A stretch of 64,000 bases of DNA from Rhynchopus sp. YZ270_cl-10 (taxonomy: Eukaryota). A program made the translations under genes and the position numbers. Of the stretch, positions 1 to 64,000 are shown in pieces. How positions within the stretch are numbered: the stretch's first letter is position 1; every line of letters starts with the position of its first letter. The stretch is taken from positions 1,240,001-1,304,000 of the forward strand of contig OZ037833.1 of the NCBI GenBank assembly GCA_964035575.1. Reading direction: 5' to 3'. The notes beneath the pieces are model-generated. The model saw only the letters and a program-made list of their open reading frames with translations, had not been told where the DNA came from and made no database searches.

Positions 1-824
1 TCAAAGTTTTTTGCGACTGGTACTCTAAGCAGACAATTGGTGTAATAGGTTTACCCGACAAAGTTACACCAAGGCTGTGGTCAGACGGTCTAAGAACAAA
101 GTGAACGTGCAGATACCTCAGCTCTTGTCTCTTATCAGCCAGGACTGCGAAAACAGCGATAACAAGTTGCAGCGATAATGATTTCTCTTCCGTACTGAAG
201 TTTGCGTGTGAGAAACACTCCCGTACGTAGCCGTGGCAGTTGAAGTTATGCCAATGGTAGGATCGATAAGTTCATGAGACGGGCAAATCGGAGAACCAAC
301 TTCGGGACGGCTCATACGAAGCCGTGCGAGAACAATTTGAGAAGATCAGCGTAGTTTTTTCCCCGCAGGGGAAAAAAATTTTCTTCATTACATCAAGCAC
401 TAGTAAAAATTTCATTTTTTTTTTGGGGGGGAAATGTACCCCCTGAGGCCCAAAAACCCAGAATCCTGGATAAAACCCTGCTGATTTCGGGAAAATAAAA
501 AAAATCCCTGAAAAAAAATCCCTGTTTTTCCCTACAGCAATTTCAGGTACATTCTACCCCACCCCACCCCCAGAGAGTTTCGCCTGTGGGATGCGATCGA
601 TCAACGCGATCAAATAAAGCGAAAAAGGGGAAAAGGAAAAAAAAAAAAAGTTCCGGGTTTTTGAGGAAAAAATTGGCTCTGCAGGCGGTTGCTGTAGTTG
701 TGGGTGCGGATGTTCGCGTCAGTTGCAGGCAAGCGTCCAGCATCAGAGACATTTGAGGTGGTGCACAAAAAGACGTGTCAATCGCATTCAATTATGAGGG
801 TTGAAAGACGGAGGAGATCTCACA

Positions 825-1084
825 TGTTGCGTACCGTGGCTTCGCCAGGAACCTTTGGGTGCCATGACCGCCGTTTCTTTCATAAATGTACCGAGGTTAC
901 TGATAAGGCTGACACACACTACGTATTGTGGTTCACCCCTCCCCACCTGCCTTTTGTGCATCAGAGGGGAGAAAGCGCCACGCCTCCCTGCACTGGCAGG
1001 GAGTCGCGCGCGCGAAGCGCACGCAGCGACCGCTTTTACGGGGGGAAAGCTCGGGACCCCAAATCACCCCCGGCGAGAGCCCTG
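825..1084. repeat. ~260-bp diverged repeat, copy 1 (copy 2 at 1777-2069; the 5' 21 bp recur at 1663)
   Basis: Starts TGTTGCGTACCGTGGCTTCGC and ends GGCGAGAGCCCTG. Colinear with 1777-2069 apart from substitutions and indels. Contains GCGAAGC hairpins. Confidence 0.9.
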
Positions 1085-1374
1085 ACGACATAGCGGGAAA
1101 ATTTTTTTTCCCCCCACAAAAAAGTCAAAAAACAGCCCAAAAACTACACCAAAAAAACAGGGAATTTTTTGGATTGGGATTTCGGAATTTGGCCAAAAAG
1201 GGACGGATTTAGAGATATCCTTGCTCATCGTTCCATCGTTACAGGGGAAAAAGGTAGCATCATTCTGGGGTGGCCCGGGGGTACGGCGAAGTGTCGTTTT
1301 CTGGTTTTTCGGAGAAAATCACAAACAAGTCACAACAGAATGAAAAAGAATTTTGTCATTTTTTGTGATTTTAT

Positions 1375-1424
1375 TTGAAAACTTGGTTGTATCAGTGTAG
1401 TCACTCGAGGATGCACTCCACATA
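1375..1424 (-). repeat. ~52-bp dispersed mini-element, family 1
   Basis: Reverse complement reads TATGTGGAGTGCATCCTCGAGTGACTACACTGATACAACCAAGTTTTCAA, matching six other copies in the window. Confidence 0.85.
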
Positions 1425-1776
1425 GTAGACTAAACACTTCTACGGGATACCTGAGTGGCACCATTCCATCATTTGCGAGGCCATGTGGGCAGCCAATCCG
1501 ATGTTGGGCGGCGGCGGCTTGGTCTTACGCGCCTTGAGAGGCGACTCAAAAAAAGTAGCGTACCGTGCGCCTGCGGCGCAAATTTGCAACCCATCCTTCC
1601 CATGACATAGTTTGGCAGTAAAAATGCGCAATTTTAAGCGCATTTTTTTTTTCTTCTTGAAATGTTGCGTACCGTGGCTTCGCTAGAAACTTCCGTTTTA
1701 GCACGGAAGTAAAATTTGCGGAAACTGACGTTAATTACCAACGACAGTGCCATTTTACGGCAACATTTTTTAGAAA

Positions 1777-2641
<865 letters not shown>

Positions 2642-2650
2642 TGAGAGAAG

Positions 2651-5600
2651 ATGGCGATGCGGCAGGTAGTGCTGCTGTCTGTGGCTGTGGCAGGCCACGC
2701 AGCATGCACGGACTATGGGAACGACGCGACGGCGTGCGGTGCTGACGCGGCGTGTCTGTGGAACCCTGTGTGGTATCCTGATCTGTGCACGGAGGATCCG
2801 TGCAGGGCACAGGTGGGTTCGTCGGACTGTGGGACGACGTCTGTGGAGATGCCGGTGGCGACGTGCCAGGCGCCAGCTGGGGACCCAGACTTCTGCAAGG
2901 TGGAGGTGTGCCAGTACGACTTGGCGCTGTCCCCACGGTGCCACGTGAAGAACTGCCTGTTCTTCTCGCAGGGGACGTGTGGAGGGAGCTGCAAGTGGGA
3001 GACGACAACGGACGTGTCGAACAAGCGCCCGTCGGAGCAGATGGTCTACTGTGTGGAGGACCACTGTGTGGGACAGGGGTCGCAGACGGCGTGCGAGGGG
3101 CAGAACGGGTGTGCGTGGAAAAGCGGGTCCTGTGGGATGACGGACTGTGCGAACCACGCTGACGAGAAGGACTGCGACCACGACCTGAGCTGCCACTACG
3201 ACAACGCGGCAGGGTTCTGCAAGACGACAGCGTGTGCACCGACAACAAACTCGGTTGCCTGTACGTCGGACAACGCGTGCATGTGGAACGACGTTGACAA
3301 GGTTTGTGTGCCGAAGACGTGCGACAAGCACAACCTGCCGACGGCGGACAGGTGTGCGTGTAGCGACGACCCGGACTGCAAGTGGCACATCGGAACCTCG
3401 GGGAGCTACTGTGTGGACCCTCTGTACGACGCATGCCCGGACCTGGATATCGCCTTTGTGCTGGACGGGTCTGGTTCGATGTCGCGTTCCTTCGGAAACC
3501 ACAACCACGGGTTCTACGGTCTGCTTGAGATCATGCGTGACTGGATGATGACTGTGCCGCTGACGGGAGACGACCACACGATGGGTGCAAACATCGACTC
3601 GAAGGGGAAGGGGTTCCGTATCACCTTCATCCAGTTCTCGAAGGCAGACGCAAGACCCGATGAGGACCACCCAACGAACTGTGCCATTGGTGCCTGCACG
3701 GCGGGACACCTGTCCGGACGCAGAGACGAGCTGAACGGAGACATCGACTGGCACGAGGACAACTACCAGTCGCAGTGGACGTACATGCACGAGGCCCTGC
3801 AGGACGTGGCGGACAACACGTTCACCGCGTCGCAGAGCCCGTCGTGGAGAGACCACGTGGTGATCATCATTGCTGACGGAGGTATCACAGACAACGACGG
3901 TGACGCGTGCTGCCCGTGGGCGTGTGGAGACAGACGTTGCATTGACAGGAACTGGCGGTCGACGTACCCCGCAGCACTGGTGAAGGCGCAGGAGGACCTG
4001 CGTTCTGAGAACGTGCAGGTGTTCGGTGTTGTGATGCGCCGGTTCTCGCAGCACACCTTCCAGGACGACAACGCAGAGGCGAAGCTGACACCGCTTGTGA
4101 CGGAGCCCACGAGCGAGCACTTCATGAACCTGATGCTTGACGAGATCCAGGACGAGATGCTGCTGAAGCTGTGCGACCCGAACAGCGTGTTTGGAAAGAC
4201 TCTCTCGAAGCCTGCTGTGACAAGCGCATGTCTGGCGAAGGCGCAGGCGGACTGCGAGTCGACGTCGTACTGCGTGTACGACGTGGCCCTGGGGTCGTGC
4301 ACGGAGTCTGTGTGCTTCCCTCTGTGCGATGAGCAGAACTGCATTGCGAACGACGCGTGCCAGTGGACTGCTGCTGACGGACGGTGTGACCCGAAGCCGC
4401 CAGGCTGCACGGCCCTGTCGCAGACGGAGTGCAAGAACGACCCGACCTGTCTGTGGGACACTGTGTGGAACAAGGGGGACAACTGCGTGGACAACCCGTG
4501 TATCAAGGTTGACGGGTCGACGGCGTGCAACGGTCACGTGGAGCCGGTGCAGACGTGCACAGCAGACCCGACGAACCCCGACAAGTGCGACCTGGAGACG
4601 TGCGCATACGATGCGGCGACGAACAAGTGCGAGGTGAAGAAGTGTCTTGAGGACGAGGACGGACGCTGCACGACGAACACCGACTGTGAGTGGGTGAAGC
4701 CTGCTGGGTCACCGGCAACAACGACACCGTCGACGCTGGTTGGCTACTGTGACGAGAAGATCTGCACGACGACGGATCAGGCCAAGTGTGACGCAGACCC
4801 GCTGTGCAAGTGGGACACTGACAAGTGTGTGACGTCGGAGTGTGCAAAGAACAGGAACGAGAAGGACTGCGACCAGAACCCGAAGTGCCACTGGGACCTG
4901 ACACTGGACCCACAGGGGTGCAAGGAGGAGCCGTGCCAGCTGCTCACAGACACTGCGACGTGCACCGGGTCCCCCGACAACTGCATGTGGACGGACACGG
5001 ACACGTGTGTGCCGAAGAACTGCGACCACTACACGACGAAGTGCGACTGTGAAAAGGATACCGACTGTGCCTGGCACCACGGGCCTGGTGGGTCGTACTG
5101 CAGCGTGCCGCGTTACAGCACCTGCCCGGACCTGGACATTGCCTTTGTGCTGGACGGGTCTGGTTCGATGTCGCGTTCCTTCGGAAACCACGCACACGGG
5201 TTCTACGGTCTGCTTGAGATCATGCGTGACTGGATCAAGGACGTGCCGCTGACGGGAGACGACCACACGATGGGTGCAAACATTGTCTCGAAGGACGCTG
5301 GGTTCCGCATCACCTTCATCCAGTTCTCGAAGGCAGACGCAACACCCGCAGAGGACCACCCAACGAACTGTGCCATTGGTGCCTGCACGGCGGGACACCT
5401 GTCCGGACGCAGAGACGAGCTGAACGGAGACATCACCTGGCACGAGGACAACTACCAGTCGCAGTGGACATACCTGCACGCAGCCCTGCAGGACGTGGCG
5501 GACAACACGTTCACCGCGTCGCAGAGCCCGTCGTGGAGAGACCACGTGGTGATCATCATTGCTGACGGAGGTATCACAGACAACGACGGTGACGCGTGCT

Positions 5601-8600
5601 GCCCGTGGGCGTGTGGAGACAGACGTTGCATTGACACCCAGCACAGAGACGAGTACAAGGGGATGCTTGTGACGGCGCAGCAGGACCTGCGTGACGAGGA
5701 CGTGCAGGTGTTCGGTGTTGTGATGCGCCGGTTCTCGCAGCACACCTTCCAGGACGACAACGCAGAGGCGAAGCTGACACCGCTTGTGACGGAGCCCACG
5801 AGCGAGCACTTCATGAACCTGATGCTTGACGAGATCCAGGACGAGATGCTGCTGAAGCTGTGCGACCCCGACAGCGTGTTTGGAAAGGTGCTTGTGTCGA
5901 AGGAGCCTGAATGCGTTGGGAACCTTGCGGAGGACGAGTGCACGGCTGACAAGGCCTGTGTGTGGGACACCACTGTGTGCAAGAACTCTGAGTGCTACCC
6001 ACACTGCGACGAGCAGACGTGTCTGACGAACCCGGCGTGTGCGTGGAACAACGGCCAGTGCGAGGAGGACCCCGGGTGTGTGAAGCACACTGACTCGACG
6101 GCCTGCAAGAACGACCCGAAGTGTCTGTGGGACGCTGTGTGGAAGAAGGGGGACAACTGCGTGGACAACCCGTGTGTCGACGTGGCAAAGGACGACTGTG
6201 CTGCAGTGGGTGCGACTGTGGACCCGTGCACACCGCCGACTGGCGACCCGGATTTCTGCAAGCTGGATGTGTGCCACGTTACGACAGGTGACGTCTGCGA
6301 GGTGAAGAAGTGTCTTGAGGACGAGGACGGACGCTGCACGACGAACACCGACTGTGAGTGGGTGCCGGCGAACCCGCTTCCGACGAACCCACCGACTTCG
6401 ACGAAGGTTGGATACTGTGACGAGAAGCTGTGCACGACGACGGACCAGGCCAAGTGTGACGCAGACCCGCTGTGCAAGTGGGACACTGACAAGTGTGTGG
6501 AGACGCCCTGTGCGAAGCACAAGAACGAGAAGGACTGCGACCAGGACGGGACATGTGGCTGGGTTGCGACGCAGGACCCGCAGGTGTGCGTGGAGCACGA
6601 GTGCGCGGTGCACGACAACACGATGCAGTGCGAGGCGGACGACAACTGCATGTGGGCGAACGTGTTCGGTAAGGACCAGTGTGTGCCGAAGACGTGCGAG
6701 AAGCACGACTTCAAGTGTGACTGCGAGAAGGACCCAGACTGCAAGTGGCACCACGGACAGGGAAGTGCGCAATGTGTTGCGACTGCGTACGACACGTGCC
6801 CGGACCTGGACATTGCCTTTGTGCTGGACGGGTCTGGTTCGATGTCGCGTTCCTTCGGGTCGCACGCACACGGGTTCTACGGGATGCTTGAGATCCTGCG
6901 TGACTGGGTCAAGGACGTGCCGCTGACGGGGGACGACCACACGATGGGTGCAATGATCGACTCGAAGGGGAAGGGGTTCCGTGTGACCTTCATCCAGTTC
7001 TCGATGGCAGACGCAACACCCGCAGATGACCACCCGACAGGCTGTGCGGTTGGTGCCTGCACGGACGGACACCTGTCCGGACGCAGAGACGAGCTGAACG
7101 GAGACATCACCTGGCACGAGGACAACTACCAGTCGCGCTGGACATACCTGCACGCAGCCCTGCAGGACGTGGCGGACAACACGTTCACCGCGTCGCAGAG
7201 CCCGTCGTGGAGAGAGCACGCAGTGATCATCATTGCTGACGGAGGGCTGACCGACTACGACGGTGACGCGTGCTGCCAGACACGCTGTGGGGACAGACGC
7301 TGCGTGGACAGAGGCTTCAAGTCGACGTACCCGGCGATGCTGGACAAGGCGCAGGGAGACCTGCGTTCTGAGGACGTCATGGTGCTTGGAGTGGTGATCC
7401 GCCGATTCTCGCAGCACACCTTCCAGGACGACAACGCAGAGGCGAAGCTGTCGCCGCTTGTGACTGCGCCGACGAGCGACCACTTCATGAACGTGATGTT
7501 GGAGGAGCTGAAGGAGACGGTGCTGATGAAGCTGTGCGACGACACATCGAAGTTTGGGCAGGCTCTGGGACGGGCGACCGGCTGCCCGCAGTTCCTGAAC
7601 GAGCAGGACTGCAAGCTTGACAAGGCGTGTACGTGGGGGGCGACGGCGGTGTGTGAGGACTCTGAGTGTTACGCAAACTGCGAGGAGACTGACTGCACAA
7701 AGAACCCGAAGTGCCAGTTCGACCCCACGGGCAAGATCTGTACGGAGAAGGAGACCTGCGCTGACAAGGACGTGGCAGACTGCAAGGACGACAAGAACTG
7801 CTTGTGGGACGTTGTGTGGGGGAAGGACACCTGTGTCGACAACCCGTGTGTGGACCCGACAGACGAGGACAAGTGCCACGACGTCACCGCGACTGTGCCG
7901 AACCCGTGCACACCGCCTGCAGGCAACCCCGACTACTGCGACCTGGACGTGTGTCTGTTTGACAAGACCGGGGACCTGTGCGAAGTGCAGAAGTGTCTGC
8001 ATGACGACCAGGTCAGGTGTGAGAAGGAGGACGACTGTGAGTGGAACCCGCCATCTACCGTGCCGCTTCCGACCGGCCCGCCGTCGACACTGATTTCCTG
8101 GTGCAAGCCGAAGGAGTGTGTGCACACGACCCAGGACCTGTGTCTCGCAGACGACGTGTGTGAGTGGAACAACGGTGTGTGCATCGAGGATGAGTGTGTG
8201 AAGCTTCCCGACGAGAAGGAGTGCGACGCGAACCCGAAGTGCCACATGGACACGTCGACGGTGCCAGAGAAGTGCAAGAAGACGGAGTGTGCGAAGTGGG
8301 ACACACAGATGCCGTGTGACGCCGATGCGAAGTGCATGTTCAACGCCGCCAACGTGTGTGTGCCGAAGACATGTGAGAAGCACGGAGCACGGTGCGACTG
8401 CCAGGAGGACCCCGACTGTGCCTGGCACCACGCCGGTGCGCAGTCTGCGTGCACGTCGCCACACTTTGACGCGTGCCCGGACATGGACATTGCCTTCCTC
8501 ATTGACGGGTCTGGTTCGATGCAGCGCAGGTTTGGTGCACACGCACACGGCTTCTACGGGATGATTGAGATGATGCGTGACTGGGTCAAGACTGTGCCGC

Positions 8601-11600
8601 TGACGGGCACCGACCACACTGTGGGCGCAACCATCCCGCAGAACACACCCGGAATGCGTGTGACCTTCATCCAGTTCTCGAAGGCAGACGCACGCCCGGA
8701 CGAGGACCACCCGTCAGGCTGCGCCATCGGTGCCTGCACGGACGGTCTGCTCTCCGGTATGCGCGAGGAGTTGTTTGGAGACCTGGACTGGCACGAGGCA
8801 AACTACCAGTCGCAGTGGACGTACCTGCACGACGCACTGAACGACGTGGCAGACCACACCTTCCTTGCGTCGCAGAGCCCGGCGTACAGAACCCACGTTG
8901 TTGTGATCATTGCGGACGGAGGACTGACGGACTACGACGGTGACGCGTGCTCGAACGGGTGCGGGAAGTGGTACGGGAAGGACAGGAACTGGAAGTCTCG
9001 TTACCAGGACTCGCTGCTGGAGGGCCAGCAGAAGCTGCGTGACGAGGATGTTACTGTGTTCGGTGTGGTTGTGCGTCGCTACGCTGCACACACGTTTGCG
9101 GACGAGAACGCAGAGGTGAAGCTGAAGCCTCTGATCAGTGACCCACGTGACGAGCACTTCATGAACGTGGAGATGGACAACCTGAAGATTGATGTGCTGG
9201 ACCAGCTGTGCGAGAAGTCGAGCACGTTTGGGAAGATCATTGCGAAGACGCTTGCGACGTGCGCAGACCTTGTGGGTCAGGCGGCGTGCGAGGGTGACGA
9301 CGGCTGTGTGTGGGCGGACCCCACATGCAGCAAGTCGGTGTGCTACGACCTGTGCACGGAGGAGAAGTGCGACACGAACCCGCTCTGCACGTGGACCGGA
9401 CCAAACGCCCCGGATGAGTGCACGCTGATCCCGCTGACACCGGTGCCGCCGACGCCGGCACCAGCAACGCTTGCGCCACCGACACCTGTGCCGGAGACAG
9501 CAGCACCGCCAACACAGCCGCCAGCAACGTCTGCGCCGCCAACACCTGCACCGCCAACAGACGTGCCCGAGACACCGGCACCACCGACAATTGCACCGAC
9601 CGCTGTGCCGACACCTGCGCCGCCAGTGGACGAGTGTGAGGATGCGTCGACGAAGAAGGTGTGCGAGGATGCGGGACAGACGTGTGTGGACCCGAACCAG
9701 CAGAACCCAGATGACTGGAAGTGTGTGTGCCCGCCACCGAGCACGGCGTCGCTTGTGGGGGCGGCTGCGAAGGACTGCATGTTTGACGAGTGCAGCCTGA
9801 ACAGTATGACATGCCAGACTGTGGGACAGACGTGTGTGGACCCGGAGAAGGAGAAGCCGGACTCGTGGAAGTGCGAGTGTGTGCCGCCGCAGACGCTTGT
9901 GGGGGCACCGGTGAACGGGAAGCCTGCTATCTGCAAGGACCCGCCGGGCGACTGTGAGACGTTTGGAGACATCTGCCACGTTGCGGGGCAGTCGTGCACG
10001 ACAGGGACGGCGCTCGACAAGAAGGTTGTGTGCGAGTGCATTCCGCCAGCAACCGGAACACCCGGACAGCACGTGCCTGCAGTGTGCGAGCTTGACGAGT
10101 GCAAGGCTGTGTGCCCGACGTGTGCACAGACTGACTCATCGCCGACGAACAAGTGCGAGGACGCGGGACAGGACTGCGAGGACCTGAACCTGGGACACCT
10201 GAAACTTGGGGACTGGCAGTGCAAGTGCAGGACGCCGTACACGGGGTCGAAGGTGACGGCACCTGCAGTGTGTGAGCTGGACGAGTGCAAGGCTGTGTGC
10301 CCGACGTGTGCGAGCACGGCACAGGGGACGCAGAACCTCTGCGAGGAGAAGGGGCAGACGTGTGTGGAGAAGAGCCTGACGACGGTGAGCGACTGGGAGT
10401 GCCACTGCGTGGACCCGAAGGTGGGGACGGCACTGACGGCTGTTGCGGACTGCGAGGAGGACGAGTGCAGGACGAGAGAGCAGATCTGTGTTGGGGCCGG
10501 ACAGTCGTGTGTGGATGTGGACCACAAGGCTGCGGCGTCGTGGGAGTGTGTGTGCCCGCCGCCGTCGAACTCGACACAGGTTGCTGGTGTGGCCGTGTGC
10601 GAGGTGGACGAGTGCACGCTGGCCGACATCAAGAAGGTGTGCGAAGACAGCCACCAGGTCTGTGTGGACACGGACATCACGTCGCTCGGAAACTGGGAGT
10701 GCCACTGCGTGGCGCCTGCACACGGAACTGCGCCGCAGCACGCGGTGGCGTCGTGCTCGCTGGACGAGTGTGCGGTGAAGTGCCCGACGTGTGCCGACAA
10801 GGACAACGGGAACGGGAACGTGTGCACGGCTGCAGGTCAGCTCTGCGAGGACCCGCAGCCGACACACACGAACCTGAACGACTGGCTCTGCAAGTGCCCG
10901 CCGCCAAGCACAAAGACTGCGGTGACGACGACTGTGGCAGATTGTCGGGACGGGTTTGACGAGTGTGTGGAGCGGTCGGACGCTGTGCAGTGCAAGCACA
11001 CCCCGCGGTACTCGCTGGACGGGTGTCTGTGCCAGTGTGGATGGACGAGCGACGAGTTCAAGCAGACGGAGCCATGCACGGACGGATGCTGCAACCCGAT
11101 GCACGAGAAGTCGTCGTGGTGCCTTGTGGACACGGCGGACGACTACAACAAGAACAAGCCGCACTGCCTTGCGGAGTCGAAGCAGTTCTGTCTGTCTGCG
11201 GGCCAGGTCCCGGCTGACGGGGGCAGGCCGCTGCGCGACCCGATTCCCGGAATCCCGAACGGGCAGACGAACGTGTGCACGGATGTGGGGCAGAAGTGTG
11301 TGGACCCGGATGAGAAGACGGAGAAGGACTGGTGGTGTGAGTGCGTGCTCCCGAAGACCGGGCCGAAGGGTCTGCAGAGCCCTGCGGTGTGTGAGGAGGA
11401 CGAGTGCGTGACGCACGGGGCTGTGTGCACGAACGCTGGACAGAAGTGTGTTGACGCGGACCACGGTGCGTTGATGAACTGGCAGTGCGAGTGTGTTGTG
11501 GGCCCCCCGAAGACGGGTGCGCAGGGCGTTGCGGTGTGCGAGATTGACGAGTGCATTGAGATCTGCCCGACGTGTGCGACCGACAACGGAACTAATGTGT

Positions 11601-14600
11601 GCGCAGAGGCTGGGCAGGACTGTGCAGACCCGAACACTGCCGGGACGAGCCTGAACGACTGGACGTGCAAATGCCGCGCGCCGAGCCAGGGCACCGCTGT
11701 CGGCGGCCCTGTGGCGAAGTGTCTGCTGGACGAGTGCGCGGAGCCGCCCCCAGGTGTGCCCTGCCCAACATGCGCGAAGGGGGCGTGTGGGGACCAGACG
11801 TGCGAGGACCCGGACCAGTCGCCGACGTCGACGAACGACTGGCGTTGTGTGTGTCTGCCGCCGTCGAACACGGTGGCGATTGGGAACCGTGCGGAGTGCG
11901 AGATTGACGAGTGCGACGGGAAGGTGTGCGCGCTGGGGCAGCACTGCTACGACCCTGACCTGACTGCGCCGGACACGTGGCAGTGTGAATGCCTCGCGCC
12001 TGCGACCGGGACCCAGCTCATGGGTAACGCGACGTGTGAGGAGGACGAGTGCCAGGAGCACGAGGAGGTGTGCATGCGTGCCGGGCAGTCGTGCACGGAC
12101 CCGAACAAGCAGGTGCACGACAACTGGCTGTGCGAGTGCATTGCACCGGACCTGGGTTTGGCGGGGGCGCAGAAGCCCGCAGAGTGCAAGCCGTCGGAGG
12201 AGTGCAAGGACAACACCCTGTGCACTGGTGCCGGACAGCACTGTGTGGACCCGAACGCAGCGGTGCTGGACGACTGGGAGTGCCAGTGCATTGCGCCGCT
12301 GAAGGGAACGCCTGTGACGAAGGGGATTGCCGACTGCAAGATTGACGAGTGCCTGGAGGTGTGCCCGACGTGCGCAAAGCAGGCGGGGGCGACAACGCAG
12401 GTGTGCGAGCTGCACGGGCAGACGTGTGAGGAGCCGGACATGAAGACGCTGAACGACTGGAGCTGTGTCTGTGTGGCGCCTGCGACGGGCACACCCGGAG
12501 TGACGGCACCCGCAAACTGCCTTTTGGACGAGTGCGTGGCGGACTGCGACCACTGTGCAGTGAAGACGTGCTCGGACAAGGGGCAGCTGTGCGAGGACCC
12601 GAACACGGACCCGAAGTACAAGCGCGACTGGCTGTGCAAGTGCCCTCCGCCGTCGACGAACACGATGACCAACGGGGCGGTGGCGACATGCATGTACGAC
12701 GAGTGCAGCGCACCGGGGAACAAGGACGTGTGCGGGACGGACCAGCTGTGTGTGGACACGAACCAGGAGGAGGAGGGAACCTGGGAGTGCTCGTGCCCGG
12801 CACCGTACAGTGGGTCGGCAGCACAGGCGGCTGTTGGAAAGTGCTCGCTGAACGAGTGCTCGACGAAGTGCAGCGGGTGTGCGGACAAGGACAACGGCCA
12901 GGGGAACGTGTGCGCACAGCAGGACCAGACCTGCGTGGACCCGGACATCCACAACGACGGGGACTGGTACTGCCAGTGCAAGGTGGGGACTGGGCTGGCT
13001 GTCGGGAAGCCCGTTGTGCTGTGCGTGCTTGACGAGTGTGCTGTGGCATGCCCGACGTGTGCGGACACCGGAGGTGGGAACCTGTGCACGAAGGAGGGAC
13101 AGACGTGCAAGGACGTGAACACTGCGGCAGACTCGAAGGGGGACTGGGAGTGCCGCTGCCCGCCGCCGTTTGAGGAGAAGTTTGTGAAGGCTGGGCTGGC
13201 GGTGTGCAGTGTCGACGAGTGTGCGGACATGCTGGGCGGGAAGGTGAACGGGGCTGTGTGTGTGGACAACGGGCAGCTGTGCCACGACTCGCACCTCGAC
13301 ACGCTGAACGACTTTGACTGCGTGTGCCCGCCACCGCGCCACGGAACGAAGACAGGAGCACCTGCAGAGTGTGTGAAGGACGAGTGCCTGCTGCACGAGG
13401 ATGTGTGCAAGGGGGCAAACCAGACCTGTCTGGACATCGACACCCAGGTGGACAACAACTGGGAGTGCCTGTGCGCGCCGCCGTCGTCGAGCACGCAGCT
13501 GATGGGGGCCGCTGTGTGCGAGGTGGACGAGTGTGTGGAGAACAGACGCATCTGCGAGGGTGCGTCGCCGCCGCAGGAGTGTGTCGACGTGGACCGCACC
13601 CGTCTGAACGACTGGGAGTGCAGGTGCCAGACGCCGGCGTCGGGAACTGCTGTGGCTGCTGCTGCCTCGTGTGTGCTGGACGAGTGCGTGGCGACGTGCG
13701 CAACGTGCGAGAAGGACCTGTGCACAGGGGCAGGACAGACCTGTGTGGACCCGAACACAGCGTTTGGAAGCCAGAACGACTGGGAGTGTGTGTGCCCGGC
13801 GCCGTCGTCTGTGACTGCGAAGGTGTCTGTGGCGGAGTGCCCTGTCGACGAGTGCGTGGGACACGGCTACGTGTGCCAGGCCGCACACCAGTCGTGTGTG
13901 GACCCGAACCACGGGGCGGCAAGCCTTGGAGACTGGGAGTGCCACTGCCTGACACCTGCGACAGGGGCGGCAATTGCAGGAGTGGCGGCATGCACTGTGG
14001 ACGAGTGCACGAACCACGGCCACGTGTGCACGGGACACGGACAGACGTGTGTCGACCCCGACAAGAGTGCGGACGTGCTGCACGACTGGGAGTGCCACTG
14101 CGAGCCCCCGGCCACACAGACGGCAGTGGCGGCAGCAGCTGAGTGCGTGCACGAGGGAGAGTGCAAGGACCCTGTGAAGGCTGGTGTCTGCGAGAGCCGT
14201 GGGCAGATCTGCGAGGACCCGGACATGACGATCCTGGACGACTGGCGCTGCCTGTGCACGCCGCCGAGCCACGGTCTGCTGAAGGTTGCAGGGCCGGCGT
14301 TCTGCATCCTCGACGAGTGTGTGGACTCGTGTGCGACGTGCGCGAAGGACGTGTGCAAGGCAGCGGGACAGACGTGCGTGGATGAGAACCAGGACTCTGT
14401 GCTTGGGCTGAACACATGGGAGTGCAGGTGCATTGCACCCTCGTCTGGGTCGAAGGTCGCAGGTGCGGCGGTGTGTGTGGAGGACGAGTGCTCGTCGCAC
14501 GCGTCGACCTGCACGGGTGCGGGACAGGACTGCGTCGACCCGTCGACAACAACCAAGGGAGACTGGCGTTGCGAGTGCAAGCAGCCGTCGACTGGGACAG

Positions 14601-17600
14601 CAACTGCGGGGGCGGCCAAGTGCTCGACGAACGAGTGCGACTTCCACGAGAAGACGTGTTCCGACGTGGGACAGGTGTGCTACGACCCGGACCTGTCGGC
14701 GCAGTCGCTTGGAGACTGGACCTGCACATGTGTGGCACCGTACGTGGGGTCGCAGGTGGCAGCGGCGGCAAAGTGCCAGGTGGACGAGTGTGAGCTGTAC
14801 GGACACGTGTGCACGGCTGCGGGACAGACCTGTGTTGACGAGGAGAAGGACATGGCGGGCTTCTGGAAGTGTGTCTGCCCGCCACCGAACGAGAAGTTCA
14901 AGCGTAACATGGGTGTGGCAGACTGCGTTGTCGACGAGTGCACGACATGGACGAACACAAGCACCCCGTCTGCGATGCCGTCGAACGACCGGAACGCAGT
15001 GAACCTGTGCGAGCAGGCTGGGCAGGTGTGCGAGGACCCGAACCACAACGCGTCGTCTGCTGGGGACTGGACGTGCACGTGCCCGTCTCCGGGGAACAGA
15101 ACTGCGCGTGCACACGTGGCGACGTGCGATGTGGACGAGTGTGCGGACCCTGCGAAGGAGTCTGTGTGTGAGGCCAAGGGGCAGCGCTGCGTGGACCCGA
15201 ACTGGGAGCCTGGTCACGAAGGCGACTGGACGTGTGTGTGCGTGCCGCCGTCGGTTGGGACGGGGATGCAGGCTGTGGCCGTGTGCCTGGTGGACGAGTG
15301 CAAGACCGAAGGTGCTGTGTGCCAGTCAAGCGGTCAGCTGTGTGTTGACACCAACCATGCGGAGGCTGGGACGTGGGCGTGCGAGTGTGTGGCACACGCG
15401 GGCGTGAACGCGTCGCAGCTGGGAGGACTGGCAGACTGCAACCCGCCGTCGAGCGAGTGCAGAATTGACGCAATCCGCGAGGTGTGCACGTCGTCGAACC
15501 AGGGCTGCTACGACCCGGACCTGAAGGCACACAACGACTGGGTGTGCGAGTGCGTGCCGCCTGCCACAGGACCGCAGAAGCAGGGTGAGGCGACAGTGTG
15601 TGTGCTCGACGAGTGTGAGGAGGAGTGCCCGACATGCGGGAAGTCGGTGTGCGCGGCCGCGGGTCAGACGTGCACAGACGCGAACACGGACGCAGCCTCG
15701 CTGAGCGACTGGACTTGCACATGCCCGACCCCCTCGACAGGATCGAAGAAGGGAGGCGTGGCGGTGTGCCAGCTGGACGAGTGTGCTGCGGTGTGCGACG
15801 GCTGCCCGTCGGACATCTGCACTGCGGCAGGTACGCAGTGTGAGGACACGAACAAGGACGCACGTTCGCCCGGAGACTGGGAGTGCGTGTGCCGTGCACC
15901 TGCCCTGGGACGTGTGACACAGGGCGTGCCGGTGTGCCTGATTGACGAGTGCGAGCAGAACGCACACAAGTGCGCGGATGGGCAGACGTGCGCTGACGCG
16001 AACAAGCTTGCGGCGTCCGAGGGAGACTGGACGTGCACGTGCCCGCCGCCGACGTCTGGAATTGCGGTGGCGAGTGCGGCAGTGTGCTTCGAGAACGAGT
16101 GTCTCGTGGACGACAATGTGAAGACGTGCACTGCAGGGGGACAGGTGTGCATTGACCCTAAGCCGCAGCCGACGAACAAGGGTGACTGGGAGTGCCACTG
16201 CGCGCAGGGGAAGACCTTTGCTGTGGCGGCGGCAGCAGTCTGTGTGCTGGACGAGTGTGTGGAGCAGTGCACGTCGTGCGCGGACAGCGGGGGTGGTAAC
16301 GTGTGTGCGAAGGCCGGGCAGCTCTGCACGGACCCGAACACGTCGCCGGAGAGCACACGTGACTGGAAGTGCCAGTGTGCGGCAGGGGAGAAGGCTGCGC
16401 TTGGTGGCCCTGCGACGTGCGAGGTGGACGAGTGCTGGCAGCCAAGCAACTTTGGTGCACACACGTGCCATGACACACCGCGGACGACGGTCGACGGGTG
16501 TGCGTGCCAGTGTGGCTGGCAGGTGCAGGATGCGGCGCAGTACCCCGGGGCACACGGTGCTGGTATTGAGGTGGGCTGTCTGGCTGGGTGCTGCAACCCG
16601 AACGTCGTGGCGTCGGGGGCGTGGTGCCTGCTGGAGCCTGTGCAGACGACGGCCGTGTGCCAGGACCTCGTGACTGCGGGGGAGATGGTGCAGACGTGCG
16701 CGGTGCTGGCGTCGGGAGTGGCACCGGCGAAGCCGGAGAACCTGTGCACGAAGGCGGGCCAGGTGTGCGTCGACCCGGACACGAGTGCGACGAGCTCTGG
16801 TGACTGGCGGTGCGAGTGCGTTTCGCCGGCGAGCGGAGACCCGAGTGTCGGGAAGGCTGGGTCGTGCAAGATCGACGAGTGCGAGAAGAACGGGCAGGTG
16901 TGCTCTGCGGCGGGACAGCTGTGCAAGGACGCGGACAAGGCGACGGAGAACACGTGGGAGTGTGTGTGCCCGTCGCCTGCGACAGGGTCTGCGACCGGGA
17001 AGGTTGCGGCGTGCGTGTACGTGGGTGAGTGCGAGACGGCAAGCATTGCGGAGGTGTGCGAGCAGGTGGGGCAGACGTGCTACGACCCGGACGCAGCTGT
17101 GACTGGGGACTGGGTGTGCAAGTGCGTGGACCCGGCGACGGGTGTGCCTGCTCTCATGACGACGGCGACGTGTGTGCTGGACGAGTGCACGGCGGAGTGC
17201 CCGACGTGTGCGGACAAGGGGTTCGGAAACCTGTGCGATGTGGCTGGACAGCACTGCGTGGAGTCGTCGACGTCGCCGGCAGACGTTGAGGACTGGATGT
17301 GCAAGTGTGTTGGAGACGCCGTTGGGGAGTCTGTGGCATCTGTGGCCGTGTGCACGCTGGACGAGTGCAAGATGAACAACGGACGCCTGGCACAGCTGTG
17401 CGGTGCGGCCGGGCAGACCTGCAACGACCCGAACAAGGCGGTGCTTGGGGGTCTGAACGACTGGGAGTGCGTGTGCCCTCCACCAAGCATCGGGCGTGTG
17501 ACGGGGAAGCTTGCAACGTGTCTGCGTGATGAGTGCCTGGAGACAGACGTGGCTGCGGTGTGCACGTCGGCAGGACAGACGTGCCAGGACCCGAACACGG

Positions 17601-20600
17601 ACGCACGCAGCACCGGAGACTGGACGTGCGCGTGCTCGGCGAAGCCGGGTGAGACACCGAAGGTGGCGAAGGGGAAGGCCGCAAAGTGCGTGCTGCCGCC
17701 GAGCTCGTGGTGCGTGCAGCACGGCGAGACGTGCACGTTCCTGGGACAGGCGTGCGTGCCCGCGGCAAGCATTCTGGAAGACGGCTCGTGCGCATGCATT
17801 GAGCCGCAGACAGGGCCGACGAAGGTGGGGGCGGCAACAGTGTGCATCCTTGACGAGTGCACGGCGGTTTGTGCGACGTGTGCCGACCACGGTGCCGGTA
17901 ACGTGTGCGACAAGGCGGGACAGACGTGCCAGGAGGGAAGCATGAACCCTGTGACCGGGAAGGGAGACTGGCGCTGCAAGTGTGCCGGGTCGGACATGTC
18001 GGCGGTGGCGGCAGTGGCGGTGTGCACCGTGAACGAGTGTGACACAGACGAGAAGGCAAAGGTGTGCGCAGCTGCGGAGCAGACGTGCACAGACAAGAAC
18101 ACGGCCGGAGACTCGCTGAACGACTGGATGTGCGCATGCCACGAGCCCTGGACGGGGAGCAAGATGCTCGGGGCTGCGGACTGCAAGTTTGACGAGTGCC
18201 TGTTCGCCGGAAGCGAGTGCACGGCGCTGGGGCAGACCTGCTTCGACAAGGACACGTCTGCACAGGTGCGTGGTGACTGGGAGTGCCGCTGTGTGGCGCC
18301 TGCAGAGGGCTTCGCTATTGCGAAGGCAGCGACGTGTGTGTACACGGGGGAGTGCGAGAAGCAGGAGATCGCAGAGGTGTGCACGAAGGCAGGACAGACC
18401 TGTGTGGACCCGAACCCGGCTGTGGCGGACGACTGGGAGTGCCGCTGCGTGTCGCCCGAGGCAGGATCACACACCAGGGGGGCAGTGGCGGTGTGCATGC
18501 TGGACGAGTGCCGTGCGACGTGCTCGTCGTGTGCAACGAAGCCAGGGTCGCTGACACACGCATGCGCGTCTGCGGAGCAGGACTGCATGGACCCGGACAC
18601 AGCAGCGACAAGCATTGCGGACTGGAAGTGTTCGTGCCGTGCGCCTGCGTCTGGGGAGATGGTGGGTGCGGCGGCTGTGTGCAGCGTGGACGAGTGCTAC
18701 AATGCAGAGAACCGTGCGGCGTGCTCGCGTGTGAAGGACACAACAGGGGCGGAGGTGCAGCACTGTGTGGACAAGGACTACACAAAGACCGGGGACTGGG
18801 TGTGCGAGTGCATGTACCCGTACCACGGAACCGCGGGACAGCGTGAGGCGGCAGTGTGCGTGGTCGACGAGTGCACGGCGCCGGAGGCGTGGAGCAAGCG
18901 CCCGAACGGAAACGCGGTGTGTGGGGCGAAGGGACAGACCTGCCTCGACCCTCAGCAGGGTGTGGCATCGGAGTTTGAGAACTGGGTGTGCCAGTGTGCG
19001 GACGGTACTGGGGAGCCGAACAGGGGTGCGCCGTCGACGGATTGCAAGCAGGACACACTGTGTGCGCAGTTCGGGTCTGCATGCGGGCCGCTCGAGATGT
19101 GCGTGGAGAAGGAGGACGTGTGGTCGTGCAGGTGCATTCCGCCCTTCGTGGGTGAGGCTGCTGGGAAGGCGGCATCCTGTGTGCTGGACGAGTGCACGGC
19201 GGAGTGCACGACGTGTGCGCAGCAGGGTGCAGTGCACATGTGCACGCAGGCCGGGCAGAAGTGCGTGGACCACGACAAGTCACCGGACAGCCGTTCCGAC
19301 TGGTCGTGCGTGTGCGAGGTCGGGAAGGGAGAGGCTGCTCTCCACAAGGCGGAGTGCATGGTTGACGAGTGCACGCTGAACGGAGTGACGTGCGAGGGTA
19401 AGGGCCAGGAGTGCGTTGACCCGGACATGCATGCCGAGACAAGCGGAGACTGGGTGTGCCAGTGCATTGCGCCTGCGGCTGGTAAGGCCGTGGCCGGACC
19501 TGCTACATGCCTGCTTGACGAGTGCAACCTGTACGGCGGGAAGTGCACAGTGGTGGGACAGGTGTGCATTGACCAGAACACTGCTGCGGCGAGTCTGAAC
19601 GACTGGACGTGCAACTGCCCGGCACCTTCGTCGGGATACATGTACGCTGGACCTGCATCGTGCACGTACACGGGGGCGTGCCAGGACGCTGCGAACTTGG
19701 ACGTGTGCGCGGATGCGGGTCAGCGCTGCTTCCCAGGGAACTCGTCGGCAGACGACTTCAGGTGTGGGTGCATGCCGCCGTACCGTGGCACTGCTGGGGT
19801 GCGTGCCCCTGCACAGTGCATGATCGACGAGTGCGAGGACATCTGTGCAACGTGCGCGCGCACAAACGAGAAGGCTGTCAACGTTTGCGCGGGTGCGGGC
19901 CAGCGTTGCGAGGACCCGAACCTGTCTGTGCAGAGCCTGGGTGACTGGGTGTGCATGTGCCAGGCCCCGTCGACAACAGCGGCCGTTGCGCATGCTGTTG
20001 ACAGCTGCCTTGTGGATGAGTGCCTTGCCATCACCATGACAGGTGCACGCAAGTGCGACAACTTCAAGCGCTACACGAACGACGGCTGCGAGTGTGCGTG
20101 CGGCTGGAAGGTCAGCGGCATCAACGGCGGCGGTCCCGGCCTTGACGAGAACTGCAACACAGGATGCTGCAACCCGGACAAGGCAAAGGAGGGAGACTGG
20201 TGCATTGTTGCCGACAGTGCCTTCAACAAGAAGAGCGGTGTCTGCAGTGCGCTTATCAGCAAGCAGCAGACGTGTGCGAACGAGCGTGCACCTGCCCCTG
20301 CAGGCGCACCTGTGAGCGAGTTTGTCGACATCTGTGCTGCCTCTGGCCAGCGTTGCTACGACCCTAACCACAACCCAAGTGTGCAGGGTGACTGGGAGTG
20401 CCACTGCACAACCTCTGAGGACTACCACATTCTTACCCCGGCAAAGTGCAGTATGTGTTTTTCCCTCCCTCTCTTCTTCTTCTTCTTCTGGTGGTTTTGT
20501 TGTTTTCCTTTTTCCTTTTTATGATGAGTTGTTGGAAAAGTAACTGTGTTTCTGAGTTAACCCACACGCACACGCCACACTTGGCGCATACCCCGCACTT

Positions 20601-23015
20601 GGGGCAGGGATTACCGAAAAACTGATATACAGAAATATACAGAAACACCACACAACACCCACAAACCTTTTCACCACCACACAGGCGTTGACGAGTGCGA
20701 TCAGGTCACAGTGTGCTCGCAGGTTGGGCAGAAGTGCTTTGACAAGAACACCGATGCGGAGTCGAAGGACGACTGGGAATGCCAGTGCCTGTCAGGAAGC
20801 GGGTCGAAGGACATGGCTGCTGCGGAGTGTGGTATGACCTCCCTCTGCTCTCCTCCGCCCTTACCCCACCTCTTACCCACCCCTTGCCCCTACCCACCCA
20901 CCCCGCCGCCTTGACACAACCCATCGTGCAAATGCTGCAAACGTGCACTCCCCTTCCTTTGGTTGTGATGCCATTTGTTTGTGTGTATTTCCTGTTGTGA
21001 TTGTCTGAAGGCGCACAACTATGCTGTGCAATGACGATTGTGATTTAGCTGACTGCTAAACACAGGGCCTGGGCTCATCTTGCTAACCCATCTCCAAAAC
21101 ATTAACACTTATATACCTGCACGTGTGGCGCACGATGACTTGCCACTGAGCATGCTTCCCATTAACTTCCTTCTTAACTGCCTTCTTTGCACACACGCAC
21201 ACCCATATCCACACAGTGTTCGACGGACACGACGAGTGCCAGATTGAGGCAAACCAGAAGACCTGCCTGAACGCTGGACAGTACTGCTACGACGAGGACC
21301 CGGAGCTGGCGGGCGACTGGGTGTGCCACTGCACAGACCCCTACGTGCAGGAGGCACCGGGTATCACAGAGGCTGCGACCTGTGTGATTGACGAGTGCCT
21401 GGCGACATGCCCGACGTGCGCAAGGAAGGGAGACGGACACGGCTACGCCTGTGAGGGACAGCAGTGTGTTGACCCGTCAGGATCGGAGCTTGGGGACTGG
21501 CGCTGCGACTGCCTTGCCCCTGCCCTTGGCGCTGGTCTGCAGGAGCGTGCGGTGTGCGTGCAGGACGAGTGTCTCGACACACAGAACCTGCAGAAGTGCA
21601 CAGACAAGAACCAGGAGTGCGTGGACCTGCACCCAAGCGACACAAGCCTGAACGACTGGGAGTGCCACTGCGTGCGCCCGGCCCTGGGTTCGGCCATTGG
21701 CCACGCAGCAGTGTGCAAGATCAACGAGTGTCTGACGGATGAAAACATGCAGCTGTGCCACGAGAAGGGACAGATGTGCTTCGACCCTGACACAACAGCA
21801 GAGTCGACAGACGACTGGATCTGCAGATGCCCGGCCCCTGCTATTGGAAGTGCGACGATGAAGCCTGCGGAGTGCGTCTTTGTTGGGGAGTGCGACAGGC
21901 CGGAGATTGCAGCTGTGTGCATTGCAGTGGAGCAGACGTGCGTCGACACGGACGTGGCACAGGACGGGACCTGGGTGTGCAGCTGTGTGGCACCGAAGAC
22001 AGGGACGAACGGGCTCATGGGCCCTGCGGAGTGTGGGATTGACGAGTGCCAGGCTGAGTGCAAGACGTGCGAGATGGACGTGTGCAAGGAGGCCGGACAG
22101 GACTGCTACGACCCGGACGTCACGATTGAGGGTGACTGGATGTGCGCATGCAAGGGCGGCACCGGGAACAAGACCACGACGGCACCGGCAGTGTGCACAG
22201 GTGTTGTGTGCGCGACGCTGGGTGCTGAGGAGTGCACAGCTGCACCCGAGTGTGTGTACGAGAGCTACTACGGCCTTTGCGACTACGTCAGGGGGGCACC
22301 GGAATGGAACACATCTGCCCCGGCACGTCCGATTGGCGAGGGTGAGGACGACGACGACTGCACCTTCTGGGAGTGCTGGTGGTGGCTGCTTCTGCTCCTC
22401 CTCCTGTGCTGCTGCCTCCTGCTTGCCTTCCTCCTGTTCCGCTGCAGACAGAAGCAGCAGCAGAACGAGATGGACGACGACAAGTGGAACAAGCAGTTCC
22501 AGGCTGAGGTTGGCGACGATGAGAACGACTACGGCATGGTATGGCGCCTCCCATCAGGGACAGGTTTACGTTCATTGTCACGTTATGATGTTTTGTCACC
22601 ACCTCGACGTCACGTCACCTCCACAACTTGGCACGACAAAGGATAGTTGACATCCCCCTGGCTTGTGTTCCTTTACTTTGCCCTGGTTGGCACAGTTCAT
22701 AGGCTAGCTCTGTACATGAATGAACCAGGGCTGTGTTTCTGCTATGTGGTTCCACCACTGGACCGTTTACTCATCGGCTGGTTTGTTATCCAGGGTAGTG
22801 AGCAATACTGATTTTGTACCCCCTCCCCCCCCCCCCCCCTTTTTTTTGTCTTTGTTGAGTTCGATAGTTGCATTTATCTTCCACCACCACACCCACCACC
22901 ACAGTCGGAACGCTCGCCCCAGGGCAGTGCAGCAGGAGGCACTGAGGAGCCGCTTCTTGAGATGTCTGCCAAGGACAGCAGCCCGGGATCCCGTGCTGAC
23001 GACGACGACATCTAA
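2651..23015 (+). CDS. Giant (~6,459 aa) type I membrane adhesin-like protein: signal peptide, 4 VWA domains with Cys-rich spacers, Pro/Thr stalk, dozens of EGF-like repeats, 3 kringle/FnII-like inserts, TM helix, acidic tail. Exons 2651-20450, 20685-20831, 21217-22538, 22905-23015
   Basis: The 5957-codon ORF and the downstream ORFs join in frame through GTATG...CACAG introns (phases 1, 1, 0; 19,380 nt in total). Four MIDAS motifs DIAF(V/L)(L/I)DGSGSM. Repeated DECx..CxxxGQxCxDP...DWxCxC units. N-terminal hydrophobic signal. TM segment [21 protein letters not shown]. Confidence 0.9.
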
Positions 23016-23958
23016 GTGGACCATCTACACTTGTGCATGATCAAGAGAGATGCAATTTGAAGCATGTGACGGAGGAGCCTGTCACGTGCTGTTACTCCCT
23101 TACCCCATCTCCCCGTTTGGTTTGTTTTTCGTTTTGTGTTTCTTGTGTGTGAGACGCTGTTCCGCCCCACCCCCCAATCCCGCACCCGTTGTTTGCTTCC
23201 TGTGTTTTTTTTTTGTTTTTTTTTTGGACAACACTTCGCTCGAGCAGATCGTTCCCATCGAATTGTGTTGTCTTACCACCCCCCCCTCATACTTTCCCGC
23301 CTTTCTTAGGCAGGTTTGTCCACAACTTTTGGTTTCCTTCGCACAGATAAGAAGAGTGCGTTGCAGGAAAACACAAAAAAGAAAAAAAACTGTTTTATTC
23401 GATCCTTACACGGTGACTGTTACTCCCTCCCCCCTTCCCTGTCCCTGTATTTGCGCTCTGTCCATGTGCCATCAAAATACACCAATAATGAGTCCAGAGT
23501 GGCCCCGAGAATTTAAAAAAAAAAAACCCAGCGGGGGCTGCCGAAGCAGGTCAGGCACCTATGACGGGTTTCTGCTCTGTGTCCCTTAAGGCTTTTTTTT
23601 TTAATATTATGGCCACCTCCTGTCACTGTTCCCCCCTTCCTCCTTCCTCCTTCCCCCCTTCTCCTCGCACACACTTTCACCTCCTCCCGCAGTGTGCATA
23701 CAATTGTGTATTTGTGCAGGATGTGGTTTTTTTTTGTGTGGGCAGAAGAACCTTTACCTGAGGTGTTTAGGCTGTTAGTGTGAAGGATTGTCGTGGTCTT
23801 CGGGTGACTATGCACAGCAAGAGGATTCGACGTGGATCAACCCTTTGTGTGTATTTTTGTTGCCAGCCGGAGCCAAGCAATCCTGTGTCTCAGCCCCTGC
23901 CTATTTCCCCTCCCCCAGCTCCCATCCCCCAAATTAGCCTTAATCGCAGGGAACTGCT

Positions 23959-23992
<34 letters not shown>

Positions 23993-24728
23993 GAGGGAAA
24001 ACCACCCCACGTCCACTGTTCAGGGTGCATAGTTTGTGCGGTTCCCCCACCTTTTTTTGCAGCCTCCCTGTGCTTGAAGGAAAAAATTATATTGTTTATG
24101 ACCTGTAACACGGCATATTCACTAGTCTTATCATGCTCGCTTTTTGCCTTGTGTGGATTTATTGTCTTTCTTTTGATTTTTTGTGTGTTGGAGTGTTTTT
24201 TTTTTGACAATAAAATATGTAGGGGGCAAAAATAGAGCACAGATCAAAGCAAAAAATAGGGGGAGATGGAGAGAAGAGGGATAAGTGTACCAAAAAAAAA
24301 AACAAAAAAAAAACAAAAATAAAAATAAAAAAAAACTTCCCTTTTTCTTCTGCGAACCGCGTTGGTAAAAAGGCCGAAAAAAAAGGTGCACTTTTCCCCC
24401 TCTTTTTTCTTGTCTCTCTCTTTTCTCAACACCATTTTTTGGAAAATTGAATTATAATTATCCCCCCCCCCGCACCGAGAATTCCAATTTCAATTTTTAT
24501 TCGCAAACAATTTCCCCTTTTTTTCCCCCCCTTTAGTCAAAACGCCTTTTCAATAAGGCAAAAAAAAAAAAAAGTAAAAAGCAAAATTTTTTAAAAGTCA
24601 TCGTCGTTGTGGAGTGGCACATCCGTTATTTTTATATTTTTTTACTGAAGCGTCTGTTTAAAAAAAAACCCCCACAAACAGAGGACAATATTGTATGTGT
24701 GTAGCATTTCTTAAGAAAGACCTCCATC

Positions 24729-24957
24729 CACGACGGTGAAGTAACGGGTGTTACAAGTGGAGTTACAAGTGAGTTACATGTAACTTTTGTTACATGTAAC
24801 TCACTTGTAACCCACTTGTAACCCACCAGTTACAACCTGATTTTGCCTGTAATTCATGTATCCCACTTGTAACTCACTTGTAACTCACTTGTAACGGTTT
24901 TTCACTTGTAACGTTACTAGTAACTTCACTTGTAATGTACTATACTTCACCGTCGTG
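24729..24957. mobile_element. 229-bp MITE, CACTA/EnSpm(CMC)-like
   Basis: 15-bp TIRs CACGACGGTGAAGTA, 2-bp TSD TC, internal GTTACAAGTG/CACTTGTAAC subterminal repeats. A second copy lies inverted at 42659-42887. Confidence 0.85.
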
Positions 24958-27174
24958 TCTGTTACCCCCCCCCCCCCCCCCCCCACTTACCCCTCTTTTT
25001 TAAAAGAGAGTGTCTAAATATGCACCGGATCGGTACCCAACTTTGGCCCATCTAATTTTTTAAAAAAAATTGCTGATTCCATAGGAAGAAAAAAAACCGT
25101 TTTGAAACGATTTGTTTTTCCCTTCAGTAAACATCAAAATTTAAAAAAAAGGCATAAAACAGCAAAAGACCCCCCCTACCCACCACCCCAACAACAATGA
25201 CAAAAAAATCCCTTGTACGTGAAATTGTGTTTTTTTTCTTCTTTTTCTTCTTTTAAAGAGAATGGGTATGATTGTGGTAGGTAGGGCACATTGTCCCATC
25301 AAAGTCTTTGTGTACTTTTTGTGATTTTTTTTTTTTTTTTTTTGTTTTTTTTTTTTTGTGTGCGCAATCTGCTTCATATTTTGTTTTTTTCTTTGATGCA
25401 GTACAATCACAATTTCCCCCCGTAATGAAAACCAAGCACGAGAGGCTTCTGTTGTTCTTCATTACCCCCCTTTTTTTTTCCTTTCGTCACACGGAAGCCA
25501 GGCCTCGCCTTTTTCTCCAATGCATTTTTTTTTTTTTTTTTTTTTCTGTTTTTTCTTCTTTTTCCATTCTGTATTGCGGGAAGGATAGAGTAGGGCTGGG
25601 GCAGTGGAATAGACATCGTTACTAATACAAAAGCCCCGCGATCGTTATGTTCAGGCGGACCCAAGCGTCAGCCGGATGAGATATGGTGTGGTGTATTTGT
25701 TTGTTTGTTTTCATTTTTTTTTTTTTTTTTTTTTCCTTCTTTTTCTTTTTCCTCTCTCCCGTCTCTTGCGTATAGCAAAAAAAAAAAAACAAACCAGAAG
25801 ATGTATTTCACCGCAGTTTTTTTTTTTAAACCCACGAGACCAAAAAAAAATGAGTGGATAGGGTATGGTCTTCCCCTCGAAACCCAGTTTTCCCCCTCTT
25901 TTTTGTTTTGGATACGGAGTGCCTTTTGTTTTAAATAAAAAGTAATTTATTGCTTTTATCTATTCAAAAAAAAAAATATTTATTTATCAAAAACCCCCCC
26001 CCTCTTTTTTGTTTTATTTGTTGCTCTTTTATTTCTCTGCATGGCCATATGACAACTGAAGCCGTTGTACTGTGCTTACGCAGGATTTAAGACTATTTTT
26101 TTTTGGAGGTGACTCAGGGGGGTGTACCTAAGCAACGAGAGGCTTATGTTCATCATCTGACCATTTTTTTTTCCCTCTTTTTTTTAAAAAGGTGTCTATT
26201 TTTTTTTTCTCTCGTATTCGTGTGCGCATTGTGTAGTCTGTGACAGTGTAGCCCTTTCCTCCACACTCACGTACCCAATTTTTTTTTAAAAGATAAATGA
26301 GTGACCCTGTGTACGTGATGGCTTTTTTTTAAAGTTATTCTTGTTGGTTTAGTGTATCTGTTATTAGAGGTATATGTCTGTGAGGAAGAGGAGACACATT
26401 CATCTGAATTTTTCCTTTTTTTTTTTTTTTTCTCGTTTTCTTCTTTCGTTTTTTTTTTTCTCTTTTTTTTTCTTCCTGTCATCCCTATTCCCTTTCTTAT
26501 CTCTGCAATGGCCATCACAAATGTTTTGTGTTTGACGAGATCTGGGCTTTGCAAGGAAAAAAGATGGTCAGGATATCCTTTTAGAAGGAGAAAAAAAAAG
26601 GGGGAGGGAAAGAAAAAAAAAAAAAAAAAGGAAAAAAAAAAAAAAAAAATGGGTACCAATGTTTTGTATTCACCTACCCTTTATGTCCTTGTTTCTTTTG
26701 CTGAGGAAAATATAGGAAAAAAAAAAGACCAAATTTAAAGATAAAATAGGTCTTTTTTTTCCATTCCGTTCTCCCCCAAAAAAACCCCCCATTTTTTTTT
26801 TTGTTTGATTTATTTTGTTTATTTTCAAAAAAAAAGAAAAAGGAAATTTTTTTGCAACAGAACATAGCAAATAAGTTTTTTTTTTTGAAAAAGGTATTTC
26901 AGAATGGGATATTTTGCTTTCCCGTGGTGTTACATCATGTACCTTTTTCCCCCTCACCCAAAAAAAAAATCAAAAAAATAAAAGGCAATTGGAGTTCTTC
27001 TCAATTTCATGTGATCTAATAAAATATGCTCCCGGCTTCTTTTTTTTTTTCCCCACACAAAACACCATAACTAGGAGAGAGTTTTGAGGATACATTTTGT
27101 TCCTTTTTTTTTTTTTGGAATCTTCCCGCGATCTTAAAACATTGCGTGCCAAAAAAAAAAATTTTTTTTTTAGT

Positions 27175-27226
27175 TATAGTGGAGTTCATCCTCGGGGTGT
27201 CTACACTAATACAACCAAGTTTTCAA
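27175..27226 (+). repeat. ~52-bp dispersed mini-element, family 1
   Basis: TATAGTGGAGTTCATCCTCGGGGTGTCTACACTAATACAACCAAGTTTTCAA followed by an A-tract. Confidence 0.9.
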
Positions 27227-28723
27227 AAAAAAAAAAAAAAAAGAAAAGAAAAAGAAAGAAACTGTATCTGTGTTGTGTGGAAGGAGTCGATTTTATTTGG
27301 TCACATTTTTTATTTTATTTTTTTATTTTATAAATAGAACCACACTTGCCTATTTCCGTTCTCCACCGTTTTTGTTTTTCCTTCTCTGCCGCCTCCCTCC
27401 CTCCCTCTGTGCACATAAGTCTTTGGGATGACCTCAAAAACGACGAGGATATCTCACACAAAAGGCTGACCTAGATATTCATCAGGTTGCCAATGACTAT
27501 CATATGGTATAGCTGGTTTGGGGTAAAAACCCCAAGCAGGCAAGTCCGACATAAGGCCAACATCACATTTGTTTTCTGAAGTACTCTGAAATGTTGTATT
27601 TTTCAGGCGATTGTCGACACACAAAAAAAAACAAAAAAAAATCACACAGAAACCAACCCTCTTATGTGCATTGAGGGTTGGGGCGGAGGTATCAGAATTT
27701 TCATTTTTTTTTTTTGAAACTATTAGGGTAACTGCTGTCATCGCAATATAAAAGAACAAAAAAGGAAATTTTGGACGTGAGTGCATTTCCAAAAAAAAAA
27801 AAAAAACACCCCTTTTTTCTTTTCTACCCAACATTTATTTCACATTGTCTGCAATCCTCGAGTGAGGTTGCATTAACGATTCCACCCTTTTTTTTTTTGT
27901 CACATTTTTTTTTTTTTTTTTGTTCAGGTGAACCAAGCGCAGTACTTTGCGCTTATCTTATCCAAACTCATTTTTTTTTTTTTTTTGTTTTATTTATCCC
28001 GTTCTTCCTGTTCTCCCCCCCTCCCCTCCCCCTTTTCCCAGCGTTCTCACACACACCACTTCCATTTCGTTTCCTTTCCTTTAAGGACCTTTTTACGTTG
28101 TCCAAGCGTTTCAAGTCCTTCGAGAGAGGTGTTTCCTTCTTAGCTTCAACCCCCTGTCTCCCCCCCGAAAACCCATCCCAAACAATCCCCATTCCTGCCA
28201 CTAAAACAAAAAAAAACAAAAAGCAAAATCCATGCCCAACCCTACCCCAAAGGAACATATCAGGGGATATAAAAAAAAGAAAAAATCCTTCCTCATCTTC
28301 TTTTTTTTGTGCTTCATTGACTTTCCCACACTGCAAAAAAATGGGCAGATGGCACCATGACCCTCCATCAGGCCTAATTACCGTATTCGCACCACCCTCT
28401 GTATCTTCCCTACTACTAAAATGCTTTTTTCGGCAAAAAAAAACAAAAGCCAAAGCAATACAGAGAGAACCAACCAATTTTTCATTTTAACAAACGATTA
28501 ATCAAACCCTCCTAGCCTATACGCGCCTGATACACGGGGTAAAAATCAGGTGGACTACCCTCTGTATCTTCAAATGCACACCGTCTATCTTGATACACTC
28601 TCTTCTTCCTCCCCTTTTTGACTCTACACCAACAGCAACACAAGGAGGCCCCCCTTCTCCCTCTCGCTCCCCTCCCCTCCTCCCCCGCCCAGCAACTGGA
28701 CTGCGTGTCAAAAGGGTGCAGCC

Positions 28724-31700
28724 ATGTCAGATCGGAGACGGCGTGATAAACGCGAGAAGAAACGCAGGCGTAGCAGCAGCAGCAGTGAGGAGGACCGGAG
28801 CAGGCGCAAACGCCGAGGGGGTGGTGGTGGGGGGCGGTCAGGATGGGACATGGCACCAGCGGTATGTGGCGAGACCCTACACAACCCCCTCATTAAAAGC
28901 GCACAACGCAAAGAGAAGTCTTTTTGTTTTGTGCGCTCAAAGCCTAACCCTGACACCTTTTGGGAACCATATTCTCCCAATAATCCTTTAGGACTTTGGG
29001 ACATAAACTGATCACTCAAGTTGGAAAACGGTTTCTTTACAATAGGGTGAACGACATCACCGTGGACAACCCTCTATAAAGACAGTACATCTTCAAACCC
29101 AGCGTTCCAACGATAGTGGTCAAAAGATGTGTATTGCACACAAGACACTTTATCTGTCAAAGTGTCTTTACTTTGCGAGAGGTTCTCATTCAGAGATTAT
29201 TACTCCACCACACCACCACCACCCCACAGGGCGGCGCAATGCTGTCGGGCCTCTCCCCTGACCCAACAGCACCTACGTCAGGTGTCTTGCAGATCGCAGG
29301 CCCGGCAGGTGCAGGTGCACTGGTGACGCTTCCTGCAGCAGGTGCAGGCGCAGTACCCGCTGCACCCACAGACCCAAACGGACGCCGTCTCTACATAGGC
29401 AACGTGCCTGCACAGCTCTCAGACGAGATGGTGCAGAACTACTTTAAGGTATATTTTTTTTTTGGCTTTTTGGTGACCCCCCCACCATTTTTGCGTCCCC
29501 TCTTTTTTTTTGGGCTGTGTGATGCAGTGTTTGAAGCTTATATGAGACCTCTCGCTACCGGGGACATCTCTTTGGGTTGTCTGTATGCGAACGTTGAAAA
29601 TTATTTGAACAAAGAAAACTTGAATTCGAAGTCTGCCTAAAAGTTGTTTGCTCTCAAACCCTTTCAAACCCTTTCAACCCCTCCAACCCCCTCCACAGAT
29701 GCACGCAATCGCCCTCCGCCACCGTCTCTACAAGAAAAGGGTAAAGGAGGCAGAGGAAGCAGGGCAGGACAGCAATATCATCCCCGTCCCGAGCGCCACC
29801 GACGACCCAGTCGATAAATGCAACATCACACGCTCGCCGGACCCAACACGAGCAGGGTTTGCCTTTGTCGAGCTTAACGACGAAGAGCTCACGACAGACT
29901 GCCTCTGTCTTGATTGTATGACCTCTCCCCCCCTTTTCTTTGTGCCTGCCTTCAAAAAGAAGGCGTTTCTAACAACTTAGTATTTGGTTGTATATTTTAG
30001 TGATGCATGGTTTTTGTGGTAACAAAAGTTGGGATATGGGACTGCCCCACAGATGCTTAACCCTTAGCCAACGAGCAACCCGTACAGGGGTTGTTTTTTT
30101 TTTGGGTGTTTTATGAAGAACACCAGTAAACAAATTTTTTTTTGGACTTTTTGATCGATTTTTTTTATGTTGAAAAGATTTGTCACGAAACGTTCCAAAA
30201 AACATGTTTTCGGGAGAAAAAAACAACCACATATTTGGTAGGCAGCGTCAGGGATTGTCTCCCCCCAAACACTGAAAGTTGATGCTATTTTCTGGTTTTT
30301 GGGTTGGTGCCCAAGGCCCAACCAAGGCCCCAAAAAATGTCAAAAATATGTTATTTGTCACATATGAGCAAAAATAAAGCAATTGCGGGGTCGCACGACC
30401 TCCCATTCGTAACACAGCCACCCTCACACCAACAGGACTTTCACCTCCTTTTCACTGTTTTTCACTGGTTTTGACTGGTTTTGACTGGTTTTGACTGTTT
30501 TGACCGGTTTTCACTGTTTTTCACTATGTTTTGTTCCTCTCTCAGGCTGTTCATACAACTTCTACTCCATATTTCTGACCGATTTTTTTTTTATTGATGT
30601 CATTTGCTCCCGATCTTTCAAATAACGCCATTTTCGAGTTCCGGTTTTGCACACATATTTCGTCAGAGGACTGCGGGAGCTATTTTCCTCGAAATTTTGG
30701 GTGTTTTTTCCCAAGCATTTTGGATTTTTACAAAATATTTTTTTTTCAAAAAAAATCCAAAAAATAAATAATCAAAAGTTCTGCTCAAAATATTTCAATT
30801 GCGACCAGAATCGGTCAAAAAGTCGTTGCCCTTCACATTTTGCCTCTTGGAGAGCCTGGACCCCCAAAAAACAAAATCCACACCTAAAAATCACTTCGTT
30901 GGCTAAGGGTTAAAAATGCCAAAATTTTGCTTTTTAATTGCCTCAAATTATCGAAAATTTCCCTATTTATGGGGCAAAAAAATTGAGAGCCCCCTTTCCA
31001 TGGGAGAGCGAGCCCCCAAAAAATTGCCCGGGAGCTGGATTTTTATTCTACAGTATAAAGTAGGATAGCAGGGCCGAATGTTTTTGTGTAGAGGAAGGTT
31101 TTAAATAATATCTTATTCCTTTCGCGAACATCCTCCACCTTTTCCTTCACCCCCTCCCCTCAACAGCGAAACCCTGCCCACTCCCCGACGGCACCTTCAT
31201 CCAACTGAAGGTCAGCAGGCCGAAGAACTATGTCCCCCCGGCTGCCCCTCCGGTCCCAGCGTGGTTGCGGAAGAATGCCGACTCGTTGAGTTTGCCTGGG
31301 CATGCGAAGGGGAATGTTGTGATGACGGGGCTGCCGGACTCCATGCCCGATGAGGAGATCAGAGAGCTGCTGGAGACGTTTGGGGAGCTGAAGAACTATC
31401 AGCTGCTGGCAGAGGCGGACGGTGCGAGCATGGCGTGCTGTACGTTCGACTTCGAGGATGAGCAGGACGACGACAAAGCGATCAATGCGCTCAACGGTGT
31501 CGACATAGGTAGCGATGTCCTTAACGTCCGCAAGGTCGGTGCCGGCGCGCTCGTCCTCCACACCGGGAACGGCGATGATGCCGAAAACATGTCTAACGAA
31601 GAGCACGACAAGCTCATCCTCAAAACCATCGTCAACGTCTCGAAAGGCCTGCATGAGGTGCTCCAGCTCCTTGCGCACGACCCGCGGAGGCCGCTTGCGG

Positions 31701-32969
31701 CGCAGAAGGGGCCAGTTAAAAAGCCAACCAAGGTATTGGCGTTGCTCAACATGTTTGATGCTGAGGACCTGGAGAACACGGAGTCGTTTGAGCTGATCAA
31801 GGCAGACATCGAGCGTGAGGCTGAGAAGTACGGCAGGGTCGTCACCCTCACCATCCCACGCGACTACCCTGCACCACCTGAGAAGCCCGAGCAGCCAGCA
31901 GAACCGACCCTGCTGCTGGAGCCGCAGACAGGGCCGGTCAAGAATGTGTTGAGCATAACCGCGGCACCCGAAGCTGTGGCGGCACATCCACATGGACCAC
32001 CCCCAGGCTATGCGTTGGATCTCAACCGCAACGCTCTAGTGCCGTTGGCAAAGCTGCAGGACGAAACCGCACGCATCGAGACAGAAAACAAAGACCGCAT
32101 GAAGAAGTGGGAAGAGGAGTGCCGTGCGGCAGAGGAGGGCTACAAGAAGTCAAAGCGTGTCTGGGACAAGGAGATGCAGGACCCCATCAAGAACGGGGTC
32201 GGCAAGGTCTTCATCGAGTACTGGACGGCGGACGAGGCGCTCAAGGCGCAGGTGGCGCTGGCAGGGCGACACTTCGACGGACGCACCGTTGTGACGTCGT
32301 TCGTCCCTGAGGAGTGGATGTACGAGAAGAAGGAGACCGAGGAGGTATGTCCCTTTAGTTGTTTTAGTCTTTAGTGAACACATGGCAAGTATTTATTGTA
32401 TCGGGAGTCGGTGCGTTGGCTTTATTTTTTTTCCTGCCAAACTTTCTTTTTAATACCGCGAAGAAAACGTAACTGCCTCTATGACAGTCGTCCATTTTCA
32501 AGAATGTTTTTGTCCAGATAGCGAAGGCTCGTTGGCACAGCATAAAAAGGGTGTTTTTTTAAAAGGTACACTGTCACGAGAGGGCTTTGTATTTCAACTC
32601 TACTTTTTTTTTTTAAACCGGACCCATATTTTACACATGGTAAAGTGATTTCCAACCCAACCTGCTACAGATTTATTCAAAATTTCAAAAAATTTCTCCC
32701 ACAATTGATTTTTTCACTTTTCTTCACTCTTTCACTCCTTCACTCCCATTTTATCAAACCCCACACAGGAGGATCAATCCTTTGAGCAAATCCTCGCAGC
32801 ACTCATGATTGAGGACATGCCTGCTGAGGGCGACGCTGCTGACACCACCACCCCCGCCCCTGAGGCTGCTGCCGATAGCACACCAGCAGAAGGTGCTGAT
32901 GCTGCTGCTGCTGCTGCCTCCACAGAAGCACCAACGGAGCCAGCAGAAGTCCACCCTGATCCGGAATAA
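28724..32969 (+). CDS. U2AF2: U2 snRNP auxiliary factor large subunit (U2AF65)-like splicing factor. Exons 28724-28861, 29230-29448, 29699-29915, 31167-32344, 32769-32969
   Basis: RS-rich N-terminus, ULM-like SGWDMAP, RRM1 (RRLYIGNVP...GFAFVEL...LKVSRPKNY), RRM2 (ELLETFGELKNYQL), and a C-terminal UHM (TKVLALLNM...EAEKYGRV...GVGKVFIEY...LAGRHFDGRTVVTSF). All exon phases are consistent. Confidence 0.85.
30061..30909. mobile_element. 849-bp non-autonomous piggyBac-type element in intron 3 of the U2AF65-like gene
   Basis: TTAA on both sides (30057-30060, 30910-30913), 14-bp TIRs CCCTTAGCCAACGA, internal ~10-bp tandem repeats at ~30450-30525, no transposase ORF. Confidence 0.88.
32563..32597 (+). 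repeat. Short dispersed repeat, family 2 (also 37666-37700, 41646-41719, 44158-44227)
   Basis: Core AAGGTACACTGTCACGAGAGGGCTTTGTATTTCAA recurs with variants. Two copies extend 5' to GGACTGCATGG. Confidence 0.8.
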
Positions 32970-33392
32970 AAAAAAAGCAAAAAAATAATGTCATACGAAC
33001 GGAACACAGTTCACATAACCAAAAGAAAATGGAACCAAAAAGGGTTGGGTTCGGGAGGGGAGGGCGTACAAGAACTCCGTCCTTTTTTATTGGGGTGACG
33101 GGGAGGTGTGCTGTAGGGGAAGGGGGAAAAAGGAAAAGAAAATATGGAAAATAATGATAAAAAAATGGAGTAAAAATAAAGGACAGCTGCTGCGTTCATT
33201 CAACGCACCACCTGTGTGTATGACCCTCTGTGTTCCCCAAAAGGCATACCTCTAACTGAAGAAAAAGAGCAATTTTTTTTTACCATCTGTACATAAATCC
33301 CTTGGGATACAAAAACCCATTTCCCTTATGTCATCTCTCCTCCTCACGGTGCCTCCATTCGTTGCCTCCGGTGCCATTGGCGTACCCGGACT

Positions 33393-33657
33393 GATAGGTT
33401 TTATTCTGAACTGTCATTCCCATCTTCACTCAATCTGTTAACCCCCCATGCTCGGATACATCCATCGTACAGTGCAATGATAAAAGTGCTCTTAAGGTTG
33501 ACTAGGTTATGTCTTTTCACTTCATCTCTGCACCATCCCCCTTCTCACCTTCCTTCTTGATAGGGTTCATTCTGAACTGTCATTCCCAACAGTGCAATGA
33601 TAAAAGTGCTCACCCTTAGGTTGACGAAGTTACCTATTTTCACTTCATCTATACACC
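33393..33657. repeat. Diverged local tandem duplication (~100 bp shared) upstream of the SDR gene
   Basis: TGATAGG..ATTCTGAACTGTCATTCCC and ACAGTGCAATGATAAAAGTGCTC...TTTTCACTTCATCT each occur twice. Confidence 0.8.
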
Positions 33658-33707
33658 CCCTCTTCTTCATCTTCCCCTTTTCCTTTTCAGAAAAAAAAGC
33701 AAAAAAA

Positions 33708-34535
33708 ATGAAGGTCGTGATAATCGGTGGTAGTTCTGGCATGGGGCGTGGTCTTGCTTTGAAGCATGCTGCTGCCAAGGATGATGTTATGATAGTCGCA
33801 CGCTCGGAAGCGGACCTGGCTGCGACACAGCGGGCCTGCACTGCGGCCGGATCACCTCGGGCAGGGGTTTTCCGCGCAGATGTGACACGCCTGGCTGAGT
33901 GCAACGCCTTGCTTGCGCATCTTGGGGGGCCTGGTGCAGTGGTGGATGTCTGTTACTTCGCTGTGGGGCGTGGTGCGCATCAGGTCAATGGTACAGCATG
34001 GACAGCCGACGACGCCACGACCGACGTCTACACCGCTATGTTCTCAACCAACTTCTTCGGCCCGCTCAACGCCCTCCGTGCGCTCCTCCCCGCCCTCATC
34101 CGCTGCAAAGCGCACTGCGTCTTTCTCAACTCCGCTTCAGGCATTGTAGGCCTCCCAGGGCGTGCCGCGTATTGCGCTTCAAAAGCTGCGCTCACAGCGG
34201 CATGTGAAACTCTTGTTGCGGAAGGTGTTCCAATCACCATGACCGAAGTCTTTGTTGTCAGCGTTTCAGGAACAAATCTGCGTAAAAATGGGATAATAGC
34301 TGGAATGAGTGGGCCTGCTGCGCATGAGGAGGAAGGGGGTGGGGGTGGTGGTGGGTCCTCATCAGAAGTACCGGTGGAGGTTGCGGTTGAGCAGATCTTT
34401 GCCGCAACAGCAAAGCGGACACGGCGACTGTACATCCCCGCAAAGCTGAGGGTTGCGCCTATCGTGAAGCATCTTCCGTTGATTCCTTCCGACACTGTCT
34501 TAGATAAGCTGGTCTGGGCGAAGGCGAGGCTATAG
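33708..34535 (+). CDS. Short-chain dehydrogenase/reductase (SDR) with C-terminal PTS1 (ARL)
   Basis: Rossmann motif IIGGSSGMG, catalytic S...YCASK, TNFFG motif, C-terminus -KARL. Confidence 0.9.
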   Translation: MKVVIIGGSSGMGRGLALKHAAAKDDVMIVARSEADLAATQRACTAAGSPRAGVFRADVTRLAECNALLAHLGGPGAVVDVCYFAVGRGAHQVNGTAWTADDATTDVYTAMFSTNFFGPLNALRALLPALIRCKAHCVFLNSASGIVGLPGRAAYCASKAALTAACETLVAEGVPITMTEVFVVSVSGTNLRKNGIIAGMSGPAAHEEEGGGGGGGSSSEVPVEVAVEQIFAATAKRTRRLYIPAKLRVAPIVKHLPLIPSDTVLDKLVWAKARL

Positions 34536-35287
34536 AAAAACAGCGTGCAATGGAGGATGCAATATTTGAACTTTTATGGCGAAAAATTGCTGTACAGAAC
34601 ATTCACAGTGGATGTGAGGATGTCTGGAGGTGATGGTATTTGAGGATACCCTCAAATGTTGATACAAACAAAGTAACGTTTTTCTTTTTGAGTTGAAAAA
34701 GGAAAAAAAAGCCACCTTTAATGACTCAGTCTCTTTGATGTCTCTGTGCTTCACATTGTTATCTACACGGTGGCCAGTTACCCCCTGGTGGCAAGCCGTC
34801 CTCTCTCCTCTCCCCTCCCTCTACACGACGGTGGAGCAAATGGTTTTGCTTGCGGTTTCACCGTTGGTTGGAACGGTGAAACCAAAGAACCACAACAAAA
34901 CCACACCTCATGTCATTTCCACTTCACCGTCACGTAATAAGCCCTCCCCCCCTCACTCTACTGCCATACAACACACCACACCACCCCCCAAAGGCAGGGA
35001 CACCATTTACCCCCCCACCCACAACCACCTTACACAAATGGTTTAGCGCAACCTCCCCCTCCCTTACCACCACAACAAACTTCTCTTTCGGAAAGCTGCA
35101 AACGTGGTTATTTTCCTCACCTCCCCCCTACCCCCCCTCCTTCACAAACCCACTTTGTAGACGCCTGCGTCCTAGACGTTTGCACCTTTTTTCTGCCTTC
35201 TTCTCAACCCTCAAAACGACAACTTTTTTTTTTCCTCCATTTTTCCCCCATTTTTTTCTCTCTCTTCTAAACTAAAACAACAAAAAA

Positions 35288-36865
35288 ATGAGGATAAATG
35301 GAACCTCGCAGGCGTTGCTGGTTGGGATGATAGTGTTGTTTGTTGTTGGAAACATTTTTTTTCAGTCAGTTTTAAATGACCATTCCGATTCAGTCGAGCT
35401 GCGCCACCGTATCAACCAACAACAAGCACAGATCCGCACCCTGGTCAAAGCGCAGAAGGCGATGGAAGGGGAACTCCACTCAGCGTTGGATCGACTGCAA
35501 ACCGGGCAGCATGAGGCACATCACGACACCTCCGACAGCTCCAACGACAACGACAACGACAACTCCCTCAGCTCCGACAGCGACGACACAGAAGACAAAG
35601 CAACCACTAACCCACCACGCCACCACCGCCACCACCATCACCACAGCTCCGACTCCGACAGCACCGACCCCACCCCTCCACCACACAAACGCCACAAAAA
35701 AACCCCTCTCCCCGAGAAACAAAACGAAGAAGAGGAGGATGATGACACCCCTCCACCCAAGAAAAAGAAGGTACACACCAAACGCCACGGTATCGGCATA
35801 GAGGAGCAGGAAGGCCTGCGGGAGAAGTTAGAAGGTGATGAAGAGGGGACAATAGCAGTGGTGATGTTTACCTATAAAAGGGCGGGGCTGTTTACGAAGG
35901 CGATGGACCGGGTCTTGAAGGTGTTGGCACCGAAGAAGAATTACAAAAATTTCCGTATTTTTGCGTCGCAAGATGGTAGGGAAAGCAGCGAGGTCTCTGC
36001 GGCGATAGACAGCTACGCATCTCACGGTGTGGTCCATTTGACCCACGAACGCAACGATTCTGGCGCAACCCCTCATGAAAAAGCAATGCACTTCCAAGCA
36101 TACTACGCCATCTCACATCACTTTGGTTGGGCGCTCAAAGAGATCTTTAGTGTCGGAGTGTATCAGAGAGTTATCATTTTAGAAGAAGATTTGGAGGTCG
36201 CATCTGACTTCTTCACATACATGCAAGCCATGTCCCCCATCTTCGATGAGGATGACACAGTTCTCTGCGTTTCAAGCTGGAACGACAACGGCAAGGCGGA
36301 GCTCATCACCTCAGCCACTGCAGTCTATCGAAGCGATTTCTTCCCAGGTCTAGGTTGGATGATGAGTCGCGCCCTCTGGACAGAATTAGAAGAGATATGG
36401 CCTGCAGGGTTCTGGGACGACTGGCTCCGTCAACCATCACATCGCAAAGGCCGAGCCTGCATCAGACCAGAAGTACCTCGGTCCTTCATGTGGTGTGACA
36501 GTGGTGGTGTGAGCAAAGGTCAGTTTTGTAGTCAATATCTGAGCCATATGCAAATAGAGGAAAAGCCAGTAAACTGGAAGAAGGTGATGAAGCGGAAAAA
36601 ATATGTGAAAGGTGCGTACGACGAATGGCTCGATGATGTGGTAGAAAGTGCCACTGTCGCGCATGGTCCCGAAGGGATAGGGAGCGAGGAGGAGTACAAA
36701 ATATACTATACATCCAACCGGGAGTACGTAGATCTGGCACGCCAGTTTGGCCTTATGACAGACTTCAAGGACAATGTGCCGCGGACAGCGTACAAAGGCA
36801 TTGTCACCTTCCGATGGAAAGGGAGTCGAGTGCACCTTGTATCGCGAATGGGTCTTTATACATAA
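35288..36865 (+). CDS. MGAT1: Alpha-1,3-mannosyl-glycoprotein beta-1,2-N-acetylglucosaminyltransferase I (GT13)
   Basis: Type II TM anchor and stem, then SQDG, YYAISHHFGWAL, IILEEDLEVASDFF, CVSSWNDNG, RSDFFPGLGWM, WDDWLR, CIRPEVPRS and PRTAYKGIV motifs. Confidence 0.92.
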   Translation: MRINGTSQALLVGMIVLFVVGNIFFQSVLNDHSDSVELRHRINQQQAQIRTLVKAQKAMEGELHSALDRLQTGQHEAHHDTSDSSNDNDNDNSLSSDSDDTEDKATTNPPRHHRHHHHHSSDSDSTDPTPPPHKRHKKTPLPEKQNEEEEDDDTPPPKKKKVHTKRHGIGIEEQEGLREKLEGDEEGTIAVVMFTYKRAGLFTKAMDRVLKVLAPKKNYKNFRIFASQDGRESSEVSAAIDSYASHGVVHLTHERNDSGATPHEKAMHFQAYYAISHHFGWALKEIFSVGVYQRVIILEEDLEVASDFFTYMQAMSPIFDEDDTVLCVSSWNDNGKAELITSATAVYRSDFFPGLGWMMSRALWTELEEIWPAGFWDDWLRQPSHRKGRACIRPEVPRSFMWCDSGGVSKGQFCSQYLSHMQIEEKPVNWKKVMKRKKYVKGAYDEWLDDVVESATVAHGPEGIGSEEEYKIYYTSNREYVDLARQFGLMTDFKDNVPRTAYKGIVTFRWKGSRVHLVSRMGLYT

Positions 36866-36941
36866 AACCATTTTTTTCTTTGTGACTAATTAGTGGTGTT
36901 CATCTAACCTTTTAAAGGAATTTGGGGTGTAGGGAGGGGGG

Positions 36942-37580
36942 CAGGTGTAGCCGTAACTAGGGGGGTCAAAACCCGCGATCCCCGATCCCCGATCCCCGGC
37001 TTAATTTAGGGGGGGGTTTTATGAGGAAAAATCAGGAAAACGGTAAAAAAATGTCAAAAATCTGTTCGTTTGCACACTGTGAAAAAAATCGCGACCCACC
37101 GCTGAAAGCGCAAGGTGTTAACCTTGTGAGAGCCTGTGAGAGCCTACTGAGAGCTTATGAGGTCCTGTGCTGTGGTAGCGCACAGTACATAGAGTACACA
37201 CAGTTCACACCGAAAACACTTGCATTTGCATTTCCGGAATCCGTCCGGCCAGTGGTGGGGTCAATTTGCCGAAATGGACAAGTTCTCGTTTTTGGTCAAT
37301 TTCCGCACACAGTATACACAGTATACACTGGGGATTGTTCGGGTGCCTATATTTTTTTGGTCCAACCCCCACGCAAGAAAGCAGGGTATTTTTCCACCCC
37401 CAGAAAATGTCGTTATTGGAAAGATTGGGATCCTCTGAATCCAAATACGTGTTCCGGCCCAGGATTCAAATTGATCCTTAAATCTAATATTGCTAAGGCA
37501 GCATTTCCCATGCAGTTTGTTAGGGGGAAAATCTGGGAATTTTGGCCCGGGGATCGATCCCCGACTTATGGCTACACCTG
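36942..37580. mobile_element. 639-bp non-autonomous hAT-like element
   Basis: TIRs CAGGTGTAGCCRTAA, perfect 8-bp TSD GAGGGGGG, subterminal GATCCCC repeats. Confidence 0.85.
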
Positions 37581-37939
37581 GAGGGGGGAGGAGGACGGAG
37601 ACGCATTGTCTAGTAAAGCGAAAGGGATTGGTGCTGTGTGTGGGTGGGGGTGGTGTGGGTCATCGAAGGTGCACAGTCACGAGAGGGATTTGTATCTCAA
37701 AGACAACATTTTTTTTTGACCAAAAAATCGTCGTTTTTTTCAAAAATAAACCCCTCGTCTACCCTCCCCACAATTCACGGTACGATCCATGCATAAGGTT
37801 AAACCAAAAAGGCATCTTTTTTTGTTAGAATTCCCCTTCTTCTTCTCCTTCCCCTTCTCTGCCCCCCCACAAAGACCTCTAAAAATAAAGCACACATAAG
37901 AGGATATATCAAACAGACCGAAAATAAAAAAATAGAAAA

Positions 37940-40279
37940 ATGGATGACGCAGACGCACTGATTGCACAGGCGTCAGATTTGGTGGAAGGGCTTTCGGAGG
38001 GTGCTGGGACACCACCACCACCACCACCTGGCACGGACACGGGTGCTGCACATAACAACACCGTGGAGGTGGGGAGCGTACCGTTGGCAACGCTGCCGTC
38101 TTCAGCACTGCCCTCAGCACTGCCCACCTCAGATGCAGGGCGCACGCTGCCCCCCTCCTCTGCACCCACCATCACCCCCCTACCCGTACCCGTCTCAGAC
38201 GTAGCAGTTGTTGAGGCCGCGGCCCCAGCACACAACCCAGACGACAGCTCAGACGACGAGGAGCTCAAGGCCCCCGACACAGGGCTTGTGTTGGTGCCGG
38301 ACAACGTCGCAGATAAGCCTCTTGATGAGCATCCGGGATTGGTCCCGTTGGTACCGGGTATGGAATTTTTTTTTCCCCCTATGATTACGTGCAATGCTAA
38401 AAGGAAATTGAACACCGTACCCTACTCCCATCCTTTTTTCCATTTTTCTAATCCGGGGCGGGTTGGAGTAGAGCCACACTTCACCGACAGGTTGAGGTGT
38501 GTGCGTTTCACCACAACCTCTCCCTTTTTGCCTTTATTGTTTTCATTGCTTTATTGTTTGCGGGGGTGGGGGGAAAACATAAAAAGGAACAGTGGGGTGC
38601 GGTTTCAATTTTGTTTCTTTTTTTCAGGGTCACTGCATTAGAAATTCCCCCAAAATCCCCCATTTTTTTTTTTTTGTATTTTTTGAATCTTTTTCCATTT
38701 ATGGCTACCTGCTTGGACACATCTCCCCTACCGACCCCTCCTCCCCACACAAAAAAAAAAAGCGTTTTGTATAGTGCATCCTCGGGAGACCTACACTAAT
38801 ACAACCAAGTTTTCAAACAAAAAACAAAGAGTGGAAATCATAAACAAAAACATTTTGAAACACCCCACAGGCCACGAGGCACCCTGCTGCAACGGCATTG
38901 TGTACGGCTTCGACGTCGACGATCTCTCCTTCAAGCCATGGCGCCAGGAAGGCTGCGACGTCCACGACTACTTCAACTACGGCTTCAACGAAGAGCTCTG
39001 GCGTGCACACTGCCTCTTACAGCCTAGGGGGAAGGAGGCCTACGAGAACAGGGTATGTCCCCCATCCATAGCATCTTTTTTTTTTGAGGAATCTGGTGAT
39101 ATTTTTTCCACATAGTAGTGCCTGTCTGCCGATGTAATGTGGTGAGGCGTTTGCACTTATCTTTTTTTCTTTTCCCGCTTTTTAACGTCGTATTTCTCTT
39201 GTTTTTGATGAAATTAGTTGTAATTCTGTAACGTAACTCCACGCTAGCCCATCACACCCACCACCCAACAGGCCATCGAACAACAAAAGAAAGCCAAGCG
39301 CCATGCCAAACAGCAACGTGACGCTGCCAAACGCAAGCGTTCCCCTGAGCGCGACACCCTCCCCACCGTGCAGGCTGCACAGGCTGCAGAGAACGCAAGC
39401 ACGGCACTCATACAGCGTCTTATCGCAAGCAGGTCCGCTGGGAACCTGCCGCCATCGTCCACAGGCACACCGCCACCCACATCCTCATCCACACAGCCGA
39501 ACCTGCTAGCTGCATTGGGAGCACCGATTCCTGCAGGCCTGGCCACAAACAACAACAACAACAACAACAACAGCAACAACAATAACAACAACAACACACT
39601 TCTCAACACCAACTTCCAAGCCCTCCTCAACCAAACCGGCGAGCCGCCTAACAAAATGCCACGCACAGAGGAGCCAGGCAAGAACGACAACTCGAACCAA
39701 AACCAAAACCTTGCGGACATGCTGCGGTTACGTGGTGCGCCTGCGTTTGGGGGGAACTTCAACAACACCAACGTGATCGGGGACCGCAAAGGTGGCAAAG
39801 GAGGCTTCAAGGGCGGCAAAGGCGGGAAGGGCGGCGGCAACTTCGAGATGCCCCAGCAGCCGATGTTCCCTACCAACCCGCTTGGCGGGAACTTCCAGGC
39901 ACCACCCCCGATGGGCGTGCCTGGGCTGGGTGCGGGGTTGCCGGCACCAGGGGTTGGGGGGGAGGCGGGGGCGCCGGGGATGGGTGTGACTGCTGGGGCT
40001 ATGCAAAGCTTGATGAACTTGCTTACGGGGGCTGGCGGTGGTGTGGGCAACATGGGTGCGGGGGGAGGAGCAAACCCCCCTCTCCCAGGGGGCCCTATGC
40101 CGATGGGCAACATGCCCAACATGCCAAACATGCCCAATCTCTCCAATATGCCTAACATAGCAAACCTGCCAAACCTACTCCCAGGCAATCTACCCATGCC
40201 TATGGGTAACACCCTCAGCAACCCACCCCTCCCTGCCTTCCCAAACTTCCTCGGGAACAGGAACAATACTAACATGTGA
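37940..40279 (+). CDS. FIP1: FIP1-like polyadenylation factor (~535 aa). Exons 37940-38357, 38871-39052, 39272-40279
   Basis: Fip1 motif FDVDDLSFKPWRQEGCDVHDYFNYGFNEELWRAHC in exon 2, low-complexity N/G/P-rich C-terminus, consistent intron phases. Confidence 0.85.
38470..38524 (+). mobile_element. Degenerate fragment of the YR-retrotransposon terminal repeat (A/B junction) in FIP1 intron 1
   Basis: AGAGCCACACTTCACCGACAGGTTGAGGTGTGTGCGTTTCACCACAACCTCTCCC versus AGAGCCACTCCTCACCAAACAGGTCGAGGTGTGTGCGTTTCACCACAACCTCTCCC at ~60142-60197. Confidence 0.85.
38759..38816 (+). repeat. Dispersed mini-element, family 1 (with AAAGCGTTTTG 5' extension)
   Basis: Matches the consensus; the 5' extension is shared with the 60648-60709 copy. 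Confidence 0.85.
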
Positions 40280-40466
40280 ACCAAAAAAAAGGGGAATAAA
40301 GTGGGGTTTTCGGGGGGGTGTTACGGGCGTAGCTACGGACGTCTGTTTATAAAGCAGAACTTTGGGGACCAAAAAAGACCCTCCCATTTCCCCCCCTCCA
40401 GCAACCCCTCCCCCAAGTAACCCATTAAACCAACCTCACCCAGAAAACAACCACAAAACCTTTCCA

Positions 40467-41498
40467 ATGTCTGCGCCTTCCATGGACCCTGCCCCTGCTG
40501 AGGTGCAGATCACTACCGACATGCCTCAGGCACCCTCCGCCCCCACCTCCACTACGGCAGATACGACCACACCTGCAGCACCCATCGATGCAAGCAATCT
40601 GCAGAAGGCAAAAGAGTTTCTTGTGAACCCTAAGGTAAAGCCGACTGCGCTTGGGAGGAAGGTGAACTTCTTGAAGTCGAAGGGGATGAACACAGCAGAG
40701 ATCCACCGTGCCTTTGCTGATGTGGGGCAGAAGAAGACTGTGGCCGAGATTGAGAATGCGGCGAACAATGTTACCATCGCACCACCAGCAAGCACCCCGC
40801 AGGCAGCACCACAGACACACCACCACCACCAACCTGCACCTACACCACCCCCCGCGCCTACCTCCGACTGGAAGGATTATTTCATTGGTGCAACCCTCGC
40901 CACTGCGTCGCTCCTGGGGGTCAAAGCCGTCGCCTCCCACTATCTAGACATCGACGTCCGTCTCAAGGACGGAAGCAAACGCAAGAAGAAGCTTTCTGCC
41001 GATGCAAACCGCGAGCTTCCCCCGGTCCCTGCGAGTCATCAAAAGGTTATTGAGATTGAGGCGAAGGTGGCGCAACTCGAAGAAAGCATGAAAAACGCGT
41101 CTGGTGGAATTGAATCTGCGAAGAAAGGGGAAGAGAAACTGAACGAACTTGTCAAATCCTCGGAGAGCATGCTGAAGAAAAACGCAGAAAACATCAGCAC
41201 CTTGGCACGTCTTGAAGGAAAGGCGCGCATGCAGGACAGACTCACCGAGCGCATCACCAAGCTCGAAACTGCCAACACCACCTCCGAGCAGCTCAGCACC
41301 ACCCTCAAGACAACGGTCGGAAGCCTTGCCAAGACAGTTGAGGCTATCACGAAAGCACACCCAATCCCAGAGGAAGACGTGGCAGCACCGGAGACAGAGG
41401 TAAAAGAAGGGGAGGACAAAACACCGGAGAGCAAGGAGGAGGAGAAGGAAAAGGAAGTGGAGAAGGAGAAGGAGAAGGAGACAGAGGAGAAGCAGTGA
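40467..41498 (+). CDS. PEX14: Peroxisomal/glycosomal membrane protein PEX14
   Basis: Pex14 N-domain AKEFLVNPKV...KVNFLKSKGMNTAEIHRAF, hydrophobic WKDYFIGATLATASLLG segment, coiled coil, acidic tail. Confidence 0.88.
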   Translation: MSAPSMDPAPAEVQITTDMPQAPSAPTSTTADTTTPAAPIDASNLQKAKEFLVNPKVKPTALGRKVNFLKSKGMNTAEIHRAFADVGQKKTVAEIENAANNVTIAPPASTPQAAPQTHHHHQPAPTPPPAPTSDWKDYFIGATLATASLLGVKAVASHYLDIDVRLKDGSKRKKKLSADANRELPPVPASHQKVIEIEAKVAQLEESMKNASGGIESAKKGEEKLNELVKSSESMLKKNAENISTLARLEGKARMQDRLTERITKLETANTTSEQLSTTLKTTVGSLAKTVEAITKAHPIPEEDVAAPETEVKEGEDKTPESKEEEKEKEVEKEKEKETEEKQ

Positions 41499-42136
41499 TG
41501 ATTTTTTTTTTGAGGGCGGGCGGGCGGGGCAAGGGTTTTGTCAAAGAGGAGGGGGGTATTGTGCATTGTGGTGATTTTTGTTGTTTATAGGAGGGCTTAG
41601 GTTCACTTCGCTTTTTTTTTCCAGATCACCACGAAATGGATTGTAGGACTGCATGGTTGGGTGTCCACCCCCCGGTACAGCCGGTCATGGCACCAAGGTG
41701 AGAGGGCTTTGTATTTCAAGTCAACCTTTATTTTTTGAGCGCGTATTTGTTTCCCCCCAAAGATGTGTATGCACTGTGAGGCATGTATCATCACCCAACT
41801 TTTTTCTTTTATTCTCTGCGTGAACCCCTTCCCCTTCTCTAGACTTGAAGTGCTTTTTTTTTTTAGAGACAGAAATGACCACTTTGTTGTCCAGTAACAA
41901 ACCGTGATCGTGAATATGTTGGACCGTATTAAGTCCCAAATTGGCCCACAGAGTCGCACCGGTCCAAAACTATTTTTTTTTTTTGGACCAACCATATTTA
42001 CGAATATTGGTATCGGTATTGCTTTCCTCCTTTCTCTCTCTCTCTCCCCACAGAAAAACAGCCAGCGTGAACAGCGGCAGTGTTGAGAAAAAGGAAAAGG
42101 AAAAAAGCGTTTTTATTTTTGCATTTTTTTGTGTCG

Positions 42137-42182
42137 CTCATCCTCGGAGGTCTACGCTAAATACAAAAATTCAAGTTTTCAA
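42137..42182 (+). repeat. Dispersed mini-element, family 1 (degenerate)
   Basis: CTCATCCTCGGAGGTCTACGCTAAATACAAAAATTCAAGTTTTCAA. Confidence 0.65.
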
Positions 42183-42326
42183 AAAAAAGAAGAAAAACTG
42201 CAACAAACTAACCTATACTGTATACCCCCTTCCTCTAAGCAACCCTTAGAAGAGCAAGCATAAGCATAGTGGGGACAGCCTGTGGTGGCAAAGATAATAC
42301 GTATAAAGAAAATCCGCTACGTATGA

Positions 42327-42505
42327 CATACTATGCATACGGGCCGAGTCGGGCCGACTCAGTCTGAGTTTTGGATGAGTCCAGGCTGAGTTATATTTAC
42401 CGGACTGAGTCGAGGCTGAGTGAGTCAGTCCAGACTCAGTCTGGAGTATTTCTTTATTCGGGAGTATTTTTTTTCTGCCCCGACTCGGGCCATATGCATA
42501 GTATG
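42327..42505. mobile_element. 179-bp MITE with CATA termini
   Basis: 27-bp TIRs CATACTATGCATAYGGSCCGAGTCGGG (2 mismatches), internal CTGAGTC/GACTCAG repeats; TSD unclear. Confidence 0.7.
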
Positions 42506-42658
42506 GTATCACGTATGATACGTATTTGCCACCCCAGGGGACAGCAGGTCCTCAGAGGGACATATTATTCACAGTTCTTCTCATGCCCGCGCAAAAACGA
42601 ATACTCTCATGATATTGTGTGTGTCTGTGGGTCACAACAGTTTTGTACTGAACAGGTA

Positions 42659-42887
42659 CACGACGGTGATGTACAGTACATTACAAGTGAAGTTACTTGT
42701 AACGTTACAAGTGAAAAACCGTTACAAGTGAGTTACAAGTGAGTTACAAGTGGGATACATGAATTACAGGCAAAATCAGGTTGTAACTGGTGGGTTACAA
42801 GTGGGTTACAAGTGAGTTACATGTAACAAAAGTTACATGTAACTCACTTGTAACTCCACTTGTAACACCCGTTACATCACCGTCGTG
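42659..42887. mobile_element. 229-bp CACTA/EnSpm-like MITE, inverted copy of 24729-24957
   Basis: TIRs CACGACGGTGATGTA, 2-bp TSD TA, near-identical reverse complement of copy 1. Confidence 0.85.
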
Positions 42888-43408
42888 TAGAAGGGTGGGA
42901 ATGGAGGGAGGAGGAGGCTACCATTCAGGAATGCATTTGTGTAGGGACAGTGTGCACACAAAAAAAGAAGTCGCAAAAAAAAAAAAAGGAGACATGCCAA
43001 TTTTTTCCACCCCTTTGTAACGTGAGATGAGAGCTGGGGGAGTGCTGCAAGGTGTGCCTGCTATTCATTGCTACACCGGGCGCTTACGATGTTGTTAACC
43101 AAAAGGCATTTCACTCAGATGCTTCATTCAAAACCCCCGCCCACTTCACACACTCCCCCCACCACACAGCCCCCTTTTTGTTTACACAATCCACCCACCT
43201 CCCCCTTTTTTGTTCACCTAGGATAAACCTCCTTTCCCCCCCACAAAAGGTGCCGCTTTGGTCTACACACTTCTACTCAAAGCACCCTTCTTTCACATCT
43301 GCCTTTAACACCAAGGCTGCCATACACACCCTCTTCTCGCATCACATCCCCCTCACCCTTCTTAAGGCTCTACTCTATCTCTATCTCTACTCTATCACCA
43401 CCGTCCCT

Positions 43409-44077
43409 ATGCAAGATGCTTACAAAACGTTTGAACGTGGCACACCTGCTGGCAACATGCTTTATAAATTGTATAATGGGAAAAAGAAGATGGACAGCAC
43501 ACTAGACAAAGCGCTTCTCGCACGGCTCCAGGAGCAACGCAAACGCAACGCCGCAATCGAAACCCCTATTGTCAAAGCCGTGCCCAAAAGCCGTGCCCGG
43601 GTGAACGTCCCGAGACCAACCGGGTTCTGCGCGGCAAGCGATATACATCATTGTGGTCGCGCACCTCCTCCTAGGGCAGGAAGGAGGCGGCAGAATGAGA
43701 GTGTAGCAGAGCTGAAGGCGCGGGAGGTCGAGATGGCGGTGGTACCTCCTCCGCAGCGGAAGCTGTTAGGCGATGCGGCAAAGGAGAGTCTGCAGAAGTA
43801 TATGGAGCATGAGGGGCATTTACCCCCGCTGCCTGCGCCCAAGCCCCCACCGCGTCCCTTCCGTGAGGTGAAGCAAGAAGAAATCGATGCCCTGCGCACA
43901 GAGTTCTCAGAAGTGCAGGACGACCTTGCAGGGTACCAACGAAGCCTCCATGCAGTGGTGACAAACCCGGTGAAGAACAACAAAGTGGAAGCGGCGCTAC
44001 GAAAGCAGGTTAACGGTTGCATCTCCCACATGCGGGAGTTGAACTATCTCATACAGCAAGAGGAAAAAATGCTTTGA
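43409..44077 (+). CDS. Hypothetical protein (222 aa) with C-terminal coiled coil, possibly UPF0193-like
   Basis: GC-rich ORF after a pyrimidine-rich leader. The family resemblance is weak and by eye only. Confidence 0.65.
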   Translation: MQDAYKTFERGTPAGNMLYKLYNGKKKMDSTLDKALLARLQEQRKRNAAIETPIVKAVPKSRARVNVPRPTGFCAASDIHHCGRAPPPRAGRRRQNESVAELKAREVEMAVVPPPQRKLLGDAAKESLQKYMEHEGHLPPLPAPKPPPRPFREVKQEEIDALRTEFSEVQDDLAGYQRSLHAVVTNPVKNNKVEAALRKQVNGCISHMRELNYLIQQEEKML

Positions 44078-44704
44078 GACGCCTCATTGTTCAAAGAAAA
44101 AGGGGAAAAAAACAACGTTTCTCAGTCCTTTTCTGAGGTCTGAGGGGTTCGAAAACAGGACTGCATGGGTGGGGGTCCAGTCATGTTACCAAGGTACACT
44201 GTTCACGAGAGGGCTTTTGTATTTCAAATCAAAAAGATTTTTTTTTTCCCAGTGCCTGTGTCCGCCGATGAACGGTGATGTGTGTTTGCACTTTCAACTT
44301 CTCTTTTATTTTTACTGCTGCCGCTTTGCATTATCAAAACAACAACAAAATACAAAAGTGGGTGACTCTTCTCCCTTGGAGAGGTCCCTACTTTGTTTAT
44401 CTTTTTCTGGCCACCACAATGTTTTCTTCTTCTTTGGGTGACTCAGCACAACAAGCTTTGCGTCATCTTAAAAATTTTCTTTTTATTTAAAGTTGTGTGG
44501 TGAAAAACCACTCCAACCCATTTTACCCCACCACCACCATTTCCACTCAAAACATTACACAAAAAACAATCTAGCAACAACAAAAACGCATTTTTTTTTC
44601 TTTCATTTCCCCCCTATTCCTTCTCCCCCATCTCATTTACTCCCTCCCCCATCACTTTTTACACTTACCCAAATTCCCCCGACAGAATAGGCACCAAACA
44701 CACA

Positions 44705-45190
44705 ATGGACCCAAAGGAAGTCGTCCGGATGTACCGGGAACAGTGGGGGCAGTGCACAGAGGAGCAGCGGGCATATTACAGGCAGTACTACAAGACGTTC
44801 TTTGGCGACGACCCAAGCATGGCGCCGCCTACAGACGCACCGACCCCACCACCTCCACCACCACAGGACGTCTCCTCAACACCACCCGCCTCGTCACGCA
44901 AGCGCAGCTACGAAGCTGACACCGCAGGGCCTGGGCCCACTCTCGACGACGACAGTGCGTGCCCGACGCCCACGAAGCAGGCCAAGCACCGCCACGGTGA
45001 TGGTGTGCACAGCCACGACGCGCGGCAGTCCCCCACACCGGCAGCAGCAGCAGAGCAGCAGGGACGTTCCAAGGAGGTGCGTCGCAGCAGACGTCGTGCG
45101 GAAAGTGTTGTGGGCGGCTTTGGGTCGCCTGTTGTAGTGGAACGGCGGGATGAAGACGTGGAGGAGGACTACCGTATGGTCGAGGAATGA
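44705..45190 (+). CDS. Hypothetical protein (161 aa), mostly low complexity; 3' end may be spliced
   Basis: Coding-like composition and an ATG after a C/A-rich leader. A GTATGG donor-like site lies at 45174, but no acceptor exon was identified. Confidence 0.55.
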   Translation: MDPKEVVRMYREQWGQCTEEQRAYYRQYYKTFFGDDPSMAPPTDAPTPPPPPPQDVSSTPPASSRKRSYEADTAGPGPTLDDDSACPTPTKQAKHRHGDGVHSHDARQSPTPAAAAEQQGRSKEVRRSRRRAESVVGGFGSPVVVERRDEDVEEDYRMVEE

Positions 45191-45794
45191 GGAATGAGGA
45201 ATGAGGGATGAGGACTGAGGACTGCGGAGTGGGGAGTGGCTAAGGAGAGGCATCATGCCTGCATATGGGTGTTGGTTGCCAGGGGTTGCGTTCCTCGGTG
45301 AGCTGGCTGTGTTGAGAGCCGCCTGCAACAGCTACCCTCTGATGTACTATAAGTCACTACCCTGTGTGCTACAGGTTCTCGATTTGTAGGCCAAGTGAGC
45401 GGTTGGGGAGGGGGGTGGGGTGGGGGTGGGGGAGTTACCGATGCACGGTGGACCGGTCATGGTTATGGTCAAATGGTCGTGACGATAGTACTTTTCTTTG
45501 ACAGTTTTTTTTGTCAATCTGAGAAAATGTACTGGTCATTGACCAGTACTTTGCCTTGACCAGTTCACCGTGTGGCCATGGTGGCAGCCTGTTCGCAGAG
45601 AGGGTTTGGTGCTGTAGTTTCAGAAAAGGTCTCACAATGTTGTTGTGCATACGTGAGCAAGGTCCGTGATGTGCTTGTGGTGGATGCAGTGCATCCATCT
45701 GTATCAGATGCCCTGGGTTGATTGATTCGGGTAAGGTGGGGTTGGGAGGGTAGGATCAGAAGGGCAGAGTAGGGTAGGGGGGGGGCAAATATGC

Positions 45795-45849
45795 ATAGCG
45801 GAGCGTAGCCTGAGGGTGTCTACACTAAATACAAAAACCAAGTTTTCAA
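45795..45849 (+). repeat. Dispersed mini-element, family 1
   Basis: ATAGCGGAGCGTAGCCTGAGGGTGTCTACACTAAATACAAAAACCAAGTTTTCAA. Confidence 0.75.
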
Positions 45850-46268
45850 AAATAAAGCAAAAAAGAGAGAAAAAGGAAAAGCAGTTGGTAATCCATCCCT
45901 GAAGGGAAGGCATGGCTGTTTGGGCACACAACCGACTCCCTCTTATTATGGTTGTGTGCATTGTGAAGGCAGAGAGGTGTTGTGTTCTTTCGAGATTTCC
46001 CCCTTCCAATGTGGGTTCGCAAAATAGAATTCAGGAATATCAAAAAAGCCTGAAAGTTGTGAATCCCATGCCACCCCCACATCAAGATGGCGCAGCCTTT
46101 TGTATTTTTTGTGCCTGGTTTCAAATCTTTCGTTCTTTTGTTCTCGAGGTGCACTTTCAACTTCTCTTTTTTTTGTTTGCATCATACCCCCCAACCACCC
46201 ACCCGCTCAACACTCATTGTATATGTCCGTGGGTCGCTCTAGGCCCCCTTGACTAGCCACGTTTTTTC

Positions 46269-46310
<42 letters not shown>

Positions 46311-46505
46311 AAGTTTTCCAAACACAAAAAAAGGCCCCCCTATTTCCCCCATCAGTTTCTTTTGACGTCTTCCTCTGCAGGGTGTATGGTGAACCTTTGG
46401 TTGGTCTGCTAGCTTTGCATTGAAAGCTGTCTCGTGAGCCATGACTTTCCCTACCACTGATCATTTGCCGTAGTCATCAGTAGTGCTGTCGCAGGTGTGG
46501 GCGCG

Positions 46506-46732
46506 ACTCGGGAATACTTGTCTGCCTCAGCCCGCCTCAGATGCATTTTTCAGCCAAGCCATTTTTTCAGGCGTGCTGTGCCTCGCTGCATTGTATGATA
46601 TTGCTGCAGTATATTTATGCTGTTTTTCTTATATTGTTCACAACAAAGAAACAGAACAGACCTTCGTCTTTTACATGCCCTCTCCACGACTCATATCTTC
46701 AAAGGCTTGTTCAGATCGTTGCTGTTGAACTG
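46506..46732 (+). repeat. ~227-bp direct repeat, left copy, flanking the amastin-like gene
   Basis: Near-identical to 48406-48631. Confidence 0.95.
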
Positions 46733-46848
46733 ACGCCAATCATTACTGAGTGTGTATTGTGATGGTTTGTGCCCATACCACCCACCCATCCACCCTACCC
46801 ACACCACGACTCAGTAACTCTACGAAACAAAACACAAAACACAAAACA

Positions 46849-47550
46849 ATGTGCACCACTGCACGCGTCGTGATGCTGGTGTGCAGCACTATTGCGATAT
46901 GCTTCATCATTGCAACTGCTGCCGCGGATAACAGTGTGACGAAGGCTTGCTTTGTGTCCCTTAACCATCCCATTGTCTTGAACCCGACGCTGCCTGCGGT
47001 GACTGAGCTTCCCATGCCGTCGACAGGGCTGTTCAGAGGTAGGCAATCGTTCATGTTGTTTGGTGAGTGGATTTCAGGGACGGAAATCAAGACAAAGGAC
47101 CTGGACGAGGTGAGCACGCTCTTTAAGGCGGCACAGGCGTTTGCCATTATGTCTGCAATCACGTTCTTCGTTGCGTCGTGTGTGGGCATGCTGCCGCAGT
47201 CTGTGGGGAGGTTTGCTGGCTTCATCCACCTGTTTGGAGCGTTGTTTGCGGTGATCTGCGGCTCGATCCTGCTGGGTGCAGTGCACAAGAACCTCATCAA
47301 CGACGACTCGCTGCTCCATTCGAGTGACAACGACCACTCCCTCTCTGAGTGCTCCCTGAACTACGGGATTCCGTTCATCTTTGTTGCGGCTGGGCTTGGT
47401 ATCGTGAACTGCCTCCTCTTCTGCCTCACTGGGTGGACTGATGCTGCCCCTGCAAACAACACTGCTGATGGGGAGGCTGTGGCTCCTACTGCACACGTGG
47501 TCCAGGGCAAAGAGATGCTGCCCACTGGGCACTACCCTTCTCAGCACTGA
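46849..47550 (+). CDS. Amastin-like / claudin-fold four-TM surface protein (233 aa)
   Basis: Four hydrophobic segments, with FKAAQAFAIMS and YGIPFIFVAAGLGIVN motifs resembling kinetoplastid amastins. Confidence 0.72.
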   Translation: MCTTARVVMLVCSTIAICFIIATAAADNSVTKACFVSLNHPIVLNPTLPAVTELPMPSTGLFRGRQSFMLFGEWISGTEIKTKDLDEVSTLFKAAQAFAIMSAITFFVASCVGMLPQSVGRFAGFIHLFGALFAVICGSILLGAVHKNLINDDSLLHSSDNDHSLSECSLNYGIPFIFVAAGLGIVNCLLFCLTGWTDAAPANNTADGEAVAPTAHVVQGKEMLPTGHYPSQH

Positions 47551-48405
47551 GTACGTGCAACGCAGACTGCTTGCACATTGTCCCGCTCCTTCCAAGTTGC
47601 GAAACTGTTTTCTCCCCCATGGTCTGTTCAAGCGCTTATCCACGATTATGTTATTTTCCTGTTTGCACTTTTCAACTTCTCTTTTTTTCCTTCCAATTTC
47701 GCGTGATCGCCTCACACCCCTCATACGGCAGATACGTCCGTCTCCCCTTACTTCCTGCTGTTGAGAGGAAAGAGATACACCTCACAACAGGTCAGGAAGA
47801 GTTGGGGTTGAACGTTCATTTGTATCTTCGCATCTTGCCTGCTAATGCACCGTCGCACACAATAGAGCCTTTCTTAACGATTGTATGAAGGTGTTCTAAG
47901 CGAGTCTTAGGTTCATCTTTTTCAATATTCTTTTCTCAATCTTTTCGACCTGTACGACACATCAGTTCGGGATACGTTCCGGCCGTCGTCAGTGTTTTTT
48001 TTATTTTTTAATTTGTTATCACCTGTCCACCTCCACTTTTGAAGATGTGTGCACGAACACTCGTCTTGCAAGGATTTCTTTGTTCTTTGTTTATAGTTTT
48101 GTTGTGGCAGTGTGTTTCATGTTGCATGGTTGACACGCCGTTGCCGTGTGGTGTCTCAGTAATGAAACAGGCTGAAGGCACATACCACTGTGTGGTGCAC
48201 TGTGCATGGCAAGTAGCCACTCATGCTTTTTCACCTTTGATACCTTGGCAACCTGTTTCGTGGATGACCGTAATTATTGCACTGCTTTAGAACAACAGAA
48301 AAACCTCATCATTTCAGTTCCTTCTTCCATTTCTCATCATATGCAACGAGGCTAAGTCGGCCTCACTATGGTCGGATGAAAAATGCCCAGGCGTGGCTGA
48401 GGCGC

Positions 48406-48631
48406 ACTCGGGAATACTTGTCTGCCTCAGCCCGCCTCAGATGCGTTTTTCAGCCAAGCCATTTTTTCAGGCGTGCTGTGCCTCGCTGCATTGTATGATA
48501 TTGCTGCAGTATATTTATGCTGTTTTTCTTATATTGTTCACAACAAAGAAACAGAACAGACCTCGTCTTTTACATGCCCTCTCCACGACTCATATCTTCA
48601 AAGGCTTGTTCAGATCGTTGCTGTTGAACTG
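48406..48631 (+). repeat. ~226-bp direct repeat, right copy
   Basis: Near-identical to 46506-46732. Confidence 0.95.
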
Positions 48632-49398
48632 GGTCATTGGCTTGGTAAGGGGTGGGGTGCGGGCAAGGGTGTGGGTGAAGTGCAAAGCTACTCTCGTGCG
48701 CAGACGGGGAGGGTGGTGCTAGTGGTGCTGATGCTGCCCTCTTGGTAACTCCTGGCTAGGTACTGCATCGAATAGTGAACCACTGCCAACCACGTAGGGT
48801 ATGCAATGTGCACCTAAAGGCGACGGACGTGGTTGAGGGTAGAGACCTCAGCATGCGATGTGAGCATGTCGCACATCTTACATCAAGACCTGTGCTCTAT
48901 CAACGATGGTAATGGCACCCTGTGAGTAGGTTCCTTCATTGGTGCCGAAAGCGATGGCACCTGCCGTGGTCGACCGTCGATGTTAACATGTGTGCTCGTA
49001 AGGACTGCGTGGGGGAGGCGAGGGTAGGGTGGGGTAGGGGTAGGGTGTGGGAGGCTTGGGACAGCTAAGGCAAAGCTAATGTCCCTCCTCCATAGGGACC
49101 AGGGTGGTCTGTGGGGATGTGGGATGTGGGATGTGGGGCAGTCGTTTGTTTTGGGTGTTTTGGCAGTGCCGCTCTGGGTAAGATTGCTGAGGGTGGGAGG
49201 GGAAGGGAAGGGAGGGGAGGTGGCGTTTCACGACCCTGTAGTGTGTTGTACCCATTGCAGGGATACATGCTCACACCTTGCTTCGTTTTCCACGTACCCG
49301 CATCCATACATCTGCAACGAGGCAGTGCGGGTGACGTGACGAGGAGGGGGGGTGCTGGTATTAAGGTTTTGTGGAGGAAGAAGAATGGGCGCCTTGCG

Positions 49399-49494
49399 GG
49401 GGCAGTGGGGCAGTGGGGCAGTGGGGCAGTGGGGCAGTGGGGCAGTGGGGCAGTGGGGCAGTGGGGCAGTGGGGCAGTGGGGCAGTGGGGCAGT
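49399..49494 (+). repeat. Perfect (GGGGCAGT)12 microsatellite, G-quadruplex-prone
   Basis: 96 bp, ending 56 bp upstream of the ATG at 49551. Confidence 0.97.
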
Positions 49495-49550
49495 ATGTCC
49501 TCATGCCCATGTATTTTGTTCCTCTTCCCAGATAGCACAACACACCCACC

Positions 49551-51755
49551 ATGGGGGAGAAGATCCTAGACTTCTGGCAGACGAATTGCGTGCCACATGC
49601 ACGCAGCGCAGTGCTGGATCATGACCTGCCGTTGGTGGGCCTGGACGAGGAGGTGGAGGTGGTGCTGAAGCACATCATGAAGTGGAACAACTCATCCTTC
49701 CCGTTCCTCACACTCACCGGGCCGTGCGGGAGCGGGAAGTCCCATGTGGTGTTGGAGGCTTTGCAGCGCATCTACAGACGGCGCAACCCTGGACGGCAGT
49801 GGTGGGTCGGGTGTCCAAACTGCCAGCAGCAGCAGCTCTTCTGCACACCTGACTACAAGGTGCTCCCGCTGCACGCACCAGCGTCTTCGGCAGAGGCGTT
49901 CACGACACTGACGAACCTAATCAATGAGTGCAGGGTTGACGACGAGGAGGAGGCAGCACCACTCAAGCGTCGCGACGTCGACAGCTTGACAGACTACTTC
50001 GTTACCTACCGCAGGCGGCTGCTGCTTTGGATCCAGGGCGACTTCAATAAGACAAATCTGCAGGAGTTCCTCTACGTGCTTACAAACTTGCTGCACAACA
50101 AAGATGCTGTTGCGCGTGTCAGTGTCATCTTCGAGACACGTTCCAAGCTCAGTGTCGACCTGGACGCACGCATTGCAAGCCGCATCAGCCAAGCTTCGCT
50201 CGACTTCCGTGCGGTCTCTGCAGAGCAGATAGCACGCTTTGCCTCTGCGCGTCTCTCCTTCAGCAGCTACTCCGATGCAGTGTGCAGGCCTGTCATCGGG
50301 AACGTGGGTGACTCCGTTGACCGCAGTGTGTCCTACGACGCCTTTGTGGCCAGGGACGTGGCACTGACGGCACGCTTTACGCAAACACACGGCACATCGG
50401 AGGATGCAGCCCACCACCTGGCACGTCACCTCCAGGAACACATGCCGCAGTACGTAGAGCTGCACATCGAGCACACACCGAAAGGGAAGACTGTGGTGAC
50501 AACAGTGCTGTCCTGCTCCGTGGTGCTGTCAGACGAGAAGAAGCTTTCCGTCGACATGCAGACCGGTGAGGTGCAGTGCGAGACACTCAAACGCAAGCAC
50601 AGCAACCCCATGCAGCAGGTGCCCCTCTCCACACAGAAGGGCACAAGCGTGCACCGCAGGGAGCTCTGGCCCGACTACGACAGCAGGATCACGGGGCTGT
50701 GGTTCACAAAGCAGGGTGGCTACGTGGTGGGTGTCGGGCTTGTCACTGCAAAGAGTCCACAGAGCTGCGCACTGCACGCCGCACGCACAGCACGCATGGA
50801 GGGGCTGTGCTCACGACGCACACAACACTCTGCGGTACGTCTGTGGAACTCCATGGTACACAAGCTGTGCACGGCACCACTCTTTCTCGAGAGGCTGCAG
50901 TCGTTGGGCGACTTTCAGGTAGCCGCACAACAGTTAGCTGCGTGGGCCATCCGCCTTGGCAAACCTCTGACAGACCGGGGCACGAACTTTCTCCAGGCAG
51001 CACTACCCTCCATCATGGCAGAAGTACGGCAGGGGGGCGACTGGGCGACAGTCACAGCACGGCGCCTGGCGTTCCACTTCTACACCACAGCACTGTACCG
51101 CAACTCAGCTGTGCCCACCAACACGAACCTCGCTGCACTGCAAATCAACTGTGTCTCCGAAGGCGTGAAGACCTCTGAGTTCCTCGACACCCTGCACACC
51201 GACCTACAACAGCAAGGCGCCACCTATGCCGCAGGCCACGTCGACTTCAGCAGCATCTCCAACTCCCAGATGCTCATCCTCTGCCTCCTCGTACGCCGCT
51301 GCCAGGCTGCCCACGCGCAAGAAATGAAGCGTGCAAAGAAGACGGGCCTCATCCTCGACGGTGTGAACGAAGGTGGACAGGAGGTTGTCATTGACGCTGC
51401 TACGTTGGCCATCAGCGAGCTACATATGGAAGTTGTTCCGAACACGGTTTTGGACGACTTTATTACTTATTTTTCGCGGATGATGGGGCCCGGCGCGCCG
51501 TCGGGGAGGTACAACTGGCCGTACGTCCTGGAAGGCGACCTCTGTGCCCTCCTCGAACAAAACATGATAGCCGTGAGTGGCACGAACATCCGCCGTGGCA
51601 CGCAGACCATGAGCGACGCCAAGGTGACCCTCTCCGTGGACCGTGTCAACCTCGTAGAGTACCTCAGAGCACAGCGCGAGGCTGCACGCGAGTCGATCCG
51701 CCCTTCACAGCTCTTTGCAGTCCTCAACCTTGACCAGGATACGTCACTGCTGTAG
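49551..51755 (+). CDS. Divergent ORC/Cdc6-family AAA+ protein (ORC4-like), 734 aa
   Basis: LVGLDEE, Walker A GPCGSGKS, degenerate Walker B (LLLWIQGD), QEFLYVLTNL...VSVIFET...LDARIASRIS (compare ORC4/Cdc6 LYNLFD...RVKSRF), large central insertion. Confidence 0.65.
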   Translation: MGEKILDFWQTNCVPHARSAVLDHDLPLVGLDEEVEVVLKHIMKWNNSSFPFLTLTGPCGSGKSHVVLEALQRIYRRRNPGRQWWVGCPNCQQQQLFCTPDYKVLPLHAPASSAEAFTTLTNLINECRVDDEEEAAPLKRRDVDSLTDYFVTYRRRLLLWIQGDFNKTNLQEFLYVLTNLLHNKDAVARVSVIFETRSKLSVDLDARIASRISQASLDFRAVSAEQIARFASARLSFSSYSDAVCRPVIGNVGDSVDRSVSYDAFVARDVALTARFTQTHGTSEDAAHHLARHLQEHMPQYVELHIEHTPKGKTVVTTVLSCSVVLSDEKKLSVDMQTGEVQCETLKRKHSNPMQQVPLSTQKGTSVHRRELWPDYDSRITGLWFTKQGGYVVGVGLVTAKSPQSCALHAARTARMEGLCSRRTQHSAVRLWNSMVHKLCTAPLFLERLQSLGDFQVAAQQLAAWAIRLGKPLTDRGTNFLQAALPSIMAEVRQGGDWATVTARRLAFHFYTTALYRNSAVPTNTNLAALQINCVSEGVKTSEFLDTLHTDLQQQGATYAAGHVDFSSISNSQMLILCLLVRRCQAAHAQEMKRAKKTGLILDGVNEGGQEVVIDAATLAISELHMEVVPNTVLDDFITYFSRMMGPGAPSGRYNWPYVLEGDLCALLEQNMIAVSGTNIRRGTQTMSDAKVTLSVDRVNLVEYLRAQREAARESIRPSQLFAVLNLDQDTSLL

Positions 51756-52777
51756 ATATGAAAGCATGGCGGTATATGGGGGGAGGGGGAGAGGGAGGGA
51801 GGGAGGGTACCAAAGAACATCCTACGTCCGTAGCGGCGTTGGGTGAGACAAACGATATTAGAACTGTTAAAAAAAAATGGACCATTTTGTGTTTACAGTA
51901 TTTTTTAATGAAGGTGTCGGAAATTATGTATTTTTATCGGCGAAAACCGAGGGAAAAACTCTGTTTCAATTCCGCAAAACACAATGGGGGTTTCCTTGAG
52001 GGGCACTTCCTTGAATGCTGTGCAGAAGATCTGTGTTACCACCCATGACTCGCATTCTTGAGTTTTGTGGTAGGGTGTCCATTCCGTTTCGTTAGGTAGA
52101 TGTACATGTAGTTCCGTGGCAAAACTTCATTGTTTTTGTTACAAATAAGATGAAACAATTGGTTACAAATAAGATTCAAAAGTTCATGATGCTCCACATC
52201 ATACAACCAGCGACGGCAGGCAGTACCATGTAAAAGAAAGAGGAAAACCTTTTATCTTTACACGGCCACCTCTTCTCTCGGTCTTCCTCGCTTCCCTTTT
52301 CGCACCAGCACAACTCACCCCCCATTTGTCGTCAGAGTCAGAGACGTGGCCTCAAACGCGCGGCCTGCGTCTCCGCATGGCATGCGCCGTCCGCCATCAC
52401 GCGCAAGGTGTTCAGGCGTCTCACCCACGATCTTTTGTTCGTTCCGAGTAGGGTTCACCCCGATAGGCCACCCCACCGACCTTCTTCTCCGGCATTGCGA
52501 AAAAGGCCCTGGTCAGAGTCCTGTCTCCCCACCTGAGGCCTGAGGCTCCAGGGGAAGTCCTTCAAGAACTCCACGCCTTTGACATAATATCTTCACCGTG
52601 GCCCGGTACCGTCACATCGTACTCCCGCTCTAGGCGGAAGGGGCAGAGACCGCCTCCTCTCCTCACCTTCCTGGTCCTTTGGGGCGGGGGTGAACATCTC
52701 TTCCATATACTGATGTCGCTTGCATGTTGTTCGACCCCCTGACCCTCAAACCCCTTCACAAAAAAACAGCGTACACA

Positions 52778-53671
52778 ATGAGCGATGGCGAGGGTGAGTT
52801 CATGCTCGTCGTCGGCCATGGCAGTCGAGGGCGTGCGAAGGTGAAGAAAACCGGGATCAACACTACTGAGGGGATGTTTCAGGAGCGGAGCACAGATCGG
52901 CCTGATGTGTTTGATGTGGCACCTGCACGGAGGGAGCAGATGTCCGCACCGGAAGCTGCCGCATGCGTCAAACGCATGAAGGCCGAACTGCGCACACACG
53001 CCACCGGCACGACAACACTCGAGGGCCTGCAACGTGCCCTTGCCGACATCACCCACACCACCACCACCACCACCCTCTCCTGCCTCGGAGTCGGCAGCAT
53101 CGTAGCCTCCTCAGTCTCACGCTACCAGACAGCCTTATTCCTTCTCATGGTCGACCTCCTTGCAGACGCACTCAAAGACAAACCTATCATGTACGACCCA
53201 ATCTTCTCCGAAGCGGATGAGCTTGTCTGTGAAACGCTTGGCCTCGCAGTAGGGCGGGAGAACAGCGAAGGGAAGGAGGTGGTGTCGGGGCGCACCGTGC
53301 TGTTCATGCCGCATTGCAGTAGGAGTCTGTACGCGAATTTGCTGAGGGTGAATTGGAGTGTGGAGGCGTTAGGTGCGTTGGTGGTGGTGGGGAACAGCTT
53401 TCCCGACTACCTGCTGCGTGCAGTGTCAAAGGGGGACCGGCAGTCCGTTGCAGGCATGGCTCGTCTCGAGTCTGCCACCTCCTGCGTGCATCTCCCTCGC
53501 TTCCGTCCCTCCACCACAGCCTTCTCAGACACAAGCGTCATGTGGTTTCCATCCGACAAACTATCAGCCATAGAAGCTACAGTCTGGACCACACCCCCAC
53601 CACCACCCTCACAAGACCATGATCTTGCAACAAAGGAGGATACGGAGAAGAAGCGGAAGAAGAGGAAGTGA
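52778..53671 (+). CDS. SRR1-domain protein (SRRD/Ber1-like)
   Basis: CLGVGS...SRYQTAL...YDPIFS...LFMPHC...LYANLL..NW...VVVGNSF motifs and a C-terminal basic NLS. Confidence 0.88.
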   Translation: MSDGEGEFMLVVGHGSRGRAKVKKTGINTTEGMFQERSTDRPDVFDVAPARREQMSAPEAAACVKRMKAELRTHATGTTTLEGLQRALADITHTTTTTTLSCLGVGSIVASSVSRYQTALFLLMVDLLADALKDKPIMYDPIFSEADELVCETLGLAVGRENSEGKEVVSGRTVLFMPHCSRSLYANLLRVNWSVEALGALVVVGNSFPDYLLRAVSKGDRQSVAGMARLESATSCVHLPRFRPSTTAFSDTSVMWFPSDKLSAIEATVWTTPPPPPSQDHDLATKEDTEKKRKKRK

Positions 53672-54576
53672 AGCGGGGAGGGGTTGTGGTGGGAAAATTC
53701 TCAATTTTTTTTTTTTTTTGTTTTGTTTTTTGTCAGTTAGATTTGGCAATAAGGCGATCATAGTGACATGCCACGGTGATAAGTGGCGTGGTGTGGAGGG
53801 TGGAGGGGGGTAGGTGGTACACCTGCATGAGTACCCAAAACAAAATGCAAAATAGAAAAAAAAAGGGCTTCTACCATTCAGCTACTCTGCAAAGCTTGCT
53901 GCGTCTATTTGCACTCTCTTTTATGGTTTATCCTGTGAAGGAAAAACCGTAGCTGCCAGTCCGTGCACGTGGTCTAGCATCAGTATAACACTTCTATGCC
54001 GTCATCACATGAGGCATCTGCACAAACCATGCCGTTTGGCATGACCCTGCCCCCCTTTTTTGGATGGGGATTTGACGTTTTCCCTGACAACCCCGTGCAA
54101 GACCACACAGGGGATGCTGTGATAACGATTTGTGATACAGGTGACTAAGCGCGAGAGGCGAACGTTCAGATTCAAAACTTTTCTTTAAAAGGAAGTGGGG
54201 CCAGCTAGCTGACCCAGTGACCCAGTCAAGCTAGACCCCTCCCGGTTTCAACGACACCACACGACCACCACAGAGGATACACACCAAGAGGAAAGCGTTC
54301 ACACACACGCCTTTTTCCCTTTTCTTTCCCTTTCCTTTTTTGTTTTTGCTGAAGGGTGCTCTTTTTCTTTCCTCTTTTTTTTGCACCCCTTCTTGGGCCA
54401 TTTGCACCTACACCTGCACTCTCCCTTCACCCACTAGAGGAGTCGCCTGCGAGCAACTCTGCACACACTACACCCTAGAGACCCGGGCCAGAATATTTTC
54501 TTCTGGGTAAAAAAAGCAACACCAACGTGACGTGAAGTAAGAGGAGAACAGGCGTCCCCTCTAGCTAGCGGTAGCA

Positions 54577-57500
54577 ATGCCCGAACTCAAAGTAGGCTCG
54601 GACACCTCGCATCTGGGAAGTGGGCTTATTGGGACACCGCCGGACCTGCCGGTCTCGCCTGTGGCTGATAGCGCAAATGTATGGCAAAAAAAAAATACTG
54701 AATTTTGAAAGGCTTAAACTGGTTTGTAAAGTTGATGTGGAAAAATGGACACAAATTAATTTTTGACTCTAAAAAAAGAGTACTTCTTTGCCTTCTTTGC
54801 ATGAGCTCGACTGAGATGCGTTTTAGTACGTTTCAACTGCTCTTCTTTTGTACTACAATTTCTGACTGAGTACACGGTGTTGGGTTATCTTACCAATATT
54901 ATTTTGTCACCTCATGAAATGAAGGAGGAAATAGAAACGAAGCATTTTGAACACACTTTGCGGTTCTAGAGACGAACCGCGCTGCAGAGCCACTCCTCAC
55001 CAAACAGGTCGAGGTGTGTGCGTTTCACCACAAATCTTACACAACCTCTACAAAAATAAAATGTCCCGGGCAGACATGCGTCTGGACGATGTCAAGTGGG
55101 AGGAGATAAAGGTGGTGTCGGAGGTCCCCAAGGGAGCTTTGGCGCCGACGCAAATTCCGGACTGTGTGTTTCCCCAGTGCGGTGAAACACACAGTGACGG
55201 AGAATCGGGCACGTGCCGTATGTGCGGTAGGCGGACGACGACCGCATGCCTCACCGCCAACCTGCAGGCTCATGGGGACGCACTCGACACTTTCTCGGTC
55301 GGGTTCAAGGACACGACGTGGGTTTGTCCCGTGTGTGCAGTACGGGTGCACCAGGGGGTACAACAGTGGGATATGCGTGACAAGAGCGAAGGTAAGGAGG
55401 CGGAGCCAGACCAGCAAGGAGGGCTTCTACAACGGGTAAAGGACCCCGCATCCCAGCAACTTTTCGAAGCTCTTTTGGCGGAGCGGGAGGCACATCGGCA
55501 GGAGCGCGAAGAAATGAGATTGGAGAGAGATGAGGTGACGCGGGGACTGACGGGAACCCTCATCCAGAGGGTGTCGTCATGGTACGGCCGAATGCGCTTC
55601 CCGGCGATGCAACAGATGGCGCGCCATGCCCTTTACGAGAGGTATGGTCGCGGCGCGGAGGACGCAGGTACCGCCGCTTCGGGGACGGAGCACGAGATCC
55701 GCACGCTGTATGGCGTCATTCTTCCCTTGCTCCCTTTGGTGGTGGCCCATCCGGAGGCAAGGGAGGCGGTGCACAGGGGGGTGTTGAGGATGGAGTCCGT
55801 GCGTCTCCGTACGTATTACGGACACGATGCAGCGGTCTTGTGGGAGACCAGGATGCAGCACATCCTGTGTGCGGACCTGACGGAGCAGCTGCTTCGGGCA
55901 GTTACGGCGCAGGCCCAGACCGCGGGGGAAAAGGAGGCCGAGCAGAGGAAGAGGAGGAGAATTGAAGGGGACTCAAATTTTGCGCAGGGAGACGTTAGGT
56001 TCGGACAGAAGGGGGGAAAAGGGGGAAAAGGGGGAAAGGGGGGGAAGGGGAAGAAGTGACAGTCCCACCCACCCACCCATCACGAGGAACTGCTACGGGT
56101 CGAGGGGGAGAAGGTGTTGTGTGCGCAGCAGCCGCAGCAGAACAGACTAAACTACGTAACTGCGACACCAAATCACACCACGAAACAAAATCCGAAGAAA
56201 GCAGATGGCAGCGTACTGCAAAACATACTAAACTTCAAAGATACAACACCAACTCACAACACGAAGCAAAATCCGAAGAATGGCAGCGCATTGCAAAACA
56301 TACTAAACTACAAAGATACAACACCAAATCACAACACGAAGCAAAATCCGAAGAAGGGCAGCGCATTGCAAAACATACTAAACTACAAAGATACAACACC
56401 AACTCACAACACGAAGCAAAATCCGAAGAAGGGCAGCGCATTGCAAAACATACTAAACTACAAAGATACAACACCAACTCACAACACGAAACAAAATCCG
56501 AAGAAAGCATGTGCCAGCGCACTGCAAAACATACTACGGGGAGAGGGGGAGAGGATGCAGGGACGGACGGCGGACAGGGTGGAGACGGGGCTGCAGCGGA
56601 GGTTACGGCAGGAACCGTGCACTCTGGGGAGACCGCGCAGATACGAAGGGGGTCACCTCACGCTAGAGGAGAGGGACAAGATCACCACGAATGCAAACCT
56701 TATCCTCGACCAGGCTTTGGCGAAGAGTACGTGGGGGAACATAGCGTCGTGCTACCGCCGTTTCGCGGAGTTTCGCAAAGCATGGGAGGAAGCCGAAGGC
56801 GTGCTGGACGTTCCGACTGCGATCATCTTGTGGGTATCCAAGAAGCTAGAGATGGACGGCATAGCTCACAGCTCTGCGCTGGCTTACACGTACGCGATCT
56901 CTTCTGCGCGCAAACACCTCTTGGAGAAGCCGGTCGAAAGCACGAAGCTGGACGCTTTCCGGAGGGGTTTACGGCGAATGGGAGCCGAGGTTCCGAGGGT
57001 GCAAGCCATACCGGCGACAAGGGAGGAAGCGGAACAAGCCATGCGAGAGGAAAGCGACCCCGAAGTGCGTCTAGCGATAGGTTTGATGTGGTACGGAGCT
57101 GCAAGACACTCAGACGTGATGAGCATCGCCGCGAGGGAGGTAACGACTCAAGGGGATACATCGGCGATCACCTGGAGAGGAACCAAGAACGATCCCTTTG
57201 GGAAAGGACAGACGACGGGACTGACGCTGGACAAGGGCATGACGCAGCTACTACACAGGGCGAAACGAGGGAACCAGGGGCAACTTCTGCAACACGCATC
57301 CTATTTCAAAGTAGCGAAGGCACTGAAGAAGGTCAACAAGAAGCTGACTCCACACAGCCTACGGCGGGGGGCAATACACAGGCTTGTCACAAGGGACGTG
57401 GAGTTGGAAGACGTGTGCAAGGTGACGCGACACAAGACCGTGGAGGGGCTTCTGCAGTACGCGCCGCTGGCAGCAACGACACTGGTAAAGAAGACGGCCG

Positions 57501-60500
57501 CGATCTCTCAGCTCCTATGAGAAAGTTGCTTGGGGTGCAGCGTTTCCCACAGCAAACACAGTCCACCATACGGCGAGTGTCATTCAGCGAGATCCTGACT
57601 CCGTCTGTACAAGCATACGATACATCAAATGAGGAACCAGACTCTTACTCAGCGGGCTTCGAGGCGTGGTACGACAACGATTTCTCGGTGGAAGTGGAAG
57701 GGGAACACGTACGGCCGGATTCCAGGAGGGAACCCAGGGGACAGATGGCACGGATCTCGTCGAACCGAATGGACCTGGACGCGATCCGGAGGATGGATGC
57801 CGAGGGGGAGACAGATCAGGTACTGGATGTGATCACCAACTTTGATAGATTCATGTCGCTGTTCACGGAAAAGCCCCCGAACAAGCTATCACGTGGTACC
57901 TCCCGACACATGGCGCAATACGCGAGTGCACTACGCGAATGGGGAGTTGTCGAGGCTGCTGAAGGAGGTGACGGGGTGGTGCTGCCCGCTTTCACAGTGG
58001 CGAAGAAGTCGGGAGAACTGAGATTGGTGGTGGACGCCCGACGTCTAAACCGGATAATGGTTAGGCCTCCTGAGATGCGGCTGCCGCTTATCCGAGATGT
58101 AGTGCGCGACATCGTGGTCTCGGAGGCCGTGTGCGTTGCAGACGGAGTCTCGTACTTTTACCAGATCCCTCTGGCTCACGAGATCCGTAAGTACTTCTCG
58201 CTGAGACTGGCGGGCGCACGGGGAAGTACGGAGGATGTGCAGCTGGCAGTGCTGTGCATGGGGTGGTCATGGAGTCCCGCAATAGCACAGCGTATCTCGA
58301 GGGTTTTGGTGGGACGACAGAACATTGCGTGGGTGGACAACTTTCTACTTCTGGGAAAAAGCAGCGCACTCGCAGCAGAGGAGTACAGGAAGTTCAAAGG
58401 GAGGTGCGACACGGCTCAAGTGGAGCTACACGAAGAAGAAGGGGGGAGACCGCAACAGCGTTTCGAAGCACTCGGGCTGGAATTCGATCTTACTGTGAAA
58501 GGCTTCAGATCTACAGAAAAATGGGTGGCAAAGCTCGTTGAGTCGGCGGAGGTGAAGGCAGCTATCGAAGGAGGAACTTCGCCGCGGGCTTTCTTCAAGG
58601 TGGTAGGATCCATTGTGTGGTGGATGTACACCCGTGATAGACGTTTGTGTTTCTTCCCGAGTATGATTGGAGCGGTGCGGAGCGTAGCTAAACACGCCAC
58701 TACTGAACAGAGTTGGGATCACAGTGTAACGATACAGCAAGGCGCAGTGCGGGAAATAAAAGGGTGCATAGAGGAAATCTGCGAGAACGTGTGGGTTCCT
58801 CAGAAGGGACTTGGGACGGCGACACTGGTGGTGTGGACGGATGCATCTAGCACTGCCTGGGCGGCGGTCACCGACTGGCGACAGGGGGCACAGGGAGCCT
58901 TCCAGAGCACAGAGAAAGAACATCACATATTTTTGAAAGAAATGTGGGCGGCATTCATGGGAATTAGGCTGGCGAGCAGTTTAGGGTTTACCGGAGGAAC
59001 CCTCACCCTGCGCATCGACAACCTACCGGTGGTGCGATGTCTTGAGAAGGGCCACTCGGGGAACTACCTCGCAAACCTGATGATGCAGGAAATGTTCCTA
59101 CTCGCGGACCGTAAGGGGATGGCGGTGCGGCCACTGTGGGTATGCACGGCGGAACAGGTGGCTGACGAGTTCACGCGAGGATCACAGATTGAGCAGATAG
59201 TGGGGATTTAATTGAGGGGTGCGGGAGGGTTTTTTGTTGGGGGGGGGGGGGGGGGGGGGTGTTTTTTCTTTACTTGTTTTGTTTTATGCGGAATGTACCG
59301 CCCGTGGTTGGCGTATAACCGTTTTTTCTGTGCAAGTACTATCCCTAGAGTGGGAAGGTACCGCCCGAGTGTGGCATATAACCATTACGTGTGTGCAAAG
59401 TAAGACCCCGAGAGTGGGAATGTACCGCCCGTGTGTGGCAAAAATCCGTTTTTTCTGTGCAAGTACTATCCCTAGAGTGGGAAGGTACCGCCCGAGTGTG
59501 GCATATAACCATTACGTGTGTGCAAAGTAAGACCCCGAGAGTGGGAATGTACCGCCCGTGTGTGGCAAAAATCCGTTTTTTCTGTGCAAGTACTATCCCT
59601 AGAGTGGGAAGGTACCGCCCGAGTGTGGCATATAACCATTACGTGTGTGCAAAGTAATACCCCGAGAGTGGGAATGTACCGCCCGTGTGTGGCATGAAAC
59701 CGAACTGTTGTGAAAAGGAATACCCCGAGAGTGGGAAGGTACCGCCCGGGTGTGGCCGGTATCCGTTTTGTCTGAAATAAAATAACTTAAGAGTAGGGGC
59801 GTTCTTTCCGACCGAGAGTGGCAATAGTTTTTAAAGGGACCGATTACACAAGAAGTGGCAGTGTACATACTGGAGTGGTAGTTTGCGTCTGAGAATGACA
59901 TGAGAGCGACCAGTGTAAACGAACAGCCTAGAGGGCAACAAGATTATGAGAAGGCTGAGGGATCGAAGCGATCCCCAGTCCCAAAGGGGGTTGGGTGTGT
60001 GCGTTTCACCACAACCTCTCCCATGGGTTTTATCGTGTGATGAGTGTTAAGTTTCTATTTTGTCACCTCATGAAATGAAGGAGGAAATAGAAACGAAGCA
60101 TTTTGAACACACTTTGCGGTTCTAGAGACGAACCGCGCTGCAGAGCCACTCCTCACCAAACAGGTCGAGGTGTGTGCGTTTCACCACAACCTCTCCCATG
60201 GGTTTTATCGTGTGATGAGTGTTAAGTTTCTATTTTTCTTTACTACTTTGATCTGGTTAGAGCACTACACCACCACCACCACACAGGCACGGCATGTGCG
60301 CGCACGCACCTACACCACCCTGACCGCACCACCAGACATGGCAGTGCAGAAGCTGCACGCAACCACGTCGGACTACAACGCCAGCGCCTCGGAGACAGAC
60401 GGTGCCTACCCTGTGGGCACACTAGAGGTGTGTGTTTAGCAGCATCCCCCCTCCTCCTCCTCCTCTTCCTCTTTTTTTCGTGCCAAAAATTAAGATTGGC

Positions 60501-62211
60501 TTCCACACCGGAGCCGCTTCCACGCTTTCTACACTTTTGTTTAAGATACGCACCTGAGGCTTGTGTCTACCTTTTTTTGTCCACTTGCCTCTCGACAAGG
60601 TTGGCTTTGAGAACAACGGAACTTCCTCATAGAGGGGGTTTTCCCCCTTGAAAACTTGGTTGTATTAGTGTAGACACCCGAGGATGAACTCCACTATACA
60701 AAACGCTTTACCCCTTTTTGTCAGGACCCCCTCAACCTCCTTAAGAGCATTTGACGTCCTTTTCGGCGCTTTATAACACATTATTAAAACTACCGTGCCA
60801 CTTTCAATCTGTTCCCTGTACCCCCCTCATCCTCCACCCACAGGGCGCACTGCAGTTCAACGAGATCTTCCACCACTGCCTCACCTCTGGCAAGCGCCCT
60901 GCACAACGTGCCTTTCTCTCTAGCTGGAAGAGCTTCATGCTTGACGAAGCAGAGGCACACTACAAGGCTAACCCCGACGACTACATCGCGGTATGCACGT
61001 GGTCCCCCTTCAGCCCCGTCAGGCTCTTTAGATAAGGCAACGAAAGGAGCAGAGCGCCAAAGGCGTGACGTTACTTTTGATTTACTTTCTTTTTCCATTG
61101 CGTTGCTGTGCCATTAACTCTGTTACACGAGAGGCACAGTCGTCTTTCAAGTTTTCTTTTGTGTCCACCACACCCCTTCCCCCCTCAGCTGTGCTACGAC
61201 ATCTCTGACTACGAGGAGTGCTTCTGGAACTACCGTACCAACGCATACTGCACACCTGAAGAGGCAGAACAGTTTGACGAGGTGCTGGAGCAGGTCTTTG
61301 CGACCAAGGGCAGCTTTCTGGACGAGGCCGTGCAGGACAAGACCACATCGCACTTCACTGCTGCGTGCGGGGCGAGCGTTGCTACCACATCGATGCAGGG
61401 CTGGCGCTCTGCGAATGAAGACGCGCATGTCTTAGAGCAGCTTCAGCCTGGGTGTCTGCTGACTGCGATTCTAGACGGTCATGGCGGGTCTCGTGTCGCA
61501 GAGCACTGCGCACGGCACCTTGCGCGTCACGTGGCAGCGCATCTCCCTGACATCGACTTCTCATCCAAGCCTGCCACATCTGCCGCACGCAGCCCTCTGC
61601 AAGCCGCCCTCCAAGCCGCCTTCCTTGCTGTCGACGACGACGTCGAAACCAACATGAACCCCGACCACTACGGCGCAGCAGGCACCACCCTCAACGCACT
61701 CCTCCTCACACCACACCACTACGTTGTCGCCAACACGGGAGACTCTCGCCTCATTGTCATCCGCGAAGCTGCAGGCACCGCCTCAGTCGAACGCCTCAGC
61801 CACGACCACAAGCCCGACTCCCCAAGAGAGCAGGCACGTATCACAGAGGCAGGTGGGCATGTTTCCGATGGTAGGGTTGAGGGGCTGCTTGCGGTGAGTC
61901 GCGCGTTGGGTGACTTTGATTTTAAACAGGCAGGAGGGTTGGATCCGTGCCGTCAAGAGGTAACAGCGTTTCCGGATGTGGAGTTGTGTGAGCGGCGTCC
62001 AGAGGACATCGCGGTGCTGCAGGCGTGCGACGGCATCTGGGACTGCATGAGTGATGCGGAGGTCGGCGACTTCGTTGTCTCACGCCTCCAAAAAGGCCTC
62101 CCACACACCGAGATCGCAGAAGCCATCTGCAACCACTGCCTTGCCCCTGAAATATGCGAGTCCGGATTAGGCACAGACAATATGAGTCTGCACCTTCTGG
62201 TTATGCGGTGA
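54577..62211 (+). CDS. Protein phosphatase 2C (PPM family), ~470 aa. Exons 54577-54678, 60287-60427, 60844-60990, 61189-62211
   Basis: MQGWRSANEDAH, ILDGHGG, AGTT, ANTGDSR, DHKP, LAVSRALGD, ACDGIWD and GTDNMS motifs in exon 4. Upstream exons join in phase 0 via GT...CAG introns; exon 1 is the least certain. Confidence 0.85.
55061..56059 (+). CDS. Gag-like ORF1 of the YR retrotransposon (332 aa)
   Basis: Cys-rich zinc-finger-like N-terminus (CVFPQC..CRMC..CPVC), coiled coil, basic (KGG)n tail; first ORF of the element. Confidence 0.75.
   Translation: MSRADMRLDDVKWEEIKVVSEVPKGALAPTQIPDCVFPQCGETHSDGESGTCRMCGRRTTTACLTANLQAHGDALDTFSVGFKDTTWVCPVCAVRVHQGVQQWDMRDKSEGKEAEPDQQGGLLQRVKDPASQQLFEALLAEREAHRQEREEMRLERDEVTRGLTGTLIQRVSSWYGRMRFPAMQQMARHALYERYGRGAEDAGTAASGTEHEIRTLYGVILPLLPLVVAHPEAREAVHRGVLRMESVRLRTYYGHDAAVLWETRMQHILCADLTEQLLRAVTAQAQTAGEKEAEQRKRRRIEGDSNFAQGDVRFGQKGGKGGKGGKGGKGKK
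56145..56537 (+). repeat. Internal tandem repeat, ~5 copies of 75-81 bp
   Basis: Units start at 56165, 56246, 56321, 56396 and 56471. All periods are multiples of 3. Confidence 0.95.
56555..57520 (+). CDS. Tyrosine recombinase (frame is open from 56060 and is the same frame as gag)
   Basis: Catalytic set R (GAARHSDV), K (TKND), HxxR (PHSLRRGA), H (TRHKT) and Y (LLQYA) is complete. Confidence 0.92.
   Translation: MQGRTADRVETGLQRRLRQEPCTLGRPRRYEGGHLTLEERDKITTNANLILDQALAKSTWGNIASCYRRFAEFRKAWEEAEGVLDVPTAIILWVSKKLEMDGIAHSSALAYTYAISSARKHLLEKPVESTKLDAFRRGLRRMGAEVPRVQAIPATREEAEQAMREESDPEVRLAIGLMWYGAARHSDVMSIAAREVTTQGDTSAITWRGTKNDPFGKGQTTGLTLDKGMTQLLHRAKRGNQGQLLQHASYFKVAKALKKVNKKLTPHSLRRGAIHRLVTRDVELEDVCKVTRHKTVEGLLQYAPLAATTLVKKTAAISQLL
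57517..59211 (+). CDS. Reverse transcriptase-RNase H (frame is open from upstream of 56056)
   Basis: FTVAKKSGELRLVVDARRLN, DGVSYFYQIPL, LCMGWSWSP, WVDNF; RNase H WTDAS...LKEM...RIDN...VADEFTR. The ATG overlaps the YR stop (ATGA). Confidence 0.92.
   Translation: MRKLLGVQRFPQQTQSTIRRVSFSEILTPSVQAYDTSNEEPDSYSAGFEAWYDNDFSVEVEGEHVRPDSRREPRGQMARISSNRMDLDAIRRMDAEGETDQVLDVITNFDRFMSLFTEKPPNKLSRGTSRHMAQYASALREWGVVEAAEGGDGVVLPAFTVAKKSGELRLVVDARRLNRIMVRPPEMRLPLIRDVVRDIVVSEAVCVADGVSYFYQIPLAHEIRKYFSLRLAGARGSTEDVQLAVLCMGWSWSPAIAQRISRVLVGRQNIAWVDNFLLLGKSSALAAEEYRKFKGRCDTAQVELHEEEGGRPQQRFEALGLEFDLTVKGFRSTEKWVAKLVESAEVKAAIEGGTSPRAFFKVVGSIVWWMYTRDRRLCFFPSMIGAVRSVAKHATTEQSWDHSVTIQQGAVREIKGCIEEICENVWVPQKGLGTATLVVWTDASSTAWAAVTDWRQGAQGAFQSTEKEHHIFLKEMWAAFMGIRLASSLGFTGGTLTLRIDNLPVVRCLEKGHSGNYLANLMMQEMFLLADRKGMAVRPLWVCTAEQVADEFTRGSQIEQIVGI
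59290..59770 (+). repeat. Tandem array of eight 63/64-bp units (127-bp higher-order dimer) in the element 3' region
   Basis: GTACCGCCCG at 59295, 59358, 59422, 59485, 59549, 59612, 59676 and 59739. Confidence 0.95.
60648..60709 (-). repeat. Dispersed mini-element, family 1, in PP2C intron 2
   Basis: Reverse complement reads AAAGCGTTTTGTATAGTGGAGTTCATCCTCGGGTGTCTACACTAATACAACCAAGTTTTCAA. Confidence 0.9.
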
Positions 62212-62544
62212 CGTGGAGGGGGGGGTCCTCAGGGAGGAGTTAGTTTAAAAGTGATGTAGTTGTGTTGGGTTTGGGGGAGTGGGGGGGTTGAGTGGGTATT
62301 GCGTACTACACGTTTTTATGAAAAAAAAAAAAAAAAGCAAAAAAAAATATTCAGAAAAATTTTATATGAAGAAGGAAAAATAGTCCAGAAAAAAAGATAA
62401 AGGAAATTACCCTTTCCCGTACTTTCTTCCAAACGTTGTCCCGTTTTTTTTTAAAAAGTGATTTGGTTTTTTGATCTCATATTATGCGTGTGTAATGTTG
62501 TACAGAACAACTTTTTTTTTTTTTTTTTTTTTTTTGCGATTTTC

Positions 62545-62993
62545 CATGGATGTAGAAAGTACGTGACGAAAAAAAAGTACTTTTTTTCCAAAAATCGGGT
62601 TACGTGATACTTCACGTACGTGACGTTTTTTGAAAAAGTATTTTACGTGATTTACGTGATTTCGAAAAAAAAACGAAAAAAAGTACTTTTTTTTTTTTGA
62701 AAAAAAAAAAGTACTTTTTTTTTCACGTGAAAATCAACGTACGTGAAAATATTGGAGCGTTTTCGGCCATAAAAATGCCCGAAAACACCCGCATTTGCAT
62801 TTCCGGAATCCGCCCATTCTGTGGTGGGGGATATACAGAAAAATGGACAAAATTTTAGTGGCTAAAATTTTCACGAAATATGAACCCACACCCAAATGGG
62901 TAAAAAAGTACTTTTTTTTTTTCATTTTTCGTCACGTACTTTTTTACTTTTTTTTTTTAAAAAAAAGTACGTGAAGTACTTTCTACATCCATG
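62545..62993. mobile_element. 449-bp MITE with CATG termini (P-element-like)
   Basis: Perfect 18-bp TIRs CATGGATGTAGAAAGTAC, near-TSD GATTTTC/AATTTTC, internal ACGTGA and AAGTACTT repeats. Confidence 0.8.
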
Positions 62994-63019
62994 AATTTTC
63001 TTTTCAAAAAAAAAAAAAA

Positions 63020-63069
63020 ATAGTGGAGCACACTCTAGGGTGGCTACACTAATACAACCAAGTTTTCAA
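63020..63069 (+). repeat. Dispersed mini-element, family 1
   Basis: ATAGTGGAGCACACTCTAGGGTGGCTACACTAATACAACCAAGTTTTCAA followed by an A-rich tract. Confidence 0.85.
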
Positions 63070-63198
63070 AAAACAAACAAACAAAAATCTTCCCCTCCCG
63101 ACATTGAGTAAAGTCTTTACCCAGTAAAGTGTGTGTCGTCACAGTAACAAAACAAATACCATAGTTGGTTGTTCTGCACACAAACAAAAATAAAAAAA

Positions 63199-63625
63199 CA
63201 TAGATACAGAATGCGCATCATGCGCAAATTGTGTAAAAAACACAAATTGTCATGCGCATATTTTTTTGTGTTTTTTCTAAGAGAAAAACACAAAATTTTG
63301 CGCATTTAGAAAAACACACAAAATTTTGCGCGTCATGCGCATTATGCGCATTCTGATGCGCATATTTTTTGTGTGTTTTTCTAAAATGCGCATGTTTTTT
63401 TGTGTTTTTTTGGTATGCGCATCACACATATGCGTTATGCGCATACCAAAAAAACACAAAAAGACATGCGCATGAAGAAAAACACAAAAAAATATGCGCA
63501 TCCACTTTTGTTTTTTTGTATGCGCATGACATAAAAAAAACACACAAAAAACATGCGCATAACACAATTATGCGCATTATGCGCATTATGCGCATCATGC
63601 GCATGATGCGCATTCTCTAGCTATG
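63199..63625. mobile_element. 427-bp MITE with CATAG termini and many TGCGCA motifs
   Basis: 28-bp TIRs CATAGMTASAGAATGCGCATCATGCGCA (2 mismatches), inserted in an A-tract. Confidence 0.8.
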
Positions 63626-64000
63626 AAAAAAGGGCTGGTTTTTTTGTTTTTTTTCGTTTTTTTTGTACAGTGTGTCCACTCCTCCGGGTGGTCGACACTG
63701 ATGCAGTCATTAAGCTCTCAAAGAAAAAACACAATCAACCTGAATTGATGCACGCAAGCCTCCACAAGCGTGCACAAAACGTGAACACAACGGTACCCAA
63801 TGTGTCACGAAGAACGTGGTCAACAAAAAGGTGGAGATTTGCACAAACTGTGGCAACTACACTAATCAAACAATTTTATCAAAAAAACAAAAAAAAACAA
63901 AAACCAAAAAGGTCCGAGTGAAGATTGTCTGAATGTCAGCTACACTACATCGTACATAATAAAATGCCAATTTATTCCAACCAAAAACCCAATGAAAAAA

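Follow-up and report, generated by a model that had tools for sequence, protein, structure and literature searches.

What kind of giant protein is encoded at this locus of Rhynchopus sp. YZ270_cl-10, and what would it do at the cell surface? A preliminary description of the window (the whole 64,000-nucleotide stretch analysed here) had proposed a multi-VWA, EGF-like surface protein of ~6,460 aa with the layout of the apicomplexan adhesins TRAP and CTRP. The gene is real, and its four exons, which like all features below lie on the forward strand, join into an open frame of 6,459 aa (~687 kDa, pI 4.4); the giant size thus stands, with the exact length corrected. Exon 1 (2651..20450, donor at 20451) lies within a single 5,959-codon open frame (2645-20521) and carries the signal peptide, the whole head and most of the stalk. 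It is followed by intron 1 (20451..20684, 234 nt), exon 2 (20685..20831), which encodes one EGF-like unit, intron 2 (20832..21216, 385 nt), exon 3 (21217..22538), which holds the last EGF-like units, one 4-Cys repeat, an acidic patch, the TM helix and the first half of the tail, intron 3 (22539..22904, 366 nt), and exon 4 (22905..23015), which ends at the stop TAA (23013-23015) and is homologous to the tails of intron-free relatives. As had been predicted, the true C-terminus appears only after splicing: public contigs skip all three introns at GT..AG (intron 1 in runs X3 and X4, intron 2 in runs X2-X4, and intron 3 in runs X1 and X4), and all three start with GTATG and end with CACAG. Introns 1 and 2 are absent from the paralogues P0005 and P0006 (92-94% identical), which read straight through both junctions. 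Run X4 behaves as RNA, since bins wholly inside introns 2 and 3 have zero depth while the unique 3' flank is covered; the kind of each run was judged from intron cover alone. The same run covers a probable long 3' UTR (23016..24200; contigs at 22964-23187, 23232-23950, and 24004-24200). Upstream, a candidate spliced-leader acceptor (2630..2634), with the same letters CACAG as the three intron acceptors, lies 16 nt before the first ATG, and translation may in fact start at the second ATG (2657), since P0005 begins there. Long antisense open frames over the gene were dismissed as by-products of the 80% GC content of third codon positions, and no further fragment of the family was found in the rest of the 64-kb window.

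At the N-terminus, sequence and hydropathy bear out the signal peptide (2651..2704; aa 1-18) together with type I topology, and the N-termini of paralogues agree. The head (2705..9424) consists of four units of ~560 aa, in each of which 4-Cys repeats form a block ahead of a VWA domain: VWA1 (3443..4174; identified by Pfam, alignment, and fold match), VWA2 (5132..5863; 93% nucleotide identity to VWA1 over 771 nt), VWA3 (6806..7537), and VWA4 (8483..9211), the most divergent (64% to VWA1). Pfam VWA (PF00092) matches four stretches above its cut-off (E = 2.8e-28), and the DxSxS...T...D signature is kept in 4/4, confirming the four MIDAS-intact domains described earlier. The T and D align with the MIDAS T and D of the integrin alphaX I domain, and the predicted fold, of the Rossmann type, matched I domains at Z 8-10, in a part of the model with low confidence (pLDDT 30-55). 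Between the head and the stalk lies a Pro/Thr/Ala-rich hinge (9434..9628; aa 2262-2326); the Pro/Thr stretch reported previously is therefore present, but as a hinge of only ~65 aa rather than a stalk. The preliminary description had missed the small 4-Cys repeats, as well as three kringle/FnII-like modules and the existence of a multi-copy family.

The 4-Cys repeat (~29 aa; C-x6/8-C-x4/5-C-x-W-x3/9-C) occurs 33 times, with 32 copies in the head and one near the membrane, and the head repeat region is modelled mostly at pLDDT 60-84. A profile of the head repeats yielded a single, weak PDB sequence match, the Trypanosoma brucei VSG C-terminal domain (6z8g; 18.6 bits, E = 0.014), to which both C-terminal subdomains align; decoys with the same skeleton reached the VSG score in 14/2,000 and 1/2,000 cases. 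The two modules share a length of ~29 aa, four Cys, and a conserved aromatic residue, but here 33 copies are carried by a TM protein, whereas one or two lie under the GPI-anchored VSG. PSI repeats match 3/33 head units and the Pfam VSG C-terminal family 1/33 (E = 0.29), the further solved structures of this VSG domain listed in PMC12226131 gave no match at E up to 10, and a single-sequence PDB search with one head block returned only chance-type matches. Among African trypanosomes, the VSG C-terminal module is reported to occur only in T. brucei (PMC12226131). A phage tail family suggested for the head repeats by an atlas search (0.77) was rejected as a weak and implausible lead.

The stalk (9629..22196, spanning introns 1 and 2) comprises 68 EGF-like units in a conserved order (45 six-Cys and 23 eight-Cys) plus three other modules, which upholds the ~4,000 aa of Cys-rich EGF-like repeats noted before. 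This assignment is based on Cys spacing and predicted fold, as Pfam EGF matches stay below the curated cut-off (EGF_CA 24.2 bits against 27). The six-Cys spacing with C4-x-C5 is found in 66-68 units, the ectodomain contains 10.5% Cys, and the stalk model (mean pLDDT 82), with the two-stranded hairpin fold, matched EGF structures at Z 2.4-3.1, with EGF, FnII, and kringle proteins dominating the structural matches listed. Calcium-binding EGF domains follow the consensus [DN]x[DN][EQ] ... C-x-[DN]-x4-[YF]. Of its features, [DN][EQ]C occurs in 54/68 units and C-x-D...aromatic-x-C-x-C in 60/68, but the first acidic ligand, two residues before the DEC motif, is D/N in 1/68 and E in 9/68, and the loop is longer than canonical; the stiffness of the rod is uncertain because the consensus is only partly met. 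The three kringle/FnII-like modules comprise module 1 (10991..11203), which is inserted in an EGF-like unit and was recognized by structure match, and modules 2 (16466..16699) and 3 (20051..20278), which were recognized by alignment with module 1. The best structural match of module 1 had Z 4.3 (rmsd 3.4 over 53 aa), and the top 21 structural rows were all FnII- or kringle-bearing chains. An atlas search gave a weak FnII lead (0.78), a prothrombin kringle motif aligned weakly (E = 1.4), and Pfam returned no match for the module. Tandem EGF-like units in conserved order recall animal EGF-array proteins (Notch, fibrillin, EMR2/CD97, megalin/LRP), and EGF and kringle/FnII folds occur together in factor XII and urokinase, while matrilins combine VWA and EGF domains. 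In contrast to the animal arrays, the diplonemid variant of the EGF unit has a longer loop in its hairpin, includes a subtype with eight Cys, matches the calcium consensus only in part, and falls below the Pfam cut-off, and the protein carries no Notch, LDL-A, or propeller domains.

Hydropathy and conservation in relatives both support the TM helix (22377..22439; aa 6370-6390) and its Cys cluster (CCC), in agreement with the earlier reading. Rhomboids prefer AG/GG-type helix breakers; by a crude motif test, such breakers occur in the outer TM half of 1/21 parsed relatives and not in the window protein. The cytoplasmic tail (22440..23012) spans 69 aa across intron 3 and contains a KWNxxF box (Trp codon at 22485), an LL pair (22953-22958), and an acidic-hydrophobic C-terminus. 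Its acidity (26% D/E), single Trp (W6406), EEPLL, and DDDDI end are as first described, but EEPLL is not a canonical [DE]xxxL[LI] motif. W6406 lies near the membrane, 54 residues from the C-terminus. Among 22 hand-picked close relatives, the tails keep the W and the F in 18/22 each, the two leucines in 21/22 and 20/22, and a [DE]x[ILV] end in 17/22.

The gene belongs to a multi-copy family: depth over the TM region was roughly 17x that of the single-copy flank in two intron-covering runs, a rough figure that does not equal copy number. The family is large, apparently undescribed, and so far found only in diplonemids (of 30 relatives looked up, 18 are named, and all of these are diplonemid). 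The stalk arranges its six-Cys, eight-Cys, and kringle-like units in an order that matches relatives from D. papillatum, Lacrimia, and Flectonema and P0011, with the score reached by 0/2,000 shuffles in each of four tests; best-matching units are in register for 44/68 in P0011 and 21/68 in D. papillatum, although units within the protein are only 42% alike. This order may also be explained as plain inheritance of old, diverged repeats. The constant number of 68 units is partly a selection effect, as the relatives search covered proteins of 3,263-10,383 aa, and one Lacrimia protein (P0080) has 25 units with the same tail. Heads vary from four VWA domains to one or none (P0018, P0022, P0024), and others bear LamG (P0008) or six kringle-like modules (P0010). 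Since complete VWA-less paralogues with a full stalk exist (P0022 and a Flectonema transcript), the invariant core consists of stalk and tail and does not include the VWA head. In a quick tree of the stalk, one of two quick trees built, odd heads nest inside VWA-headed groups (support 99-100), and P0006 is 55-85% identical in the head and 79-98% in the stalk. DxSxS is kept in the VWA domains of every close relative listed. The same head or EGF units are also found on multi-pass TM anchors in the diplonemid relatives P0004, P0184, and P0077; the domain labels of long sister-clade proteins were precomputed. When proteins of 1,100-3,500 aa were searched for a relative of the head in Bodo, four were found, none labelled Bodo; this is weak evidence, as a proteome table gives the Bodo protein BSAL_88760 as best match for similar-sounding proteins (PMC12697944). 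The bodonins of Bodo saltans likewise form a large euglenozoan surface family with many copies, for which attachment to prey and substrate has been proposed (PMC4728078). They have on average ~seven TM helices and Ser/Thr/Asn-rich ectodomains (PMC4728078), whereas the window protein is single-pass and Cys-rich.

A role as a surface adhesin or coat component remains the best reading of the candidate protein. The proposal of an adhesin or coat protein in a euglenozoan is supported by the evidence for a diplonemid source, a type I membrane topology, tips made of MIDAS-intact VWA domains, a stalk of EGF-like units, and an acidic tail with conserved motifs, whereas the TRAP parallel is not supported at the level of mechanism. 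More specifically, we tentatively suggest, at slightly less than even weight, that the protein is an adhesive rod of the apical and flagellar hair coat. It would be secreted and disulfide-folded, and its Cys-rich TM helix, likely palmitoylated, may act with the KWNxxF box, the LL pair, and the acidic end to deliver it to the apical membrane and cycle it back there. With EGF units 2.5-3 nm long, the 68 units would place the head ~170-200 nm away from the membrane, where Mg2+ at the MIDAS of the four VWA domains could mediate binding to acidic groups of prey, substrate, or other cells, with four-copy avidity. Paralogues with other heads or none would make a mixed coat on one common scaffold, probably located at the cell apex, flagellar pocket, and flagella. 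These are the sites that carry a hair coat in diplonemids (PMC5845003), and Lacrimia is described as having a naked body membrane and a densely haired apex, with the anterior tip touching surfaces during gliding (PMC10653844). The passages searched gave no hair length against which the rod could be compared. Against the coat reading, no row of Table A in the subcellular proteome lists DIPPA_70101, the D. papillatum member of the clade. A bolder version, in which the family itself makes up the hair coat, seems improbable: its EGF rods of ~200 nm, in register and with interchangeable tips (VWA, LamG, kringle-like, or none), would hold on to prey and substrate and transmit traction when the cell glides apex first.

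The strongest alternative, still unlikely though deserving serious weight, is a giant endocytic capture receptor, similar to megalin/LRP or the mannose-receptor family, that binds food polymers or particles at the flagellar pocket or cytopharynx and cycles through endosomes by its tail. This reading overlaps with the adhesive rod but makes uptake, not coat structure, the job. The LL pair, kept in 20-21/22 tails in an acidic setting, and FnII-like modules resembling mannose-receptor-family and IGF2R chains are consistent with it, while canonical sorting motifs are scarce in the same 22 tails ([DE]xxxL[LI] 1/22, NPxY 0/22, YxxPhi 2/22) and headless paralogues retain the full stalk. In the P. papillatum proteome (PMC12697944), two possible family members are predicted to the multivesicular-body cluster: a protein with a signal peptide, seven VWA domains, and a TM helix (svm 0.78) and a TM protein labelled 'Notch2' (0.67). 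Two or three VWA- or Notch-annotated TM proteins of that dataset fall in this trafficking cluster rather than in the cell-membrane or flagellar ones, which would count against a coat if they belong to the family.

A TRAP-like gliding adhesin, whose VWA domains grip the substrate while the tail couples to a motor, so that the protein is pulled rearward and then shed, is considerably less probable. The likeness is one of layout: signal peptide, VWA domains with MIDAS at the distal end (of the six in CTRP, four have a MIDAS; PMC9019593), a single TM helix, and a short tail whose acidity falls inside the TRAP range of 18-30% D/E (PMC2169348). Moreover, diplonemids glide, Lacrimia by its haired tip, and GWV forms the C-terminus in five named genera of a sister clade that shares the EGF units, although the last 60 aa in this clade are only 3-8% D/E. 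A penultimate or antepenultimate Trp is the TRAP-family hallmark (PMC2169348, PMC9019593) and was called decisive (PMC9019593), but none of the 22 close relatives has a Trp in the last five residues. Adhesive domains of the TRAP type are represented by the four VWA domains only, and a TSR (thrombospondin type 1) domain like that of TRAP and CTRP is missing: no Pfam TSP match was found across exons 1 and 3, and the full model contains 0 WxxWxx[CW] and 0 CSx[TS]CG motifs. Members of the TRAP family are also stored in micronemes and coupled to an actomyosin motor. Unlike TRAP, the protein is far longer, with 68 EGF-like and three kringle/FnII-like units, its TM helix is Cys-rich without an obvious rhomboid-type site, and it has VWA-less paralogues. 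The VWA structure matched TRAP and MIC2 at Z 7.0-8.1, no better than integrin, collagen VI, or VWF domains, and no search gave a sequence link to apicomplexan proteins.

We consider it rather remote that the family is passive, either as a protective or variable coat or as part of the mucilage and shed vesicles, and shields against predators, viruses, or bacteria, with head variation aiding evasion instead of binding. Heads that diverge faster than stalks in a multi-copy family, the weak resemblance of the head repeats to the VSG module, and the hair-coated vesicles and mucilage that have been described would fit, but the retention of DxSxS in all close relatives listed argues for active ligand binding, and a passive coat would not need a conserved cytoplasmic tail. 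Least of all do we expect a Notch-like signalling receptor, a reading prompted by the long ordered EGF array, the single TM helix, and the GenBank label 'Neurogenic locus Notch protein' that some D. papillatum relatives bear because of EGF similarity alone, as Pfam scans found no LNR or ankyrin domain, the tail has only 69 aa, and the canonical O-fucose site occurs in 1/66 units.

Diplonemids rank among the most abundant protists of the sea, and a haired apex serves them in gliding, attachment, and feeding. Our literature search found no paper naming proteins of their hair coat or adhesion; this family is a concrete candidate for such a protein. Because the clade member DIPPA_70101 belongs to the genetically tractable D. 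papillatum, the question is directly testable. The head repeats also hint at where the VSG C-terminal module may have come from, and the family presents a VWA, EGF, and kringle/FnII-like toolkit, usually linked to animals, assembled and shuffled in a distant protist line.

The head of the 6,459-aa membrane protein (2705..9424) consists of four units of ~560 aa following the signal peptide, each comprising several small 4-Cys repeats and then a VWA domain (Pfam E = 2.8e-28, four stretches). The preliminary description had proposed four MIDAS-intact VWA domains, and these were confirmed: DxSxS is kept in all four, and the T and D further on match their counterparts in an alignment to the integrin alphaX I domain. 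The predicted VWA fold matched I domains (Z 8-10) in a low-confidence part of the model, where TRAP was no closer a match than integrin, VWF or collagen VI. A Pro/Thr hinge of 65 aa precedes the stalk (9629..22196), which carries 68 EGF-like units (45 six-Cys, 23 eight-Cys); behind it lie the TM helix with a Cys cluster and the short acidic tail first described, the latter of 69 aa and 26% acidic. Profile and structure searches on the repeats had been suggested as a check: Pfam matched the units below the cut-off only, and a stalk segment of 313 aa was modelled at pLDDT 82. Structural matches of this segment were weak but consistent, to EGF proteins for the EGF-like units and to FnII and kringle domains for an inserted module that the stalk contains three times (best Foldseek E = 0.017; best Z = 4.3). 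The calcium-binding consensus is only partly present in the EGF-like units.

The open frame at 2645-20521 (+ strand; 5,959 codons) is connected to three further exons by introns of 234, 385 and 366 nt (20451-20684, 20832-21216 and 22539-22904), all GTATG...CACAG, and the 6,459-aa product ends at a TAA stop (23013-23015). Third-position GC is 80% overall, which explains the long antisense frames over the gene, and 65-78% in the small exons. Contigs from four of the six listed public sequencing runs were compared with 19500-24200, and contig joints skipped all three introns in run X4, introns 1 and 2 in X3, intron 2 in X2 and intron 3 in X1. Within introns 2 and 3 the bins of run X4 had zero depth, but the run covered the unique flank after the stop and therefore behaves as RNA, judged from intron and flank cover alone. 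Because X2 and X3 have cover within introns, their joints probably derive from paralogues without those introns. Two close paralogues, P0005 and P0006 (94% and 92% identical across the stalk), continue across both of the first two junctions precisely as modelled, the open frames of relatives end at the same three places as the introns, and the exon-4 tail motifs are present in intron-free relatives. Together with the contig joints, these findings make the splice model secure, and the earlier claim that the C-terminus is reached after splicing three introns stands. Splicing of this particular copy is best shown for intron 3, across which an X1 contig joins without any differing letter. Since introns 1 and 2 are absent from P0005 and P0006 but occupy the same positions in more distant relatives, recent intron loss in some copies is suggested; contigs also revealed paralogues whose intron 3 is much shorter.

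The relative P0011 and proteins of D. papillatum, Lacrimia and Flectonema share with this protein the order in which six-Cys, eight-Cys and kringle-like units follow one another in the stalk; in each of four unit-order tests, 0 of 2,000 shuffles attained the observed score. Units in register with the stalk numbered 44 of 68 for P0011 and 21 of 68 for D. papillatum, and similarity among units within the protein was 42%; conserved order is also expected of old diverged repeats without special selection. Across the family the head consists of four VWA domains, a single VWA, LamG (in P0008) or, in P0010, six kringle-like modules, and it is missing from P0018, P0022 and P0024; in a quick stalk tree, the forms with a LamG or kringle head and one of those without a head nested within VWA-headed groups. 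The VWA domains cluster mostly by protein, not by position (at the DNA level VWA1 is 93% identical to VWA2), and identity between P0006 and this protein rises from 55-85% in the head to 79-98% in the stalk.

The stalk search, with a length filter that favours long stalks, found 38 relatives among proteins of 3,263-10,383 aa; one family member, P0080, has 25 units and the same tail. A search of the full library with the C-terminal 296 aa returned 199 representatives at E <= 0.001, the best 150 of which are listed. Species labels were attached to 18 of 30 relatives looked up, and all 18 are diplonemids, namely D. papillatum, D. ambulator, Rhynchopus euleeides, Flectonema, Lacrimia, Artemidia and Namystynia; the other 12 carry no species label. 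The source-name prefixes Rhum and Hpha presumably denote R. humris and Hemistasia. Database entries for D. papillatum members bear the names 'hypothetical protein' or 'Neurogenic locus Notch protein'. Depth over the TM region in two runs of the organism itself was ~17x that of the single-copy flank, a rough sign of many family copies. Some relatives combine this VWA head or these EGF units with multi-pass TM anchors (P0004, P0184, P0077, P0051, P0054, P0057, P0137), a layout reminiscent of bodonin or adhesion receptors, and in P0102, which shares the acidic tail, the VWA domains adjoin the membrane.

For tail comparison, 22 proteins (this one included) were hand-picked from 172 by an acidic-patch/Cys-cluster TM signature and an intact end; P0005, P0006, P0055, P0092 and P0115, which run into intron 3, and proteins with other tails were excluded. 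W6406 and F6410 are each conserved in 18/22, the LL pair in 21/22 and 20/22, and a terminal [DE]x[ILV] in 17/22, while the canonical [DE]xxxL[LI] was found in one of these tails and NPxY in none. TRAP tails are defined, in the available text of two papers, by acidity and a penultimate or antepenultimate Trp (PMC2169348, PMC9019593). None of the 22 tails has Trp among its last five residues and no TSR was found in the protein, so it does not belong to the TRAP family; the TRAP/CTRP parallel first proposed was not upheld at the level of mechanism. A GWV end on a non-acidic tail occurs in 9 of the 172 proteins (P0025, P0027, P0030, P0031, P0033-P0035, P0122, P0155), all with the same EGF units, which form a sister clade of type I proteins from Diplonema, Rhynchopus, Flectonema, Hemistasia and Artemidia. 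Its full-length members span 5,200-6,600 aa with 43-61 of these units, their heads differ (~1,900-3,000 aa, Pfam FnII in some), and their Pro/Gly/Ser-rich tails end in (S/T)GWV. Of the two TRAP tail features, these tails possess the penultimate Trp, which is conserved, without the acidity.

A profile of the 33 head repeats had one PDB sequence match at E <= 10, namely the 4-Cys module at the C-terminus of a T. brucei VSG (18.6 bits, E = 0.014). Decoys with the same Cys/Trp skeleton reached 18.6 bits in 14/2,000 (own composition) and 1/2,000 (uniform), true repeats from distant diplonemid relatives had median scores of 11-13 bits, and PSI repeats matched 3/33 head units. In the accessible portion of one paper, T. 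brucei is described as the only African trypanosome to have this VSG module (PMC12226131). At sequence level, kinship of the two is suggestive rather than established.

The gene's neighbours are unremarkable and lie on the + strand (RRM, short-chain dehydrogenase, GnT-I, Pex14, SRR1, PP2C), the GnT-I family glycosyltransferase gene (35276-36862, +; Pfam E = 3.7e-98) lying 12 kb downstream. Upstream, a perfect (TGGGAC) x49 microsatellite (2203-2498) ends ~150 nt before the start codon, and a non-coding element of ~250 nt is present in two copies (824-1072 and 1776-2035; 81-93% alike by segment) and a third, partial copy (1662). A GTTACA/TGTAAC-rich repeat of 11-12 nt forms two oppositely oriented arrays (24750-24950 and 42721-42866), which are likely copies of a single dispersed element. 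Tandem arrays of 75 nt (56137-56536, within a 1,070-codon frame without a Pfam match) and 63/127 nt (59290-59774) were also found.

From the per-unit length of EGF modules, the stalk would form a rod of perhaps 170-200 nm. A membrane-anchored rod that exists in many copies, bears sorting-type motifs in its tail and has binding tips that can be exchanged would fit diplonemid hairs, and we tentatively propose, as the best reading, that the protein may be an adhesive rod of the hair coat. According to the available descriptions, the apex, flagella and flagellar pocket of D. japonicum and D. aggregatum are covered by a glycocalyx and hair coat, and D. japonicum uses a flagellum for attachment (PMC5845003). 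In Lacrimia vacuolata the membrane of the cell body is naked and hairs densely cover the apex; hair-coated vesicles are present, and the cells glide by bringing the tip into contact with surfaces (PMC10653844). Against this reading, in the accessible part of the P. papillatum subcellular proteome, DIPPA_70101, the clade member from D. papillatum, is not among the Table A rows, and two TM proteins, one with 7 VWA domains and the other annotated as Notch, are placed in the multivesicular-body cluster (PMC12697944). If these two are relatives, their location would favour an endocytic receptor, which we consider unlikely. A TRAP-like motor-coupled adhesin, with which the acidic tail would agree but the missing terminal Trp and TSR would not, appears more improbable still.

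Full-text literature searches, with subscription papers mostly outside their coverage, yielded no description of the family. By term search, Willebrand, EGF, adhesion and Notch were absent from the available main text of the D. papillatum genome paper (PMC10161547), as were hair, EGF, adhesion and Willebrand from a feeding-apparatus paper (PMC13615690). Giant type I VWA/EGF surface proteins are an already known kind; what is new here is the set of domains, a stalk that stays conserved as heads are swapped, and the occurrence of two types of tail.

Follow-up and report, generated by a model that had tools for sequence, protein, structure and literature searches.

The window, the whole 64,000-nucleotide stretch of DNA that was analysed, holds a VIPER-like tyrosine-recombinase (YR) retrotransposon (54900-60236) that is young and intact and belongs to a diplonemid-like host. 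All of its features lie on the forward strand. The element is framed by split direct repeats: A1 at the left end (54900..55033) is identical over 134 nt to A2 (60056..60189), and B1 (59994..60061) is identical over 68 nt to B2 (60169..60236) at the right end, where loose contig ends cluster at 60235-60237. The hexamer TATTTT opens A1 and is found again where B1 meets A2 and at the right terminus of the element; apart from this shared hexamer no target-site duplication was found at the element ends, and a repeat search of the element returned direct repeats only, with no inverted terminal repeats and no internal complementary region.

The gene order is gag-like, YR, RT/RNase H. ORF1 (55061..56059, 332 aa, stop TGA) carries N-terminal Cys pairs and a KGG-repeat tail; it shows no Pfam match above the cut-off and no CCHC box. 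It has 24 homologues, the named ones coming from Diplonema papillatum and Rhynchopus, and a protein atlas search with it gave nothing usable. Based on its position we call it a putative gag. The YR frame (56060..57520, 486 codons, first ATG at 56555) matches PF00589 at E 2.6e-5, below the curated cut-off, and holds all catalytic-type motifs, namely R (57098 ff.), K, HxxR, H and Y, to which we presumptively assign their usual roles. Its upstream part is a T-poor linker (11% T) with a tandem array of 75/81-nt units (56137..56536), in which both frames are open and every unit length is divisible by three; sister proteins P0041 and P0073 have fewer units with the frame kept. The −1 frame (55999..59211), bounded by stops TAG 55996 and TAA 59209, spans 1070 codons (1051 from the gag stop) and consists of a spacer of ~500 codons over linker and YR, followed by RT (WVDN) and RNase H. 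The RT/RNase H ORF ends 17 codons past the point where the last RNase H motif begins, and no methyltransferase domain match was found. Behind RT lies a second, non-coding tandem array (59290..59774) of 63/64-nt units, whose lengths are not all multiples of three.

Further copies of the element were assessed via proteins and sequencing-run contigs only. A 231-nt contig of run X1 covers 55908-56138 and a 2748-nt contig covers 56471-59218, both with zero differences from the window; as far as these contigs show, the junction is not an assembly slip, the runs possibly being the window's own source.

The junction at the end of gag

A preliminary description of this DNA had placed two possible recoding events at the end of gag, namely UGA readthrough into YR and a −1 frameshift into the RT frame. 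Frame analysis bears out the layout behind this proposal. Read from ATG 55061, the gag frame meets a single stop before 57518, the TGA at 56057-56059, which is followed by CAG TCC and parts gag from YR (candidate readthrough site, 56057..56065). Gag and −1 frames are both open at 55999..56056, the sole stretch in which a ribosome slipping by −1 would avoid the gag stop, and here the KGG tail does contain the three described heptamers in gag register, G GGA AAA (56014), G GGA AAA (56023) and G GGA AAG (56032), which form the candidate −1 shift sites (56014..56038). The −1 frame then runs stop-free across YR into RT-RNase H, and the ATGA in which an RT-frame ATG (57517) overlaps the YR stop is present at 57517..57520.

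Among 20000 synonymous recodings of the KGG tail, at least one heptamer appeared in 62% and three in 6%, so that the heptamers by themselves are not beyond chance. They sit in a low-complexity tail and end in AAA/AAG, as against AAC in the family pattern, and the stop context is TGA-CA, as against TGA-CT in the family. UGA-CAG-UCC matches UGA-C only, falling exactly into no named class, with 5/6 bases of CAR-YYA behind the UGA. The ATGA is likewise not beyond chance, since any TGA preceded by A yields ATGA in this frame pair.

The stimulatory RNA structure that the preliminary description had proposed to look for at 56040-56150 was not found by folding, and local folds (z +0.7 to +2.4), a pseudoknot scan and a stem list revealed no stable 3' structure or pseudoknot at 56021-56160. 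Nor did relatives wired like the window (see below) have a 3' structure in general (mean z −0.44; 4/22 below −2). In some relatives (L020, L032, L040, L044, L054), and not in the window, a 3' stem-loop or pseudoknot lies 5-9 nt downstream, with stem 1 of the possible pseudoknot strong in L020 and L040 only, and a consensus fold of 8 like-wired loci gave a 9-pair stem with one compensatory pair. For 8 loci of the other wiring the consensus fold, made from a poor alignment, gave no stem, while single folds of this wiring were stable (mean z −2.18; 5/11 below −2).

The open −1 frame across the recombinase gene

Synonymous shuffling of YR, which had been proposed as a check, never yielded a stop-free −1 frame (0/5000 shuffles). 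The mean number of −1 stops expected was 8.5 for 56555-57517 and 11.7 for 56060-57517; in gag and RT the −1 stops match expectation (8 and 19). The −1 frame over YR also has no stops in 38/38 close relatives, where 3-13 were expected in each, as opposed to 4-24 stops in 11/11 distant relatives, whose ORFs lie apart. Four-fold sites diverge as fast in the YR core (0.52) as in the RT core (0.56; 12 pairs), which points to the overlap being a spacer, presumably kept free of stops and not of changes.

In the window's own clade, the N-terminal RT extensions of P0004 and of P0045 (the latter an ORF from a diplonemid transcriptome) are rated as −1 overlaps of a YR by their scores (z 9.8 and 11.6, respectively; 15 shuffles), and the spacer shows no sequence likeness to either extension. 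Sister contigs contain 16 single-base differences that create no stop in any frame; these provide no evidence, as the 11 linker changes among them would avoid stops 34% of the time.

Junctions in related elements

We scored 33 junctions in relatives that share 26-38% RT identity with the window (best segment). In 22 of them YR is in frame with gag and RT in the −1 frame, as in the window ("like-wired"); in the other 11, gag is in frame with RT. These junctions come from other branches of the family than the window's closest clade, and the RT tree is a quick tree with no named kinetoplastid VIPER protein in it.

All 33 junctions carry a stop at the gag end, and the sister gag P0076 terminates at the same place as that of the window. 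The stop in the like-wired set is TGA in 20 cases, TAG in 2 and TAA in none. It reads TGA-CT in 17/22, compared to 1/87 true YR and RT ends, and TGA-C, the context shared by the window, in 17/22 compared to 9/87 true ends (Fisher p = 1.5e-9, a value that overstates independence, as the relatives share ancestry). UAG-G is found at 5/33 gag stops. In 21/22 like-wired relatives the RT frame begins 13-247 nt before the gag stop and continues without interruption. Counting against the recoding reading, the RT frame of L007/L012 begins only 8 nt past the gag stop, L038 has a gag-frame stop 24 codons upstream, and the second frame of L042 and L045 is closed at the junction.

A canonical in-register heptamer occurs within the last 15 gag codons of 13/22 like-wired relatives, whereas 3.7% would be predicted from the frequency elsewhere in gag (15 in 5568 codons) and out-of-register controls gave 1/22 and 0/22. 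None was seen near the gag end in the 11 relatives whose gag shares the RT frame and which can do without a −1 slip. Four of the nine like-wired relatives that have no canonical heptamer carry xxA AAC directly before the stop. Grouping at 50% identity gave nine clusters, with TGA-CT in most members of six and the heptamer in half or more of the members of five. By eye, similar heptamers precede the gag TGA in published VIPER sequences: A AAA AAC by 9 codons in two T. cruzi copies, G GGA AAC by 8 codons in a Bodo saltans copy and A AAA AAA by 7 codons in a Crithidia copy (PMC6681497 supplement). The other wiring shows UCC/ACC/UCU-UGA junctions with an open +1 frame; antizyme-like +1 candidates were TCC/ACC/TCT/AAG-TGA at 8 loci and CCC-TAG at one.

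Searches of viral contigs gave no match by protein or alignment. Genome contigs contained one distant locus, L080, which lies outside the analysed set.

The lone stop, the TGA-C, the heptamers and the two open frames are kept among relatives, the window's closest clade lying outside these counts. The proposed pair of events finds strong comparative support in the TGA-CT contexts, the heptamers and the open frames, although the signals of the window itself are atypical for the family.

A model for expression of the three genes

We propose that in this copy a −1 shift into the RT frame is quite probable and readthrough into YR only slightly less so, and that production of Gag, Gag-YR and Gag-spacer-RT from one mRNA by these two events is likely. 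Normal termination at the TGA would give Gag (332 aa); readthrough of this single stop would give a predicted Gag-YR fusion of 819 aa; and a −1 slip a few codons before the stop would give a predicted Gag-spacer-RT/RNase H fusion of ~1383 aa, the slipped ribosomes translating all of YR in the −1 frame as a passive spacer. Fusion to Gag could load both enzymes into the particle at low, fixed ratios, with no protease or separate promoters. Fused forms do occur, because two Bodo TATE copies hold all three genes in one ORF (PMC6681497), and UGA-CUA is a named readthrough class (PMC3159437, PMC9841425). No ATG precedes the YR domain in L039 and L049, and none occurs in 514 RT-frame codons of L015; the ATGs of the window at 56555 in YR and at 56509, 56782 and 57517 in the RT frame speak against recoding.

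For the VIPER-like group as a whole, from diplonemids to Trypanosoma cruzi, we slightly favor a picture in which both enzymes would come from one three-way junction at the end of gag. Its wiring would have changed over in the course of evolution between two forms, one with YR reached by readthrough and RT by the −1 shift, the other with RT reached by readthrough and YR by an antizyme-like +1 shift at the same stop, and ~500 codons of the YR region would also serve as a stop-free RT spacer.

Alternative explanations

RT might be reached by the −1 slip while YR starts at its own ATG, through reinitiation or leaky scanning, with TGA-C acting as a slow stop that aids the slip. An ATG does precede the YR domain in 17/20 like-wired elements (window included), the gag TGA runs straight into an ATG in T. 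cruzi VIPER, the YR ORF of L042 begins with ATG, and a slow stop also raises frameshifting (PMC9841425). Still, in 22/22 (by class definition) nothing closes the YR frame between its domain and the gag stop, a distance of 22-228 codons; the first ATG is scattered from +3 to +165, and L039 and L049 have none before the domain. A slow stop would be useless to a heptamer 7-11 codons upstream of it, yet TGA-CT is kept in such cases (L004, L018, L026, L027, L043), and UGA-CUA favors readthrough over shifting (PMC9841425). We consider this explanation unlikely. That YR and RT each have a message of their own, produced by spliced-leader trans-splicing or cis-splicing, with the open frames as N-terminal extensions from internal ATGs, appears quite improbable. 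It is the usual way for euglenozoan genes, and essentially all D. papillatum mRNAs bear the spliced leader (PMC10161547); a C-rich tract ending in AG at 56061-56086 is C-rich like host acceptors, D. papillatum gene models fuse gag, YR and RT (P0042-P0044), and alternative ORF3 starts are drawn in PMC5146736. Against this, separate messages explain neither the opening of both frames near the end of gag nor the in-register heptamers nor the TGA-CT. The acceptor at 56086 is GAG and not C/TAG, with 2 T in 25, and 56087-57760 contains no AG preceded by a pyrimidine tract; among 20 like-wired junctions, GT spans the stop in 3 and an AG lies at most 4 nt after it in 4.

Termination-reinitiation at the ATGA, also raised in the preliminary description, would make an RT of 564 aa that holds all RT and RNase H motifs. 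This route is unsupported and very improbable: ATGA occurs at 5/40 YR stops (window included), about the chance level given 22 TGA stops, in many relatives another 57-181 codons pass before the next RT-frame ATG, and 500 open upstream codons would have no explanation. In a separate observation, an RT-frame ATG lies 4-5 codons past the YR stop in 5 loci of one clade (L017, L028, L030, L033, L036), where it may play a minor role. We give hardly any credence to an absence of recoding, with the TGA as a fresh nonsense change or a sense codon in the host and the open −1 frame as a compositional accident; the T-poor linker does lower stop counts, but codon-keeping shuffles still yield stops, and gag ends at the same place in P0076 and with a stop at 33/33 junctions. 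Reassignment of TGA was rejected, as TGA terminates host ORFs and is absent from a 5959-codon ORF with 125 Trp.

Comparison with known systems

Our literature search returned no work that deals with recoding in VIPER or in YR retrotransposons of other kinds, although older descriptions outside it may mention frameshifting. The available sections of the VIPER, TATE, DIRS and Ngaro texts contain nothing on how the second and third ORFs are expressed, and those on VIPER no readthrough, slippage or translation model. The combined readthrough and frameshifting model would offer a specific, testable answer for ORF2/ORF3 expression in VIPER-like elements and account for the full RT/YR frame overlap. 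If true, it would be a natural example of a single junction at which termination, readthrough and frameshifting compete and each of the three products is required, with ~30 diverged junctions swapping signals (UGA-CUN, UAG-G, −1 heptamers, UCC-UGA), and the annotated VIPER ORF2/ORF3 starts and some Diplonema "Gag-Pro-Pol" gene models would be wrong.

The overlapping three-ORF layout itself is the published VIPER layout. In PMC6681497, PMC5146736 and PMC12278014, VIPER ORF2 directly follows the ORF1 stop, ORF3, in the −1 frame, starts upstream of that stop (ORFs 169-1509, 1510-2517 and 1386-4214 in the T. cruzi consensus), and the ORFs are treated as starting at their own ATGs. VIPER (T. cruzi, Bodo, Crithidia) shares with the element the gag-YR-RT/RNase H order, the A1 ... 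B1-A2-B2 repeats, the overlap of YR and RT/RH ORFs with ORF3 starting near the end of ORF1, the heptamers before the gag TGA (in VIPER by eye), and the lack of a target-site duplication and a methyltransferase. The element differs in its diplonemid-like host, its missing CCHC box and its 165-codon tandem-repeat linker from the gag stop to the first YR ATG; the box occurs only in some VIPER species and is absent from Bodo, Angomonas and Crithidia (PMC6681497).

TATE resembles the element in gene order, split direct repeats and its Bodo single-ORF copies; its ORF2 of ~600-1090 codons overlaps ORF3 at most at its end, whereas in the element the RT frame extends over all of the YR frame. DIRS1, unlike the element with its direct repeats only, carries inverted repeats as well as a methyltransferase, and Ngaro has YR behind RT. 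Both DIRS1 and Ngaro are known to have long YR/pol overlaps (PMC3266345, PMC3783388).

The readthrough classes given in PMC3159437 and PMC9841425 are type I (UAG-CAR-YYA), type II (UGA-CUA/CGG) and type III (UAG-G plus structure). Together with the antizyme UCC-UGA +1 shift they recall the relatives, with UGA-CUN in 17/22, UAG-G in 5/33 and UCC/ACC/UCU-UGA in the other wiring; the window departs from them in the inexact fit of UGA-CAG-UCC and the lack of a 3' structure. Retroviruses and LTR elements likewise place a leaky stop or slippery heptamer at the gag end (MuLV UAG readthrough, −1 heptamers), which sets a low enzyme-to-Gag ratio (PMC5009743); Tca2 with its UGA is a further such case. 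In these systems, one event, or two in series, leads into one polyprotein; the element would differ in having two alternative events at one junction, giving two enzymes coded on top of each other.

The retrotransposon and its host setting

The gag end under study lies in a 5.3 kb retrotransposon (54900-60236) bounded by split direct repeats, with the left repeat A1 at 54900-55033 and the right repeats B1-A2-B2 at 59994-60236. Since A1 is letter-identical to A2, and B1 to B2, without any mismatch, the copy is young. The hexamer TATTTT marks both element ends as well as the B1/A2 joint, a pattern that would be expected of recombinase integration without target duplication. The gag-like ORF1 (332 aa) runs from the ATG at 55061 to the TGA at 56057-56059, and its frame continues as a tyrosine recombinase (YR) frame of 486 codons up to the TGA at 57518 (PF00589, E 2.6e-5, plus motifs), in which we found all catalytic-type YR motifs. 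In the -1 frame no stop occurs between 55999 and the TAA at 59209, and reverse transcriptase (RT) and RNase H lie at the end of this open stretch. Named homologues of RT and Gag belong to Diplonema papillatum, Flectonema and Rhynchopus.

The genes flanking the element carry GT-AG-type interruptions and, together with the named homologues, point to a diplonemid as the likely host. Use of TGA as a sense codon by the host was ruled out, because TGA ends 4 of the 7 long host ORFs checked, and a 5959-codon host ORF (2645-20524, with four VWA-type stretches) holds 125 Trp and zero TGA. The terminal repeats (54891-55081, 59994-60236; fragment at 38470-38524) have a contig depth several hundred times that of the element body and show numerous variants and loose ends. 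The likely source is a family of short, SIRE-like derivatives with many members; this depth is not a copy number. An inverted pair of 237 nt (24729-24963 and 42651-42887; 97% alike, each copy palindromic inside) probably represents a small inverted-repeat element present twice. The window also contains a dispersed short repeat of 52-64 nt (1359-1421, 27175-27242, 38759-38816 and 60648-60709) and a 150-nt palindrome (63355-63502).

The gag junction in the window

A recheck of frames and stops found all coordinates in the preliminary description correct, and contigs from DNA-type runs cross the junction with zero differences. The openness of the -1 frame across YR proved to be far beyond chance: counted from the YR ATG, this frame has 0 stops against 8.5 expected from synonymous shuffles, and 0 of 5000 shuffles were stop-free. 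As a control, the gag and RT regions had -1 stop numbers as expected. The slippery heptamers (G GGA AAA at 56014 and 56023, G GGA AAG at 56032) are indeed present in the KGG-repeat tail of gag, but are not non-random by themselves, as recoding this tail with the element's codon usage gave at least one heptamer in 62% of cases and three in 6%. Folding of the window's junction revealed no 3' stimulator after the gag end.

We propose that ribosomes start at the gag ATG and that most would terminate at TGA 56057, releasing Gag. A minority would slip -1 on G GGA AAA 11-14 codons before the gag stop, bypassing the TGA, and traverse the linker and the entire YR gene in the other frame to yield Gag-spacer-RT/RNase H of about 1383 aa; another minority would decode the TGA as sense, yielding Gag-YR of 819 aa, an arrangement presumably serving packaging. 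The spacer appears to be passive, because four-fold sites change as fast in the YR core (646/1241) as in the RT core (780/1397; 12 of 13 pairs, those with RT data), and in sequence comparison it resembles no extension of relatives.

A family-wide junction of probable recoding type

An alignment of 27 RT proteins, run against metagenome contigs, retrieved 153 relatives, of which 80 were kept, making 79 loci; 9 loci with at least 90% RT identity to another locus were left out. A YR match was absent in 8 of the best 60 loci, and further loci were cut before the junction. For the 49 loci that retain 150 or more YR codons, we counted stops over the YR core. The -1 frame had no stop in 38 loci of L003-L059, where 3-13 were expected in each, and 4-24 stops in 11 loci of L061-L076, whose ORFs lie apart.

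Some contigs had other arrangements. In L001, L002, L010, L014, L016, L034, L057 and L060, the RT ORF spans 700-1130 codons, its N-terminal part is long and the contig lacks a YR match; these may be natural gag-RT fusions or YR-less derivatives. The element is circularly permuted, with gag and YR behind RT, in L009, L013, L021, L023, L024, L040, L043 and L045, an arrangement that split direct repeats, tandem copies or circles would predict. The RT relatives L080 and P0018 sit in records labelled as bacterial MAGs, which may be binning contamination.

The gag end was visible in 33 non-duplicate loci (in six, the contig end cuts gag after 22-154 codons), which we divided by the enzyme frame that continues gag into class I (22 loci, wired like the window) and class II (11 loci). 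None of the 33 ends gag with TAA, as compared to 23/87 true YR/RT ORF ends. In a quick tree, class II fell in three places, its TGA group being sister to a class I group, and the window grouped with diplonemid proteins, apart from all surveyed loci.

The class I gag stop is TGA in 20/22 loci and TAG in 2/22, and the context TGA-CT was found in 17/22, as opposed to 1/87 true YR/RT ORF ends. A canonical in-register heptamer lies within the last 15 gag codons in 13/22 (3.7% expected), with 1 and 0 in the two wrong-register controls; per 50%-identity cluster, TGA-CT appears in 6/9 and heptamers in 5/9. The junction of L031 reads T TTA AAC TGA CTA. The RT frame opens 13-247 nt upstream of the gag stop in 21 class I loci. 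In L007/L012 it opens 8 nt after the stop, and these would need readthrough followed by a slip, or another route. The motifs GGTCTCCC ... GAGGACCC are kept 15-70 nt after the gag stop in L013, L020, L023, L025, L031, L038 and L040, and can pair, possibly forming a pseudoknot with a variable first stem.

In class II, gag shares its frame with RT and YR lies in +1; none of the 11 loci has a canonical in-register heptamer in its last 15 gag codons. In 8/11, TCC, ACC, TCT or AAG precedes the TGA and the +1 frame is open across the stop (gag stops at L017 933, L022 966, L028 890, L030 1849, L033 1002, L035 403, L037 858 and L052 70). These stops are of an antizyme-like, shifty kind (TCC TGA in L017), most with a long and often stable stem 3' of them. 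The remaining 3/11 have TAG-GGA (stem regions L042:977-1040, L045:2593-2685 and L046:1409-1455). L046, which reads CCC TAG GGA, has an open +1 frame and a pseudoknot-like stem pair, with 2/20 shuffles equally good; in L042 and L045 the stop is followed by a long stem and the +1 frame is closed. TAG-GGA with such structures resembles type III (MuLV-like) readthrough, here into RT.

Within the window's own clade the comparison used proteins alone. N-terminal extensions of RT score as a -1 overlap of a recombinase in P0004 (z 9.8) and P0045 (z 11.6); the window's extension reached z 3.1 and controls stayed within 1.2. The +1 frame of P0046 scored 3.7. The sister gag P0076 is one KGG unit shorter and has the same end point; P0041 is shorter by one linker unit, its reading frame being intact. 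A degraded copy seems to lie behind P0073 and P0048, in which YR suffers a frame break and the RT frame is interrupted by a stop. The P0049 model begins at the internal ATG, and the D. papillatum "Gag-Pro-Pol" models P0042, P0043 and P0044 (with the 29-member cluster of P0043) fuse gag, YR and RT, which may reflect gene-model introns bridging the frames.

Alternative routes to the two enzymes

The strongest alternative is that YR starts at its own ATG and that the -1 slip alone is real; an ATG precedes the YR domain in 17/20 class I elements checked, and one stands immediately behind the gag TGA in T. cruzi. YR and RT could also come from separate spliced messages, which are usual in euglenozoans and for which a weak C-rich acceptor exists at 56086; however, the junction does not keep splice signals (GT 3/20, AG 4/20), nor would splicing lead one to expect the heptamers. 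Reinitiation of RT at the ATGA, where the RT-frame ATG (57517) overlaps the YR stop, had been suggested earlier, but we found this overlap kept at only 5/40 YR stops.

The junction pattern is a real, family-wide feature. For the window copy, the full dual mechanism is the reading that we consider fairly probable, and its support comes more from the family than from the copy's own, atypical signals.

Comparison with known systems

Our literature search, which did not reach key subscription papers, found no paper on recoding in VIPER or other YR retrotransposons, in line with the preliminary description, which knew of no account of this combination. In their accessible parts, PMC6681497 lacks the terms readthrough and translat*, the frameshifting review PMC5009743 does not mention DIRS or tyrosine recombinase, and PMC8547959, PMC3783388, PMC3266345, PMC7192593, PMC10161547 and one Chlamydomonas preprint give no recoding model. 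We could not find a description of one gag end with two alternative recoding routes to two enzymes encoded in overlap, together with a swap of this wiring between branches. Each recoding type is already known, the readthrough classes and the antizyme UCC-UGA site being defined in the consulted portions of PMC3159437 and PMC9841425, and so is the ORF layout. This layout is that of VIPER (ORF1 169-1509, YR 1510-2517, RT/RH 1386-4214; PMC5146736, as far as accessible), for which the available text of PMC6681497 and PMC12278014 reports split repeats and an overlap of the ORFs and gives no model of their translation. By structure alone, the element shares VIPER's structural features and works like VIPER.

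Follow-up and report, generated by a model that had tools for sequence, protein, structure and literature searches.

Overlap of YR with RT/RH is frequent in YR retrotransposons, and VIPER-like elements are defined by such overlap together with the order gag, YR, RT/RH (PMC12278014). VIPER itself, described from T. cruzi, C. fasciculata and B. saltans, follows this order and overlap, shows no methyltransferase and carries split direct repeats in the layout A1...B1-A2-B2, which has been published for TATE (Leishmania, Crithidia, Bodo) as well (PMC6681497). TATE-like ORFs were also noted in D. papillatum (PMC10161547). Ngaro/PAT-like elements likewise combine a YR with split direct repeats, but the order in Ngaro is gag-RT/RH-YR (PMC8547959). 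The short high-copy SIRE of T. cruzi corresponds to the A2+B2 unit of an autonomous element (PMC6681497, PMC12278014), and so do the solo AB repeats of the Cafeteria Ngaro (PMC8547959).

The element analysed here lies in a 64-kb window (the whole stretch of DNA under analysis), and its host, unlike that of VIPER, is likely a diplonemid. From its sequence we give a probability of about 0.66 to the explanation that it is a multi-copy VIPER-like element, which would produce three proteins from the gag stop and would follow a scheme of transfer through a short motif (M), a junction hairpin and solo AB units.

Organization and classification of the element

The following features were located, all on the forward strand.

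54900..60236, +, whole YR retrotransposon, 5337 bp
54900..55033, +, repeat A1, 134 bp, starting with TATTTT, 100% match to A2
55013..55033, +, motif M copy 1, 21 bp, 27 bp upstream of the gag ATG; candidate R-like transfer sequence
55061..56059, +, ORF1, gag-like (label by position only), 332 aa
55999..59211, +, RT/RNase H frame, 1070 stop-free codons, −1 relative to gag and YR
56014..56038, +, tandem slippery heptamers in the gag frame, three sites; predicted −1 shift into the RT frame
56057..56062, +, gag stop TGA-CAG, in frame with YR; predicted readthrough site in the leaky UGAC context
56060..57520, +, YR ORF of 486 codons, counted from the gag stop, whose first Met lies at 56555
56137..56536, +, tandem array of a 75-bp unit (5.2 copies) that leaves both the YR and the RT frame open
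57104 (R), 57353 (H), 57362/57365 (R), 57431 (H), 57458 (Y), +, YR catalytic codons
from 57517, +, RT/RH domain, with the WVDN motif and D at 58336
59290..59774, +, 63/127-bp tandem array, 3' non-coding
59994..60061, +, repeat B1, 68 bp, beginning with M copy 2 and ending with TATTTT
60051..60094, +, 10-bp perfect inverted repeat with arms at 60051-60060 and 60085-60094, spanning B1|A2
60056..60189, +, repeat A2, 134 bp
60169..60236, +, repeat B2, 68 bp, beginning with M copy 3, 100% identical to B1
60056-60236, +, A2+B2, the unit of the high-copy solo-AB family
38470..38524, +, 55-bp piece, 91% like the A-end/M/B-start

The element is a VIPER-like YR retrotransposon, and its repeats, ORFs and catalytic sets are real. 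On these points the preliminary description stands: the order is gag, YR, RT/RH with YR and RT/RH overlapped, the gag-like, YR and RT/RH frames are all unbroken, and the A1...B1-A2-B2 layout is formed by perfectly matching copies. Since this layout was already published for VIPER and TATE themselves, it is less surprising than was implied there. The overlap of the RT frame with YR, the threefold motif M, the hairpin at the B|A junction and the solo-AB family go beyond that first reading. The distant 55-bp piece apparently comes from another repeat family with the M region in common.

The full catalytic sets that had been claimed were likewise found. The YR residues R349, H432, R435/R436, H458 and Y467 are all present; among 51 family YRs, R349 is kept in all 51, H432 in 41, R436 in 49, H458 in 50 and Y467 in 43, and R435 in less than 70%. 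The predicted YR structure (pLDDT 84.8) matched Cre/Tre at E 7e-10. In the alignment of 27 RTs, D442, E475, D501 and D550 of RNase H and D209 and D274 of RT are invariant, and WVDN at the position of the YxDD motif is a family trait. VIPER has WIDN/YLDN at this motif and HSIKRGA in its YR, where HSLRRGA stands here (VIPER motifs read by eye, PMC6681497 supplement). The hallmark of the DIRS order, RT/RNase H and a tyrosine recombinase with no DDE integrase, is present, and no methyltransferase match was found in the element. No inverted repeat links its two ends, as DIRS1-like termini would, and YR lies upstream of RT/RH, contrary to the Ngaro order. TATE shares this position of YR, the split direct repeats and an xIDN RT motif, but in TATE the second ORF is either far longer (in L. 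braziliensis about 980 aa aligned) or fused. ORF1 has three Cys pairs and a GK-rich end, with no Pfam match and no usable Atlas match; it lacks the CCHC box (CX2CX4HX4C) of some VIPER Gags, a box also missing from several published VIPERs.

In quick trees (IQ-TREE and FastTree) on taxa that included no named VIPER or TATE sequence, the RT clustered with proteins from diplonemids, at SH-aLRT 97 in one of them. Homology searches returned no named VIPER or TATE protein, and none was among 25 database proteins looked up by name; because no named VIPER protein matched, the sequences of VIPER and of this element are taken to be distant. A scan of viral contigs gave no relative. The family itself is large, with 1082 clusters at 50% identity (E up to 1e-30).

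Reading frames and putative recoding signals at the gag stop

A single RNA would give three products at the gag stop: termination would yield Gag (332 aa), UGA readthrough a Gag-YR protein of a predicted 819 aa, and a −1 frameshift at G_GGA_AAA a Gag-spacer-RT/RNase H protein of a predicted 1383 aa. From the sequence, the −1 frameshift at the gag end is probable, and readthrough of the gag UGA into YR is somewhat favoured.

The RT frame is free of stops across all of YR (0 against 11.7 expected over 486 codons), which none of 10000 synonymous shuffles equalled, and T preceding AA, AG or GA is absent from the YR overlap (0/144) as against 51/341 elsewhere. This frame opens 61 nt upstream of the end of the gag stop and 15 nt upstream of the first heptamer. 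Measured against the slippery consensus X_XXY_YYZ (PMC3542737), G_GGA_AAA at 56014 and 56023 is canonical and G_GGA_AAG at 56032 non-canonical; the canonical sites are read in the zero frame, and the −1 frame is open there. The GK-rich gag tail could yield G_GGA_AAA by chance in this single copy. The stop context here is UGA-CAG, which differs from type II readthrough (UGA followed by CUA or CGG). In folds computed without pseudoknots or G-quadruplexes, no significant stimulatory RNA structure, of the kind looked for 5-9 nt past a frameshift site, was detected after the gag stop (window z +0.7 to +1.5). Reading of TGA as Trp was rejected: a host ORF of 5957 aa has 125 TGG and uses TGA solely as its stop, and TGA also terminates four of eight other host ORFs.

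The relatives carry the same signals. YR was found in 50 of the 62 loci examined, and RT lay in the −1 frame in all 40 with a YR-RT overlap of at least 735 nt; four others are circularly permuted and six have little or no overlap. Across about 500 codons the −1 frame of overlapping relatives holds 0-1 stops against 8-21 expected. Recoding signals were counted over the 17 non-redundant elements in which gag and YR share a frame, types being sorted by eye; counts over relatives are not independent, owing to shared ancestry. The gag stop is TGA-CT in 14 of the 17 but in none of 47 YR/RT stops, and the same context follows 153 of 4259 other TGA triplets; CUN thus stands in 14/17, with the exact type II CUA in 4/17. 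Elements with TGA-CT cover at least four deep lineages (median RT identity 33%). Strict slippery heptamers are enriched about 27-fold near the stop: of the 187 positions that lie no more than 30 nt from it, 10 hold one, compared with 9 of the 4517 positions in the rest of gag; a canonical heptamer was found within this distance in nine of the 17 elements and was absent in eight. In L023 and L031 both signals stand back to back as T_TTA_AAC TGA CTA. The RT frame of L007 becomes open 8 nt past the gag stop. In a second type of relatives, gag shares its frame with RT, and YR lies in +1. The fold after the gag stop had a mean z of −0.27 in the relatives, not significant. The motif classes are identical to those of viral recoding sites (X_XXY_YYZ; type II UGA-CUA/CGG; PMC3542737), but here both signals are predicted to act on one stop and no consistent 3' structure accompanies them.

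The PMC6681497 supplements were inspected by eye for the gag ends of published elements. As in the present element, gag and YR share one frame in VIPER of T. cruzi, B. saltans and C. fasciculata, and canonical heptamers lie 21-27 nt upstream of the gag stop. In C. mellificae TATE, A_AAA_AAC immediately precedes the gag stop, and an 11-bp stem follows.

The alternative that survives best is that only the −1 frameshift is real, giving Gag-spacer-RT, while YR starts from its own Met and the gag stop merely terminates. The context here is merely UGAC, and in the one TATE copy read by eye, which has a −1-type site at its gag end, the gag frame, unlike here, meets a stop soon after. Three D. papillatum proteins moreover hold the YR region and RT in one chain, so that YR can be reached by other routes. 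This alternative is nevertheless rather unlikely, for it does not predict the bias of gag stops to TGA-CT over YR/RT stops, and a YR with its own start would leave the stretch from gag stop to Met free of stops in only about 5 of 16 elements, a rough estimate since the type is partly defined by this openness.

Euglenozoans resolve polycistronic RNA by trans-splicing. YR and RT could then come from separate spliced-leader trans-spliced mRNAs, or from termination-reinitiation, with no recoding at all and with TGACT as a branch-point-like signal; CTGAC resembles a branch point. Pyrimidine-rich tracts lie 30-70 nt past the stop in several relatives, ATG codons occur at the T. cruzi VIPER gag stop (by eye), 12 of 16 elements have a Met in the YR frame no more than 60 codons past the gag stop, and a stop-start ATGA at 57517 sits on the YR stop here. 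Reinitiation or a separate trans-spliced mRNA is thus possible. Reinitiation after the YR stop was discarded as a family rule, ATGA occurring in just 4 of 35 relatives; an RT-frame ATG is missing within 60 nt of the YR stop in 19 of 35. We consider this second alternative unlikely, because it leaves unexplained the roughly 500 open −1 codons in every overlapping relative, the opening of the −1 frame just upstream of the gag stop and the enrichment of heptamers, and because 165 stop-free codons (6.4 stops expected) separate the gag stop from the first YR Met here.

Motif M, the junction hairpin and integration

The final 21 bp of A equal the initial 21 bp of B, so that motif M occurs three times (from 55013, 59994 and 60169). 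Overlap of this type was found in relatives with all three copies in L017, L022, L025 and L028 (7-31 nt) and with two copies in L079, L039 and L050. It is not universal, because in T. cruzi VIPER about 35 bp of spacer separate A2 from B2, where A and B overlap here. The B|A junction is predicted to form a hairpin (z −2.7 in this element, −2.5 in L025, −7.0 in L079), and neither integrated end shows one (z +0.7 and −0.9). The longest inverted repeat exceeded that of shuffled sequences (at most 3/100) in only 4 of 10 B-A units, L025 giving 9/100, and the junction of T. cruzi VIPER likewise carries an imperfect inverted repeat (by eye, supplement). The inverted repeat at B1|A2 may tentatively be taken as a recognition hairpin or palindrome of the YR.

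A model of replication by M transfer, which we rate at even odds, would run as follows. The RNA would start at the M copy of A1 and stop with the one that closes A2, M thereby acting like the R region of retroviruses. After a single strand transfer the cDNA would carry M at either end, and joining of these ends through M would close a circle with two B|A junctions. Crossover by YR in the T-run of one junction, marked by the hairpin or palindrome, would then restore exactly A1...B1-A2-B2.

The preliminary description instead proposed a circular DNA intermediate integrating through YR recombination at TATTTT, taken here as a double-stranded circle with a strict 6-bp core. This sequence is indeed present at the left end, the B|A junction and the right end (54900, 60056 and 60231), and DIRS1-like elements have short target-matching junction cores (PMC3266345, PMC7192593). 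TATTTT is common locally, with 88 matches on both strands of the window. A strict core is not supported by other A-bearing insertions, which are mostly solo AB and not full elements: their commonest left junction starts at 60058, preceded by T and lacking TA (23, 26, 24 and 52 contigs in runs X1-X4, among the loose ends listed). Right ends of other insertions fell at 60235 and 60237 with unrelated flanks, again among the loose ends listed. A crossover site within the T-run is more likely, and TATTTT is probably too long as the core. Since linear single strands make up most DIRS-1 cDNA (PMC7192593), a double-stranded circle should not be assumed either, and we regard this proposal as doubtful. 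Among the 15 of 57 joints listed, none linked the left flank to 60237 as an empty site would. Metagenome contigs with terminal overlaps of 123-127 bp have a circular appearance but were rejected as evidence of circles, since collapsed split repeats look alike.

The solo-AB family

Very high summed contig depth (1.4e5 to 2e6) was limited to 60056-60243, the flank having 54-698; contig depth gives no copy number. The many unrelated flanks agree with a SIRE-like unit. Most solo units are distinct from this element, G60095A being found in about 98% of depth; with such fixed differences, the solos were not derived from this exact master, a point that sets them apart from SIRE and the Cafeteria Ngaro solos. 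The A-B overlap at M, also a difference from those units, may offer a direct minicircle route: if only the 3' piece from M to M (196 nt) were closed, 175-bp minicircles would result, and their insertion would leave solo AB units.

Copies and assembly support

Four RT proteins 98-100% identical were found on four different contigs of 1-2 Mb, in line with the earlier suggestion of a recent, possibly active element. Interior depth of about 3.5-4 times that of the flanks in runs X1 and X2 agrees with about four near-identical copies, one of which has one unit fewer in the 75-bp tandem repeat. The sequence comparisons support an intact, multi-copy and recently active element. A 2748-bp contig backs the interior with zero differences in two of four runs, and may be the window's own source. 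Left-flank contigs end at 54822 in all four runs, and the right-flank contig starts at 60250 in X3 and 60249 in X4, with 5 and 16 unmatched letters, possibly a different allele. That the repeats are an assembly artefact, or AB repeats inserted by chance around unrelated ORFs, is extremely improbable: the AB unit is very abundant and neither element end is bridged by 31 bases among the contig pieces listed, but A1/A2 and B1/B2 are mutually identical yet distinct from the bulk AB family, and the layout recurs in distant relatives and in published VIPER.

Implications

No account of how the YR and RT frames of VIPER-like elements are translated was found in the literature searched, including PMC6681497 and PMC12278014; the older Lorenzi 2006 and Goodwin and Poulter 2004, 2005 may treat it. 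Conservation of frameshift and readthrough signals at a single stop makes the question testable by a 100-nt reporter; if they act as predicted, they would mean nuclear recoding in euglenozoans, T. cruzi VIPER included. A wider picture, which we put forward with some reserve, is that of a very large VIPER-like lineage whose entire gene expression would hang on a three-way switch at the gag stop, present also in T. cruzi VIPER, with sub-lineages swapping the routes to their enzymes, LTR-style replication through an R-like motif, integration of a hairpin junction at T-runs, and 175-bp minicircles seeding SIRE-like units. Concrete tests of the split-repeat replication model can be drawn from the threefold motif, the hairpin at the junction and the solo-AB units, which also bear on the origin of SIRE, left open in PMC6681497. 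An intact active element could become a tool for diplonemid genetics.

Structure of the element and its proteins

The element is a real and young VIPER-like YR retrotransposon, and its layout is already known. Its split direct repeats are identical and its ORFs unbroken, as the preliminary description had stated. TATTTT is common to B and A, and a 21-bp motif, M, forms both the end of A and the start of B. Written with M, the element reads A'-M-interior-M-B'-A'-M-B'.

52724-53671, + strand, neighbouring SRR1-domain gene
54900-60236, + strand, the element: A1, gag-like ORF1, YR, RT/RNase H, B1-A2-B2
54900-55033 and 60056-60189, A1 and A2, 100% identical
59994-60061 and 60169-60236, B1 and B2, 100% identical
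55013, 59994 and 60169, the three copies of M
55999-59211, stop-free RT frame
56057-56059, gag stop
61081-62211, + strand, neighbouring PP2C gene

The YR catalytic set is kept, as previously noted; YR matches PF00589 (Pfam) with an E value of 2.6e-5, below the curated cut-off, and its predicted structure matches Cre (E 7e-10). The acidic residues of RT and RNase H are invariant across 27 relatives. Most of the RT family carries WVDN in place of YxDD, and the family profile matches solved RTs (E 8e-11). ORF1 is gag-like by position only.

The RT belongs to a large family, of 1082 clusters at E up to 1e-30. The nearest named RTs are Diplonema papillatum proteins (33-44%) and one of Flectonema neradi (36%), and the window RT groups with them (support 97 by SH-aLRT in a quick 35-row tree; 0.99 by FastTree with 241 rows). 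A diplonemid is therefore the likely host. Kinetoplastid VIPER or TATE proteins were absent among the homology-search matches, and "VIPER-like" thus implies no clade placement.

Five metagenome loci (L001:368-3496, L010:60-3149, L014:67-3450, L016:3-2942 and L060:1146-3257) carry a single RT ORF of 700-1130 codons, with no YR detected and no convincing Pfam match in the N-terminal half; three contigs of this group (3.6-3.9 kb) show terminal overlaps. These loci are possibly YR-less clade members. YR and RT lie within one predicted protein in P0042, P0087 and P0140 (P0042 and P0140 from D. papillatum), either as natural fusions or as gene-model artefacts. The label of P0018, an RT of the family assigned to a Nitrospira MAG, probably reflects eukaryotic contamination.

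Copy number

The 90% cluster of the window RT holds four members on four contigs of 1.0-2.2 Mb, one of which may be the window's own contig; that they share a single genome is inferred. Two members equal the window RT except for the start residue, the third has one change and lacks one 25-aa repeat unit, and the fourth has 8 changes in 544. Contig depth, which is summed depth and not copy number, was 216 over the interior vs 48-58 over the flanks in sequencing run X1, and 348 vs 90-107 in X2. Together, the cluster and the interior depth point to a small, young family. In runs X3 and X4, contigs join 55110-55145 to 59995 or to 60168-60170. Such joints suggest derivatives with an internal deletion, in which the 5' end is retained and the sequence picks up again where B begins.

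Gag stop and reading frames

The RT frame spans the whole YR in -1 with 0 stops vs 11.7 expected (0/10000 shuffles). It opens 61 nt upstream of the last base of the gag TGA, a short way before G_GGA_AAA at 56014 and 56023, and YR follows the gag stop (TGA-CAG) directly and in the same frame. In sections of PMC3542737, X_XXY_YYZ is given as the -1 frameshift consensus, UGAC as a leaky stop context and UGA-CUA/CGG as type II readthrough.

From 79 metagenome loci, 62 were examined after exclusion of 17 with short or 5'-cut matches. YR was found in 50, and in 40 of these it overlaps RT by at least 735 nt, every one in -1; four others are permuted and six are distant with little or no overlap. The 40 loci plus three permuted ones, minus nine without a gag end, six near-duplicates and one with a too-short upstream ORF, gave 17 type A elements, in which gag shares the frame of YR, and 10 type B elements, in which it shares that of RT.

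TGA-CT was present at 14 of 17 type A stops vs 0 of 47 control stops (background 3.6%), and strict slippery heptamers occupied 10 of 187 positions near the type A stop vs 9 of 4517 elsewhere. The trait occurs in at least four deep lineages, with P values inflated by shared ancestry. Eight of the 17 have no heptamer near the stop, and no consistent 3' structure was found after the gag stop in the window or its relatives. These two points, nearby Mets and the weaker stop context of the window count against recoding.

Published gag ends were read by eye in parts of the complete-VIPER and complete-TATE supplements (PMC6681497). A canonical heptamer stands in all four copies, from different species, with a visible gag end: A_AAA_AAC 27 nt upstream of TGA in T. 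cruzi VIPER, G_GGA_AAC 24 nt upstream in B. saltans VIPER, A_AAA_AAA 21 nt upstream in C. fasciculata VIPER (whose gag looks frameshifted upstream), and A_AAA_AAC immediately 5' of TAA, followed by an 11-bp stem, in C. mellificae TATE. YR follows gag in frame in all three VIPERs, as in the window, but these lack the C after TGA that the window has in TGA-CAG. The terms readthrough, translation and stop codon are absent from the main text of that paper.

In the type B loci (L017, L022, L028, L030, L033, L035, L037, L042, L046 and L052), YR lies in +1 to the frame shared by gag and RT, and no -1 heptamer was detected near the stop (0/88). Their stops are often TCC-TGA (3 of 10) or ACC-TGA. TCC-TGA resembles the antizyme +1 site; such a sequence would fit YR in +1, making the type B stop a candidate +1 shifty stop.

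Other repeats and features of the window

A second dispersed high-copy repeat of about 52 bp, unrelated to A/B, has seven copies in the window; in the sequencing runs its depth is very high and its flanks are T-rich.

60648-60699, about 52-bp repeat
about 1375-1421, 27175-27226, 38763-38816, 42138-42182, 45814-45849 and 63020-63069, further copies
2651-20524, intronless Cys-rich ORF of 5957 aa with VWA domains
24750-24895 and 42721-42866, arrays of 11-12 bp units that mirror each other, apparently a single repeat present in both orientations

Ends, crossover core and the solo AB family

When contigs of four runs (from at most two studies) were compared with 59940-60400, depth was 1.4e5 to 2e6 over 60056-60243 vs 54-698 beyond 60260 in all four. 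Among the best-supported rows of X1, at least 22 contigs depart at 60235 and at least 29 at 60237 into unrelated sequence, and at least 23 enter at 60058, preceded by a T-run. The depth peak and the unrelated flanks therefore indicate a high-copy family of the A+B unit, which departs from the element at fixed sites. This solo AB is like SIRE, which equals A2+B2 of VIPER (PMC6681497, in part), and like the Cafeteria solo ABs (PMC8547959, in part). The region 38470-38524 shares M and then continues differently in T-rich sequence, with 14-15 contigs in three runs, and suggests another solo family retaining M.

TATTTT had been proposed as the crossover core. Among the best-supported rows, left ends of solo AB mostly lack TA, so a T-run is favoured instead. 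The predicted empty site was not among the best 15 of 57 contig joints.

Proposed replication model and predicted junction hairpin

The RNA would run from the first to the last M and so carry M as a terminal repeat. The exact A'-M-interior-M-B'-A'-M-B' layout would be restored by a single strand transfer of the LTR type, closure via M and a crossover at one of the B|A junctions. In seven relatives the A end and the B start share a motif of 7-46 nt; T. cruzi VIPER, by eye in part of its supplement (PMC6681497), has a spacer where the element has the M overlap.

A perfect 10-bp inverted repeat was found at the B|A junction of the window (0/100 shuffles). Folding of this junction gave z -2.7. The junction could be placed in just two relatives, where z was -2.5 and -7.0; the integrated ends of the element gave no fold. 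By eye, the same portion of the supplement shows an imperfect inverted repeat across the T. cruzi junction. A single-stranded hairpin is plausible as the recombination substrate, by analogy with DIRS-1, because its cDNA is chiefly linear single-stranded DNA (PMC7192593, in part); a double-stranded palindrome like loxP is just as possible. No description of a junction hairpin in split-direct-repeat elements was found in the portions of the literature covered, including those of PMC7192593. Four features merit further attention: the conserved pair of signals at the gag stop, the motif present three times, the hairpin at the junction and the solo family.
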